A stretch of DNA of 64,000 bases from positions 372,001 through 436,000 of the forward strand of contig OY740795.1 in assembly GCA_963514005.1 (NCBI GenBank), in the 5' to 3' direction. Position numbers and translations under genes: made by a program. Each line of letters starts with the position of its first letter. The first letter of the stretch is position 1. Under the pieces are notes generated by a model. The model saw only the letters and a program-made list of their open reading frames with translations, had not been told where the DNA came from and made no database searches. Origin of the DNA: Raja brachyura (Eukaryota). This document shows positions 1 through 64,000 of the stretch, in pieces.

Positions 1-39
1 ATATACACAACGAGCACTACCCTCGTCTATCAATCAGAT

Positions 40-1500
40 GTGTGAGACACGACCTCCCACGTACAAACCATGTTAACTATCCCTACTCAGCCCTTACCCA
101 TCCAAATGCCTATATAACATATCCATCAGAATACTCTCTCGCAACGAAACAACTACAGATGTTCACCTCGCCGGCCTATGGTTCGTAGCATTTTCCCTGC
201 AGCCCTTCTTGAAAAGAGCCGTAACATTTGCCACCCTCCAGTCTTCCGGCATCTCTCCTGTATTGAAGGATGACTCGTCAATTTCAATCAGGGCTCCCGC
301 AATTTCCTCTTTAGTTTCCTGCAATTCCCACGAATATATCTGTTCAGGCCCTGGAGATTTGGCTACCTTCATACACGAAAGTACCTTCAGTACTGCTTCG
401 ACGGTAACTCTGAATGCTCTCAAGACACTTCCATTGACTGCCCCCAAGTTCCTCCGCCTATTGTATCTCTCTTCGGTAAATACATTGGGGAAATACTCAT
501 TAAGTACTTTGTCCATCTCCGGTGGCTCCAAACAGAGATCGCCGCTTTGATTTCTGAAAGGTCCAACTATCTCTCTCAAGTTACCCTTTCCTCCCGTATG
601 TGTTTATACAATATTTTGGCATTGTCCTTAATGCTTTCCATCAGAGCTATCTCCTGGTCCATTTCTGCCCTTCTGATCTCCTTTTTTCAGTTTACTCCTT
701 AGTTCCCGAAAGTCCTCCAAGGGCCCACATGATCCATGCTGCCTATACCTGTGCCATGCATCCTTCTTGTTCTTGACCACCGCCTACATTTCCCGCGTCA
801 GCCAAGCTTCCTTACGTTTGCCTGATTTGCCCTTCACTCTAAAGGGGAGGTATATATCATGAGCTTTCGCCCGCACACTTTTAAAAACATCCCACTTTAA
901 CCCTCACAATTAAAATGTGGATTATGGAAATGTCGGAGACCCTACACCTGGAAATAATCAGATTTGCCTTAATGGACAAACAATAACTTTTTGTTAGAAT
1001 GTGGTCTTCTTTCATAGACTACTTAAAAGGGTAGATTGGTTCGGCAGGGGAACCTAACTGAAACTTGGTCTCAGGATCAGATGAAAAGTAATACTCTATA
1101 TTCCTTGATCTTATCACCAATGTATTAACGGTAAATTATTCCATTCCTTATGATTTAAAAAATATATTTTTTTTTTCTTTCTCTCTCTTTCTTTTTTTAT
1201 TACTGTTAATCTTTAAAAAAACTATTAGAGGCAGAATGATTAAATTCATAATATTAATAATGTATGATTGATGTACACGAAATATTTCTACCATAGTATG
1301 TGTTTGCCAATTTATTGTTTACCTCTAATAAAAATATATTAAAAAATAAAAAAAATAAAAACATCCCACTTGGCCGATGTTCCTTTCTCTCAAATAACAT
1401 GGCCCAGTGAACTCCAGGTATTCTTTGTTCAAGTTTTGCAAAGGTTGTAGTTGCTCTTGTTCGCCCAGCAACCCGTGTGAGCTGGTTCCATGAAGCAATG
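40..1500 (-). mobile_element. CR1-type LINE fragment (ORF2 EN/RT linker), interrupted by an L1 3' end
   Basis: ORF 163-579 contains KSPGPEQIY...[16 protein letters not shown]...NHRP, typical of CR1 ORF2. Confidence 0.8.
898..1356 (+). mobile_element. 5'-truncated L1-clade 3' end with poly(A) and 15-bp target-site duplication
   Basis: AT-rich, ends in AATAAA plus an A-rich tail; flanked by aaaaacatcccactt at 883-897 and 1357-1371, preceded by tttt (TTTT/AA-type target). Confidence 0.7.
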
Positions 1501-1844
1501 GCCCGCCGTTTGCAAAGGTTGCGCTCCCATACATTTTACAAACTTTCCCTTTCCACCATTATCTCTCACCACTTGTCTTCGGCACTGTACTCTTGTGCAA
1601 GTTATATGATAATCCACCTTAACTGAGTTTGGAAATGGCCATCTATTCAAGAAGGGTTAGCAATCGGGTAGCAAAGGTGACAGCCCAAGGAGGTTGTTCG
1701 TAAATATATTTAATTTGTTCGTCATAGCTCTTGTTGAATAAAAACATACAAACTTCATTATGAATGAATAAGTTTATTGGACAAGTATTCATACAAGGAA
1801 TTTGCTTTGGTGCTCCATCCGCAAGTGACAACGACAAATAGTGA

Positions 1845-3027
1845 CGTAGGAACATTGGAAATAGGTGCAGGAGTAGGCCCTTCGGCCCTTCGAGCCTGCA
1901 CCGCCATTCAATATGATCATGGCTGATCATCCAACTCAGTATCCGGTATCTGCCTTCTCTCCAAACCCCTGATCCCATTAGCGATAAGGGCCACATCTAA
2001 CTCCCTCTTAAATATAGCCAACGAACTGGCCTCTGCTACCTTCTGTGGCAGATACTTCCACAGATTCACCACTCCCTGTGTGAAAAATGATTTTCTCATC
2101 TCGGTCCTAAAAATACTTCCCCCTTATCCTTAAACAGTGATCCCTTGTCCTGGACTTCCCCGACATCGGGAACAATCTTCCTGCATCTAGCCTGTCCAAC
2201 CCCTGAAAACAATTGTAAGTCTCTATGAGATACCCCCTCAATCTTCTAAATTCCAGTGAGCACATGCCGAGTCTATCCACTATTTCTATATATGGAAGTC
2301 GTCAAATCCAGGAATCAGTCTGGTGAACCTTCTCTGTACTCCTTCTATGGCAAGAATGTATTTTCTCAGATTAGGAGACCAAAACTGTACGTAATACTCC
2401 AGGTGTGGCCTCACCAAGACCCCGTAAAACTGCAGGAGAACCTCCCTGCACTTCTACTGAAATCGTTTTGCTATGAATGCCAACATGCCATTCGCTTTCT
2501 TCACAGCCTGCTGCACATGCATGCCTACTTTCAATGACTTGTGTACCATGACACCCAGGCCTCGTTGCATCTCCCATTTTCCTAATCGGTCACCATTCAA
2601 ATAATAGTCAACTTTCCTGTTTTTGCACCAACGTGGATAACCTCACATTTGTCCACATTATACTGCATCTGCCATGCATTTGCCCACTCACCCAGCCTAT
2701 CCAACTCACCTTGCTGCCTCCTAGCATCCTCGTCGCCGCTAACACTGCCCCCCAGCTTCGTGTCATCCGCAAACTTCAAGATGTTGCATTTAATTCCTTC
2801 GTCCAAATTATTAATATATATTGTAAATAGCTGGGATCCCTGCACTGAGCCTTGCGGCACCCCACTAGTCACTTGTCTGCCACCCTGAAAAGGACCCGTT
2901 CACTCCTACTCTTTGCTTCAGGTCTGCCAGCCAGTTCTCTATCCACATCAATACTGAACCGCAAATACCGTGTGCTTTAAGTTGGTATACTAATCTCTTG
3001 TGTGGGACCTTGTCGAAAGCCTTCTGA
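1845..3027 (-). mobile_element. CR1 LINE 3' part (RT C-terminus and 3'UTR), degenerate
   Basis: TSGVPQGSV...YINNL...[10 protein letters not shown] and QYNVDKCEVIH motifs; conserved CR1 3'UTR gatgatcagccatgatcatattgaatggcgg. Confidence 0.9.
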
Positions 3028-3029
3028 CA

Positions 3030-3652
3030 GTTAGGAATGACACATTAAACATTAAGCATTAATAATAAAACATTTTTGATTAAACATATTAATTAAATAA
3101 AATACCAGAGCTGAAGGAGGCTACAGATTTTTGGTTATTGAGTAGAGCTACTACTCGTACAAAAAAGCTGTTTTTATGTCTTGCTGTGACAGTCCGGAGT
3201 CGCCTTCCAGAGAGAAGCGATAGGTTGTGGCCAGGGTGATACGGGTCAGAGATGATCTTCCCGCTCGTTTCTCTGCCCTTGCAGTGTACAGTTCGTCAAT
3301 GGAAGGACTGTTGCTGCCAACAGCCTTCTCAGCTGATCGGACGATGCGCTGCGGCTTCCGGATGTCGCTCTTGGTGGCCGATCCAAACCAGACCATGATG
3401 GAGAAGGTGAGGTCAGTCTCTACGATGGCCGTATAGAATTGGACAATCTTTTCCTAAGGCAGATAGTGCTTCATCAGGTGCCGCAGGAAGCACATCATGT
3501 GCTGTGTATTTTTGACTGTGGAGTCGATGGTAGCCCCCCATTTAAATTCGTTGGAGATGATGGTTCACAGTAACTTAAAATACTCCACAGATGTGACTGT
3601 GGTGTTGTTGATGGTGAGTGGGGTGAGGGGAGGAAGAGCTCTCCTAAAATCT
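3030..3652 (-). mobile_element. Rex1/Babar-like non-LTR retrotransposon fragment
   Basis: ORF 3151-3396 VWFGSATKSDIRKPQRIVRSAEKAVG..PSIDELYTARA matches the C-terminal region of Rex1-type RT; the same type of motif occurs at 52714-53448. Confidence 0.7.
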
Positions 3653-3916
3653 CAATGGGCGTGAGGTATTTCGAAAGCAGTGCCGCTATGTTAAATCAAC
3701 AACTGCGTATAACGTTGCTTTTTGCAATTAAGTCGTGGGATTTCGTGGTACACATGTTAAAGTTTGTTGTTAGTGCAATAATCTGATGGAGTGGAGATAT
3801 CCTGTGGACGCAGTGGCGTTTCCGCTTGCAGCAAATGGTTTCCGGCGCCATTGCCTGCGCCACAATGATCTACATAGCTGAACATCTGCAGCAGATGTGT
3901 CTCAGAAACCTGCAGC

Positions 3917-3955
3917 AGTTATTGTACGAGTCTGCACACAGTTCCCAACACTGTG
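3917..3955 (-). promoter_or_regulatory. Recombination signal sequence of V1 (23-RSS)
   Basis: Minus strand: CACAGTG - 23 nt (ttgggaactgtgtgcagactcgt) - ACAATAACT, immediately after YYCAV. Confidence 0.93.
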
Positions 3956-5434
3956 TGACTGCACAGTAATATATCGCCATGTCAGACATCCGTAGCCTCG
4001 AAATAGTCATCTGATATTTTTTCGTTGACTGCTGAACTTCGTCAGAAAACCGCTCACGAGCGAAATCAGCCTTATAGTCATACTGTCCGCCAGTATGTCT
4101 CCGGACCAGAAACTCCGGGTGACCGTCGGGGTACTGGCGGTACCAGAACAAGTAGTAACCATCCTTGGCAAAGGTGCAGGTTAAAATGGCGTTTTCCCCC
4201 TCTGTATGCGTAAGAGAGGTCTTCTCTTGGGTCACGGAATCAGCATCAACCCGACCTGGAATGCATTAAGCGGAGCGTTTATTTGACATACATTTTCAAA
4301 ACTGAACGCAAAAGACCGGACCGAATATGTTACAACAATAATTATATTTACGGCAGATAGTCAGTCCTTACATATCTCACAGACGGGCAAATTTATCGTG
4401 ACGCTCACTCACTCTTTCGTCGGAGTGCACCGCCATCGGTCACATACCACTCTCCCCTCGTGTTCTATTCTGGAATCTGTTTGATTTATTAATAATATAT
4501 AGCTCTATTGTCCCGTGTGCGGAGCCGTTACATCTTTCCTTAATAAATAATATTCTGTCCCTTCCTGGATGATTTACCGGCGTCCATAGAATCAAATAGA
4601 CATAAATGAGACCTTGAAAGAGGTCGACATGAAAGAGACCTTTCGACCCAACTGGACCCAAAGTTAGCCCCAGTTACCGCGATAGGCGGACATCTCTTTT
4701 TACCTTCCCTTCTCTGTGTACCTGTCCAAGTGTCTTTCAGATGCCCATTATAGAACCTGTCTCAACTACCCGGCAGCTCAAGTTCAATAAGTGACCACCC
4801 TTTGTGTGATAAAATGCCCCTCAGATTACTGGAAAATTATTCCGCTTAGATCAATATCCTCTAGATCTAAATCCTATCGAACCCCTTTCTCTTGGTGAAA
4901 GAAAACGGTGCATTCATCCTATCTATTTTCCTTATGATTTCATGCACCTCCAAAAGTTAATCTCTGTGCTTCAAGGATTAACATCCCACGCTGTCCAACC
5001 GCTCCATATATCTCAAGCGATCGAATCCCGGGTAATATCGTTGTAAACCATCCATACACGCTTTCAGAGAATGCGTAAACCATACATACACGCATTCCAG
5101 CGGCATGACACCCTTTCCATAGCATTATTCCCAAACAGACCACAATGCATGAAATGCGGCTTGATCACCCATGATACCTGCTGATCGCGAAATGTCAATG
5201 CAACGGAGATGCAAGTCTTCCAATGTTGATTGAATTGCTCGTTCAACCATTTCTCAAACTTATTTTTCTTACTAGAAACGCAGAATACGTGTTAGATAGT
5301 AAGTCTGGTCCAACATATGAGCCACATAAGTTGAACGACGCCATCTTTCTGCAAAAACGCCACTGTTTACGAAAATTAATGTTCTTACTGATAATGAATG
5401 TCGCCCACATGACAGTATGTACCATGAGGCGCAT
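3956..5434 (-). CDS. TCR alpha/delta-type V gene segment V1 (leader exon 5389-5434, V exon 3956-4255), apparently intact
   Basis: Leader MRLMVHTVMWATFII + a|gtaag; acceptor ttccag|gtcggg. Spliced ORF ...SRVDADSVTQEKTSLTHTEGENAILTC..YLFWYRQYPDGHPEF..RFS..MTISRLRMSDMAIYYCAV has both Cys and the Trp; 23-RSS follows. Confidence 0.9.
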
Positions 5435-5529
5435 CTTCGATTCCCGTGGCGGCACCAACTTTGCTGTTTCTCCTGAATACCTTCAGTGCGCCCGTCAGGC
5501 AGAATTGAGAGCACTGTTGGGCGCTAGCC

Positions 5530-5562
5530 TGACGTCACTGCCTGCAAAGCACCAATCAAACG
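5530..5562 (-). promoter_or_regulatory. V1 promoter: CRE/TCR-V decamer AGTGACGTCA plus CCAAT box
   Basis: tgacgtcact at 5530-5539 (AGTGACGTCA on minus), ~95 bp upstream of the leader ATG; caccaatc follows; the same module lies upstream of the V2 leader. Confidence 0.7.
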
Positions 5563-6480
5563 GTGGTTTTATTGTCATCCCCTTCTCACGCAAACGAAAT
5601 ATGTGTGGAAACACTCTGATAGAGGAAAATCTACAAGGAGGCATCAGCAGCTGGAGAATACCTGACACAATCAAGGCTCTCCTCCTATGTTGGATATTTT
5701 CCCTCCTCCCTCCTCCTCTCCGAAAGAAGCGACACATAATTAAAAGTAGTAGATTCAAAAACAGCTTCTTACATGCAATTATATGACTCTTGAGTGGACC
5801 TCGCGTAAGTCAAGGATTTATTTCCGACTTCCCAGTCTGCGTTTGTGCGACCCTTGCACTTTTAGTTAACCAGCACTTTCTCGCAGCCGTCATATTTCTT
5901 TTGCGGATCGTCTGTGCCCATCATGCAGGGCCCGTGCGGACTAGGTGTTGGACGTTCCGCTGCATTTGAACGATGCCAGTGGACAGTTAATTATTCTGTT
6001 TGCAAATGTGTGAGTAGCCGTCGTCTGCATTGGATGGAAGTCGGGACGTGGGTTTCCGTTAACGGGACGGCTGCTGCAATAGTTCCAGAGATAGACAGTT
6101 GCGATGATAAATCTCCCAACACATTTGATGGCATGTTTGGACAATAAAAGTTCGCAGTTCTCGTGATCGACTGTATTCCAAAATCTGGAACAACCTCGGA
6201 GAACCAGGGTCGTGACAGAGCAGCAGCTGCCATTCGATAGGAATGAAAACGAGCAGCGATGCTTCAAGGCATTCTTACATCCTTCAGTCGGACACGATTA
6301 GGCCTAAATGTCGAAACATACGTGAAGACGGGAGATATAATGATGTCTCGGTTTCTGTACCAACACATTGCGTTGCTGGCCGAGCAGAAACACAGACAAC
6401 GTCGGTCTGCGCTGCATGTAATCGTGGGGATATACATGTCATGTAGAGACACCGGGCGCTACTACTGCTATTAGCTCGAG

Positions 6481-6800
6481 TTAATTTTCAGTTTAGAGAT
6501 GGAGCGCGGCAAATATCTTTTGGCCCACCGTGTCCGCGGCGACGTTGAACCCCCGTACACGATCACTATCCTACACAGGCTGGGGAAAAAATAAATTCAT
6601 ACCATGCCTATTAACATACAAACGTATACGTCTTATATATGGAGTGTGGAAGAAAGCCGACGATCTCGGAAAAGACGCACGTTGTCACGGGGCCGACGTA
6701 TAAACTCCCTACAGGCAACATCCGTAGTCGGGATCGAACCCGGGTCTCTGGAGGTTTGAGCGCTCTAGGGCAGAAACTCGACCGCCGCCTCAATGTGCCA
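6481..6800 (-). mobile_element. tRNA-derived V-SINE (HE1-like)
   Basis: Reverse complement has the B-box gggttcgatcccgactacgg, the central gagttt..acgt..ccccgtgac core and a taaac-like tail; homologous to 50018-50267. Confidence 0.8.
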
Positions 6801-7761
6801 CAGGTTATTTGACTTCCCCCTCCCCCATCTGCCATTTGCCAGTCGCCCGGTTGGTACAATTGGGTCTCAATTTGTTCACAATGAATTGGATCACAATGAA
6901 TGGCGGTGCTGGCTCGAAGGGCCGAATGGCCTCCTCCTGCACCTATTTTCTATGTTTCTATGTATCTATGTTTCTACAACTACTCTTGCAAATCAACAAC
7001 TTCCGTCTCCAACCTCTCGCACACAATCACCAGCTGCACATAAATATTTCCGACAGTTGACACCAGCGCCAATCCGTCCCGCCGTCACTTCCTTCCTCTG
7101 CACTGGCTGTGCACCGCCTTACCTACTGCAAGTGTTTGCTGCCATGGATATGTGTTGGAAATGTAGGCAAGTGGTTTTGGGAAATTTGTGTTTCTACTCG
7201 GCCAGCAATTGTTTTGGACTGCAGAGTGACAGATGCAGCAAATGGAAACATGTCTCTCTGATCCAACCGTTCAACATATCTTGAATTAAAGATCAGCGGG
7301 ATGTCCGCGGGTTCACTTTGAGGCGAGTCTGAGAGCGCATGAATAACGGACGCCAGGAGACTGTCGATAATCAACTCCACAACAGTCGATCGCTGAACAT
7401 GTCTCCATCAACGTATATAATTACTCAATATCTGTGTGCACGTATACACAATAATGTGTGCATGCACGGATGATAGCAGAAAGCCACTTCGCCTCCGCAA
7501 GCCATTGCCATCCATGGATTGAATCATAATTTCTCAGTAATTTAACCTTAGTGTAATGAACTTTTGTTTTCCCATCCCTATGTCACTGAGCGGTACCCTA
7601 TCATAGTAAACCAGAAAATGATGGAAATACGTAGCAGGTATGGCAGCATCGGTGTGCAGAAAGACAAAGTTAAACTTTCACGTCAAAGGTGCCCCGTACA
7701 AACCGGAAACGAGAGGATAAATACGCTCCTTGACCTGCAAGGCGGCTAGAAGAGTAAAGAT

Positions 7762-7945
7762 ATAAGAAACTGCAGATTCTGGAATCTTGACAAAAATTGA
7801 AAGTGCTGGAGGAACTCAGCAGGCTAAACATCATCTGGGGAGGGAAACGATAGGGTCTGAAGGACGGTCCAGACTAGGAAAGTAGTCTGGCCATGCCTCC
7901 CACAGATGCTGCATGACCAACGGAGTCCCTCCAGCACTTTGTGAT
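7762..7945. repeat. Penelope-derived foldback repeat
   Basis: aaagtgctggaggaactc...catctgggg is inverted against cccacagatgctgc...gagtccctccagcacttt; degenerate gtctgaagga..gaaa core in the centre. Confidence 0.6.
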
Positions 7946-8507
7946 TTAGTTTAAAGAAAGTTGTGGGGGCGGTGATGACGGCAGCTTCGCCAGTAACCAT
8001 ACCGACACTTGCGGTAGAGTGAAATTACGTGATATGTTTTATTTACCGAAGTATAAACCGTAATGGGGCACTATCCCTCGCCATCAAGGCGCATATGCGA
8101 TGACGCTGATATTAATAAGGAGAAGGCTGGAATGATTCAAGTGGCCAACCATTATCAACTAATTGGACCCAGCTGTTACCAATCTTAAATCGATCATTCA
8201 GTGACAGGGATCAGAGCAGCAAACAAGGCAGGGCGCCGTTACAAACGGTGTGTCACTGATTGGGTAAAACCCAAGGCACAGCCACCATCCGTCTCTGCAG
8301 CTTTACCATGTTTTGTCATATTCTCTGTTCTGACGAAGGTGCTCTTCCTGAAATGTTTGTCTTCCAAATGGCGCGATCGGTTCCTGCTGAGTGCTGAGTT
8401 ACTTTTATTTCAGATAGCTAGAATGTTCTGGGTTATTTGGGTTTCACTACACCTGGGTGATGGTAGTAAACATCATAATATTAAACAGAATGCTGTGGGA
8501 TCTCGCA

Positions 8508-8800
8508 CGTTAGTTTAGTTTAGAGGAAGTAGGCCTTTTGGCCCACCAAGTTCACACCGACCAGCGACCCTCGCACACAGCCTAAGTACAATTTAGATTT
8601 ATAGCAGGCCAATTAAACTACAAACCTGTACGTCTTTGGAGTGTGGGAGGAAACTGAAGAGATCGAAGGGAAACCCACGCACGCCACGGGGTGAACGTCC
8701 ACATTCCGTACAGACAGCATACTTAGTCAGGATCTGACCCGGCACCATGAGCTTTTGCGCTGCAGGGCAGCAACGCTACCGCTGCGCCACCGTGCCGCCC
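8508..8800 (-). mobile_element. V-SINE copy
   Basis: Ends in ctaccgctgcgccaccgtgccgccc (reverse complement of the SINE 5' head); ttagtttagtttag tail. Confidence 0.8.
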
Positions 8801-9967
8801 TTGCGGCAGATCTCTTGGAGTATTTTATGTTAGTCGGCATGGACTGCTTCAGTGGGGAGGAACATTGCCACTTGTTTCAGACATATGAACTACCATCGTT
8901 TTTATGTTGGTTTTGTGCATCTGCGCTGTTTCTTCGCCATTCTTCGCAATTTCTTGTTGACGGCACATTTGGACCCAGACCTTTCGACTAAATGTGATTC
9001 AACAGTGAGAGGTAATAGATAGGAACGAGGCGGGACGAACAACGGCCCAAGCAGCATTGAATGGCGCTGCAGTTTCCCGGAGCAACATGGACCGAGACCA
9101 GTTCCTGTGTCTAATATTCATGGAATAATTCAGTGCAGCCATGTAATTTTAATTAAAATGTTTCAAAGATTTCAAAGGTCTTTTATTGTCACATGTACCA
9201 ATTAAGGTACAGTAATATGCAAATTTCCAGAAAGCCATACGAAGAAAAGCAATGAGAAACACAATTACATGCAAGTTAACATAAATGTCCACAACAGCGG
9301 ACCCGCCACATTCCTCACTGTGATGGAAGGCAAAAAAGCCCAAACTTCTTGCTCCATATTCTCCCGCGGTCGGGGTAGCCGAGGTTTCCTCCAACCACCC
9401 CCCACCGCTCCTCCCCCCCCCTCCATCCACGCACTACCCACATGAAATAGGCTAAATAACACTAAAAACATACAAACACATACTATAAAACACAAAGGAA
9501 AGGAAGGACAGACAGACTGTAGGCGAGGCAGCCATTGCTGGCGCCACCTGGTGGATCAATAAAGAAAACCATCGAACCGCAAGGTGCATTTATGATTAGT
9601 TTCCATTAGTTTACCACGGAAGTTATATATCCACCTTTCCTTCCCCATCTTCTCTATTTTTCGACACAATCGCTTTTAGCTCTTTGCAATCTCATGATGT
9701 GCTGATTCCGCTGTCTTGTGCAGATATAGCACAGCCAGTCGTTTCATTTTCAGCAGCCGCTTTCGTTATCCGGAATGTGGCCACCATTAAATGTGGATAA
9801 TACAAATTGCCATGTCCAGACTAGAAGCCTTCTCAATAGCTACAAATACACTATTTGACCGTTTCCGTTATTCCACTTATCAAGTACAATATTGTAATGT
9901 TCCTGCGTGAGTGTCTAGGCCTCTGTTGTAAGCAGCGCACATGCTGCTTGTATTGGAAACCCCCGGC

Positions 9968-10006
9968 AGTTATTGTACGAGCCCCCAGCCCACTCCCATT
10001 ACTGTG
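9968..10006 (-). promoter_or_regulatory. Recombination signal sequence of V2 (23-RSS, heptamer variant)
   Basis: Minus strand: CACAGTA - 23 nt - ACAATAACT; nonamer and spacer end (ctcgt) identical to V1. Confidence 0.88.
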
Positions 10007-13000
10007 AGCCTCACTGCACAATGATATACCGCCGTGTCAAACAGCTGCAAATTCGAGATCGCCAAATGATGTATTTTGCTTGAACGCTGAACGGAATCAG
10101 AAAAGCGGGTCCGAGCGAATTCTGCCTTGAAATCTAAATTGGCTTCGGTGAAACGACCGACCGCAATTTCCGGTTGCTTGCTTGGGTACTGGCGGTACCA
10201 GAATAAGTGCGAAATATCGCCGGTGTATGTGCAGACTAAAGTTGCAGTTTCTCCTTCTGCCCTTGTCAGTGTGAGATCCCGCTGAGACACAACGTTTCCA
10301 TTGCTCTGACCTGGAACACAGTTAAATAATTCGTGACATGGAACATTAGTTTGAACTTAAATAGTGCTAGCAGTATTTGGAGGGGTCAATAACAGTGGGT
10401 TAAATATAGGGCGGGACAGTGGTGCAGCAGTAGAGTTGCTGCCTTAAAGCACTTATAGAGGCAGAGACCTGGGTTCGATCCTGGTTACGGGTGTTTGTCC
10501 GTACGGAGTTTGTACGATATTCCCGTGTCATGCGTGGAGTTTCTCAGAGAACTTCCGTTTCCACCCACATTCTAAGACGCACAGATTTGTAGGTTAATTG
10601 TCTTGGTATAAAAAATAAATAAAAATGTCCCTAGGGTAGGATGGTACTAATGTGCGGGGATGGTTAGTCGGTGCGAACTCGTTGCGCCGGATGGCCTGTA
10701 TCCGCGCTGTGTCTCAAAACTAAATTCAACTAAACTAACCGAGTAGAATTGTGTTTCATGGGTAAATAGGATTGCGCGTGCATAAATCCCAGGACATGTC
10801 TCCACACCTCTCTTTGACATACACAACTTACATCCCTACATTTCACTCGAAGTGACCACCTATTTATACTGTCCCTGCTACACTATTTGCATCAGTTTGT
10901 AACACTACAAAAAACCATCTAAGCATTCCACGTAATATTGTTCTCCTCTATGTCCGGACGGATTATGTGAGATGTATAACGATAAACTGTAATTAGAGCT
11001 TAGAACAGAGATGAGTGTAGCACATAAATAGGCCATTCAGCGCACAATATCCGTTCCAAGGATGACGTAGATAAGCAACTCTGCTTTACCAGCTTGTACC
11101 GTTCCCTGCCTAGCCATGTGCATCTCCGTAAATCTTTCAATGCCACTATCTTATACGGCTCGACCACGGCTGTCTCATGTACACAGCACACTCTGTGTAA
11201 AAAAATACCTGCCGTACACCACTCCGTTAAACTTCCTCCCTCTGACCTTAACGCTACCCCCTCTTATTCTCGCAATTTCCACCCTGGAAAAAATGTCCCG
11301 ACAGGGTATGCGCATCGTAATTTGATGCGCTGGTATCAGGTCTCCAGCTTCCAACATTCCCGAGAAAACATTGCAAGTTTCTTTTTCAACTTTTCCTTAT
11401 TGCTAATCCATGCAGCATGCTGGTAAATTGTTACTAAGCTGGATGTTTTTCCTCTGTGCAACACCTTGATTAGCTGTTTGCTTACTGGAGAATAATACCA
11501 CATTCTTTCTGGTGGCATAATCTCATGGCCCTCGATTCACCTACTCTGGGCACCTACTCTGTATCTACCTTATCTATTCCTTTTATGATTTTACGCAGCT
11601 CAATAATAATAGCCCTCATTCTATTGCGCTCCAAAGAACGGAGTCCCAGCATACTCAATCTCCCCAGAGAGCTCAGACACTTTAGCCTAGAAACATCTTT
11701 GTCAATCTTCTCTGAACCCCTTTCAGCTTGACAACATCTTTCCTATAACATGTTGCTCAGAACTGAACTCAATACTCCATGTGCGGCCTCGACTGATACT
11801 CTGACTGATGAAGGACAATGTGCCACACGCCTTGTGCGACTCCACATTCAATAAACCACGCACCTGTACTCCAATACCCCTCTGCTCTAAACCATTCTCT
11901 GGATCCCTAGCATTCATGGAGCAGGACCCGCACGTTCGACTTCCCAAAATGCAACACGTCACATTTCTCTTATTAAATTCCATCAATCATTCCTCAGCCT
12001 ACCTGGCTGGTCGTTCAAGATCCTGTTGCAAATTTGCATAACGATTTAACTCTATCTAAAACCACCCATTTATGTATTATCAGCAAACCTGCGAATCTTG
12101 CCGTGTATGTTCTAATCCAAATCATTGACATAGATGAGAAACGGTAACGGGCCGAGCACCGAACCCTGAGGCACACAACTAGTCACAGGCATCCAGTCCG
12201 AGAAGCCTCCATGCGATATCACAGTCTGCTTCCTTCCATGAAGCCACTTTTCTTTCCATTCAGCTATCTCTCCTTGGATCCCATGCGATCTTATCTTCCA
12301 GAGTAGCCTACCTGTGCGGAAGCTTGTCCAATGCTTTGCTGAAGTCCATATATACGATATCTGCAGCTTTGCGCTCATCGACCTTTTTGATCACGTCTTC
12401 CAAAAACACAATCAGATTTGTGAAACACGACTTCCCACGTACAAACCCATGCTGACTATCCCTAATCAGTCCTCAGCCGTCTAAATGCCTGTATATCCTA
12501 TCCATCATCATACTCTCGATTAACTTTCCAACAAAAGATGTTAAGCGCACTGTCCTACAGTTGCCAGCACCTACCCTGCAGCCCTTAATGAATAGAATCA
12601 CAACAATTGTTACCCATCAGTCTTCCGGAATATCTCCAGCATTTGAAGACGACTCGTAAATCTAAACAAAAAAAACATCCCTTGTTTCCCACAATGTATT
12701 CGGATACATCTTAGGTTATTGTCAATAGAAAACATAGAAAACATAGAAATTAGGTGCAGGAATAGGCCATTCGGCCCTTCGAGCCTCCACCGCCATTCAA
12801 TATGATCATGGCTGATCATCCAACTCAGTATCCCGTACCTGCCTTCTCTCCATACCCTCTGATCCCCTTAGCCACAAGGGCCACATCTAACTCCCTCTTA
12901 AATATATCCAATGAACTGGCCTCAACTACCCTCTGTGGCAGAGAATTCCAGAGACCCACCACTCTCTGTGTGAAAAAATTCCTTCTCATCTCGGTCCTAA

Positions 13001-15025
13001 AGGATTTCCCCCTTATCCTTAAGCTGTGACCCCTTGTCCTGGACGTCCCCAACATCGGGAACAATCTTCCTGCATCTAGCCTGTCCAACCCCTTAAGAAT
13101 CTTGTAAGTTTCTATAAGATCCCCTCTCAATCTCCTAAATTCTAGAGAGTATAAACCGAGTCTATGCAGTCTTTGTTCATAAGACAGTCCTGACATCCCA
13201 GGAATCAGTCTGGTGAACCTTCGCTGCACTCCCTCTATGGCAATAATGTCCTTCCTCAGATTTGGAGACCAGAACTGTACGCAATACTCCAGGTGTGGCC
13301 TCACCAAGACCCTATACAACTGAAGTAGAACCTCCCTGCTCCTATACTCAAATCCTTTTGCTATGAAAGCTAACATACCATTGGCTTTCTTCACTGCCTG
13401 TTGTACCTGCATGCCTACTTTCAATGACTGGTGTACCATGACACCCAGGTCGCGCTGCATCTCCCCTTTTCCTAATCGGCCACCATTTAGATAGTAGTCG
13501 GTTTTCCTATTTTTGCCACCAAAGTGGATAACCTCACATTTATCCACATTATACTGCATCTGCCAAACATTTGCCCACTCACCCAGCCTATCCAAGTCAC
13601 CTTGCATTCTCCTAGCATCCTCCTCACAGCCAACACTGCCCCCCAGCTTAGTGTCATCCGCAAACTTGGAGATATTGCCTTCAATTCCCTCATCCAGATC
13701 ATTTATGTATATTGTAAATAGCTGGGGTCCCAGCACTGAGCCTTGCGGTACCCCACTAGTCACTGCCTGCCATTGTGAAAACGACCCGTTAACTCCTACT
13801 CTTTGCTTCCTGTTTGCCAGCCAGTTCTCTATCCACATCAATACTGAACCCCCAATGCCATATGCTTTAAGTTTATATACTAATCGCTTATGTGGGACCT
13901 TGTCGAAAGCCTTCTGGAAGTCCAGATACACCACATCCACTGGTTCTCCCCCATCCACGCTACTAGTTACATCCTCGAAAAATTCCACAAGATTCGTCAG
14001 ACATGATTTACCTTTCGTAAATCCATGCTGGCTTTGTCCAATGATTTCACCACTTTCCAAATGTGCTGCTATCCCATCTTTAATAACTGACTCTAGCAGT
14101 TTCCCCACTACCGATGTTAGACTAACTGGTCTGTAATTCCCCGTTTTCTCTCTCCCCCCCTTCTTAAAAAGAGGGGTTACGTTTGCTACCCGCCAATCCT
14201 CAGGAACTACTCCAGAATCTAAAGAGTTTTGAAAGATTATCACTAATGCATCCACTATTTCCGGAGCTACTTCCTTAAGTACTCTGGGATGCAGCCTATC
14301 TGGCCCTGGGGATTTATCGGCCTTTAATCCATTCAATTTACCCAACACCACTTCCCGACTAACCTGGATTTCACTCAAGTACTCCTTTGACCTGCGGTCC
14401 CCTGCTATTTCCGGCAGATTATTTATGTCTTCTTAATGTGTTAACCATCTTAATGTGTTAACCATTTAAATTCCTCGTTGGTTAGTGGTATCGAATCGTG
14501 CACTAGGCTTTTTGCCAAAGTTGCAAATGTGGACCATAAATCATTGAGTCATGGATCTGAGCGGAACAGACCATTCGGCCTTCTTGTCAATTCTGATCCA
14601 TTTGGCGAACTAAGAGGTTTTCATTTGCATGCATTTAGTCCATAGTTCTCCAAAGACTTCTCATCCATATGTCTGACCAAATGTATTTTAGAAGTGTTAA
14701 TTCTACCCTCCAATAGCTTCCACTGGCAAATGTCTAAACTAAAAACAGGAAATCACGAAACACTGACCAGGTCAGCCAGCATCCGTGGACAGAAAAAAAA
14801 GGTTATGTTTCCGATTCACAACGCTTCACCAGAACAGGGAAAACGAATCTTTTTAAGTTGCAGAAATGCCTGTGGAAGGACGGGCAGTATAGTTCTATAA
14901 ATATTTAACGGGACATCTGAGTTCCTAATGTCATCTTTTTGACGATAAACCCACTTCATAAAAAAATATTTAATTTTCTTACCGATTATCATTGCAACCA
15001 ATGTAATGGGTGCAAACAGTTGCAT
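10007..15025 (-). CDS. TCR alpha/delta-type V gene segment V2 (V exon 10007-10310; inferred leader exon 14983-15025)
   Basis: V exon after ttccag|: GQSNGNVVSQRDLTLTRAEGETATLVC..LFWYRQYPSKQPE..RFSDSV..AISNLQLFDTAVYHCAVR. Leader MQLFAPITLVAMII g|gtaag is phase 1 and in frame. Same family as V1 (KAxFARxRFSD motif). Confidence 0.85.
10408..10738 (+). mobile_element. V-SINE copy in V2 intron
   Basis: gggcgggacagtggtgcagcagtagagttgctgcc head, gggttcgatcc B-box, taaactaa tail. Confidence 0.8.
11000..12720 (-). mobile_element. Old degenerate CR1 LINE fragments in V2 intron
   Basis: [24 protein letters not shown] (12112-12378) and other broken RT pieces. Confidence 0.75.
12726..14430 (-). mobile_element. 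Young 5'-truncated CR1 LINE with an uninterrupted 517-aa RT ORF (12825-14378)
   Basis: Complete RT domain ([34 protein letters not shown]) through to the C-terminus; 3'UTR and (TTTCTATG)n-type tail at 12726-12749. Confidence 0.95.
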
Positions 15026-15145
15026 TTTAACTGCTCGCGGATACTGTGACAGTTTTAGCGTCCGATTCGTATAGATAATCTTGCATGCACAACTGTTAAC
15101 GCAATAAGAAGTACAAATGGCTGAGCACGTTAGCTGAAGCTGGAC

Positions 15146-15180
15146 TGATGTCATTTCCGTGCAGAACACCAATTAAAAGG
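15146..15180 (-). promoter_or_regulatory. V2 promoter: decamer-like AATGACATCA plus CCAAT box
   Basis: tgatgtcatttccgtgcagaacaccaattaaaagg aligns with the V1 promoter tgacgtcactgcctgcaaagcaccaatcaaacgg. Confidence 0.65.
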
Positions 15181-16507
15181 ATTCCACTGCGGTGAACATT
15201 TTATCCAATCAATTTATATTTATTTAGCACAACTCCCATAGTTACTAATGACAGATAATAGTTGACAGATAATAGATAACCTGCGTCAGACCCATGACTT
15301 CAACTGTGTTTGTTTCCACCAGATGCAGTTAGTTAAAAACGTAAGACGCAATTCGCAAGTGGACATGGCCAACTGGACACAAGTAGTTTGCGGGCCGAAG
15401 AATGCTGCAGCATAGGAGAGTCAGAAGTGACATTCGGTATGTGAGGGCGCTCTCCAAATAACATCTCATGAGAGGATATCTTGTTGATTGTTTCAGTTTA
15501 ATATCATGGTAGAATAGTAGGAATGCTTCAAACAAGGCAGAGTAAACTCGAAACAAGGTTGTGATGAGATGGCGGTTGTATGAATGTAGTGAGAGAGAGT
15601 TGGGGAGTGTACCATAATTTATGAAAAAGGTATGGTTTGTTTCAAAGATTCTACCTAGCGCCATCTTTTGGGCTACTTTGTATCAATTATATTGCGCTGC
15701 ATCGTGGAGTTCATCGCACGGCAGTGCGCGGCGGAGTCGGATGCTGGTCTTTTACCAGTTGTTCCCTTGGTTGGCTTGTTAGTTTCGTGCAGCGAATGGG
15801 CGAATCGTTTAAATGGGCCACAGCCTTTATTGACTACAGGTAATACAACTACAAAAGAAGCTCATGTCGTTTGTTCCCGAGTCCACGTCGCCCTTTCCTC
15901 ACCTATTTCCTAAAATACAGCTCCCTCAAGAAAAATATATATAGAGCTATTCCGGGAATTGAGTTTTCCATAGTAAATTACTTGGAAATAATTTACTCCC
16001 TGCCGTTGATTCGATCACCCTTTATATGTATGATTTCTCGGAAACTGATCTTAACGTCAGTGGTGATTACTTGTAAATAATTTCATCAGAATCTTTGATC
16101 CTCCGTGTTGTTTGCCGCAGCGACGGCAAAACTACTTGGCGGGCTATTCACATCCGTGAAACGCCTCATAAAAACGACCGTTCCTGGTATGCCGTTCGAT
16201 ACGTAGGCGGGGACCAGCGGCATTTTAAATAATTGACTGTTTACGCTCCATCAAAACGCCGTAGTTGCTATCCAACCGGGAATGTATGTGTGATAAGCGC
16301 GACTATCTTGCTCAAGCTTTGCACTTGGCTTATCAAGTGAAATTGGCTTTTGAGTCGATTCCGTGGTAAATCGACTCAAAAGCTCCGTTTCTGAAATATA
16401 CAATACGCTCTCCCGGTGACCAAAATTGCAATGGCAGTTACAGGCACGTACAAGCATCTATTCATTTTGAAAAATACGCGGCAGAGCAGTAGCCAAATTA
16501 ATCCTTG

Positions 16508-16720
16508 ATAGACACAAAAAGATGTAATAAATCAGCGGGACAGGTAGCATCTCTGGAGAGAAGAATGCGTGACGTTTCGGGCTGATTCCTTTTTTCAGAC
16601 GTCTCGACACGAAACGTCATCCATTCCTTCTCTCCATTGATGCTGCCTGTCCCACTGAGTTTATCCAGCTTTTTGTGTCTACCTGCGGTTTGAACCAGCA
16701 TATGCAGTTCCTTTCTACAC
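16508..16720. repeat. Penelope-derived foldback element
   Basis: gacacaaaaag...cagcgggacaggtagcatc...gtgacgtttcg is inverted against cgaaacgtca...gatgctgcctgtcccactg...ctttttgtgtc. Confidence 0.75.
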
Positions 16721-17099
16721 AAACCTAATCCTCGTCGCGTGACATCATGATGGGGCAGCCCCATTTGGGCAGTTAGTGGAAAAATGCAATGGACAGACAC
16801 AGGAGCACTTTTTTCTGCAATATCGGTTCATTTTGCACTTTCGTACTTGCACGTGTTTAAGCTATATGCATCAGTTGCATCCGCTTTGACGAGGCAGATT
16901 CGATTGAGTGCTATTTTCGAACCCGCTCGACCATTGTTAACCAGCCGATGAAACATTTAGCGATCGATAAGGACCATGTAGTGGACTGCACATTGTACGC
17001 AGCGGCACAACGAATGCCTTCCTTGTCTCTGGATCGTGTCTTCTTCTTCCTTTGGGACACGTCGCCCCCTGGCGAGTGCTAACGAAATTGGAAATGGCG

Positions 17100-17138
17100 G
17101 GTTTTTGTTCGGGTCAGTTATACGTCGGTGGCAGTGTG
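17100..17138 (-). promoter_or_regulatory. Recombination signal sequence of V3 (23-RSS)
   Basis: Minus strand: CACACTG (variant heptamer) - 23 nt - ACAAAAACC (consensus nonamer). Confidence 0.85.
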
Positions 17139-17619
17139 CGGTTCATGACAAAGAGGTATACGGCAGAGTCGGAGATCGCGGACTTGCAGATCATTCGCTC
17201 GGTATTCTTGGTCGTTTTATTGAACATAGAAGAGATTCGGTCTGTGAGGTCTCTCGTTCTAGTTTCTGTCCCTCTTGTAATCTGAAGCAAGTAATAAGGA
17301 GGCTGACCAGGGCGCTGGATGTACCAGTAGGCATGTGGGTATGGATCGGTTGTTTTCGAGGTGCATGTTAGGTTGTTGTTACTTCCCTCTTCGGACATAA
17401 TTTGTCCCACCAGTTGTTCCACTGAGTCTTGCAGGCTCCAATCTAATAAAAGGCAATACAACTGTCATCAAGATTTCCTTTCTCAAACAAGCTATTTTTA
17501 TTCTAGCAAGATAAACATCAGTATTAATAAGGTCAAATTAACCCTGCAATTTTAATGGCAAGTAAATCCTCACCAAGAAATAACGCAATGATAAGGAGCG
17601 GCGCTAACCGTTTCTTCAT
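17139..17619 (-). pseudogene. TCR alpha-type V segment V3 (leader 17574-17619, V exon 17139-17442); open frame but lacking the second conserved Cys
   Basis: Leader MKKRLAPLLIIALFL g|gtgag; acceptor tttattag|att. Exon WSLQDSVEQ..EEGSNNNLTC..AYWYIQRPGQPP..RIS..SAISDSAVYLFVMN has YLF in place of YYC. Confidence 0.85.
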
Positions 17620-17787
17620 GATGCTCGCTGAGTTTGTAAATTTGTGGTCACCCGTGACGCTCTATCTCAGCTAAAATACTATATGCCCCACCCACGTTGA
17701 TCAGCTGAGCAAACCAATCGCAAGCAGCTACATACAGAAACGCTGGCAAGGGCATGCACATAACCTGTAGCAGCATTCGTAAGATGT

Positions 17788-18106
17788 AACATAGAAACAT
17801 AGAAACATAGCAAATAGGTGCAGGAGTAGGCCATTCGGCCCTTCGAGCCTGCACCGCCATTCAATATGATCATGGCTGATCATCCAACTCAGTATCCTCT
17901 ACCTGCCTTCTCTACATACCCCCTGATCCCTGTAGCCACAGGGGCCACATCTAACTCCCTCTTAAATATAGCCAATGAACTGGACTCAACTACCTTCTGT
18001 GGCAGAGAATGCCAGAGACTCACCACTCTCAGCGTGAAAAATGTTTTCCTCATCTCGGTCCTAAAAGAATTCCTCCTTTTCCTTAGACTGTGACCCCCTT
18101 GTTCTG
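17788..18106 (-). mobile_element. CR1 3' terminal fragment
   Basis: (aacataga)n tail, conserved 3'UTR and the last RT codons. Confidence 0.85.
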
Positions 18107-19059
18107 GAAGCGGGTCAGCGACCAGTCAAATTTGAGCGGACTGGAGGCCCGCTCAACGGTATGATGGACATCAGCAGAGATATTGTGAACTGGGTATGTG
18201 ACAAACACGAGATATCTTTATGTCTTCTGCCCAGATTTCCAGTTTAGGAGCCTCGTAAAATAAAGAATATTCTACTCTGTCAACGAACATTTTGGTCAGA
18301 ATATAAAGCGGTTAACAGTAACCTCAAGATTTTGAATCAGAGTTCTTCCAAGAATGATTTCGTTCTGATTAACACGCATATATGGCCAATTAATCCTATA
18401 GTGTGGGCTGGGCGCAGGACAGAGAAATACACAGACAAATAAATATTGGAGAAGATAATAGATGTGAGGAAATGTTAAAAAGTACAGCATGTGACCAGAG
18501 ACGTTGAACAGAATAACGTTAAGCGTGGAGTTTACATTAACAATTATGACAATGTATTGACATATTTTCTTCAGGTTAACATGGAATTGATCAGCCAGTT
18601 TGGAAGCACGTGGCAACAGTGCGACAATGACATGAACAAAGCGACACAATGATTCTTCTGACTGTGGAAAGTATTTGCCATCTTCATTGCAAATAGTAAT
18701 TCATCAGGACAGGAATACACTTAAATACACTGAAATTGATCATTCCAATGATATTGTGATATTTTATTTCTTATTCTAGCCAAGAACAAGAAACTGTGTA
18801 AATGAAATGGAACCTCGATATAACCTTGGTGCAATCACCTCGATATTTTTTTCCAGCGGTAGAATCTGTGAATGCTGATCAGATGTAATTTGCATCCCTG
18901 CCGACTTATGCTTGAAGGTATCTAGCACTCATGGTATGACATATAATCGCTGACCGCGCTGTCAACAGCATTCTCCATAATACTCCAGCAGGACTCCTGG
19001 GAACGGTTGGCCAAATCAGATGCCACCATATGAGGAAGCGCAGCGTATCGCGATCGCTG

Positions 19060-19069
19060 AGTGACGTCA
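19060..19069 (+). promoter_or_regulatory. Perfect TCR-V decamer/CRE AGTGACGTCA with no assignable V exon
   Basis: Exact motif in non-repeat, CpG-rich sequence, followed ~110 bp downstream by a hydrophobic stretch and a g|gtaatt donor-like site. Confidence 0.35.
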
Positions 19070-19364
19070 GTGCGCGGTGGCTCCTTCCGTACTGCAGATG
19101 GGAAAATAACCTAAGCGTAGTGGCGTCCTTTCCTTCGGTCATTTTATATATCTTTTCCTCCCTGACCCTGCGGATGTTTCGGGTAATTCAAATTGATTAT
19201 AATAACATCGTTTTTTTTAAAGATTAATATCATTAATGTTTTATTATTATTAATGTTTAGTGTTTTCTGAGTCATTCGCAACTGTCACTAGATGTCATGC
19301 TGTTACTTGTGGCCGGAGCACCAAGGCAAATTCCTGTATGTGAATACTTGGCCAATAAACTTAG

Positions 19365-20030
19365 CATGTAAGCATGCCGGTACAGAGAGCTAATGGCGTG
19401 TTGGCCGTCATAACCAGAGGTGTTGAGTATTGGAGCAAAGAGGTCCTTCTGCAGCTATACAGGGCCCCGGTAAGACTACACCTGGAGTATTGTGTGCAGC
19501 TTTGGTCTGTAAATTTGAGGATGGACTTTCTTGCAATTGGGCGAGTACAGTGCAGGTTCACGACGTTAATCCCCGGGATGGCTGGATTGTCATATATTGA
19601 AAGAATGAAGCGACTGGGCTTGCATACACTGGAATTTAGAAGGATGAGATGGGATCTTATTGAAACACATAAGGTTACTAAGCTATTCGACATGCTACAG
19701 GCAGGAAACATGCTCCCGATGTCGGGGCGTGCAGAACCAGGGGCCACAGTTTAAGAATATTGGGTGGGCCATTTAAAAACATGTGGATTCATTTTTCACC
19801 TAGAGAGTTGTGAATCTGTGGAATTCTCTGCCGCCGAAGGCAGTGGAGGACGATTCTCTGGATGCTTTCAAGAAAGTGTTAGATAGCGCTCTTAAAGATA
19901 GCGGACTTAAGGGATATAGGGAGAAGGCATGGAATGAAATGATTGTGGGTGATCAGCCATGATCACAGTGAATGGCGATGCGGGCTCAAAGGGCCGAATG
20001 GCCTACCCTTGCACCTATTGTCTATTGTCT
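19365..20030 (+). mobile_element. CR1 LINE 3' fragment
   Basis: KEVLLQLYRAPVRLHLEYCVQLWS..LEFRRMR..DLIET; (ctattgt)n tail. Confidence 0.85.
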
Positions 20031-21467
20031 AATTCTTTCAGAATTGCTGTCTGGCCCACTGAGATAATTCAGCATTTGCGTTTGTTTTTGGTTTGAGTGG
20101 GTGTGAATGTCTGTTCTTGATGAAGAACATCCTCCGTGCTGGTTCCAGATATTGCCGGGTCGAACATACGATTTATTCCATCAAATGGCAGCAAACTCCC
20201 AGTTACAATTGCACGTCAAATTATTCCTTAACTGTTGACCGGGCCGATGAACGTTTCAAGCATTTTTAACTTTGGATCTTTCCCCAATAAACTGAACATA
20301 AATATTTGCTTCTCCACTCACCTGGCAACGATACGGACTCTCGCGTCAGCTGCAGAATGAGTGGTTCTCCCTGGTTAATCATGGATGACAGGTCGAGCTG
20401 ATTAGAGCAGTAATGCAAAATAATCAATATTTTTCATAATTAGCTGTTTCGGAACTCAATGAGGTCTGAGGGTAGAGGATGGGGTAAAACGCTGACCCTA
20501 ACCCTAAACATAATTTTCTATTTTTATGTTACATCTAGGAACGCTCCCCTCTTCCGGTGCCCCCTTCCTCCACCCAAGTCGTTTAACCAATTCAACATTG
20601 AATTCCACTTGAGATCATTCTTTCCCCAGCTAGCAATTGACGACGCAACTCATCACTCTCCCTGAGGTTATTTGTTATTGGCCCTGATTGGACCCGATCT
20701 TTTCTCGCATCCAGTTCTTCCCACGCCCCATCCCTTTAGTCTCGACCCGAATCCCCAACTATCCTTTTTTTTCCTCAAGGGATACTCCTTATGCCGCTGA
20801 GTTAGTCTGACAGTAGCAAGTTGTTTATAATACCGACGAGGTTACTGACACGGGAGCACAATCGCTACGCACCAAACGGTAGATACATAATAATATTATT
20901 GGACGGTGTTGTTGCAAATTAACAAAAACAAGATTTATTAAAATACCAGGGCGTTGTGAGAGCAACTTGGCGTCACCTTACCTACAATAACCGCAAGCGA
21001 ACAAGCAGTATTGCACCTGGTGCAGGAGAAATTAACGTGTTTTTGCATTCCAAGTGCCTGAAATAGAATATGTTCCACGGTACATAAAACAAGATTTGCA
21101 AACCTCTCAGCGGAATTGTGTTGCTCGCTCAACTGTCTGAAGCAAATTATTGACCAGTTGAAAAGTAATCAGTGTATGGGCTTGCAGTTTTAGAGGCTAG
21201 CATAAATATCAGCGGTATATGGGCCAGTTTCCGTGCCGCTGTTATCAAACGGACAGAGTTTGCGCCTGGATCAGTAGGAACCGCTGGTATTCTCGTAGCA
21301 AGCAAAACAGCAATAGTGCAATGTGCACAGTGATCGTGCCTGTTGAAAGACGAAGTTATCTTTAAAACAGGGATTTTGCCCGGCCAATGCAATACGCGCA
21401 GAGGTTTAAAGATTATTTGCGATTGAAAAAATGCTGTAAACCTAGCACGAAAGACGTGCCCAAAAGA

Positions 21468-21751
21468 NNNNNNNNNNNNNNNNNNNNNNNNNNNNNNNNN
21501 NNNNNNNNNNNNNNNNNNNNNNNNNNNNNNNNNNNNNNNNNNNNNNNNNNNNNNNNNNNNNNNNNNNNNNNNNNNNNNNNNNNNNNNNNNNNNNNNNNNN
21601 NNNNNNNNNNNNNNNNNNNNNNNNNNNNNNNNNNNNNNNNNNNNNNNNNNNNNNNNNNNNNNNNNNNNNNNNNNNNNNNNNNNNNNNNNNNNNNNNNNNN
21701 NNNNNNNNNNNNNNNNNNNNNNNNNNNNNNNNNNNNNNNNNNNNNNNNNNN
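21468..21751. other. Assembly gap (N run)
   Basis: 284 N. Confidence 1.
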
Positions 21752-23481
21752 NGAAATAGAGAGCCAGAGAGGTTCACATCATTTAAATTTCTTCACAAAG
21801 CGAATTTACGTGACGTTATATAACCGAGCAAAGTTCAAACGTACATAACATATACGCCGAATATACGTATACATACAAACTACATGGAAACTACATAGAA
21901 CATAACATATACACAGAATATATATAGAACATAGAATAGTACAGCACATAAAACGGCCCCTCGGCTCACAATGTCCGTCCGTACATAATTCCAGGTTACA
22001 CTGCTTTACTCCATAGGACATGGACCCCAAGATCTCTCTGTACATCAATGCTATTGAGGATCTTGCCATTCACTGAAAATGTTCACCTTACATCCGACAT
22101 TTCTAAGTGTAATCCCTCAGAATTCCTCGGATTTAAAATTCACCTGGCATTTCCCCGCCCATTACTCCAGAGGCCCGACATTCCGCTCGCAACAGTGACA
22201 GCCTTCCTCACAGTTCGAAACACTACAGGTTCTAATTTCGATCACAACCATGCTAAGCAACCTATCTACATTTATATTCCAATTGTTTATGCATATTGTC
22301 CAAAATAACAGCGGTCCAATCACCGATCCCTGTGGATCCAAAGGTCGCAGACTTCCAGTTGTATAAAATACCGCTCCACCACCACTCTCTGTTATGAGTG
22401 GTCAAAGCTGTTTTTCATTAAATGTACCAAGCGAATCCTTTGCGCCATAATATTCTCGGGCAGCCTAGTGGGGAGAGTCCAGGACTAGAGACCATAGTCC
22501 CCGAATAAAAGAACCATTCCTTTTGGAATGAGAAGATGAGGGATTTCTTTACTCTGTGGCTGGTGATTCTGTGGAGGCCAAGTCTGTGCATCACAAAAGT
22601 CTGTGGAGGCCAAGTCAATGGATATTTTAAGGCAGAGATAGATTCTGTAGATTCTTGATGTAGAGTCATGAGAATGGGGTTAGGAGGATAGATCGGCCAT
22701 TATTGCCTAGCGGAGTAGACGTTGCTCTAAATGTACTAATTCTGCTCCTATCACATGACCTTTTGACCGTATCGACCATGAGGAAATTAATATGATTTAA
22801 TGATGGGCCTGCAAACATTAACGTATCGGCGAGGAACGCAGGATGTGAATACAAGGAAGCGGTAACTTTATGCACCATCAACATCCATGCATTAAGCGGC
22901 CTTTACGGCAAGAAAATGACATGCCATCGGGTTTGACCGGTCCTCTGAAAAACGAGAGGCTGATCTGTCCGTAAACTCAATGTTACCATGCATATGCAAA
23001 CTCGCAGCAATCAGTGATAATGGAAAGAAGCGGGATTGCAGCGAAGAAAGAAATCTCGTAAATAATTGTCAATACATTGCAGATCATTGGCTCCATTGTT
23101 CCGTCAGTGCCTTTATCTATTGAGGTGACAACATCAAAATCCGTAAATATCAGCAATTTTGCCCACCGTCATTTCATCGTAGATACGTTGTGGTCTGCAG
23201 ACTGTACATCTGTCTAACCCCTCCCCCAACCAAGTCAGATGAGCGAGGAAGCCGTTGTTCTATTAGGCTGATCGCTCGAGGAATAGATTGAATACAGAAG
23301 TTCTCTCTTCATCTCGGTCAGTTATTCACACCACACTCAGTAATATCCGGAAAACACTCTGTGATAGCGAACTCGATTACTGAAGGCGTTTCAGTCCAGC
23401 TGTGTGCAATAGCCACGAGATCACTCCAGAGCAAATGTATTCTTCTTCCGGTCACATCCCCTCTGGTCCTAGGATAAAACC

Positions 23482-24701
23482 ATGAGAGATGTCATTGTTT
23501 TCACGCTCTGTGTCTATTTATTCCGTGAGTATCTGTCAAACGCGAATTGGATAAACAAAGAACAACTTCACATCTGAAACTACAGGACAATCTTTTCGCT
23601 CTCGCTGCTTTTAAATGGGCCGAGCGGCGCGGCGTTGTAGCGGGCCATGGGAGACGACAGTGCGGATTTTTTTTCGAGAGTTTTAACTGGAAAGGTGTTT
23701 AACTCAAATAAGAGCAAGTTACTTCACAATAGGTGTCCATTTAGGCCTATGGAAGTGCCATTCCACGCCAAGATTTTCATAGAGGTACACAAAAGGCTGG
23801 AGAAACTTAGTGGGTGGAACAGCATCTAAGGAGCGAAGGAAATAGGCAACGTTTCGGGCCGAAACCCTTCTTCAGCCTGATGGGGGGTGGGGGGGGGGGG
23901 GGGGGGGGGGAGGGCGCGGGGAGAAGAAATCGAAAACAAATATTTTCATAGACGCCACCGAACTGAAGGCTACGCCAGAGACACGATGGAAGTGCAAGAT
24001 GCTGGAATCTTGAGCAAAACGCAAAGTGCCGGAGGAACTCAGCGGGCCAGACAGCATTTGTTGAGGGAATGGACAGGCGGAGTCTCCAGTGTGTGTGGCC
24101 ATTGCTTCAGACTGGAGAGCACGTTTGTGCTCGGGAAGGCGGCGGCATCCATTCCTTCAACAGTTTGTCGCTGTCCTGCTGACATGGTGATTCTACATTT
24201 CCCAAGGCCGAGTCTGATCCTCTAGAATACTTGTTCATTGCCCTTATTGTCAGCTTATATTTGATCACGGAAATATCATTGTCGCGACCTGTTCTTCCGG
24301 CCTGGCGCTTTTCCCAAACCAACTTTTAAAATGTTGCTTAAGTGTGATTTGTACTGATGAGTTTTATGTTTTTTCCTGAAACGTGTCACAGGTCCGAGCT
24401 CTGGGGGTTCCGTAACGGAACTCAAGCCTTCAGCGAGAAAGAGAGAAGATGAAGTGGTGACCATGTTTTGCAATTATACCACGACAGAAACCGCTTATTC
24501 TTTATTTTGGTTCAGAAAACAGGCAGAGAATGGGTTCGAGTTTATTGCGCGGATGAAGTCTTGGATGACTGAAGAAGGGAGAGATGAGGAATTCCGCACC
24601 CGCTTTTTCCAGAAACACGACATGAAGTCCAAATCCATCAGCTTGAAGATATCAGGGTTACTGATAGCCGATTCCGCTGTGTATTACTGCGCTCTCGAAG
24701 G
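23482..24701 (+). CDS. TCR alpha/delta-type V gene segment V4 (leader 23482-23524, V exon 24392-24701), apparently intact
   Basis: Leader MRDVIVFTLCVYLF c|gtgagt; acceptor tcacag|gt. Exon PSSGGSVTELKPSARKREDEVVTMFCNYTT..YSLFWFRKQ..RFF..SISLKISGLLIADSAVYYCALE. Confidence 0.9.
23786..23882 (-). repeat. Penelope terminal-repeat fragment with a minimal hammerhead-ribozyme motif, in V4 intron
   Basis: Minus strand: CTGAAGA-agggtttcggccc-GAAAC-GTT-gcc (hammerhead core boxes CUGANGA and GAAA around a 3-bp helix II). Confidence 0.6.
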
Positions 24702-24739
24702 CACAGTGATGGAAAACTGCTTTTACCACCACAAAAACC
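24702..24739 (+). promoter_or_regulatory. Recombination signal sequence of V4 (22-nt spacer)
   Basis: CACAGTG - atggaaaactgcttttaccacc (22 nt) - ACAAAAACC. Confidence 0.93.
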
Positions 24740-25159
24740 TCCCGTGCCTGTGCTGTGTAAATCATGCCTGTCATCGGACTCGCGGGGAATCGCCAGGTTG
24801 CGCCGCAATGCCGAGCGCACGAAACGTTGGCACATACCCAGAGGAAATTAGAAAAACCTCGGAATAAACTGCAACCGTTTCCACGAAGAGCAAATGAGAA
24901 CATTTGAATGAAAACACAGTGGAAATTATTACGGGACGCACCATTCGCAAATAACACGACAAGAATAAAGGGGACGGTTAGACATTTAGGGCAACCCACC
25001 GAGGATAAACCTCTGTAACCTCTTCCCACCCACGTGGGCGAATGGCTCCAGAGCCGATGGGGCATCTTGGTAAGCATGGATAATTTTGGCCAAAGAGCTG
25101 CTTTCCTGCTATATGACCCTGCGTCTCAGGTTGCATTATTCTCGTTCCATAGATATATT

Positions 25160-26895
25160 TGAAACACAGAACATAGGTGCTGGAGGAGGACATTCGGTCC
25201 TTCGAGCCACACCACCATTCAATATGATCCTGGCTGATCATCCTGAATCAGTACCCTGTTCCCGCTTTCTCCCCATATCCTTTGATTCAGTTGGCGAAAG
25301 AGCTATGTCTAACCCTCTCTTGAATACATCGAATGAATTGACCTCCACTGCCTTCTGTGCCAGAGAATTGCACAGATTCAAAGCTCTCTCGTTGGAACGG
25401 CTTTTCCTCACCCCAGTCCCTACCCCTTATTCCTAAATGGTGACCCCTGGTTCTGGAACCCCAACATCTGAAACATTTCTCCTGTCCAATTCCTTAAGAA
25501 CCGTATATGTTTCTATAAGATACCCCTTCATCCTTCGCAATTCCTATGAATATAAACCCACTCGATCCATTCTTTCATCATATGTCAGACCCGCCATCCC
25601 GGGAATTAAGATGGTGAACATACGCTGCACCCCCTCAATAGGAAGAATGTACTTCCTCAAATAAGGAGACCAAAACTGCTGTCTCACCAGGGCCCTGTAG
25701 GATCGGCTTGCCCCTTTACGCAAATCCTCTCGCTATGAAAGCCAACATGCCATTAGCTTTCTTCATTGCCTGTTATACCTCCATGGTTACTTTCAGTGAT
25801 TAATGTACAAGGACACCGGTGTCTCGTTGCTCCTCTCCTTTTCCTAACCTGACACCATTCTGATAATCATTTGCCTACCAATGTGGATAAACTCACATTT
25901 ATCAACATTATACTGCACCTTACTTGCAACTGCCCAGTCACCGAACCTATCCAATTCACCAGGCAGCCTCATAGCATTCTCCTCGCAGCTCACACTGCAA
26001 CCCAATTTTGTGTCGTCCGCAAACATGGAGTTGTTGCATTTAATTCCTTCGTCTAAATCGTTAATATATATTGTAAATAACCGGCGTACCAGCACTTAGC
26101 CTTACGGTACCCCACGAGTCAATGCATGCCATTCTGTGAAGGACCCGTTATTTCCTACTCTTTGCTTCCTGCCTGCCAACCAGTTTTTTTATCCGTGACA
26201 ATAGCCTACCCCCAATACAATGTGCTGCAATTTTGCACACTAATCTCATGTGTGGGACCTTGACAAAGGCTTTTCTGAAATTCCAGATACACCACACCCA
26301 CTGGCTCTCCCTTATCGATTCCACTTGTTACGTCCTCAAAAATGTCCAGAAGATTTGTCAAGCATGATTTCCCCTTCATAAATCAATGATAACTCGGACC
26401 TATCTTGTCACTGCTATCCAAATGCGGTACCATTACACCTTTAATAATCGATTCATGCATCACCCCCTCTACCAATGTCAACCTGACTAGTCTGTAGTTC
26501 CCAGTTTTCACTCTTTCTCCTTTCATAAAAAAAGTGGGATTACATTTGCTACCCTCCAGTCCACATTAATTAATCCAGACTCAAAAGAACTGATCACCAA
26601 TACAAGCACGATTTCTCGACCCACCTCCGTGGGTATTCTGAGATGCAGACCATCAGGTCCTGGGGATATATCTGTCTTCAGTCCCGACATTTTACTCAAC
26701 ACCATTTAATGACTAATGTGAATTTCCTTCAGTTCCTCAGTCACGATAGATCCTCGGTCCTCTAATATTTCTGGGAGATTGTTCTTGTCTTCCTTAGTTA
26801 AGACAGAACAAAAGTACTTGTTAAAATGGTCTGCAATTCCTTGTTTCTCATTATTCATTCACTTCTTTCTGACTGTAAGGGACCTACATTGATTC
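25160..26895 (-). mobile_element. Degenerate CR1 LINE
   Basis: YINDLDEGIKCNNSMFADDTKLG; SPGPDGLHLR; CR1 3'UTR. Confidence 0.85.
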
Positions 26896-29016
26896 CACTA
26901 GCTGACATGATATATCCACTAATATTTACATTTCAAGCCATGAATTTGTCATCTAACGTCTAACTTCAAGCAATAAATTTCTCCGTAGGTTTACACTGTC
27001 CGCATGTCCACTGTTCGCATGTGGTGGAAGGTTCATGCGTGGACAGAGGACCGGCCAACTGATGCGATATGTCTATGCAGAGAGAATAATTGCAGTTGAT
27101 ACATCGTCAGTGAGCCATAGAGTCATACCACACGGGAACAGCACTTTGGGCCCAACTGTCCATGCCGACCAAGATGCCCCAGTGTCATTTTTCCGCGTTT
27201 GAACCATACCACCCTACGCCTTCCATATCCATATACCTGTCCACATGTGTTATAAATAAATAACCTGACATGGTACCTTCCATAATGACCCCCTGTGGCA
27301 GCACGTTCCATATACCTGCCACGTCCGGTGTGAAAAAGTGTGTATGCACTGTTAAGCTCTTCAGTGACATGAACAATTTATTGTTCTATGCTGCATTACC
27401 TGAGACTGGGTAAAGGCTATTTTGCTCACGCACGTTTATATCGACATTTATGAAACGAGTTGCGGAGTGGCTAGTGGGGCCAGGTAGTACACATATTTGA
27501 AAATATTTGGAGAGGTACAAGGATAGGATGGATTTCGAGGAATATGTACCAAACGCAGGCAGGTGGGACTGGTGTATATGGGAATGCTGATCGGTGTAAG
27601 CAAGCTGGTCCGAAGTACCCATTTCCACGCTGGATGACTCTATTACTCTAATCGGGATCAAGGATTTAAGATTGGCAGTGAACGTTTTTTTCTGGTTAGT
27701 TACCAATGTTATCCACGGGGACTGCGACCGCAGATTTTGTGTTCCCATATCAGTGTCTGAGCCGCGGTTTGTAGTAAACGAACGAAGAACAGCTGTTCTG
27801 AAAAACAAAATATGACAGTTGGGAGACGTTCAGTTCCTTCCCTTAACAACCTAAGATGCATCACATAGTAACGGGCGCTGTGCTATATAGCCGCAGGCCC
27901 GGGATAGTCGATCACTATCTCTTGAAAGTACACTGTACTACGTCAGAATGTCGACCGCTGGCGAGAGTCTCCTTATCTTGGAAACTGCCGCAAATGTATC
28001 TCCGAACCGTACAGGAGCGAACGGCTTGGATAGCGAATGTATCAATAGAAGTAAAAAGCATTATTGGTTTAGGTGCTGTTTTAAATGGGACATTCAACTC
28101 TGTTCGTGTGGGCCAGTTGTTACGCAGACGTTTCCATGTGCGACACTGCAGCTCAGCCTGAACAGTCGCCCACTAAAGCTCACTGCTCATTGCTGTGATC
28201 GCGATTCTAACATTCATAATGCGCCACAGTTCGGACCGAAGCACCGCGCTCGCTCCTGACCTCCGGTGTTCATTGTCTGACGCTTAAACTTTCTCCCCGA
28301 GATCACTCGCGTATGTTCCGGGTGAGCAGGATTACTCCCACATCCCAAGCAGATGCAAGTCTGGAGGTTAATAGCCTTTTGTAAATCTTCCGCATTATGC
28401 AGGGAGGTGATGAGAGCATGGATTAAGAAACGATCCCGTGAACACGATTTTGATGGTCAGCGTGGTCACGGTGGGCAGAAGAGCCAGTTTCATAGCTACA
28501 TATTTCATTGATTAAATTATATAGGCACGACTGAGCTCCCACAGCGTCACAATCCCACACAACCCCGGAATACACTGAGTGAAGAAGGATTCAGATGCGA
28601 CACGTCGCATGTCCGTACCGACGCAGCAGCTGCGTGACCGGCTGAGTTTCTCAAACACATTGTCATTTAATCTTGTTCTCTGACGTGTTCCCAATATTTC
28701 ACGGAAAGTGTAATCTCATTCATTTCTGGTGGAATACGGAGAACATCTATACTGATATGTGATTTGATTTTCTCTAAACGAATTACCCTGCAATGTGTAC
28801 ATTTCCGGATTGATTATCGATTAAATGAAAGTAAAATGTCACTTTATGTCTAGCTCTCTGTCTCCCTGTTGTTAGTACAGACTCATTTTCCATTTCGTAA
28901 TTATTTCTGTCATCGTTCTGCAGTATTATTTTCTGTGTTTCGTTTATAATCCTAACAAACATGGATTTTGCGTTCATAATCGTGACACCCATGGACGGGG
29001 GGGGGGGGGGGGGGGG

Positions 29017-29488
29017 AAATGGGAAGATGTGCCAAGTGGTGGGTTCATGTTGTAGATGGCGAAAATGTCGGAGGTTATTTGTTTTATGTGACAGCTGGTA
29101 GGGTGGAAGGTGAGGACAAGGGGAACTCGGCCCTCGTTGCGAGTGGGTGGATGGAGAGTGAGAGCAGAGTTTCGGGGTATAGAAGAGACCCGGGTGAGAG
29201 TCTCATCGAGAGTAGAAGAGGGGAAACCCCGTTCCCTGAAGAATGAGTACATATCTGATGCCCTAATGTGGAACACCTCATCCTGGGTGCAGATGCGGAG
29301 TGGTCGGGGGAATTGGGAATAGGGGATGGAGCCCTTACAGGAAGCAGCGAGGGAAGAAGTGCAGTCCAGATAGCCATGGGAGTCAGTGGGTTTATAGTGG
29401 ACGTCGGTTAGTAGTCTCCAACGCAGTTGATAGAGGACCACCGTAAATTGCTTTCTCTTCCACTTCTCAGCTCTCCCTCAGCCCTCAG
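29017..29488 (-). mobile_element. Penelope-like element remnant
   Basis: TDVHYKPTDSHGYLDCTSS..SCKGSIPYSQFPR.RIC; same internal inversion junction as 54614-56037. Confidence 0.85.
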
Positions 29489-30929
29489 ATTAGCCTTCAC
29501 ACGTGATCTCTGATGCCCTCTAGTTGGCGTTATCTCTTGGTTTCCATCTTTGCTCCGGTGACTTCTCATTTTTAGAAGCCGCGGGCATTTGTAGGTTATG
29601 TTGCCGTTCGTGAGATTACGTTCACATTGTATCAAATCAATTTGGCATGGAATAAAACATTGTGACGCGTTTCCATGTAATCGTCGAATTTAAAGTTAAT
29701 TTAATTTAAAGTAATACGAGTCCATAAATCAATCAAAAGACAGAAAAGAGCGAACGCCTTTTGCGACTTCTATTGTTACCACAAAAAAGCGTAGATATGA
29801 TGCTTGAAGTACATGTTCTAGGGTGGCGCAGATGGTAGAGCTGCTGCCTCACAGTGCCGGAATCTGGGCTCGATGGTGACGTCCAGACTCGAGGTGTAGA
29901 CAGTTCGCTTATTTCCTGTGTCCGCGTGGGTTTCTTCTGGGACATCTGGTTAACCATTACATCCCCACGAGGTGCGGGTAAGTAGGTCAATTGGCCACGG
30001 CAAAATTGGTCTTACCATGTAGGAAGCAGAAAAGAATGCGGAGCAAGGGAGAACCGGTGTGAATGGGCGATGAATGGATCGGCGTCGACTCGGTCGGTCC
30101 AAATACCTATTTCCACGTTTTACCTCGAAACTGAATACCTAACGCCGGTTATCTACAATTAGTTCCATGTTCAAAGATGGATCCTGTGCGTTTTCACAGT
30201 GAACTCTAAACCACAATACAGCAGGTCAGGAAATGTGGTAAATATGCACTGTGCATTATGCCATAATGTTCGTTGACTGCGTGTGTGTTAGAGTGCGTGG
30301 ACACCCCCCGCTTGTAAGCTCGTATAGCCCAGATGAACCGCGATGGGCCTATCATTATCGTGTTCGAGACTCGAGAATGGTTCCATCCGATGGTCACCAG
30401 ATTGTCCCAGGTGACGCAGTCACGGCGATCTGTTGAATTCGGGGCTTGTGATAATAAAAAGGCAATTTGGAACTTAAGAACACATTCCTGGCCTTGAAAT
30501 AATGTCGTGGTACTTATCACTAAAATACATTGGGACACCGCGGTTACAAACCTGGCAGTGTTGGAATATCATGTTTATAATGGCCATGTGATACGGTTGG
30601 GGTCTATGATGCACTGAAACTTTTAGGGAACGAACTGCCGATGCAATGTGAGTCTGGATAGGTTTGCAAGGGTGCTTGTCACGATTTATTCCGAACAACT
30701 CTGTCGCAGAGGACTCCGTGATTTACGGACTGTTCCCAGGGACGAATTCAGAGGCCGACATGCGACTGCTGCTGGAAGGTCATCAACTCGGTGAAAGAAG
30801 CTCTTTGGTGTGCTTGAGCTTTTGTTGTTTTTTTTTTCTACAAAAAAAAACTAAAACATAAAAACAGAGGAAAAAGAATAATGGCAAACATAACAATGAT
30901 ATTGACACATAGGGATCAGGATTACATTG

Positions 30930-32703
30930 ATAACAAGAACATGGCAGACCAGTTCAATAACTACTTTGGTTCTGTCTTCACTAAGGAAGACATAAATAAT
31001 CTGCCGAAAATAGCCGGGGACCGGGGGTGTTGGGTAAGGTGGAGGAACTGCGTGAAATCCAGGTTAGCCGGGTAGTGGTGTTGGGTAAATTGAATGGATT
31101 AAAGGCCGATAAATCCACAAGGCCAGATAGTCTGCATCCCAGAGTACTCAAGGAAGTAGCCACAGAAATAGTGGATGCATTAGAGTTAATTTTTCAAAAC
31201 TCCTTAGATTATGGAGTAGTTCCTGTGGATTGGAGGTTAGCTGATGAAACCCCACTTTTTAAAAAAAGGAGGGAGAGAGAAAACGGGGAATTACAGACCA
31301 GTTAGTCTAACATCGGTAGTGGGGAAAGTGCTAAAGAGTCAGTCATTAAAAATGGGATAGCAGTACATTTGGAAAGTGGTGAAATCAATAGACAAAGCCA
31401 GCATGGATTTACGAAAGGTAAATCATGTCTGACGAATCTTATAGAATTTTTCGAGGATGTAACTAGCAGAGTGGATAAGGGAGTACCAGTGGATGTGTTA
31501 TATCTAGACTTTCAGAAGGCTTTCGACAAGGTCCCACATAAGAGATTAGTATACAAACTTAAAGCACAGGGTATTGGGGGTTCAGTATTGATGTGGATAA
31601 GGAACTGGCAGGCAGACAGGAAGCAAAGGATGGGAGTAAACGGGTCCTTTTCAGAATGGCAGGCAATGACTAGTGGGGTACCGCAAGGCTCAGTGCTGGG
31701 ACACCAGCTATTTACAATATATATTAATGATTTGGACGAGGGAATTGAATTCAACATCTCCAAGTTTGCTAATGACACTAAGCTGGGGGGTAGTGTTAGC
31801 TGTGAGGAAGATGCTAGGAGGCTGCAAGGTGACTTGGATAGGCTGGGTGAGTGGGCAAATGCATGGCAGATGCTGCATAATGTGGATAAATATGAGGTTA
31901 CGTGAGGCATATGTGAGGCAAAAACAGGAGGGTAGACTATTATCTGAATGGTGGCAAATTAGGAAAATGGGAGATGCAACGAGACCTGGGTGTCATGGTA
32001 CACCAATAATTGAAAGTAGGCATGCAGGTGCAGCAGGCAGTAAAGAAAGCAAATGGTATGTTAGCATTCATAGCGAAAGGATTTGAGTATAGGAGCAGGG
32101 AGGTTCTACTGTAGTTGTACAAGGTTTGGTGAGACCACACCTGTGGTATTGCGTAGAGTTTTTGGTCTCCAAATCTGAGAAAAGACATTCTTGCCACAGA
32201 GGGTGTACAGGGAAGGTTCACCAGACTGATTCCTGGGATGACAGGACTTTCATATGAGGAAAGACTGGATAGACTTGGCTTGTAGTCGCTAGAATTTAGA
32301 AGGCTGAGGGGGGATCTTATAGAAACTTACAAAATTCTTAAGGGGTTGGATAGGCTAGATGCAGGAAAACTGTTCCCGATGTTGGGGAGGTCCAGAACAA
32401 GGGGTCACAGTCTAAGGATGAGGGGGAATTCCTTTAGGATCGAGATGAGGAAAATATTTTTAACGCAGAGAGTGGTGAGTCTCTGGAATTCTCTGCCACA
32501 GAAGGTAGTTGAGGCCAGTTCATTGGCTATATTCAAGAGGGAATTAGATGTGGCCCCTGTGGCTAAAGGTATAAGGGGGTATGGAGAGAAGGCAGGTACG
32601 GGATATTGAGTTGGATGATCAGCCATGATCATATTGAATGGCGGTGCAGGCTCGAAGAGCCGAATGGCCTACTCCTGCTATTTTCTATGTTTCTATGTTT
32701 CTA
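30930..32703 (+). mobile_element. 5'-truncated CR1 LINE nested in L1
   Basis: RT motifs in ORFs 31027-31905 and 32346-32609; (tttctatg)n tail. Confidence 0.9.
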
Positions 32704-33440
32704 ACAGGTATAACCTGATATGAGTCCAATGTCAAAATACACATTGAATATGGACCTCCAGGTCTCTATGTAAATATAGTTAAAATCTTTAAAAGAAAAC
32801 TTATAAATGTAGAAAAAAACACAAAAATGAAAAGATAAAAAGAAAAGGGAAAAAGGAAAAACCAAAACCCCCTAAACTAAAAAATATAAAAATAAAAAAA
32901 AAATAATAAAATAAGAATACAAATAAAATAAACAAATAAAAACTAGGCAAAGCAAAACATAATTTGAACTAAAAGTTTCAACAATTTAACTATTTTTGTC
33001 GTCAAGTCCGTTCCACCATTTAAAGGTAAAATAGTTTTTATAACGGGTAAAGAGGGAGCAAATTATCTTGTATGAAAGTGTTCAATAATTTTTCCCCAAG
33101 TCATATCAAATTTAACCAAGGGTTCAACAATGTCACTCGTAATCTTTTCTAAATATAAACATGGTACAGTTTCAGAATGCCACGGGAGTGTGGTCGGAGT
33201 GTTGGAGTCTTTCCATTGAAATTAAATAGATCTTCTGGCGATTAATGTGGTAAAAGGAATCAACCGATAGGCGGAGCGGGACAAATGAATAACATCTAAC
33301 ATTCTCAGCCCAAAAATTGCAGTAACAGGATGAGGTTGTAAATCAATACCTAAGACGACAGAAATAGTATCAAAAATGTATTTTCAATATTTGTCCAATA
33401 TTTTTCCAAAAGTGGACATGACTAAAACATATGGGTCAGT

Positions 33441-33570
33441 NNNNNNNNNNNNNNNNNNNNNNNNNNNNNNNNNNNNNNNNNNNNNNNNNNNNNNNNNNNN
33501 NNNNNNNNNNNNNNNNNNNNNNNNNNNNNNNNNNNNNNNNNNNNNNNNNNNNNNNNNNNNNNNNNNNNNN
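33441..33570. other. Assembly gap (N run)
   Basis: 130 N. Confidence 1.
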
Positions 33571-33721
33571 AGTGCAACGAGATTTGGTTTGCAACTTCAA
33601 GATTTCGGTTTACATCTGTCACAGGTAGGATTTATATGACTATAACAAAGAGCCAACATCTTTGGACATATGAGGTCTGTGAACCACCTTGAATTGTATC
33701 AAAGCGTGTCTTGCACACATC

Positions 33722-34152
33722 GAAACATAGAGATAGAAATTAGGTACAGGAGTAGGCCATTCGGCCCTTCGAGCCTGCACCGCCATTCAATATGATCATG
33801 GCTTATCATCCAACTCAGTATCCCGTACCTGCCTTCTCTCCATACCTTCTGATCCCCTCAGCCATGAGGGCCACATCCAACGCCCTCTAAAATATAGCCA
33901 ATGAACTACCCTCAACTACCCTCTGTGGCAGAGAGTTCCAGAGACCCACCATATCTGTGTGAAAAAAAGTCCTTCTCATCTCGGTCCTAAAGGATTTCCC
34001 CCTCATGCTTAAGCTATGACCCCTTGTCCTGGACCTCCCCAACATCGGGAACAATCTTCCTGCATCTAGTTTGTCCAACCCCTTAAGAATTTTGTAAGTT
34101 TTTATAAGATCCCCTCTCAATCTCCTAAATTCTAGATAGTATAAACCGAGTA
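33722..34152 (-). mobile_element. CR1 3' fragment
   Basis: LEFRRLRGDLIKTYKILKGLD..; CR1 3'UTR. Confidence 0.85.
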
Positions 34153-34869
34153 TATACCGACATTGAAGAGGTATTGACAAATTCAAGAATCCTCTCCCAT
34201 TTCTCTATAGCTAAAGAAGTTTGGAGTTCTCCTTCCCTGTCTTTCTTAATTTTATCAAATATCTCTGTTTGTAATTTCAAAATCATAAATATCGTTATTA
34301 ATCCTTTCTGATACGGGTTCAACCGTAAAACATTTTTCAAAATTTCGGTTTGATGTGGTAGCGGAAAAAAGTGGTATCCTTTAAAAAATGTCTAATTTGT
34401 AAATATCTAAAAAAGTGTGAATTAGGTAAGTTATATCTATTGCAAAGTTGTTCGAAAGACATGAAACAACCCTCCAAAAACAAATCACGAAAAGCTCCTA
34501 ATGCCTTCCTCTTGCATAAAATCATTTAGTCCAAAACATTTACGAAATCGAAACTATATTCGGAAAGTATACCTTATTATTGGGCAAAGCCAGATGCCCG
34601 TCGGGGAAAGTGGCCGTCTGGCCCGCTGCAGACTGCAGGAATACAGCCAACGCCAAGACTCTGTGGGGAGGACCACAGTCTAGGGTCTTTCCGCTGCTGG
34701 GCATGGGGGCAGCGTGTGCTGGATACGCCCCTCAAAATAAGGGAAGGGATTCCACGCAAGTGGGCCACACGAGTGGCAAGGGTGGGAGGTAAAATTGTGT
34801 AATTTGTATTGAATGTATATTTAGCCTCCGAGAATGTCGGATAGGGTTTGGAAGGACCATGTATTCAGT

Positions 34870-37800
34870 ACTCAGTCTTCCCGTGGATTTTGAAGCAACA
34901 GCAACAAAGAGAAGCAGGGGAAAGCACTGATTGGCTCTAGCCCAAGTGGGAGGAGAGTTCTCAGTGAGTCAGAGGGGGTAAGCAGTTGAACACTAAGGAA
35001 TTTGGTTTGTAAATTAGGTAATTGAACAGTCAATATAAGCAAGGCAGCTCTTGGGGAGCGGCAGTGAGTGAGCGGCCCTGTGAGTAAAGTGTGAGTCATT
35101 GGCTCGACAGTCTTCGGAGAGGAGGCTGCGCAAAACACTGGATAGGGAGAGACCGAGGCAAAAGAAGGAGATGTCAAGCAAGCTGATGCAGTGTGATGCT
35201 TGCAGTATGTGGGAGGTCAAGGACACTGCTGGTGCCTCTGGATGCTACAAATGTGAGAAGTGCATCCAGGTACAGCTCCTGAAGGACCGTGTTGGGGAAC
35301 TGGAGAAACAAGTGGATGACCTCAGGTTCATCCGAGAAACTGAGTCGTTCCTCGACAAGTCCTTCAGTGAGATTGTTACACCCAAGGCACTAGATGAGAG
35401 AAGGTGCGTGACGGTGAGAAAGGGAGGAAAACATGGAATGCAAAGGTCCCCGGGTGTTGTACCTCTTGTGAACAGGTTCACCCACGTGGAAGCTGCCGGG
35501 ACAGAAGACGGTATCTCACTGAGCGGCGGACTGGCTTGCCAAACAAAAAGGGCTGATGAGCCAAAACCAAAGAGGCCAAAGTCGGGCAACGCCATTGTAG
35601 TTGGAGACTCCATTGTGAGAGAAACGGACAGGGGTTTTTGCGGCAACAGACGGGATTCCAGGATGGTGCACTGCCTTCCTGGTGCCAGGATCCAGGATGT
35701 TACGGACAGAGTGCAGACAATCCTCAAGGGCGAAGGTGAACAGCCGGAAGTGATCGTGCATGTTGGCACAAATGATGTTGGAAAGAAGGGGATGAATATT
35801 TTGCAGCGGGACTTCAGAGAGCTTGGAAAAATGCTGAAAAGCAGGACTTCCAGGGTTGTTATCTCCGGTTTGCTTCCAGTTCCTCGTGCTGGCGAGAGCA
35901 GGAACAGGGAGATACGGGACCTGAATGTGTGGCTGAGGAACTGGTGCAGGGGGCAGGGATTTAGATTCTTACATCACTGGGATCTGTTTTGGAGTAAGGG
36001 GGAACTGTACAAAAGGGACGGATTGCATCTTAACAGGTGGGGGACCAGCATTCTGGCCGGCAGATTCGCCGCTGCTACACGGATGGTTTTAAACTGAATA
36101 AGGGGGGTGGGGGGTCAAATGGGATAATCGAGAACGGAGTTAAAGGGAAAGAGAGTAAAGGGATGGTTAATGACCCCAGAATTAACGGGAAAGAAAGCTC
36201 ACAAAGGGATAGGAGAGTATGGCCAAGTGTAATAGGGATCGATGTAAAAGGGGCCACTTGTTAACATAATTGTATAAGGAGTAAGAGTGTTGTAAAAACA
36301 AGCCTGAAGGCTTTGTGTCTCAATGCGAGGAGCATTTGTAATAAGGTGGATGAGTTGAAGGTGCAGATAGCGATTAATGACTATGCTATAGTTGGGATCA
36401 CGGAGACATGGCTCCAGGGTGACCAAGGCTGGGAGCTGAACATCCAGGGATATTCAATATTCAGGAGAGATAGACGAAAAGGAAAAGGAGGTGGGGTAGC
36501 GTTGCTGGTGAGAGAGGAGATTAATGCAATAGAAAGGAAGGACATTAGCGTGGAGGATGTGGAATCGATATGGGTGGAGCTGCGAAACTCTAAGGGGCAG
36601 AAAACGCTAGTGGGAGCGGTGTACAGGCCACCTAACAGTAGTATTGGAGTTGGGGATGGCATCAAACAGGAAATTAGAAATGCATGCAACAAGGGTAACA
36701 CGGTTATAATGGGTGACTTCAATCTGCATGTAGATTGGGTGAATCAAATTGGCAGGGGTGCTGAGGAAGAGGATTTCCTGGAATGTATGCGGGATAGTTT
36801 TCTCAACCAACATGTGGAGGAACCAACGAGAGAGCAGGCTATTCTAGACTGGGTATTGAGTAATGAGGAAGGGTTAGTTAGCAGTCTTGTTGTGCGTGGA
36901 CCCTTGGGCAAGAGTGACCATAATATGGTTGAGTTCTTCATTAGGATGGAGAGTGACAAAATTAAGTCAGAAACAAGTGTTCTGAACTTGAACAAAGGTA
37001 ACTTTGAAGGTATGAGATGTGAATTGGCCAAGATAGACTGGCAGGTGATTCTTAAAGGGTTGACAGTGGATGTGCAATGGAAGGTATTTAAAGACTGCAT
37101 GGATGAAGTACAAAAGTTGTTCATACCAGTTTGGCAAAAGAATAAATCGGGGAAGGTGGTGCATCCATTTAACAAGGGAAATCAGGGATAGTATCAAAAC
37201 AAAAGATGAGGCATACAAATGTGCCAGAAAAAGCAGCCTACCGGAGGACTGGGAGAAATTCAGAATGCAGCAGAGGAGGACAAAGGCTTAATTAGGAAAG
37301 GGAAAATAGATTATGAAAGGAAACTGACAGGGAACATAAAAACTGACTGCAAAAGTTTTTATAGATATGTGAAGAGAAAGAGACTAGTTAAAACAAATGT
37401 TGGTCCCTTGCAGTCAGAAACAGGTGAATTGATCATGGGGAACAAGGACATGGCAGACCAATTGAATAACTACTTTGGTTCTGTCTTCACTAAGGAAGAC
37501 ATAAATAATCTGCCGGAAATAGCAGTGGAACGGGGGTCAAATAAGATGGAGGAACTGAGTGAAATCCAGGTTAGCCGGGAGGTGGTGTTGGGTAAATTGA
37601 ACGGATTGAAGGCCGATAAATCCCCAGGGCCAGATAGTCTGCATCCCAGAGTACTCAAGGAGGTAGCCACAGAAATAGTGGATGCATTAGTGATAATTTT
37701 TCAAAATTCCTTAGTTTCTGGAGTATTTCCTGAGGATTGGAGGGTAGCTAATGTAACCCCACTTTTTAAAAAAGGAGGGAGAGAGAAAGCGGGGAATTAC

Positions 37801-38289
37801 AGACCAGTTAGTCTAACATCGGTAGTGGGGAAACTGCTAGAGTCAGTTATTAAAGATGGGATAGCAGTGCATTTGGAAAGTGGTGAAATCATTGGACAAA
37901 GTCAGCATGGATTTACGAAAGGTAAATCATGTCTGACAAATCTGATAGAATTTTTCGAGGATGTAACTAGTAGAGTGGATAAGGGAGAACCAGTGGACGT
38001 GTTATATCTAGACTTTCAGAAGGCTTTCGAGAAGGTCCCGCATAAGAGATTAGCATACAAACTTAAAGCACACGCTATTGGGGGTTCAGTATTGATGTGG
38101 ATGGAGAACTGGCTAGCAGACAGGAGGCAAAGGGTAGGAGTAAACGGGTCCTTTTCAGAATGGCAGGCAGTGACTAGTGGGGTGCCGCAAGGCTCAGTGC
38201 TGGGACCCCAGCTATTTACAACATATATTAATGATTTGGACAAGGGAATTCAATGCAACATCTCCAAATTTGCAGATGATACCAAGCTG
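34870..38289 (+). mobile_element. CR1 LINE with 5'UTR, intact ORF1 and frameshifted ORF2; 3'-truncated inside RT
   Basis: ORF1, APE endonuclease (36313-37191: NARSI, GITETWL, MGDFN, SDHN) and RT (37219-38289), ending at FADDTKL. Confidence 0.93.
35171..36097 (+). CDS. CR1 ORF1 protein (N-terminal CxxC..CxxC zinc finger/coiled coil plus SGNH esterase domain)
   Basis: QCDACSMWE..CEKC; SGNH blocks VGDSIVR, PGA, HVGTND, DGLH; open frame. Confidence 0.88.
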   Translation: MSSKLMQCDACSMWEVKDTAGASGCYKCEKCIQVQLLKDRVGELEKQVDDLRFIRETESFLDKSFSEIVTPKALDERRCVTVRKGGKHGMQRSPGVVPLVNRFTHVEAAGTEDGISLSGGLACQTKRADEPKPKRPKSGNAIVVGDSIVRETDRGFCGNRRDSRMVHCLPGARIQDVTDRVQTILKGEGEQPEVIVHVGTNDVGKKGMNILQRDFRELGKMLKSRTSRVVISGLLPVPRAGESRNREIRDLNVWLRNWCRGQGFRFLHHWDLFWSKGELYKRDGLHLNRWGTSILAGRFAAATRMVLN

Positions 38290-38292
38290 ATG

Positions 38293-39975
38293 ATCCTTAG
38301 ACTGTGACCCCTTGTTCTGGACTCCCCCCAACATCGGGAATAATCTTCCAGCATCTAGCTTGTCCAACCACTTAAGCATTTTGTAAGTTTCTATAAGATC
38401 CCGCCTCAATCTTCTAAATTCCAGCGAGTACAAGCCGAGTCTATCCAATCTTTCCTCATATGAAAGTCCTGACATCCCAGGAATCAGTCTGGGGAATCTT
38501 CTCTGTACCCCCTCTATGGCAAGGATGTCTTTCCTCAGATTTGGAGACCAAAACTGTACGCAATACTCCAGGTGTGGCCTCACCAAAACCCTGTACAAAA
38601 CCCTGTACAAGCAGTAGAACCTCCCTGCTCCTATACTCGAATCCTTTCGCTATGAATGCGAACACTCCATTTGCTTTCTTCACTGCCTGCTGCACCTGAA
38701 TGCCTACTTTCAATGACGGGTGTACCATGACACCCAGGTCTCGTTGCATCTCCCCTTTTCCTAATCTGCCACAATTTAGATAATAGTCTACCCTCATGTT
38801 TTTGCCACCAAAGTGGATAACTTCACATTTATCCACATTATACTGCATCTGCCATGCATCTACCCATTCACTCAGACTATCCAAATCACCCTGCAGCCTC
38901 CTAGCATCTTCCTCACACCTAACTATACCCCCCAGCTTGGTGTCATATGCAAATTTGGAGATGTTGCATTCAATTCCCTCGTCCAAATCATTAATGTTTA
39001 TTGTAAATAGCTGAGGTCCCAGCACTGAGCCTTGCGGTACCCCACTACTCACTGCCTGCATTCTGAAAAGGACCCGTTTACTCCTACCCTTTGCTTCCTG
39101 TCTGCCAGCCAGTTCTCTATCCACATCAATATTGAACCACCAATACCGTGTGCTTTATGTTTATGTACTAATCGCTTATGTGGGACCTTGTCGAAAGCCT
39201 TCTGGAAGCCCAGATATAACACATCCACTGCTTTTCCCTGATCCACTCTACTAGTTATATCTTCGAAAAATTCTATAAGATTCGTCAGACATGATTTACC
39301 TTTTGTAAATCAATGCTGACTTTATCCAATGATTTCACCACTTTCCAAATGCGCTGCCATCCCATCTTTGATAACTGACTCTAACAGTTTCCCCACTACC
39401 GATGTTAGACTAACTGGTCTGTAATTCCCCGCTTTCTCTCTCCCTCCTTTTTTTTTGAAAGTGGGGTTACATTAGCTATCTTCCAATACTCAGGAACTAT
39501 TCCAGAATCTAAAGAGTTTTGAAAAATTATCACTAATGCATCCACTATTTCTGTGGCTACCTCCTTGAGCACACTTGGATGCAGAATGTCTGGCTCTGGG
39601 GATTTATCGGCCTTTATCCCGTTCAATTTACCCAACACCACTTCCCGGCTAACCTGGATTTCACTCAGATCCGCCATCTTATTTGACCTCCGGTCCACTG
39701 CTATTTCCGGCAGATTATTTATGTCTTCCTTAGTGAAGCCAGAACCAAAGTAGTTATTCAATTGGTCGGCCATGTCCTTGTTCCCATGATCAATTCACCT
39801 GCTGGATTCTGAATTTCTCCAAGTTCTCTGGTAGGCTGTTTTTTTTGGCCAATTTGTGTGCCTCATCTTTAGTTGTTATACTATCCCTGATTCCCTCGTT
39901 ATCCACGGATGCACCACCTTCCCTGATTTATTCTTTTGCCAAACTGGTATGAACAATTTTTGTACTTCATCCATT
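38293..39975 (-). mobile_element. Second CR1 copy of the same family, fused in inverted orientation to the previous element
   Basis: RT ORFs 38212-38610, 38456-39124 and 39405-39773; lacks the 3'UTR and tail. Confidence 0.9.
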
Positions 39976-40580
39976 TTTAAGCTAACCGGTCGGGTGTCGC
40001 TCCTCCCTCTCCTTCTCTTCCAACGGCTCCTGTTGGCCTCTGAAAAGACAAGCCTATGGTTTGTTTACAAGCCGGACAACACGTTGCATAGTTAGCATAT
40101 TCTAAAACATGATTTGTGGGACATTGTTAGCTTATATTTTCTTTGACTTTGGAGCTATATTTTGAATGTGAATCTCAATATTAATTTGACTCTGAAACCC
40201 CTGGCTGCCTGAACCTGTCGGGATTATCGTAATGTTAGCCGTTGGCCGCAATAATGTTCATGTATTTTACGTAAGTATATAATTTTAAATGTTAGTGAGC
40301 TGCTGACTGTTCGCGTGGTAGTGGTGACGCTGAAACCACACAGAGTGAACGGTGCGCGGTTCATTAGTGTTTCCGCTGGAGACAGAATAATACCGACATA
40401 TCCCCTGATCACGAACGGAATCCAGGCAGCAACGGTCTGTGCGCAGAATGCTGATCACCAGACTACTCGATATACTGCTGCAACTCATGGAAATTCCAAA
40501 CCTATTTTGCCGGCTAGCTGTGGTTAAAGTTCAACAATCATCGAGCTGCACTCGTTATCAACACAATTCACACATTTTGT

Positions 40581-41225
40581 CGGCACAGTGGCGCAGCGGC
40601 TGCCTCAAAGCTTCAGAGACCCGGGATCAATCATAAAGTCGGGTGATAGAAACATAGAAACATAGAAACTAGGTGCAGGAGTAGGCCGTCGGCCCTTCGA
40701 GCCTACACCGCCATTCAATATGATCATGGCTGATCATCCAACTCTGTATCCCGTACCTGCCTTCTCTCCATACCCTCTGATCCCCTTAGCCACAAGGGCC
40801 ACATCTAACTCCCTCTTAAATATAGCCAATTAACTGGCCTCAGCCACCCTCTGTGGCAGAGAGTTCCAGAGACCCACCACTCTCTGTGTGAAAAAAATCC
40901 TTCTCATCTCGGTCCTAAAGGATTTCCCCCTTATCCTTAAGCTGTGACCCCTTGTCCTGGACCTCCCCAACATCGGGAACAATCGGGATGTTGAGAGTAA
41001 TTTTCCCGTCTCGCTGTGACCGTGTCGGTATCGTCCCGGTGCTCTGATTTCCTCCCGTATCCCAAATACGTGTGATTCTTTTAGGTTAATTGGCCTCTGT
41101 AAACATGCAACAAGTGTGTAAGGAATAGGTGGAAAAGTGGAATAACATGGAACGGAAGAGATCGGGTCATCGATGCTCGGCGTGGAGTCGGTGGGATGAG
41201 ATCCGCAGTAATGAATTTCATAGGC
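40581..41225 (+). mobile_element. V-SINE interrupted by a minus-strand CR1 3' fragment (~40646-40985)
   Basis: SINE head ggcacagtggcgcagcgg..gtcgggtg, then a CR1 (catagaaa)n tail and 3'UTR, then the SINE core resumes (cccggtgctctgatttcctccc). Confidence 0.75.
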
Positions 41226-42145
41226 CAAAACATGGCAGACGAAGGGGAGTGGAACTGGAAACATTGATTGAAAATGGCTCCTTGCACATCCTTCTGGCTT
41301 TGTTTGTAATTTACTTCATATGGAAGTCACGTGCATTTTTCAATGAAAATATGAAAACATCGTAATAACTCCCTTTTTCTCGACACTGCCGAAGTGACTG
41401 CAAAACTGTCCACTGTCACTTGTCTTTGGACGGATGACTTTAATACCGTGGCGATTTTTTTAGAATCATGGCATCATGGAGTCCTAAAGCGTGAAAACAC
41501 ACCTTTCGACTCAAATTGTCCACACTGGCCAACATGTTCCATCTACATTAGTCCTACCTGCATGCGTTTTGCCCATATCCCCCAACATCTGTTCTACCCA
41601 TGTATATATCACCGTTCCTCTTAAACTTTGCGATTGTGGCTGCCTTAACTACTACCTCCGGCAGCTCGTTCCATCCGCCAGGCCCCTTTTCTATGAAAAA
41701 GTTACCCTTCAGGTCTCTATTAAATCTTCCTCCCCACTCAACTTAAATCTATGTTCCCTGTTTCTCGATCCCCCCTAATCTGGCCAAGAGACTATGTGAG
41801 TTTACCCGATCTATTCCATTTGTGAATATGCACATTATTATTGTTTCGTTTAACAATCTCAGGATTCGCACCTTCACTACAGGTTACCAGAACAATAATG
41901 CCTTCCTCAACCACGGTTGATTCTAGCGGATGCGATCACTCTCGAGTAAAGCTGGATACAGATTACATGTATTTCAATTGGCTGAGACACCGCTGCCCAC
42001 CCACATCTCTCTGACTCTATAACTGGGGCCACAGGACCGTGACAGAGAACATCCAGAGACCAGCAGGCGTTCTTTGATTGGGAAAACGCTCCAGTTTGCG
42101 TCCCTTCAAGTTTGGAACTCAGCTAGTACAGAGTGAACGGGTAAA

Positions 42146-42615
42146 ATGCGTTTCTTCGGCATCTGTGTTGTGTGGGGAGCGTTTCTAACAGGTAATTCTG
42201 GATTAAAATGTTCAGTTCCCCTCGCTCTCCTCTGTCAGGCTTTGGCATGAGTTGTTCAATCTCATGGCCTTCTGTGTCTGTTCTTATCTCAATATATTTA
42301 TTTTACAGTCACGATTCACGGCGAATCTGTCACACAGCCACTGCCCTCGGCGACGAAGACAAAAGGAGAAGCGGTGACTTTAACCTGTAACTATGATACC
42401 ACATGGACTGCATATACTTTATTCTGGTACCGACAATATCCAGGCATGCAGCCCGAATTTACAATGTGGAGAGACACCAACGAATATGAAGAAAAGGCCC
42501 AATACGCTGATACACGTTTCTCTATTGAGCTCAATCCCGCGACTAAGTTCACAAGCTTGAGCATCTCAGGGCTGGATCTCAGCGACTCTGCAGTCTATTA
42601 CTGCGCACTGAGGCG
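42146..42615 (+). CDS. TCR alpha/delta-type V gene segment V5 (leader 42146-42191, V exon 42309-42615), apparently intact
   Basis: Leader MRFFGICVVWGAFLT g|gtaatt; acceptor ttttacag|tc. Exon TIHGESVTQPLPSATKTKGEAVTLTCNYDTTWTAYTLFWYRQYPGMQPEF..RFSIEL..TSLSISGLDLSDSAVYYCALR. Confidence 0.93.
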
Positions 42616-42653
42616 CACAGTGATGGAAATAAGTTAAGCCCCTTACAAAAACA
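42616..42653 (+). promoter_or_regulatory. Recombination signal sequence of V5 (22-nt spacer)
   Basis: CACAGTG - atggaaataagttaagcccctt (22 nt) - ACAAAAACA. Confidence 0.92.
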
Positions 42654-43543
42654 TCGCCTTTGTCTTGCCCTCTGCTCCGCTGATGCGGTTGGATGTGCCT
42701 GCTTTCATGTACTCTCTCTGTTGTCGGTTGCTTTCATTCTGTGCAGGTGTCCTGGTAGTTTTATTATTTCCAACAGCGAGCTGCTTCTCCAGAATCCGGT
42801 TCCATATCATTAGCCGCTAGCCGCAGAGAATTACATGAGCTCTTACAACACTTGGCAGCGGGATAGGAAATGTGACCAGAGATCTGAAACATTTGTTCTG
42901 TTTCACTCTCTCACGGACCTGGATAACATGTTTAATAAACTGCATAATTTTCTGTTTTAATTATAGAACGGAGGGTGTCACTGGATGGAGGATGGTCTGT
43001 CCCGGAATTGGCAGAATTACGTTAACCACTTCCACTTAACCGACACCCTGACAGGTGGTATTTGACCTTCACTAATAGCAGCAAAATCGTCAGTGACGCG
43101 GGAAGAATAGGAAGTCTATAAACCAAAATATACTACCGCAAATGCAGCGGTAATGCAGATGAATAGTTCCTATTCGGCCCTGCTGAGTAATCCAGATCTG
43201 AGTGGCCGGATATATCACTGGACACCAGATGTATAGTTACAGCAACCGCTAAAGTAAATCCCCTGATGGACATTCACGTGACGGCAGTAAAATTAAACAC
43301 ACACGCCTGGCGCCTTTCCAATGGGCGACTGCACAAATGTGCAAATACCATAATGCAATAATCACTGTTTTTGCTCAAAGAACCGGTAGTAAATTTCTTC
43401 TCTGCATCGCTATAGTCCGGGACTTCCTCCACAATGGCAACATGACAATGCCTTCACTAGAAGGTTGTTTCAGATCAAGCTCTACTATACTCACTCGAGG
43501 AAGTACGCCATTAGGATCGATTGAGCAGACTAGGACTAAATTA

Positions 43544-44162
43544 GGCGGCGTATTGTCGTAGCGGTAGAGTTGCTCAAACCCCTGTCTCACGGTGCGAGTT
43601 GGCCCACTAGTGACCCCGAGTTTTCACTCGTGGTGATCACGTACAGCCAACGTAACGGGAACATCGGAACTCGCGCGATCAACGTGTCCACTCGTGGCGC
43701 TAACGGCAGGTACCTGTGAAACTTGTGAACTCGTGAAAAAAGTCAAACATGTTTGACTTTTTCTATGAGTCAAATTTCTTGTTCAAGTTTAAAATTGAAA
43801 CATTTAAACTCAGAGTTATATCGCAGTGGCCCGTGCGTTAAGTTTAGTGATTCGTGCGTCTACCGTGGGAACTCTTTAATAGACACAAAATGCTGGAGTT
43901 CTACAGTTTCAGAGAACCGGGTTAGAACCTGAGTACGGCGCGGTCAGGAACGATTTTGCAAGTTCTCCCTATGACTGCCTGGGACTTATCCGGGTGCTCT
44001 GGTTTCCTCCCAGATTCGAAATACGTATAGAAATATAATTTATTTTTAACATCTGTAAACTGTAACTTGTTTCTAGCTTGTAGTATATTGCTAACGTTGT
44101 TGATCGTTGGTAAGCGCGGATTCTGTGGGACGAAGGGCCTGTTTTCACGGCGGATCTCTGAT
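43544..44162 (+). mobile_element. V-SINE interrupted by a MITE-like insertion (~43579-43880)
   Basis: SINE head ggcggcgtattgtcgtagcggtagagttgct breaks at 43575 and resumes near 43905; the insert begins cccctgtctcac and contains a 26-bp perfect palindrome. Confidence 0.6.
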
Positions 44163-44351
44163 AACTTATTCTGAAAACCTATTTCCTTCGGCGCAAGAGG
44201 CTGAGTATCTACGCTCTCATAGGTAGATGTTTATGCTTCCAGCGGAATGTGTAATTTATTTAATTGGCGGACTGAACGTCATGTTATCTCACATTAATTC
44301 CTCGTGTACAGTGCTTCTTCTAGAATTGGGTGGCATTACCCCTTCTTTAGC

Positions 44352-47300
44352 CATATAACATATAACCATATAACAATGACAGCACGAAAGGGCCCTCTCG
44401 TTCCTTCCAGTCTGTGCCTAACAATTATTTTCCCCTTGTCCCATCTACCTGCACTCAGACCATACCCCTCCATTCCCTTCCCGTCCATATACCTGTCCAC
44501 TTTACTTTTAAATGTTAAAATCGATCCTGCCTCCACCACTTCTACTGGAAGCTCATTCAACACAGCCACCACTCTCTGAGTAAAGAAGATCCCCCTCATG
44601 TTACCCCTAAACTTCTGTTCCTTAATTCTCATGTCATGCCCTCTTGTTTGAATCTTCCCTACCCTCAATGGGAAAGGCTTATCCACGTCAACTCTGTCTA
44701 TCCCTTTCATCATTTAAAGACCTCAATCAAGTCCCCCCTTAACCTTCTGCCCTCCAAAGTATAAAGACCTAACTTGTTCACCCTCTCTCTGTAACTTAGT
44801 TGCTGGAACCCAGGCAACATTCTAGTAAATCTCCTCTGTACTCTGTCTATTTTGTTGACATCCTTCCTATAATTAGGCGACCAAAATTGTAAACCACACT
44901 CCAGAATTGGTCTCACCAATGCCTTGCACAATTTTAACATTACTTCCCTACTCCTATATTCAATGTTCTGATTTATAAAGGCCAGCACATCAAAAGCTTT
45001 CTTTACCACCCTATCTACATGCGATTCCACCTTTAGGGAACTATGCGCAGTTATTCCTAGATCCCTCTGTTCCATAGCATTCCTCAATTCGCTATCATTT
45101 ACCATGTACGTCCTATTTTGATTTTTCTGCCAAGATGTAGCACCTCACACTTATCAGCATTAAACGCCATCTGCCATCTTTCAGCCCACTCTTATAAATG
45201 GCCCAAAACTCTCTGTAGACTTTGAAAATCTACTTCATTATCCACAACACCACCTATCTTTGTATCATCTGCATACTTACTTATCCAATTTTCCACCCAA
45301 TCATCCAGATCATTGATGTACATGACAAACAGCAGTGGACCCAACACAGATCCCTGAGGCACCCCACTGGTCACCGGCTTTCAACCTGACAAACAGCCAT
45401 CCACCATTATTATCTGGCATCTCCCATTCAGCCACTGTTGAATCCATCTTGATACTCCGCCATTAACACCCAAAGATTGAACCTTCTTAACCAACCTTCC
45501 ATGGGGAACCTTGTCAAAGGCCTCACTGAAATCCATATAGACAACATTTACTGCTTTACACTCATCAATTTCCCTAGTAACCTCTTCAAAAAATTCTAGA
45601 AGGTTTGTCAAACATGACCTTCCAGGCACAAATCCACGTTGACCGTTCCTGATCAGACCCTGTTTATCCAAATGCTTATATATATTATCTCTAAGTATCC
45701 TTTCCATTAATTTGCCCACCACTGACGTCAAACTACCAGGTCTATAATTGTTAGGTTTATTCTTTGAACCCATTATAAACAATGGAACAATATGTGCAGT
45801 ACGCCAATCCTCCGGCACTATTCCCGTTTCTAATGACAGTTGAAATATTCCTGTCATAGCCCCTACTATTTCTACACTAACTTCCCTCAATGTCCTGGGG
45901 AATATCCTGTCAGAACCTGGAGACTTATCCACTTTTATATTTTTCAAAAGTGTCAGTACTTCCTCCTCTTTGAATCTCATAGTTTCCATAGCTACTCTAC
46001 TTTTTTCTCTTACCTCACAGAGTTCAATATCCTTCTCCTTGGTGAATACCGAGGAAAATAAATGTGTCAATATATCCCCCATCTACTTTGGCTCTGCAGA
46101 TAACTGTCCATTCTGGCTTTCTAATGGTCCAATTTTATCCCTCGTTATCCTTTTGCTATTAATATAGCTGCAGAAACCCTTTGGATTTACCTTCACATTT
46201 CTTGCCAAAGCAACCTCATATCTTCTTTTAGCTTTTCTAATTTATTTCTTAAGATTCGTTTTACACTCCTTATACTCCTCTAGCACCTCATTTACTCCAT
46301 GCCTCCTATAATTATTGTAGATGTCTCTCTTTTTTCCAACCAAGTGTCCAATTTCACTTGAAAACCATGGCTCTTTCCAATTTTTACTATCTCCTTTCAA
46401 CCGAACAGGGACATAAAGATTCTGTACTCTTACAATTTCCCCTTTAAATGTCCTCCATTTCTCTTCTACATCCATCCCATAAAACAAAATGTTCCAATTC
46501 ACTCATTTTAAATCCTTACGCATTCCCTCAAAGTTAGCCTTTCTCCAATCAAAAATCTCAACCCTAGGTCCAATTCTGACTCTCTCCATAATTACATTGA
46601 AACTAATGGTATTGCGATCACTGGTCCCGAAGTGATCACCAACGCATACCTCCGTCACCTGACCTGCCTTATTTCCTAACAGGAGGTCCAGCACTGCCCC
46701 TTCTCTGGTCGATTCCTCTATGTATTGCTGCAAAAACTATCATGCACACATTTTACAAACTCCAAACCATCCAGCCCATTTACAGAAAGTGTTTCGCAGT
46801 CTATTTTTGGAAAATTAAAATCTCCCACAATCACTACCTTGTGCTTGCTACTAATATCTGCTATGTCCTTACATATTTGCTCTTGCAATTCTCGCTGCCC
46901 ATTTGGCGGTCTATAATACACCCCTAAAAGTGTTGCTATACCGTTCCCACTTCTCAGTTCCACCCAAATAGCCTCCCTAGCCGAGCACTCTAATCTATCC
47001 TGCCAAAGCACTACTGTAATATCTTCTCTGACAAGCAATGCATGACCTCCACCTCTGGTCTCTCCAATTCTAAACAACAAAATCCTGCAATATTTAGATT
47101 TCAATCACAACCCTCCTGCAACCATGTTTCGCTGATTGCCACAACATCATATTTCCAGGTGTCAATCCAGGATATAAGTTCATCCACCTTTCTTACAATG
47201 CTCCTAGCATTAAAATATACATATTTTAGAAACCCACCATCCCTTATTCTCTGTTAATTATATTTTTCCTCTTTCTCGTCTACATTTTGGGTCCGAGTGC

Positions 47301-48670
47301 TTCCCTTCTCTGCCTCTTGCCCCTCACCCCGTCCCCTAGCCCCCTCTACGCGAGTCCCTCCCCCCAGCCTTTCTAGTTTAAAGTCTCCTTTGCAAATCTC
47401 CCCGCCAGGATATTGGTCCCCCTCGGGTTCAAGTGCAACCCGTCCTTTTTATGCAGATCATGCCTTCCCCCAGAAGAGGTCCCAGTGATCATGAAACGTG
47501 AATCCCTGCCCACTGCACTAGTCCCTCAGCCACCCATTTATCCTCCACCTCATTCCATTCCTACTCTCACTATAACGTGGCACAGGCAGTAATCCTGACA
47601 TTGTTACTCTTCTGGACCTTTTCCTTAACTTTCCCCCCAACTCCCTAAATTCTCCTTTCAGGACCTCTTCCCTTTTTCTGCCTATGTCATTGGTACCTAT
47701 GTGTACCACAACATCAGGCTCCTCTCCCTCCCTTTTCAGAATCTTTTGGACACGTTCCGGCACATCCGAGACCCTAGCACCAGGGAGGCAAACTACCATC
47801 CGGGTCTCCCGACTGCGTCCACAGAATCGCCCATCTGAGCCCCTAACTATGGAGTCCCCTATTACAATTGCCCTCCTGTTTTTGCTACCCTTATGAGCAT
47901 CAGGGCCGGTCTCTGTGCCGGAGGCCCGGCCGCTGTTGCTGCCCCCAGGTAGGCTATCCCCTCCATCGTACTCAAACATGAGTACCTATTTTCCAGGTGT
48001 ACAGCCACCGGGGTACTCACTAGTCCCTGCCTCTGCCCCTTGCCCTTCCTAACAGTGACCCACTTGTCTGCCTCCCGTGGTCTGGGAGTGACCACCTCCC
48101 TGTAACTCCTGTCTGTGACCTCCTCACGCTCCCTGACCAGATGGAGGTCCTCTAGCTGCTGCTCCAGGTTCCTAACACAGTGCCTTAGGATCCCCATCTC
48201 GACACACCTGGCGCAGATGTGGACGTCTGGGGAGTTATCAGATTCCCTGACCTCCCACATCTGACATCCAGAACAGTACACTGCTTTGGCCTTCATACTC
48301 CCCCCTTACACAGGATACAATATCAGCACAATACAAAGTACAATTCCCCACTTACCCTGGATACAATACGAAATACATTACACTACAAACTGCTGGAATC
48401 TGACTGCCAATCAGCTGCTTTCTCTAATCCACTTCCCACCAATCAACGGCTTCCTAAAAAAAAACCTTATCTGAATGGAACGTTAGTGATTGTGCCTCCT
48501 CCTCCCTCTTCCAACGGCTCCTGTGGGCCTCTGTGGGAGCAAGCCCTGCGCTGGGTTTTTATACTCACCAGCCGGGTGTCGCTCCTCCTCCCTCTTCCAA
48601 CGGCTCCTATGGGCCTCTGTGGGACCAAGCCCCGCGCTGGGTTTTTATACTCACCAGCCGGGTGTCGCAA
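44352..48670 (-). mobile_element. Full-length but decayed CR1 LINE of a second family (ORF1 esterase, EN, RT; 5' tandem monomers)
   Basis: ORF1 remnants (CSGCQMWE..CARC; IGDSIVR; HIGTND), EN (VGDFNFP, GTSDRN), RT ([16 protein letters not shown]), (catataac)n tail; many stops and frameshifts. Confidence 0.92.
48496..48667. repeat. Two tandem ~86-bp units at the CR1 5' end
   Basis: ctcctcctccctcttccaacggctcct..gggtttttatactcaccagccgggtgtcg repeated at 48496 and 48582. Confidence 0.85.
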
Positions 48671-50017
48671 CTCGTCCCGTCTTTGTCAAACATTGATCGG
48701 AGAGAGATGGACCCCACTCGTCCATTCGCTCGACAGATGCGGCCTGACCCGCTGATTTCTTTCAGTTCTCTTTTTTGATCAATATTTAACCACCGTTCCT
48801 TTATACATGGAAAACGTGGGGGTCACCATTCGAACTGACCTCTGCGTGGTCAGCTATCGGAACTGTCTGTAGTTCAGGGTGGGAGGCAGAGTAGGGCGTC
48901 GGTGGTTGTGCAGACGTTTCCATGTACAACGCACATGCTCAGTCTGAACAGTCGCCCACTAAAGCTCACTGTTCATTGTTTTGATCGCGAGTGGCGCATC
49001 CGTGAGGGTTGCTGGCTCTTGGAACCAAAGCCCCGCGTTCGGTTCAGACCTCCGGTGCTGTTTGTCCGACGATTACACTTTCTCCCCGAGATCACTCGCG
49101 TGTCTTCCAGGTGAGCCGGATTACTCCCACATCCTAAAAAGATGAATGTCTGGAGGTTAATTGCCCTTTGTAAATCGCCCGCATTATGCAGGGAGGTGAT
49201 GAGAGAATGGATTAAGAAACGATCCCGTGAACGCGAATTTGATGGTCAGCATGGTCACGGTGGGCAGAAGAGCCTGCTTTAAACCTACATATTTCAATGA
49301 TTAATTGATATCGGCACGACTGGAGCTCCCACAGCTTCACAATCCCACATAACCCCGGAATACACTGAGTGAAGAAGGATTCAGATCCGACACGTCGCAT
49401 GGCCGTTCCCGCCGCAGCAGTTGCGTGACCGGCTGCGTTACTCAAACACATTGTTATTTAATCTTGTTCTCTGACGTGTTCCCAATATTGTACGGAAAGT
49501 GTAATCCCATTCATTACTGATGAATGACGGGAAACCGCAATACCGATATGTGATTTGATTTTCTCTAAACGAATAATCTAGCAATGTGTGCATCTCCGGA
49601 TTGATTCTGGTTTAAATGAAAGCAAAATGTCAATTTATCTCTTGCTCTCTGTCACCCTGTTGTTAGTACAGATTCATGTTCCATTTCGTAATTATTTCAA
49701 TCATCATTCTGCAGTATTATTTTCTGTGTTGTGTTTATAATCGTAACAACCATGGATTGTTGCATGATACTTTTTATTAACCTTTTTCATTTTAGTGCTA
49801 ATTAGACTCTTTGTAAACATGATGTGAAATATCTCTCGTTGAGACATGGACCACAAGAAACCAAATCGAACCCCAGCAAAACCTGACGTTCGACAACAGA
49901 GAGCCTTCAGAATGGTGGAATAATTACGACCACCATTTGAATTCGTTGGTGCATGTCTCTGCTTCTCACCGCAATATCTTCTTTCATTCTTTCCCAGTAA
50001 ACCTGATGTCGATTGCA

Positions 50018-50267
50018 GCCACGGTGGCGCAGCGGTAGAGTTGCTGCCTTACAGCCCTTGCAGTGCCAGTGACCAGGGTTCGATCCCGACTACGGGTGCT
50101 GTCTGTATGGAGTTTGTACGTTCTCCCCGTGACCGCGTGCGTTTTGTCAGAGATCCTCGGTTTCCTCCCACACTCGAAAGGCATACAGATTTTTAGGTGC
50201 GGGGATCGCACGGACTTGATGGGCCAAAGCACCTGTTTCCTTGCTGTATGTCTAAACAAAACTAAAC
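50018..50267 (+). mobile_element. V-SINE inserted in the GPCR exon
   Basis: cacggtggcgcagcggtagagttgctgcc..gggttcgatcccgactacggg..taaacaaaactaaac. Confidence 0.88.
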
Positions 50268-51332
50268 TTAAGCGGTAGGAAGTGTGGTCTCTCCAAAATG
50301 CATCACGTGTTGCCTGTTGGCCATGGCGACGGCGGACTTCTCCGTGAACGTGTGCGAAGCGATGCTACATATATTTGGTGACTTCTGTTGGCGAGGGTTT
50401 GACGTGCTCTACAATCTAGTGTGCAGATTAATTCTCTTTCTTACTCATCTAGCTATCGACTGTTCTATTTGGTTCACGGTCGCTTTCACCTTTTGATCGA
50501 TTTGTGGCCATTCGCACTTACAAACTCAAAACACGCTACTGCACCGTGAAAACCACGGTTATGTGTGTAGTGACACTGCGCGCGTTCTCCTGTTCAAGAA
50601 TGTCCCCTGGCAATTTGCAGTTAAGTCTTATTCTATGTAATTGGGGATTGTCTCGATGATGCCATGTGACAATCCACCAATATCTGAAAGAGAGTGAATT
50701 ATTAGGTGTTGAAATATCAGTAAAATATATTGAAGAGTCCATTCGATCTTTAAAAAATGGAAGGCCTCAGGCCCATATGGCTTAAACACTGAATTTTATT
50801 TTAAAAATCATGGCCTGATTTCTCCTCGCCTATACACATTATATAATTACGCCTTTACTCAAAAGAAACTGTCAGAAACTTTCAAAGAATCAACAAAAAC
50901 ACTTATACCGAAAACGGATATAAGGGCCTTGAGAACCCAGGTTCATATTGAGCAATTGCTCTCTTAAATACTGATCAGAAAATATTAACGAAAATGTTAG
51001 CCCATAGATTAAGTTTAATGATTCATAAATTAATATATCCCTATCAAACAGGTTTTCTTCCAAAACATTATTTATTTTATAATCTGAGACGGTTATTTAA
51101 AATTATATATTCAAAAAGAATCGGTAATGTAGATTTAGCAGTCATCTCGTTAAATGCTGAAAAAGCATTTGATCAGGTGGTTGGCCCTATTTATTTTCCG
51201 TGGTGGAACATTTTCAAATGGGTGAGAAGTTGTGCAGATGGGTTAAGCTTTTATATACAGCTAGAATATTGACAAACCAAATGTTATCACCTAAATTTAA
51301 TTTATCTATAGGTGGGAGACAACGATGTCCGT

Positions 51333-51820
51333 TATATAACCATATAACCATATAACAATTACAGCACGGAAACAGGCCATCTCGGCCCTTCATGTCCGTG
51401 CCGAACAACCTGTTTCCCTTAGTCCCACCTGCCTGCACTCATACCATAACCCTCCATACCCTTCTCATCCATATGCCTATCCAATTTATTTTTAAATGAT
51501 ACCAACGAACCTGCCGCCACCACTTCCACTGGAAGCTCATTCCACACCGCTACCACTCTCTGAGTAAAGAAGTTCCCCCTCATGTTACCCCTAAACTTCT
51601 GTCCCTTAATTCTAAAGTCATGTCCTCTTGTTTGAATCTTCCCTATTCTCAAAGGGAAAAGCTTGTCCACATCAACTCTGTCTATCCCTCTCATCATTTT
51701 AAAGACCTCTATCAAGTCCCCCCCCCTTAACCTTCTGCGCTCCAGAGAATAAAGACCTAACTTATTCAACCTATCTCTGTAACTTAGCTGTTGAAACCCA
51801 GGCAACATTCGAGTAAATCT
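51333..51820 (-). mobile_element. CR1 3' fragment nested in L1
   Basis: ORF 51419-51808; (catataac)n tail; same family as 44352-48670. Confidence 0.85.
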
Positions 51821-52459
51821 AGTTATCTCCGTTATTATTCGCCCTAGCTATTGAACCACAGGCAGAATGTGTTAGAGTCTACCCTGAAATATATGGATAT
51901 AATACTAAAAATACAGTCAATACAATTTCTTTGTGCGCATATGATGTATTTCTATACACTACAAATCCAGAAACCAGCATTCCAAACATGTTAAATCTTA
52001 TATCTCAATTTGGCTCATTTTCGGGATATAGAATTAATTGGGACAAAAGTGAAATTACTGTAGCTTTTTCAATGAATTCCGATATATCTCCCAATTAAAA
52101 AAAAAGAAGTTGATTCAATAGCCACAAGTTTTATTTGGGATAATAAGAACCAGAGAATAAGTAAAACACATTTATGTAAATCGAAGACGAATGGAGGATT
52201 AGTTTTACGAATTTATTTATTTTATTTTTGGGCAGCTAATATTAAAAATATTAAAAATATTAACTTCTGGTTGGAAGATATGCATCAGCAATCAGGTTGG
52301 TTGAAGATGGAAAAGGAAGATTGTTTACCTTTTGAAATTGGCTCGATTCTGTTAGCTCCCAAAAAACTGAATTAAAAAACCTATTGTGAAAATCCTCTAA
52401 TATATAGTGGAATACGAATTTGGAAACAATTAAAAAAGAATTTAAAATTAGATAATTTA

Positions 52460-53805
52460 GTCAATCAAAGTCAAGTCAAAAGAGTTTATTGTCATGTGTC
52501 CCTGACAGGACAATGAAAATCTTTCTTTGCATAGCACAACAGAACATAGAAGGCATTGACTACAATTCTATACATAAATACATCCATGACTTAATAAATT
52601 AATAAAGTGCAAATAGCAGATGGAGGGATATTAATGTTCAGAGTTCCGAGCCAAGTTTAATAGCCTGATGGCTGTGGGGAAGTAGCTATTCCTAAACCGG
52701 GTTATTGTCGTCTTCAGGCTCCTGTACCTTCTACCCGAAGGTAGCAGGGAGATGAGTGTGTGGCTAGGGTGGTGTGGGTCCTTGATGATGCTGCCAGCTT
52801 TTTGAGGCAGCGACTGTGATAAATCCCCTCGATGGAAGGAAGGTCAGAGCCGATGATGGACTGGGCAGTGTTTACTACTTTTTGGAGTATTTTCCTCTCC
52901 AGGGCGCTCAAGTTGCCGAACCAAGCCACGATGCAACCAGTCAGCAAGCTCTCTACTGTACACCTGTAGAAGTTAGAGAGAGTCCTCCTTGACAGACCAA
53001 CTCTCCGTAATCTTCTCGGGAAGTAGAGACGCTGATGAGCTTTCTTAATAATTGCAGCTGTGTTCTCGGACCAGGAAAGATCTTCACAGATGTGCACGCC
53101 CAGGAATTTGAAGCTCTTGACCCTTTCAACCATCGACCCGTTGATATGAACAGGACTGTGTGTCCCCATCCTGCTCCTTCCAAAGTCCACAATCAGTTCC
53201 TTGGTTTTGCTGGTGTTGAGGGCCAGGTTGTTGTGCTGGCACCATATGGACAGTCGCTCGATCTCTCTTCTATACTCGGACTCATCCCCATCAGTCATAC
53301 GTCCCACAACAGTGGTGTCGTCAGCGAACCTGATGATGGAGTTCGCGCTATGACCGGCTACGCAGTCATGAGTGTAGACTGAGTACAGCAGGGGGCTGCG
53401 CACGCAGCCCTGAGGTGCTCCCGTGCTGATTGTTATCGAGTCTGACACATTTCCACCAATACGAACAGACTGTGGTCTGTGGAGGAGGAAGTCGAGGATC
53501 CAATTGCAGAGGGATGCGCAAAGACCCAGTCTGCGAGTTTGGTAACCAGCTTGGAGGGGATGATTGTGTTAAATGCCGAGCTGTGGTCAATAAATAGCAG
53601 CCTGACATATGAGTTGTTGTTGTCCAAGTGGTCCAGAGCGGAGTGGAGGGCCAGCGAGATCGCGTCCACCGTTGATCTGTTGTGGCGGTAAGCGAACTGC
53701 AGTGGGTCCAGGTGTTTGTCGAGGTAGGAGTTGATTTGCGCCATGATCAAGCTCTCGAAGCACTTCATCACCACAGGCGTTAGTGCCACAGGTCGATAGT
53801 CATTT
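52460..53805 (-). mobile_element. Rex1/Babar-like LINE nested in L1
   Basis: [49 protein letters not shown]; (tcaag)-type tail at 52460-52480. Confidence 0.88.
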
Positions 53806-54613
53806 ATCACTCTTTCTCCCCATTGTAAATACTCCTTCATTTAAGCCCGCTGTGTTGGACAAAGATTTTGTACAATGGAAAAATTATGGAATTAAAAATG
53901 TGGGATATCTTTATAGAAAATGTCTTTATCTTTCATTTCAGGAGTTACAATAGAATTATGGACTACATTTAAATTTTTTTTTAGATATCAACGACTTATA
54001 GATTATGTTAAATTGCATACACAATAATATAGAACTAAAGAGCCAGAGACCCTTGATGAATGTTTGAATAAACATCCTAATACAGCTAAATTAATATTTC
54101 ACATTTATAATATCCTTTTTGATAGAGTGGTGCCGTCGACGGAATTATAAAGACAAGCATGGGACAATGAATTAGCTCAACCTATAATGAAAGATATTTG
54201 GGATGAAAGTGTACAACATATACATCAATGCTCGTTAAACGCCAGACATTCTTTAGTATGAATTTAAAGTACTAAATTAACTGCACTACTCTAAAACAAA
54301 ATTGAATAGAATGTTTCCAAATATCCCCCCCATCTGTGACCAATGTCAATATTCAGAAGCTAATTGAACTCATACTCATCTTCCTGCTACCTACAGTTTA
54401 ACGGGCTCACAGTCAGACACATTTTAGCAGCCAATCGGGTCCACAGGAGTGTCCGGGAAAGGAACAGCGGGGATAAAGATAAAGACCCCGACATAGCGAA
54501 CCGCAGATGATCGTCGTTTTACTTCTTGGAATCTGCACAAGTTTTACCATGCTCTGGGCCACAACGGTCGCATCTTTTGTTTATTACCGAAGGGTTACAT
54601 CCGTTCACATCAA

Positions 54614-56037
54614 ACTAGACAAAAATGCTGGAGAAACTCAGCGGGTGAGGCAGCATCAATGGAGCGAAGTAAATGGGCAACGTTTCCAAACCCTTCTTCA
54701 GACTGATGTGAGGGGGGCGGGGTTGAGAAGAAAGGAAGAGGTGGATCCAGTGGGCTGAGGGAGAGCTGAGAAGGGGAGGAGACAGTAGGGTCTACCTGAA
54801 ATTAGAGAAATCAATGTTCATACCGCTGGGGTGCAAACTGCCTAAGAGAAATATGAGGTGCTGCTCCTCCAATTTGCGATGGTCCTCACTCTGGCCATGG
54901 AGGAGGCCCAGGACAGAAACGTCGGATTCGGAATGGGAGGGTGAGTTAAATTGCTGAGCCACCAGGAGATCAGGTTGGCTGTTGCGAACTAAGCGGAGGT
55001 GTTCGGCGAAGCGATCACCAATCCTACGCTTGGTCCCACTAGATGTAGAACAGCTGAAATCTAGAGCAGTGGATGCAATATATGAGGGTGGAGGAGGTAC
55101 AGGTGAACCTATGCCGCAACTGGAAAGACTGCTTGAGTCCTTAAATTAAGTCAAGGTGGGAGGTAACGCGACAAGTGTAGCATTTCCTGCGGTTGCAAGG
55201 GAAACTGCCCGGAGAAGGGGTGGTTCGGGTGGGAAGAGAGGAATTGACCAGGGAGTTCCGGAGGGAGCGGTTTCTCCGGAAGGCAGAGAGGAGAGGAGAT
55301 GGGAAGATGTGGCAAGTGGTGGGTTCGTGTTGTAAGTGGCGGAAATGTCGGAGGTTATTTGTTGAATGTGACGGCTGGTACGGTGCAAGGTGAAGACACG
55401 GGAGACTCGGTCTTTGTTGCGAGTGGGGAGATGGGGAGTGAGAGCAAAGTTGCGGGGAACAGAAGGAACCCTGGCGAGAGCTTCATCTATAGTCGAAGAG
55501 GGGAACCCCCGTTCCCTGAAGAATGAGGACATCTCCGATGCCATGATTTGGAACACCTCATCATGGGTGCAGATGCGGCGTAGACGGAGGAGTTGCGGAG
55601 GGGATGGAGTCCTTACAGGAAGCAGGGTGGGAAGAAGTGAAGTCCAGATAGCCATGGGTGTCAGTGGGTTTATAGTGGTTGTCGGTCAGCTGTCTCCATC
55701 GCAGGTGACAGAGGGCCACTGTAAATTGGAGGAGCAGCAGCTCATAGTTCGCTTGGGCAGTTTGCACCCCAGCGATATGAACATTGACTTCTCTAATTTC
55801 AGGTAATCCCTGCTTTCTCTTCCCCTTCTCAGCTCTCTCTCAGCCATCAGACTCCACCTCTTCCTTTCTTCTTCCCCCCCCCCCCCCACCGCACCCTCAC
55901 AGCAGTCAGAAGAAGGCTTTCGACCCGAAACTTTGCCTATTTTCGTCGCTCCATAGATGCTGCCTCACCCGCTGCGTTTCTCCAGAATTGTTGTCTACCT
56001 TCGATTTTCCAGCATTTGCAGTTCCTTCTTAAACACT
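54614..56037 (-). mobile_element. Penelope-like element with inverted terminal repeats and 10-bp TSD
   Basis: RT C-terminal motif YKPTDTHGYLDFTSSHPASCKDSIP..LRLRRIC; 54616-54887 inverted at ~55710-55998; TSD ttcacatcaa at 54604-54613 and 56038-56047. Confidence 0.88.
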
Positions 56038-58999
56038 TTCACATCAAGGCGTGGATTAACCAACATTTCACTTTTGAGCGATTTGATGTCATGCTGTATC
56101 TGCTAAGCACCTGCACAATCACAGCCATTTACACCATGACCCAGCGGAAGTTCACAGAGCAACTGCTCCGCGCGTCATAATACCCATTTACCCATTTACT
56201 CTAATTGCAAATTAGGTAAACGTATGTACAGGTGAGATGCCTGTGTTATCAATTTGTTTTCCTGTACTTAGATCAGTTCTCTCAACGAAGACATTGTGTT
56301 GTCGATGCTAGACCCTGAATGGAGTTATCTCCACTGCAGATCTTCCTAGTTGCACAGCTGATCGAGTTGCTGCATCACAGCGCCAGAGATCTGCCTTCAC
56401 TCCTGACCGCTGGTGCCCTCTCGTTGGGGTTTCCACGTTCTCTTGAGTTCCCTCTTTGCTCCGGTGACCTCTATTTTTTCAAAGCATGCAGGTGCAGCAG
56501 GCTGTGAAGAAAGCGAATGGCATGGTGGCCTTTATAACAAGCGGAATCGAATCTAGGAACAAAGAGGTCCTTCTGCAGTTTACAGACCCCGAGTAAGACC
56601 ACAACTGGAGTTATGTGTGCAGTTTATGTCCGTGCATTTGAGGAAGGACATTCTTGCTATTGTGGGAGTGCAGCGTAGGTTTACACGGTTAATTTCCGGG
56701 ATGGCGGGAATGTCATATGCTGAGAGAATGGAAAAGCTGGGCTTGTACACCCCGGAGTTTAGAAGGATGAGAGGGGATCTCATTGAAACATATAAGATTG
56801 TTAAAAGCTTCGACACGCTGGAGGCAGGAAACATGTTCCCGATGTTGGGCGAGCCCAGAACCAGGTCCCTCAGTTTATGAATAAGAAGTAAGCCATTTAT
56901 AACGGAGACGAGGAAACACGTTTTCTCACAGAGTGGTGAGTCTGTGGAATTTCATTTCGGAGTCACGTGAGTGACTTCGTGAAGAACCCGCCGGCACGCA
57001 TGCGCGACATATCGTCGCAACGCATTGCTGCCGACGGCTGGAGGGGAGCGCGGCTCCCCACCAGCCCTTCAGAGTGCCGACTCAGGTAAGGCTAAGCCCC
57101 CTAGAGTTGGTGTTCCTGTTGGGGGGAGTGTGTTCTCTCCCTACAGGAACGTGGAAACCGTAACGGCCAGGATATCTGCAGGAGTCGCCGGCCAATTATC
57201 CCGGAGCCCTCCTCAAGGGCTGCACCTGCGAGTCGGGTCGGGAAATAGGCGTGGTAGTCGGGGAACCCTGTTGGTACAGGGCCCGACCCGCCGATACATC
57301 GGAGCTCCAGTGGGAGTTGGTGTTCCTGTTGTGGCGAGTGTGTTCTGTCCTCACAGGTACGTGGAAGCAGTAAGGGCCAGGACATCCGCAGTGCTGGTTC
57401 GAGGAGCAGGAGCTCCAGTGCTGATTCGAGGAGCAGGTAGACCCTGTCTCCGTATCGGGGTCGCCAACGGGCTCGTTGGTCGACTTGGGCTAGGGCTCGC
57501 GTGCTGCTGCACGGCCCTTCTCCCAGAGCCCTCAGAGAAGAGCGAGGGATGGAGCCCGGAAGCCTAACCCTTTAGGGGCAAAGGCGTCACCTGCCGCTAA
57601 ACTGCGGACTGGTGTCATGGCGGGACTCAAGTCCACTGGGAGACCAGTCAGGACCAGTGGACTCCCCAACCACCGAGGCCGGGACGGGTCATTTGGGAGG
57701 AGTCCCGCCACGGTCGCCGAGTCCCCCATGGATGGGAGGACGAGACCATGCGTCGGCAAGGTCCATGATGTGGGCAGCCGGCAAGCCCGCGCGGGCGTCG
57801 GGTCACCGTGCTGAGGCATTAGGTGCCGACTCTCCAACGCGTTTGCCCTCCGTGGCAGCGGGATCAAGCTCCGCCGAGGAGGCGTTTGAGCGTACCTCCC
57901 GCGCGGGAATCGCTCAGCTTTGCTGCGGCGGCTGGCAGCGACAACTCTCGGCACCGGGTTCACCTCGACGAGGTGCGGGCCGATGAACGGAGCCTCAGCA
58001 GTTCAGCAGAACATGAGGACTCCGTCCACCCGAGTTCTAAGGGCGAGGGGCGTATTGGCCAGGATGGAGCGGATGTTGGAGCTCCTCCTGCAACAGAATC
58101 AACGGGAGGAAGCATCCAGCTCCAGTGGGCACAGGGAGGTTTCACCATCGTCAGCAGGAGCCTGAGGCAGCCAGAGGATTGTCAGAGACATCGAGACTAC
58201 CCCTCAACCCCAAACTGGCCGCCACCGTGGAATTCCTGACCAACCATCAGCTCCAGGAGGAGGTCCTATCGGAGGCCATAAAACGGGCAGAAAGCCCAGC
58301 GAACTGCCACTCCCTTCAACGAGCCCATAGTCAATACGCCACGGTCGCCGAGTCCCCCATGGATGGGAGGACGAGACCATGCGTCGGCAAGGTCCATGAT
58401 GTGGGCAGCCGGCAAGCCCGCGCGGGCGTCGGGTCGCCGTGCTGAGGCATTGGGTGCCGACTCTCCACCGCGTTCGCCCTCCGTGGCAGCGGGATCAAGC
58501 TCCGCCGCGGAGGCGTTGAGCGTACCTCCCGCGCGGGAATCGCTCAGCTTTGCTGCGGCGGCTGGCAGCGACAACTCCCGGCACCGGGTTCACCTCGACG
58601 AGGTGCGGACCGATGAATGGAGCCTCAGCAGTTCAGCAGACCATGAGGACTCCGTCCGCTCGAGTTCTAAGGGCGAGGGGCGTATTGGCCAGGATGGGGC
58701 GGATGTTGGAGCTCCTCCTGCAACAGAATCAAAATTTTCGGGGAAGACCTCCCGAAGAGGGTCAAGGGGCGGGATGACCACGCTAAGACGGTGGGACTCA
58801 TGCGGTCACATATCTCGACCAGGCAGCAGGCCAGGGAGTGCTATTTTTCAGGCCACAAGGCCCTGCCGTTAGGCCAGCAAGGACCTACGCTCCAGCTCCG
58901 CCTCAATTTCAGCATCCAGCACCTCCACATCCGGCCATGCATATCAAGGGCCGCCGATAACCATGAAGGTAAGGTGGTCTGGATTTCATGCACCTGCAT

Positions 59000-60780
59000 G
59001 TTTAACCTCACATGTTGGTGGGAGACTACGGCTCTTTCCGGGGGCATGCGGTACCATCACGTCTGATGAGTTTACCTTACAAAGTATTCAAGGCCATGCG
59101 ATTGAATTCGTCAATGGTGACATCCCTCCATCCCAGCATATGCAGATCGGAAATTTACACTGTGCAGCAAGAGCGGCAGTAGGCTATGCTGAAAAATTTA
59201 CAGTCACAAGGAGGGATGGAGGATGTCGGGTTATTTTTGATTTGAACCATTTGAATACTTTTGTAGAATATACCCATTTCAAACTGGAAACGTTCCAGAC
59301 ATCTAACTTCTTGGGTTATGGGGGCTGCTTTGTGGCATGCATTGATTAAAAGATGCATGCTATTCAGTATCCATTCAGAAATACCACATGAAGTTCTTGC
59401 CATTGACCTGGATGGATCAGCTCTGGCTATACAGAGCTTTGCCAAATGGGCTTACACAACCCTAGATTATTTCTAAATTGCTCCAATCAATACTGGCTAC
59501 ACTAGGAGACAAAATCACATAGTGTTGCCCTATCTAGGTGATATCCTTATTTATTGGGAATCAGCCGAACTGGCAGTTTCAGCCACCGTGGAAATGTTTT
59601 CAGGGAATGGGGTTCATTATCCATCCAGATAAATCAACGTCCTGCCCTTCACGGGTTAAGGGTATCTGGGGTTACGGTGGATTCCAATCACGTGAGGGCC
59701 ACCATACCAACTAACTAGGTTGGCGATGTCACCCAACTATGGTAGGGTCTAGCCTGGGCCAGTATACCATCAATTCGACAAACTACTAAGGTGATTGGCA
59801 AGATTGTAGCTTTTTTCCAGCTGCTCAATACGGGCCTTTGCATTATCAAAATTTGCAGAGAGCCAAGGTCTCAGCGTTAAAACTGAACGCTAGACATTTC
59901 GATAGACCAATGCAGCTGCCTTTCAAGGCACAGATTGAGTTACAATGGAAGATTGACAATATTTATGTCTCTCTTAAACCCATCATTTTGGCCAATCCGA
60001 TGGTATACTTACAAACAGACGCAAGCTCCCATGTCTGGGCAGCTACGGACAACTGCTCCAGTTGTGAGGGCAGATGGGACACCCTTGAATCTACCCTGTT
60101 GTTGTCACAAGGGATAAACTATTTGGAGACGCTGGGAGCATTTCACGGACTTCGAGCTTATTGTTCTAGCCTTACTGATGCTCATGTCCGTCTCCAAATA
60201 AATAATACCACTGCGGTGGCATATCTAAACCATATGGGCGGTACCAGGTCACTTTCATGTGATCAATTGGCAAATACAATTTGGCTCTGGTGTGTTCGAC
60301 GGAATATTTGGATTTCAGCTACTTGTTTCCCAGGTGAGCTCTATACAGTGGCTGACACCAGGTCACGCAAATTCTATGCCAACATCGAGTGGATGATGAA
60401 TCTCCAAATATCCGCTAAAATTACTGCCAAATTTGGTGAACCGGATATCGACCTCTTTGCGTCACGGTTGAACCATTAGGTACCAACATACGTTCGTGGG
60501 AACCCGACCCTGGGGCAATGGCGATGGATGCGTCTCGCTGGACTGGGGGAAATGGGTTTCTATGCATTTCCTCCATTTTGCCTCATCAGTCGGGTGTTGC
60601 GGGTAATCCAGACAGATGCTGCTAAGGGCATTCTTACCATACCCGACTGGCCTACGCAGCCATGGTATCCGGAGGTCCTTGATATGATCAGTCAACCTTG
60701 GGTCCTCTTAGAGGATTACCCATAATTGGTACAAACCCTGTGTCAGGGGGACCACATCCCTGCCACAGTCATCTAAACTT
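59000..60780 (+). pseudogene. DIRS pol: RT, RNase H and DAM-like methyltransferase domain
   Basis: GGCRVIFDLNHLN, ID*KDA, YRALPNGL, YLGDIL; LQTDAS, INYLE, NNTTAVAYLNHMGG; DIDLFASRLN, YAFPPF, PDWPTQPWYP. Confidence 0.88.
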
Positions 60781-60786
60781 GTTGGC

Positions 60787-61750
60787 TTGGAGATCCTGCA
60801 CAGGCATTCACTGCGGTATGGCCTATCATCTAGAACCATGGATACCATCGGAGCGTCATGCTGGGAGTTCACCAGGCGGCAATACCTCTTTCACATCCGG
60901 AAATGGGAAACCTACTGCGGCCGCTCCCATATTACATACGACGCTGTAACCATAACCGACGTATTGGAATTCTGACGGGGTTGCATCATCATGAACACCT
61001 GAGCTACAGTGCCATCAACAGCGCCTCGGGTGCGCTGTCATTCTACCTCAATATTAAGGTAGGATCCAACAGGCTGGTGTCCAGACTCATGCGGGGAATA
61101 TTCAATTCGAATCCGCCCAGACCACGCTATAATATTACCTGGGATATCGGGGAAATACTCACCCTGCTCAGGACGTGGTCACCCATGGAGGGCCTGGACC
61201 TGGACAAACTCACCCTGAAGCTGGTGATGTTACTGGCACTGACTTCAGCACAGAGGGTACAGACACTCCGCAAAATCCGGATCGACAGGATGATCTCTAC
61301 CCCTGCAGAAGTAGTATTCGTCATAGACGAGCTACACAAGCAGCATAGACCTGGGTGCACAGGGCTGCAGCTGAAGTTCCTGGCATACCCCGCTGATGCA
61401 CGGCTATGTTTAGCCGCCCATATCCGTCACTATGTGAAAGTGACGAGAAAACTGAAGGAATGGAAAAACCTCACCATAGAGTGACGGTCCAGGCGATATC
61501 CAGGTGGCTCAGGATCGTCTTGGGTAAGTCACGTGTTGACACTAATATCTTCAAATCCCATTCCACCAGGGCATGCATCAACGTCGGCGGCAAGGGTCAT
61601 GGAGGTGCCCATGGACCATATTCTTGCCACAGTAGGATGGCGAACGAAGCCACCTTCCAGCGGTTCTACAATACATCTGTTGCCGCTCCTCTACAGTTCG
61701 CGGAGGCCGTGCTGAATGCAGGTCAAGAACGTGGAGATGTCCCCGAATAA
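60787..61750 (+). pseudogene. DIRS tyrosine recombinase
   Basis: LTLKLVMLLALTSAQRVQTL (catalytic R), KSHSTR (HxxR), ILATVGW, TFQRFY; frameshifted. Confidence 0.88.
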
Positions 61751-63119
61751 GGGGATTTTCTTTTGTTGTTAACAAATGTTGCTCTTGTTTTTCAGTCCAA
61801 GCAGTCTGGAAAGTTGATTACTTCTATCCATCCTCATAAGTGGTGTGTGACAGCATGGACATGGTCCAGGGCGTGGAATAACAGAGCTTTGAAGTCTTCA
61901 CGAAGTCACTCACGTGACTCCGAGATGAAATAGTAAGATTGAACGAGAACTTACCAGTTCGAAGGTTGATCTTTATTTCATGAGGAGTTGCGGTGAGGGA
62001 TTTCGTGCCCTCCGCTCCCAACCCTCAATCATACTCAACTGGTAATTAGAGTCTCTTCAATCTTACTATGCCAAGTCATTTCTGTTGTTGTTTTCTGTGA
62101 TTCCACACCGCTACTTTGAAGAATGTCGCGCATGCGTGCCGGCGGGTTCTTCACGAAATCCCTCATCGCAACTCCTCATGAAATAAAGATCAACCTTCGA
62201 ACTGGTAAGTTCTCGTTCAATCTTACGAGTCTCTGCCTCAGGGGGCGGTGGACGCAGGTTCACTGGATGCTTTCAAAAGAGAACTGGGTAGGGCTCTTAA
62301 AAATATGTTTCCATGTTAGCATCGAATTTAAAGTTAATTGAATTTAAAGTAGAACGAGTTGATAAATCAGTCAAAATACAGAAAAGAGCGAACGCCTTTT
62401 GCGACTTATTTTATTAACGCAAGAAAAGCGTGAATATGATGCTTGAAATACATCTTGAAGTGTGGCGCAGATGGTAGAGCTGCTGCCTCACAGTCCCGGA
62501 ATCTGGGTTGGATGGTGACGTCCAGACTGTATGTCTAGACTGTTTACTTCTTCCCTGTGTCCGCGTGCGTTTCTTCATGATCATCTGATTAACCCCCACA
62601 TACCCAAGATGTGCGAGTTAGTAGGTTAATTGGCCACGGCAAATTTGCTCTTACCATATAGGAAGCAGAATAGAATGCGGAGTAAGGGGGGACCAGTGTG
62701 AATGGGCGATGAATGGGTCGGCGTGGACTCGGTCGGCCCAAATACTTATTTCCACGTTGTACCTCCACACTGAATACCGAACGTTCGCCGGTTACCTATA
62801 ATTAGTTCTATGTTGAAAGATGTATCCGGTGAGACTACACAGTGAACTCTAAACCACAATGCAGCAGGTCAGAAAACGTGGGGAACGTACGCAGCGCATC
62901 ATGCCATAATATACGTTGACTGAGTGTGTGATAGAATGCGCAGACACACCCACGTTTGTACGCGCATATATCACAGATAAAACATGATGCGCCTACCAGA
63001 TCGTGTTCGGGACTCGCGAATGCTCCCATCGGATAGTCACCAGATTTGTCCCCGTGACGCAGTCAATGCGATCTGTTGAAATCGGGGCCTGCGATAATAC
63101 ATAGGCAATTTGGAAAACA

Positions 63120-63792
63120 TTTCTGGCCTTGAAATAATGTCGTGGTACTTATCACTAAAATACATTTAGAGACCGCGGGTATACACTTGGCAGTGTGGGA
63201 ATGTCATGTTTATAATGGGCATGTGAAAGGGTTGAGGTTCATGATGCGCTGAAACTGCTAGGGAACGAACTGCAAATGCAAAGATAGTTTGGAGTGATTT
63301 ACAGGGGTGCCTGTCACGATTTATTCCGAATAGCTCTGTCGTAGATGAGTCTTCATGGACTGTTCCCAGGGACGCATACAGAGGACGACATTCGAGTGCT
63401 GCTGGAAGGTCATCAACTTCGTGAAAGACGCTCTTTGGTGTGCCTGAGCTTTGTTGACCTCCCATCAAAGCGAGATGTCCGTCGGGGAATGGTTCCGCTG
63501 CAGACTGCAGGAGTGCAGCCAACGCCAAGGCTCTGTGGTGAGGACCACAGTCTAGGGTCTTTTCGCTGATGGGCATGGGGGCAGAATGTGGTGCCGTCCC
63601 CAGTCGCCCCTCAAAATAAGGGAACGGATACCACGCAAGTTGGCCACATGAGTGGCAAGGGTGGGAGGTAACATTGTGCAATTTATGTAAACAGCGTTGA
63701 ATGTATGTTTACCTTCCGAGAATGTCGGATGGGGTTTTGGAATGATCATGTATTGTAAATATTTAATTCTCGAATAAAGTATATTTTGAGAT
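63120..63792 (+). mobile_element. Tx1/L1-like 3' end shared with duplication copy 1 (30480-30820 plus 34585-34865)
   Basis: GLFPGTHT..CWKVIN.VKDALW-type remnant, ending aataaagtatattttg. Confidence 0.55.
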
Positions 63793-64000
63793 AGAAAAGC
63801 ATGACGCACTATGACTGTTTCCACAATTCACAATAATCGCAGTTGCTTTGGTCTGTGGTCCGGGTCTGTGAAGGCGGAACCATTTCCATGTAAAGACCCA
63901 GTCAAATGTTGCGATTTCTCAATTTACGGCTGCACCTCCGCAACTGCCCTGATATCCACGCCACTCCGCGAGCAAGTGAGCGAGAGTGCATTTGAATTAG

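What the first reader, a model, noticed from the sequence alone, without database searches (positions are those of the whole stretch)
49998..56204. Hidden GPR139-like GPCR pseudogene inside the TCR V array, broken by nested retroelements
Seen: four collinear plus-strand pieces covering the end of TM1 through TM4, the end of TM5 through TM6, and TM7 with the tail (KCGLSK, AMATAD, DCSIWFTVAFTF-DRFVAI, LTVRHIL, DP..NRR, TCT..IY..TQ.KF). They start at a clean splice acceptor and are separated by a SINE, an L1 (holding CR1 and Rex1) and a Penelope element whose 10-bp TSD restores the frame. Exon 1 was not found. Recalled knowledge: these motifs match the GPR139-like orphan receptors expanded in cartilaginous fishes, and mammalian TRA/TRD is bordered by olfactory-receptor GPCRs. 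Inference: a non-olfactory GPCR family may be interspersed and co-duplicated with TCR V genes in this lineage; I am not aware of this linkage being described.
Basis: partly seen in the sequence, partly recalled or inferred. Interest (0 to 1): 0.75.

Follow-up and report, generated by a model that had tools for sequence, protein, structure and literature searches.

The report
Dead orphan-receptor gene among TCR V genes
This is a long-dead copy of a shark-and-ray orphan receptor gene, broken by frameshifts and jumping-gene insertions, lying between T-cell-receptor V gene segments; it is real but not functional.

Summary
On the + strand, 49998-56215, lie collinear pieces of one class-A GPCR coding exon. 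A profile of 43 full-length relatives hits 5 of 3050 six-frame pieces of the window (E 9e-16 to 1e-5), all here and in family order; the next best has E 1.8.

- **Family:** the relatives are the large chondrichthyan family that NCBI labels "probable G-protein coupled receptor 139".
- **Damage:** a SINE, a truncated L1-like LINE holding two nested retroelements, and a Penelope-like element whose 10-bp duplication (54604-13 / 56038-47, 1434 = 3x478 bases apart) restores the frame. There are also at least three frameshifts, loss of roughly 35-50 codons (end of ECL2 and most of TM5), a premature stop and an 8-bp duplication.
- **Start:** the "splice acceptor" at 49996-97 sits where the family's gene models change exon. 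Exon 1 was not found.
- **Setting:** five TCR alpha/delta-like V segments lie in the window.
- **Age:** contigs of three other coded organisms carry the same SINE and Penelope junctions, so the gene has been dead for a long time.

The wider idea of co-duplication with V genes cannot be tested here, because the window holds one relic and no repeated V-GPCR unit. The family lies on many contigs in other species. The scan had already noted and followed up this interleaving elsewhere on the same piece of this genome.

The parts
49983..49997 (+). Pyrimidine-rich tract ending in the AG (49996-49997) of a splice acceptor; coding exon 2 starts at 49998
   Evidence: Sequence read. In about 40 of 49 family gene models with a non-canonical N-terminus, the sequence diverges exactly before (V)NL.AIVILS (my reading of the printed list). 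That places an exon boundary at this point in the family.
49998..50012 (+). Start of exon 2: end of TM1, (V)NLMSI
   Evidence: The N-terminal profile aligns PVNLMSI only; the match is too short to be significant on its own (E 4.6).
50013..50266 (+). tRNA-type SINE with an internal deletion, inserted between TM1 and ICL1
   Evidence: Aligns with three other copies in the window. Word depth is about 1.4e5 in the reads bin 50150-50348. No tRNA or Rfam hit. No TSD was recognised.
50268..50683 (+). ICL1, TM2, TM3 (with DRF) and TM4 up to the start of ECL2. Frameshifts at 50298 (A run), 50494 (T run) and about 50575
   Evidence: Profile positions 41-106 (E 9e-16) and 106-144 (E 4.6e-9). tblastn with P0002 covers 50296-50634 at 1.8e-14; P0055 reaches 50683.
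50684..54375 (+). L1-like LINE, truncated at both ends. Its 3' truncation goes with the loss of the receptor's ECL2/TM5 codons
   Evidence: RVT_1 halves at 50952-51269 and 51823-52095. A Cys-rich ORF2 motif is read at 54330-54370. The name L1 is recalled from motifs and was not tested.
51335..51822 (-). CR1-like 3' fragment nested in the LINE, splitting its RT domain
   Evidence: 86% identical to 44353-44832. It lies between RVT_1 positions 82 and 125 of the host LINE. The name CR1 is recalled and was not tested.
52455..53801 (-).
   Evidence: RVT_1 at 1.7e-13 and 5.9e-13. Contigs of two runs skip exactly 52454 to 53802, that is 1347 bases (table 5). The name Rex1 was not tested.
54376..54613 (+). 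End of TM5, ICL3 (DP..NRR), TM6 and the start of ECL3. A -1 frameshift at about 54508
   Evidence: Profile positions 193-232 (E 1.5e-10) and 234-268 (E 1.2e-5).
54604..54613 (.). Left copy of the 10-bp target-site duplication TTCACATCAA
54614..56037 (.). Penelope-like insertion made of two head-to-head partial copies: a minus copy from 54614 to about 55710 and a plus copy from about 55711 to 56037. Both 3' tails point outward
   Evidence: Inverted arms 54616-54887 and 55997-55711 are 82.6% identical. The GIY-YIG-type C-terminus is read. Nearest Atlas clusters carry GIY-YIG (0.94). BLASTP against the GIY-YIG-like part of P0016 gives 7e-8. More than 800 contigs per run break off at 54616. Pfam gave no hit.
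56038..56047 (.). Right copy of the target-site duplication
   Evidence: The spacing of 1434 bases equals 3 x 478.
56038..56215 (+). ECL3, TM7 (TCTITAIY) and the tail. Premature TAA at 56178-56180; 8-bp tandem duplication at 56182-56197
   Evidence: Profile positions 266-309 at E 1.9e-9. tblastn with P0028 reaches 56210. Sequence read.
42251..42634 (+). TCR alpha/delta-like V segment with RSS
   Evidence: V-set at 8.7e-15. V profile at 6.8e-36. Heptamer CACAGTG and nonamer ACAAAAACA. The best single-domain PDB hits are TCR alpha/delta.
24361..24864 (+). V segment with RSS
9973..10356 (-). V segment with RSS
3873..4265 (-). V-like segment
   Evidence: V profile at 1.3e-26. RSS not checked.
17117..17464 (-). 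V-like segment
   Evidence: V profile at 3.3e-18. RSS not checked.

Best explanation
A member of the large chondrichthyan receptor family labelled "probable GPR139" once sat here as an ordinary two-exon gene, inside the TCR alpha/delta V array. It most likely arrived by the local gene duplication that builds such families (inferred). It lost function and has since decayed as neutral DNA.

What is shown directly:
- A SINE landed in the TM1/ICL1 codons.
- A Penelope-like element landed in ECL3, leaving a clean 10-bp duplication.
- A LINE landed in ECL2 and later took in two more retroelements.
- Small frameshifts, a stop codon and an 8-bp duplication accumulated.

Inferred steps:
- One deletion removed both the 3' end of the LINE and the adjacent ECL2/TM5 codons.
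- The LINE arrived after the SINE and the Penelope-like element. Contigs of one other organism share the SINE and Penelope junctions but break off exactly at both LINE junctions.

The relic encodes no receptor, and nothing suggests any present function.
For: - **Family match:** five collinear, significant matches on one strand and none elsewhere in the window.
- **Class A GPCR:** phmmer of the 70-residue piece against 1.84 billion representatives gave 22 hits at E<=0.001, best 3.9e-12. I scanned ten of these against Pfam. All ten matched 7tm_1 at E<=0.01, and eight exceeded the 30.5-bit cut-off.
- **Family size and range:** 2459 relatives at E<=1e-10. Every named row among the 120 shown is a shark, ray or skate.
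- **Nearest solved structure:** the family profile's best PDB match is human GPR139 at 4e-13; the next is the PrRP receptor at 6.5e-10.
- **Disablements:** read directly from the sequence.
- **Transposons:**
- **Low copy number:** the receptor-only bins have word depth 77-281, against 1e5-1e6 in the transposon bins.
- **Age:** an organism B contig bridges the SINE/receptor junction (50197-50367, 8 differences). Others bridge receptor/LINE (50614-51035), and LINE/receptor plus receptor/Penelope (54326-54645). Organisms C and D bridge the SINE and Penelope junctions at about 90-94% identity (table 8).
Against: - The pieces alone give no Pfam 7TM hit (0 of 5) and no GPCR in the PDB, so the class-A assignment is transitive.
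- Identity to the nearest known relatives is only about 50-57%. I cannot tell whether this reflects decay or a subfamily that was not sampled.
- The contigs of the other organisms could be paralogous copies and not orthologues.
- No listed run is on record as RNA, so transcription is untested.
- Exon 1 and the promoter were not located.
- No TSD was found for the SINE or the LINE.
Confidence: 0.9

Rival explanations
1. The relic marks a real, selected association. GPR139-like genes are part of the duplicating unit of the TCR alpha/delta (and NAR-TCR) V array, and their intact members are used or co-regulated in lymphoid cells. This copy is one casualty of that birth-and-death process.
For: The relic lies 7.4 kb downstream of a V segment on the same strand, among five V segments. 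Unchecked scan notes report the same interleaving from about 308 kb before to about 503 kb beyond this window on the same piece. The disrupted copy is shared by several organisms, so the gene has been in this array for a long time.
Against: The window shows no repeated V-GPCR unit; only transposons repeat. The family is on many contigs in other species. There are no expression data. In mammals, OR genes among TRAV genes are regarded as neighbours in conserved synteny (PMC4574546, passages). A dead copy says nothing about use.
Confidence: 0.08
2. The gene is still functional. The transposons lie in introns and the four pieces are exons spliced together.
For: The pieces are collinear and on one strand. 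The Penelope insertion with one TSD copy is a multiple of 3 in length.
Against: There are frameshifts inside the pieces at 50298, 50494 and 54508. Roughly 35-50 codons of ECL2/TM5 are missing. Family proteins are continuous across all these points, and the only recurrent model break is before (V)NL. There is a premature stop at 56178.
Confidence: 0.01
3. The similarity is chance, or comes from hydrophobic low-complexity translation of repeats.
For: Pfam and PDB searches with single pieces were blank.
Against: Five pieces match in the right order with E down to 9e-16, against a next best of 1.8 among 3050 pieces. Family signature motifs are conserved (alignments). The receptor bins are low-copy.
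Confidence: 0.01

Closest known systems
Chondrichthyan "probable G-protein coupled receptor 139" gene family (NCBI automatic names; examples P0002 and P0028 of Heptranchias perlo, P0055 of Pristis pectinata, P0061/P0063 of Leucoraja erinacea)
   Same: The order of motifs is the same: KCGLSKCIT, AMA.AD, D.S.WFTVAFTFDRFVAI, NALTVRHIL, DP....NRR, S.CT.T.IY..TQ.KF, and the tail YPFTLI. The exon boundary before (V)NL is the same. Identity over the aligned pieces is 50-57%.
   Different: This copy is dead. It has insertions, frameshifts, a missing TM5 and a stop codon. The N of the family's NT.IY motif in TM7 is I here.
Human GPR139 (PDB 7vug, 9m42)
   Same: It is the best-scoring solved structure for the family profile, at E 4e-13 and 52 bits.
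   Different: It is only a distant relative; the next GPCRs are within about 10 bits. The 70-residue window piece alone does not find it. Orthology was not tested, so the name is a label of similarity.
Olfactory-receptor genes interspersed among mammalian TRAV genes (OR10G2 and OR4E2 in human; Olfr1507-1509 in mouse)
   Same: Class-A GPCR genes lying between TCR alpha V segments (PMC4574546, passages read).
   Different: It is a different GPCR family. In mammals there are two or three genes at the 5' edge in conserved synteny. Here, according to unchecked scan notes, many copies lie along the array.
Penelope-like elements (retroelements with a GIY-YIG endonuclease)
   Same: A GIY-YIG-type C-terminus, an inverted head-to-head pair of copies, and a short TSD. 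That inverted or tandem arrangements are typical of this class is recalled knowledge.
   Different: Only the C-terminal part is present. No RT domain remains, and Pfam GIY-YIG is not reached.

Membership tests
Class A (rhodopsin-like) GPCR, Pfam PF00001 7tm_1 | Significant match of the sequence itself to the 7tm_1 profile | tested here: not met
   0 of 5 pieces hit 7tm_1 at E<=10. The pieces are 38-70 residues long.
Class A (rhodopsin-like) GPCR, Pfam PF00001 7tm_1 | Significant homology to proteins that do match 7tm_1 | tested here: met
   One search gave 22 hits. All ten that I scanned match 7tm_1, and eight exceed the cut-off. Atlas features of the piece point to 7tm_1 fragment clusters at 0.93.
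Class A (rhodopsin-like) GPCR, Pfam PF00001 7tm_1 | D/E-R-Y/F motif at the end of TM3; NPxxY in TM7 | tested here: inconclusive
   DRF is present at 50495-50503, behind a frameshift. TM7 reads ITAIY where the family has NT.IY, so neither is a canonical NPxxY.
Chondrichthyan 'probable GPR139' expanded family | Collinear significant matches to a profile of full-length members | tested here: met
   Five pieces at E 9e-16 to 1.2e-5, covering profile positions 41-144 and 193-309 of 324.
Chondrichthyan 'probable GPR139' expanded family | Exon boundary just before (V)NL.AIVILS | tested here: met
   AG at 49996-97 follows a pyrimidine tract. About 40 of 49 non-canonical gene models diverge at this point. 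No genomic DNA of an intact member was available to check this directly.
Chondrichthyan 'probable GPR139' expanded family | Open reading frame through seven TM helices | tested here: not met
   Frameshifts, a missing TM5, a stop codon and three insertions. It is a pseudogene.
GPR139 orthologue | Orthology to vertebrate GPR139 (closest by tree, conserved synteny) | not tested
   The only evidence is that the family profile's best PDB hit is GPR139, at 4e-13 against 6.5e-10 for the next. No tree was built.
TCR alpha/delta V gene segment (the neighbours) | V-set domain followed by a heptamer, a spacer of about 23 bp and a nonamer | tested here: met
   V-set is above the cut-off for 3 of 3 segments. 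RSS were read. The best single-domain PDB matches are TRA and TRD chains. Two further V-like segments were found by profile only.
Penelope-like element | GIY-YIG endonuclease domain | tested here: inconclusive
   Pfam gave none. Nearest Atlas clusters carry GIY-YIG at 0.94 with 176 shared features. BLASTP against a GIY-YIG-like segment gave 7e-8.
Penelope-like element | Penelope-type reverse transcriptase | not testable with these tools
   The copies here are 5'-truncated and hold no RT region.

The most novel reading that the evidence does not exclude
The GPR139-like receptor family is a long-standing structural component of the skate TCR alpha/delta/NAR-TCR V array, present there since before several species split. 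Its intact members would then share the array's chromatin or enhancers and be expressed in developing T cells. That would be an amplified counterpart of the OR genes among mammalian TRAV genes. This relic would be one fossil of that co-evolving unit.
Probability: 0.08. Interest if true: 0.7.

Novelty: new member of a known kind. Interest (0 to 1): 0.3.

Why it matters
By itself this is a dead gene, so it matters little. Its value is as a dated marker. A copy of this receptor family was already inside the TCR V array, and already broken by a SINE and a Penelope-like element, before the organisms coded A to D diverged. The alternative is that the broken copy was later duplicated. Either way the neighbourhood of this family and the V genes is old.

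The interleaving of this family with chondrichthyan TCR V genes did not turn up in print in my searches. I saw only listings and abstract starts, apart from the passages read. The scan itself has already recorded and followed up the interleaving on other windows of this genome, so this finding adds one more instance and not a new phenomenon.

Tried and rejected
- **Single pieces against Pfam and the PDB.** Both were blank for GPCRs. The pieces are too short and this family is divergent.
- **A hidden N-terminus.** I considered that the N-terminus lies directly upstream, because RNIFF...PVN resembles the family's IYY...GVPVN. In that case the "acceptor" would be accidental. I rejected this. A profile of 51 N-termini aligns only PVNLMSI (E 4.6), and family gene models break exactly there.
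- **Exon 1.** No piece out of 3050 reached E<0.6. The best + strand candidate upstream (45653-45691, E 4.7) has nothing to support it.
- **Further receptor relics.** Weak tblastn hints at 25185-25430 and 44298-44504 were not supported by either profile. An isolated KCGLWKC motif at 901-954 (E 1.8 window-wide) has no collinear continuation.
- **tRNA and Rfam search of the SINE.** Nothing found.
- **Pfam on the Penelope pieces.** Nothing found.
- **A repeated V-GPCR unit in the window.** Only transposons repeat.
- **Expression.** None of the 21 listed runs is on record as RNA, so it stays untested.
- **Not tested or not seen.** I did not test the names L1, CR1 and Rex1. I did not see any supplements; the supplements of skate or shark genome papers might list this family's expansion.
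- **Joined model left out.** Each piece was searched apart, and the frame restoration was shown by arithmetic only.

Full report
**What is there**

The window also holds two runs of N (21468-21752 and 33441-33570), which I left alone.

**Is it more than chance, and is it a GPCR?**

Taken alone, the pieces fail the simple tests:
- 0 of 5 pieces match any 7TM family in Pfam, even at E<=10.
- The longest open piece (70 residues, 50284-50493) finds no GPCR among solved structures.
- A protein-language-model look-up of that piece did point to 7tm_1 fragment clusters (0.93, 169-171 shared features). That is a lead only.

The decisive step was an exhaustive phmmer of that piece against 1.84 billion cluster representatives. 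It gave 22 proteins at E<=0.001, the best at 3.9e-12 and 55% identity. I scanned ten of them against Pfam. All ten match 7tm_1 at E<=0.01, and eight exceed the 30.5-bit cut-off; P0001 and P0003 are fragments that fall below it.

tblastn of the full-length relative P0002 (371 aa) against the whole window finds four collinear + strand blocks and nothing else below E 1:
- 50296-50634 (E 1.8e-14)
- 54391-54507 with 54513-54590 (E 4e-13)
- 56037-56192 (E 1.5e-10)

A profile of 8 relatives and a cleaner one of 43 canonical full-length relatives both hit five six-frame pieces. In one search, out of 3050 pieces of 12 residues or more, these five cover profile positions 41-106, 106-144, 193-232, 234-268 and 266-309 of 324. 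Their E-values are 9e-16, 4.6e-9, 1.5e-10, 1.2e-5 and 1.9e-9. The next best piece in the window has E 1.8.

**Which family?**

A word-indexed search with P0002 found 2459 proteins at E<=1e-10 among 6430 candidates. Every named row among the 120 listed comes from a shark, ray or skate. The genera are Heptranchias, Pristiophorus, Heterodontus, Scyliorhinus, Mustelus, Stegostoma, Rhincodon, Cetorhinus, Chiloscyllium, Pristis, Mobula, Hypanus, Amblyraja, Leucoraja and Rhinoraja. Most rows are labelled "probable G-protein coupled receptor 139", and one row has no name. No chimaera appeared among those 120.

The 8-sequence family profile finds human GPR139 as its best solved relative (E 4e-13). The PrRP receptor (6.5e-10), NMUR2 and CCR5 follow. 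"GPR139-like" is thus a fair label of nearest similarity. I did not test orthology.

The relic is about 50-57% identical to the best relatives over the aligned pieces (for example 122 of 221 residues with P0028). Those 138 proteins were chosen by likeness to a Heptranchias protein, so closer skate relatives may exist.

**Anatomy, left to right (+ strand)**

1. **Acceptor (49983-49997).** A pyrimidine tract ends in AG at 49996-97. The coding sequence starts at 49998 with (V)NLMSI.
   - Family gene models support a real exon boundary here. There were 107 occurrences of the KCGLS motif in 138 proteins (35 proteins lack it). Of these, 58 are preceded by the canonical N-terminus and 49 are not.
   - By my reading of the printed list, about 40 of those 49 have unrelated sequence joining exactly before (V)NL.AIVILS. 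This includes tandem-gene fusions and read-through of pyrimidine tracts. Three are canonical variants my pattern missed, four are truncated, and two are unclear.
   - I had first suspected that the N-terminus lay directly upstream. A profile of 51 N-termini does not support that.
   - The same profile found no exon 1 anywhere in the window.
2. **SINE (50013-50266).** It aligns with three other copies in the window and has an internal deletion. I saw no TSD. About two codons of the receptor are unaccounted for at this junction.
3. **ICL1 to TM4 and the start of ECL2 (50268 to about 50683).** There is one extra base in an A run at 50298, one in a T run at 50494 just before DRF, and a further frame change near 50575.
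4. **LINE (about 50684-54375, + strand).** Its RT is in two halves (RVT_1 at 50952-51269 and 51823-52095).
   - It is split by a minus-strand element at about 51335-51822, which is 86% identical to 44353-44832.
   - Further on it is interrupted by a minus-strand RT element (RVT_1 1.7e-13). The limits of that element, 52455-53801, are given by contigs in two runs that skip exactly those 1347 bases.
   - The LINE ends inside its Cys-rich ORF2 region, so its 3' end is missing.
   - Profile positions 145-192 have no significant match. With the weaker P0055 alignment reaching 50683, I estimate that roughly 35-50 codons are gone: the end of ECL2 and most of TM5.
   - I infer one deletion that took out both the LINE's 3' end and these codons.
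5. **End of TM5, ICL3 and TM6 (54376-54613).** There is a -1 shift at about 54508.
6. **Penelope-like insertion (54614-56037).** It is flanked by the exact 10-bp duplication TTCACATCAA at 54604-13 and 56038-47, spaced 1434 = 3x478 bases apart. Excising it would therefore keep the frame ...VHIK|AW....
   - It consists of two partial copies head to head. The arms 54616-54887 and 55997-55711 are 82.6% identical in inverted orientation.
   - The minus copy reads through a zinc-finger-like linker and a GIY-YIG-type C-terminus.
   - Pfam is blank. Atlas neighbours carry GIY-YIG. BLASTP against the GIY-YIG-like segment fused into gene model P0016 gives 7e-8.
   - More than 800 contigs per run break off at 54616, which marks the element's end.
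7. **ECL3, TM7 and tail (56038-56215).** A TAA at 56178-80 sits where the family profile's consensus reads K. An 8-bp tandem duplication lies at 56182-97. Behind it the family tail YPFTLI.. can still be read.

**Surroundings**

Five V-set segments lie in the window. Three were checked and have a heptamer, a spacer of about 23 bp and a nonamer. All three pass Pfam V-set. For the one I searched, the best single-domain PDB matches are TCR alpha and delta chains, and one database relative is named TCR alpha/delta variable. The nearest V segment is 7.4 kb upstream on the same strand.

The window's self-comparison (77 pairs, the 60 longest read) shows only transposon repeats. It shows no repeated V-GPCR unit and no second receptor copy.

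**Reads**

Twenty-one runs were listed and none is on record as RNA, so expression is untested.

Contigs of four coded runs were laid on 50150-56100 at 85% likeness:
- **Copy number.** The receptor-only bins have word depths of 77-281, against 1e5-1e6 in the transposon bins. The receptor pieces are therefore low-copy.
- **Organism B.** Contigs at about 97% identity bridge four junctions: SINE/receptor (50197-50367), receptor/LINE (50614-51035), and LINE/receptor together with receptor/Penelope (54326-54645).
- **Organisms C and D.** Contigs at about 90-94% identity bridge the SINE/receptor junction (50197-50431; 50213-50431) and the receptor/Penelope junction (54405-54684; 54392-54644).
- **A break in organism D.** Two organism D contigs stop matching at 50682 and 54392, although the records run on for 100 and 158 letters. 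These are the two LINE junctions. That fits a copy without the LINE.

I read this as follows: the SINE and Penelope insertions are older than the LINE, and the gene was already dead before these organisms diverged. The caveat is that these contigs may come from paralogous copies made after the insertions. Organism A's own run also holds a 96.7% copy across the LINE/receptor junction (54076-54467).

**Earlier notes of the scan**

These are unchecked AI notes. The same interleaving of GPR139-like genes with TCR V and NAR-TCR units is recorded from about 308 kb before to about 503 kb beyond this window on the same piece, and on other pieces. Two follow-ups concluded that the layout is real and apparently undescribed. 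They also found that the family is spread over many chromosomes and that nothing links it to T cells.

My one search agrees on the spread. Among the 120 rows there are at least 9 different contig sizes for Heterodontus francisci and 22 for Heptranchias perlo.

**Literature**

Nothing on an expansion of this family, or on GPCR genes in a chondrichthyan TCR locus, turned up for any of these searches:
- GPR139 + shark: 4 papers, none relevant by title or abstract start.
- GPR139 + cartilaginous: 1 paper; the passages I read have the two words in unrelated places.
- "GPR139-like": 0 papers.
- NAR-TCR + locus + GPCR: 0 papers.
- "receptor 139" + expansion + fish: 12 papers, 9 listed, none relevant.
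- Two broader listings.

The mammalian precedent comes from passages of PMC4574546. OR10G2 and OR4E2 lie among human TRAV genes, Olfr1507-1509 in mouse, and there is conserved synteny in sheep. I could not see any supplements; those of shark and skate genome papers may list this family.

**Verdict**

The object is an old, thoroughly broken pseudogene with no sign of function. The attractive inference, a receptor family co-duplicating with V genes, is neither supported nor excluded by this window. The scan has already raised and followed it up elsewhere in this genome.

Noticed in passing
window 901-954 (+): An isolated peptide, SQLKCGLWKCRRPY, resembles the family's SRGKCGLSKCITRY (E 1.8 window-wide). 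tblastn with P0002 also touches 784-945 (E 2.1). No collinear continuation was found, so it is either chance or the last trace of a second relic.
   Followed up: partly
P0016 and P0018 (gene models of another species): Family members whose model runs from TM6 (..FILLW) straight into a GIY-YIG-like segment (WYIGETEQRLRQR..). This suggests a Penelope-like element inserted into another copy of this family, at a different site from the one here.
   Followed up: partly
window 54076-54467, run X1 (record 6): The organism that best holds the window also has a contig across the LINE/receptor junction with 13 differences in 392 bases. This is either a second, near-identical copy of the broken gene or a divergent haplotype.
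   Followed up: no
window 57706-58102 and 58337-58732: A direct repeat at 96.7% identity inside a G+C-rich stretch (0.53-0.55 at 56-60 kb) with long overlapping ORFs on both strands. Its nature is unknown.
   Followed up: no
window 59838-61750 (+): ORFs of 213, 208 and 114 residues that look like parts of a large mobile element. Not searched.
   Followed up: no
window 3873-4265 (-) and 17117-17464 (-): Two further V-like segments, found only with the V profile (E 1.3e-26 and 3.3e-18). Their RSS and reading frames were not checked.
   Followed up: no
window 54616 / 56035 (table 5): In all four runs, 20-24 contigs join 56035 back to 54616. Other copies of this Penelope-like element therefore stand in tandem, tail to head.
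   Followed up: no
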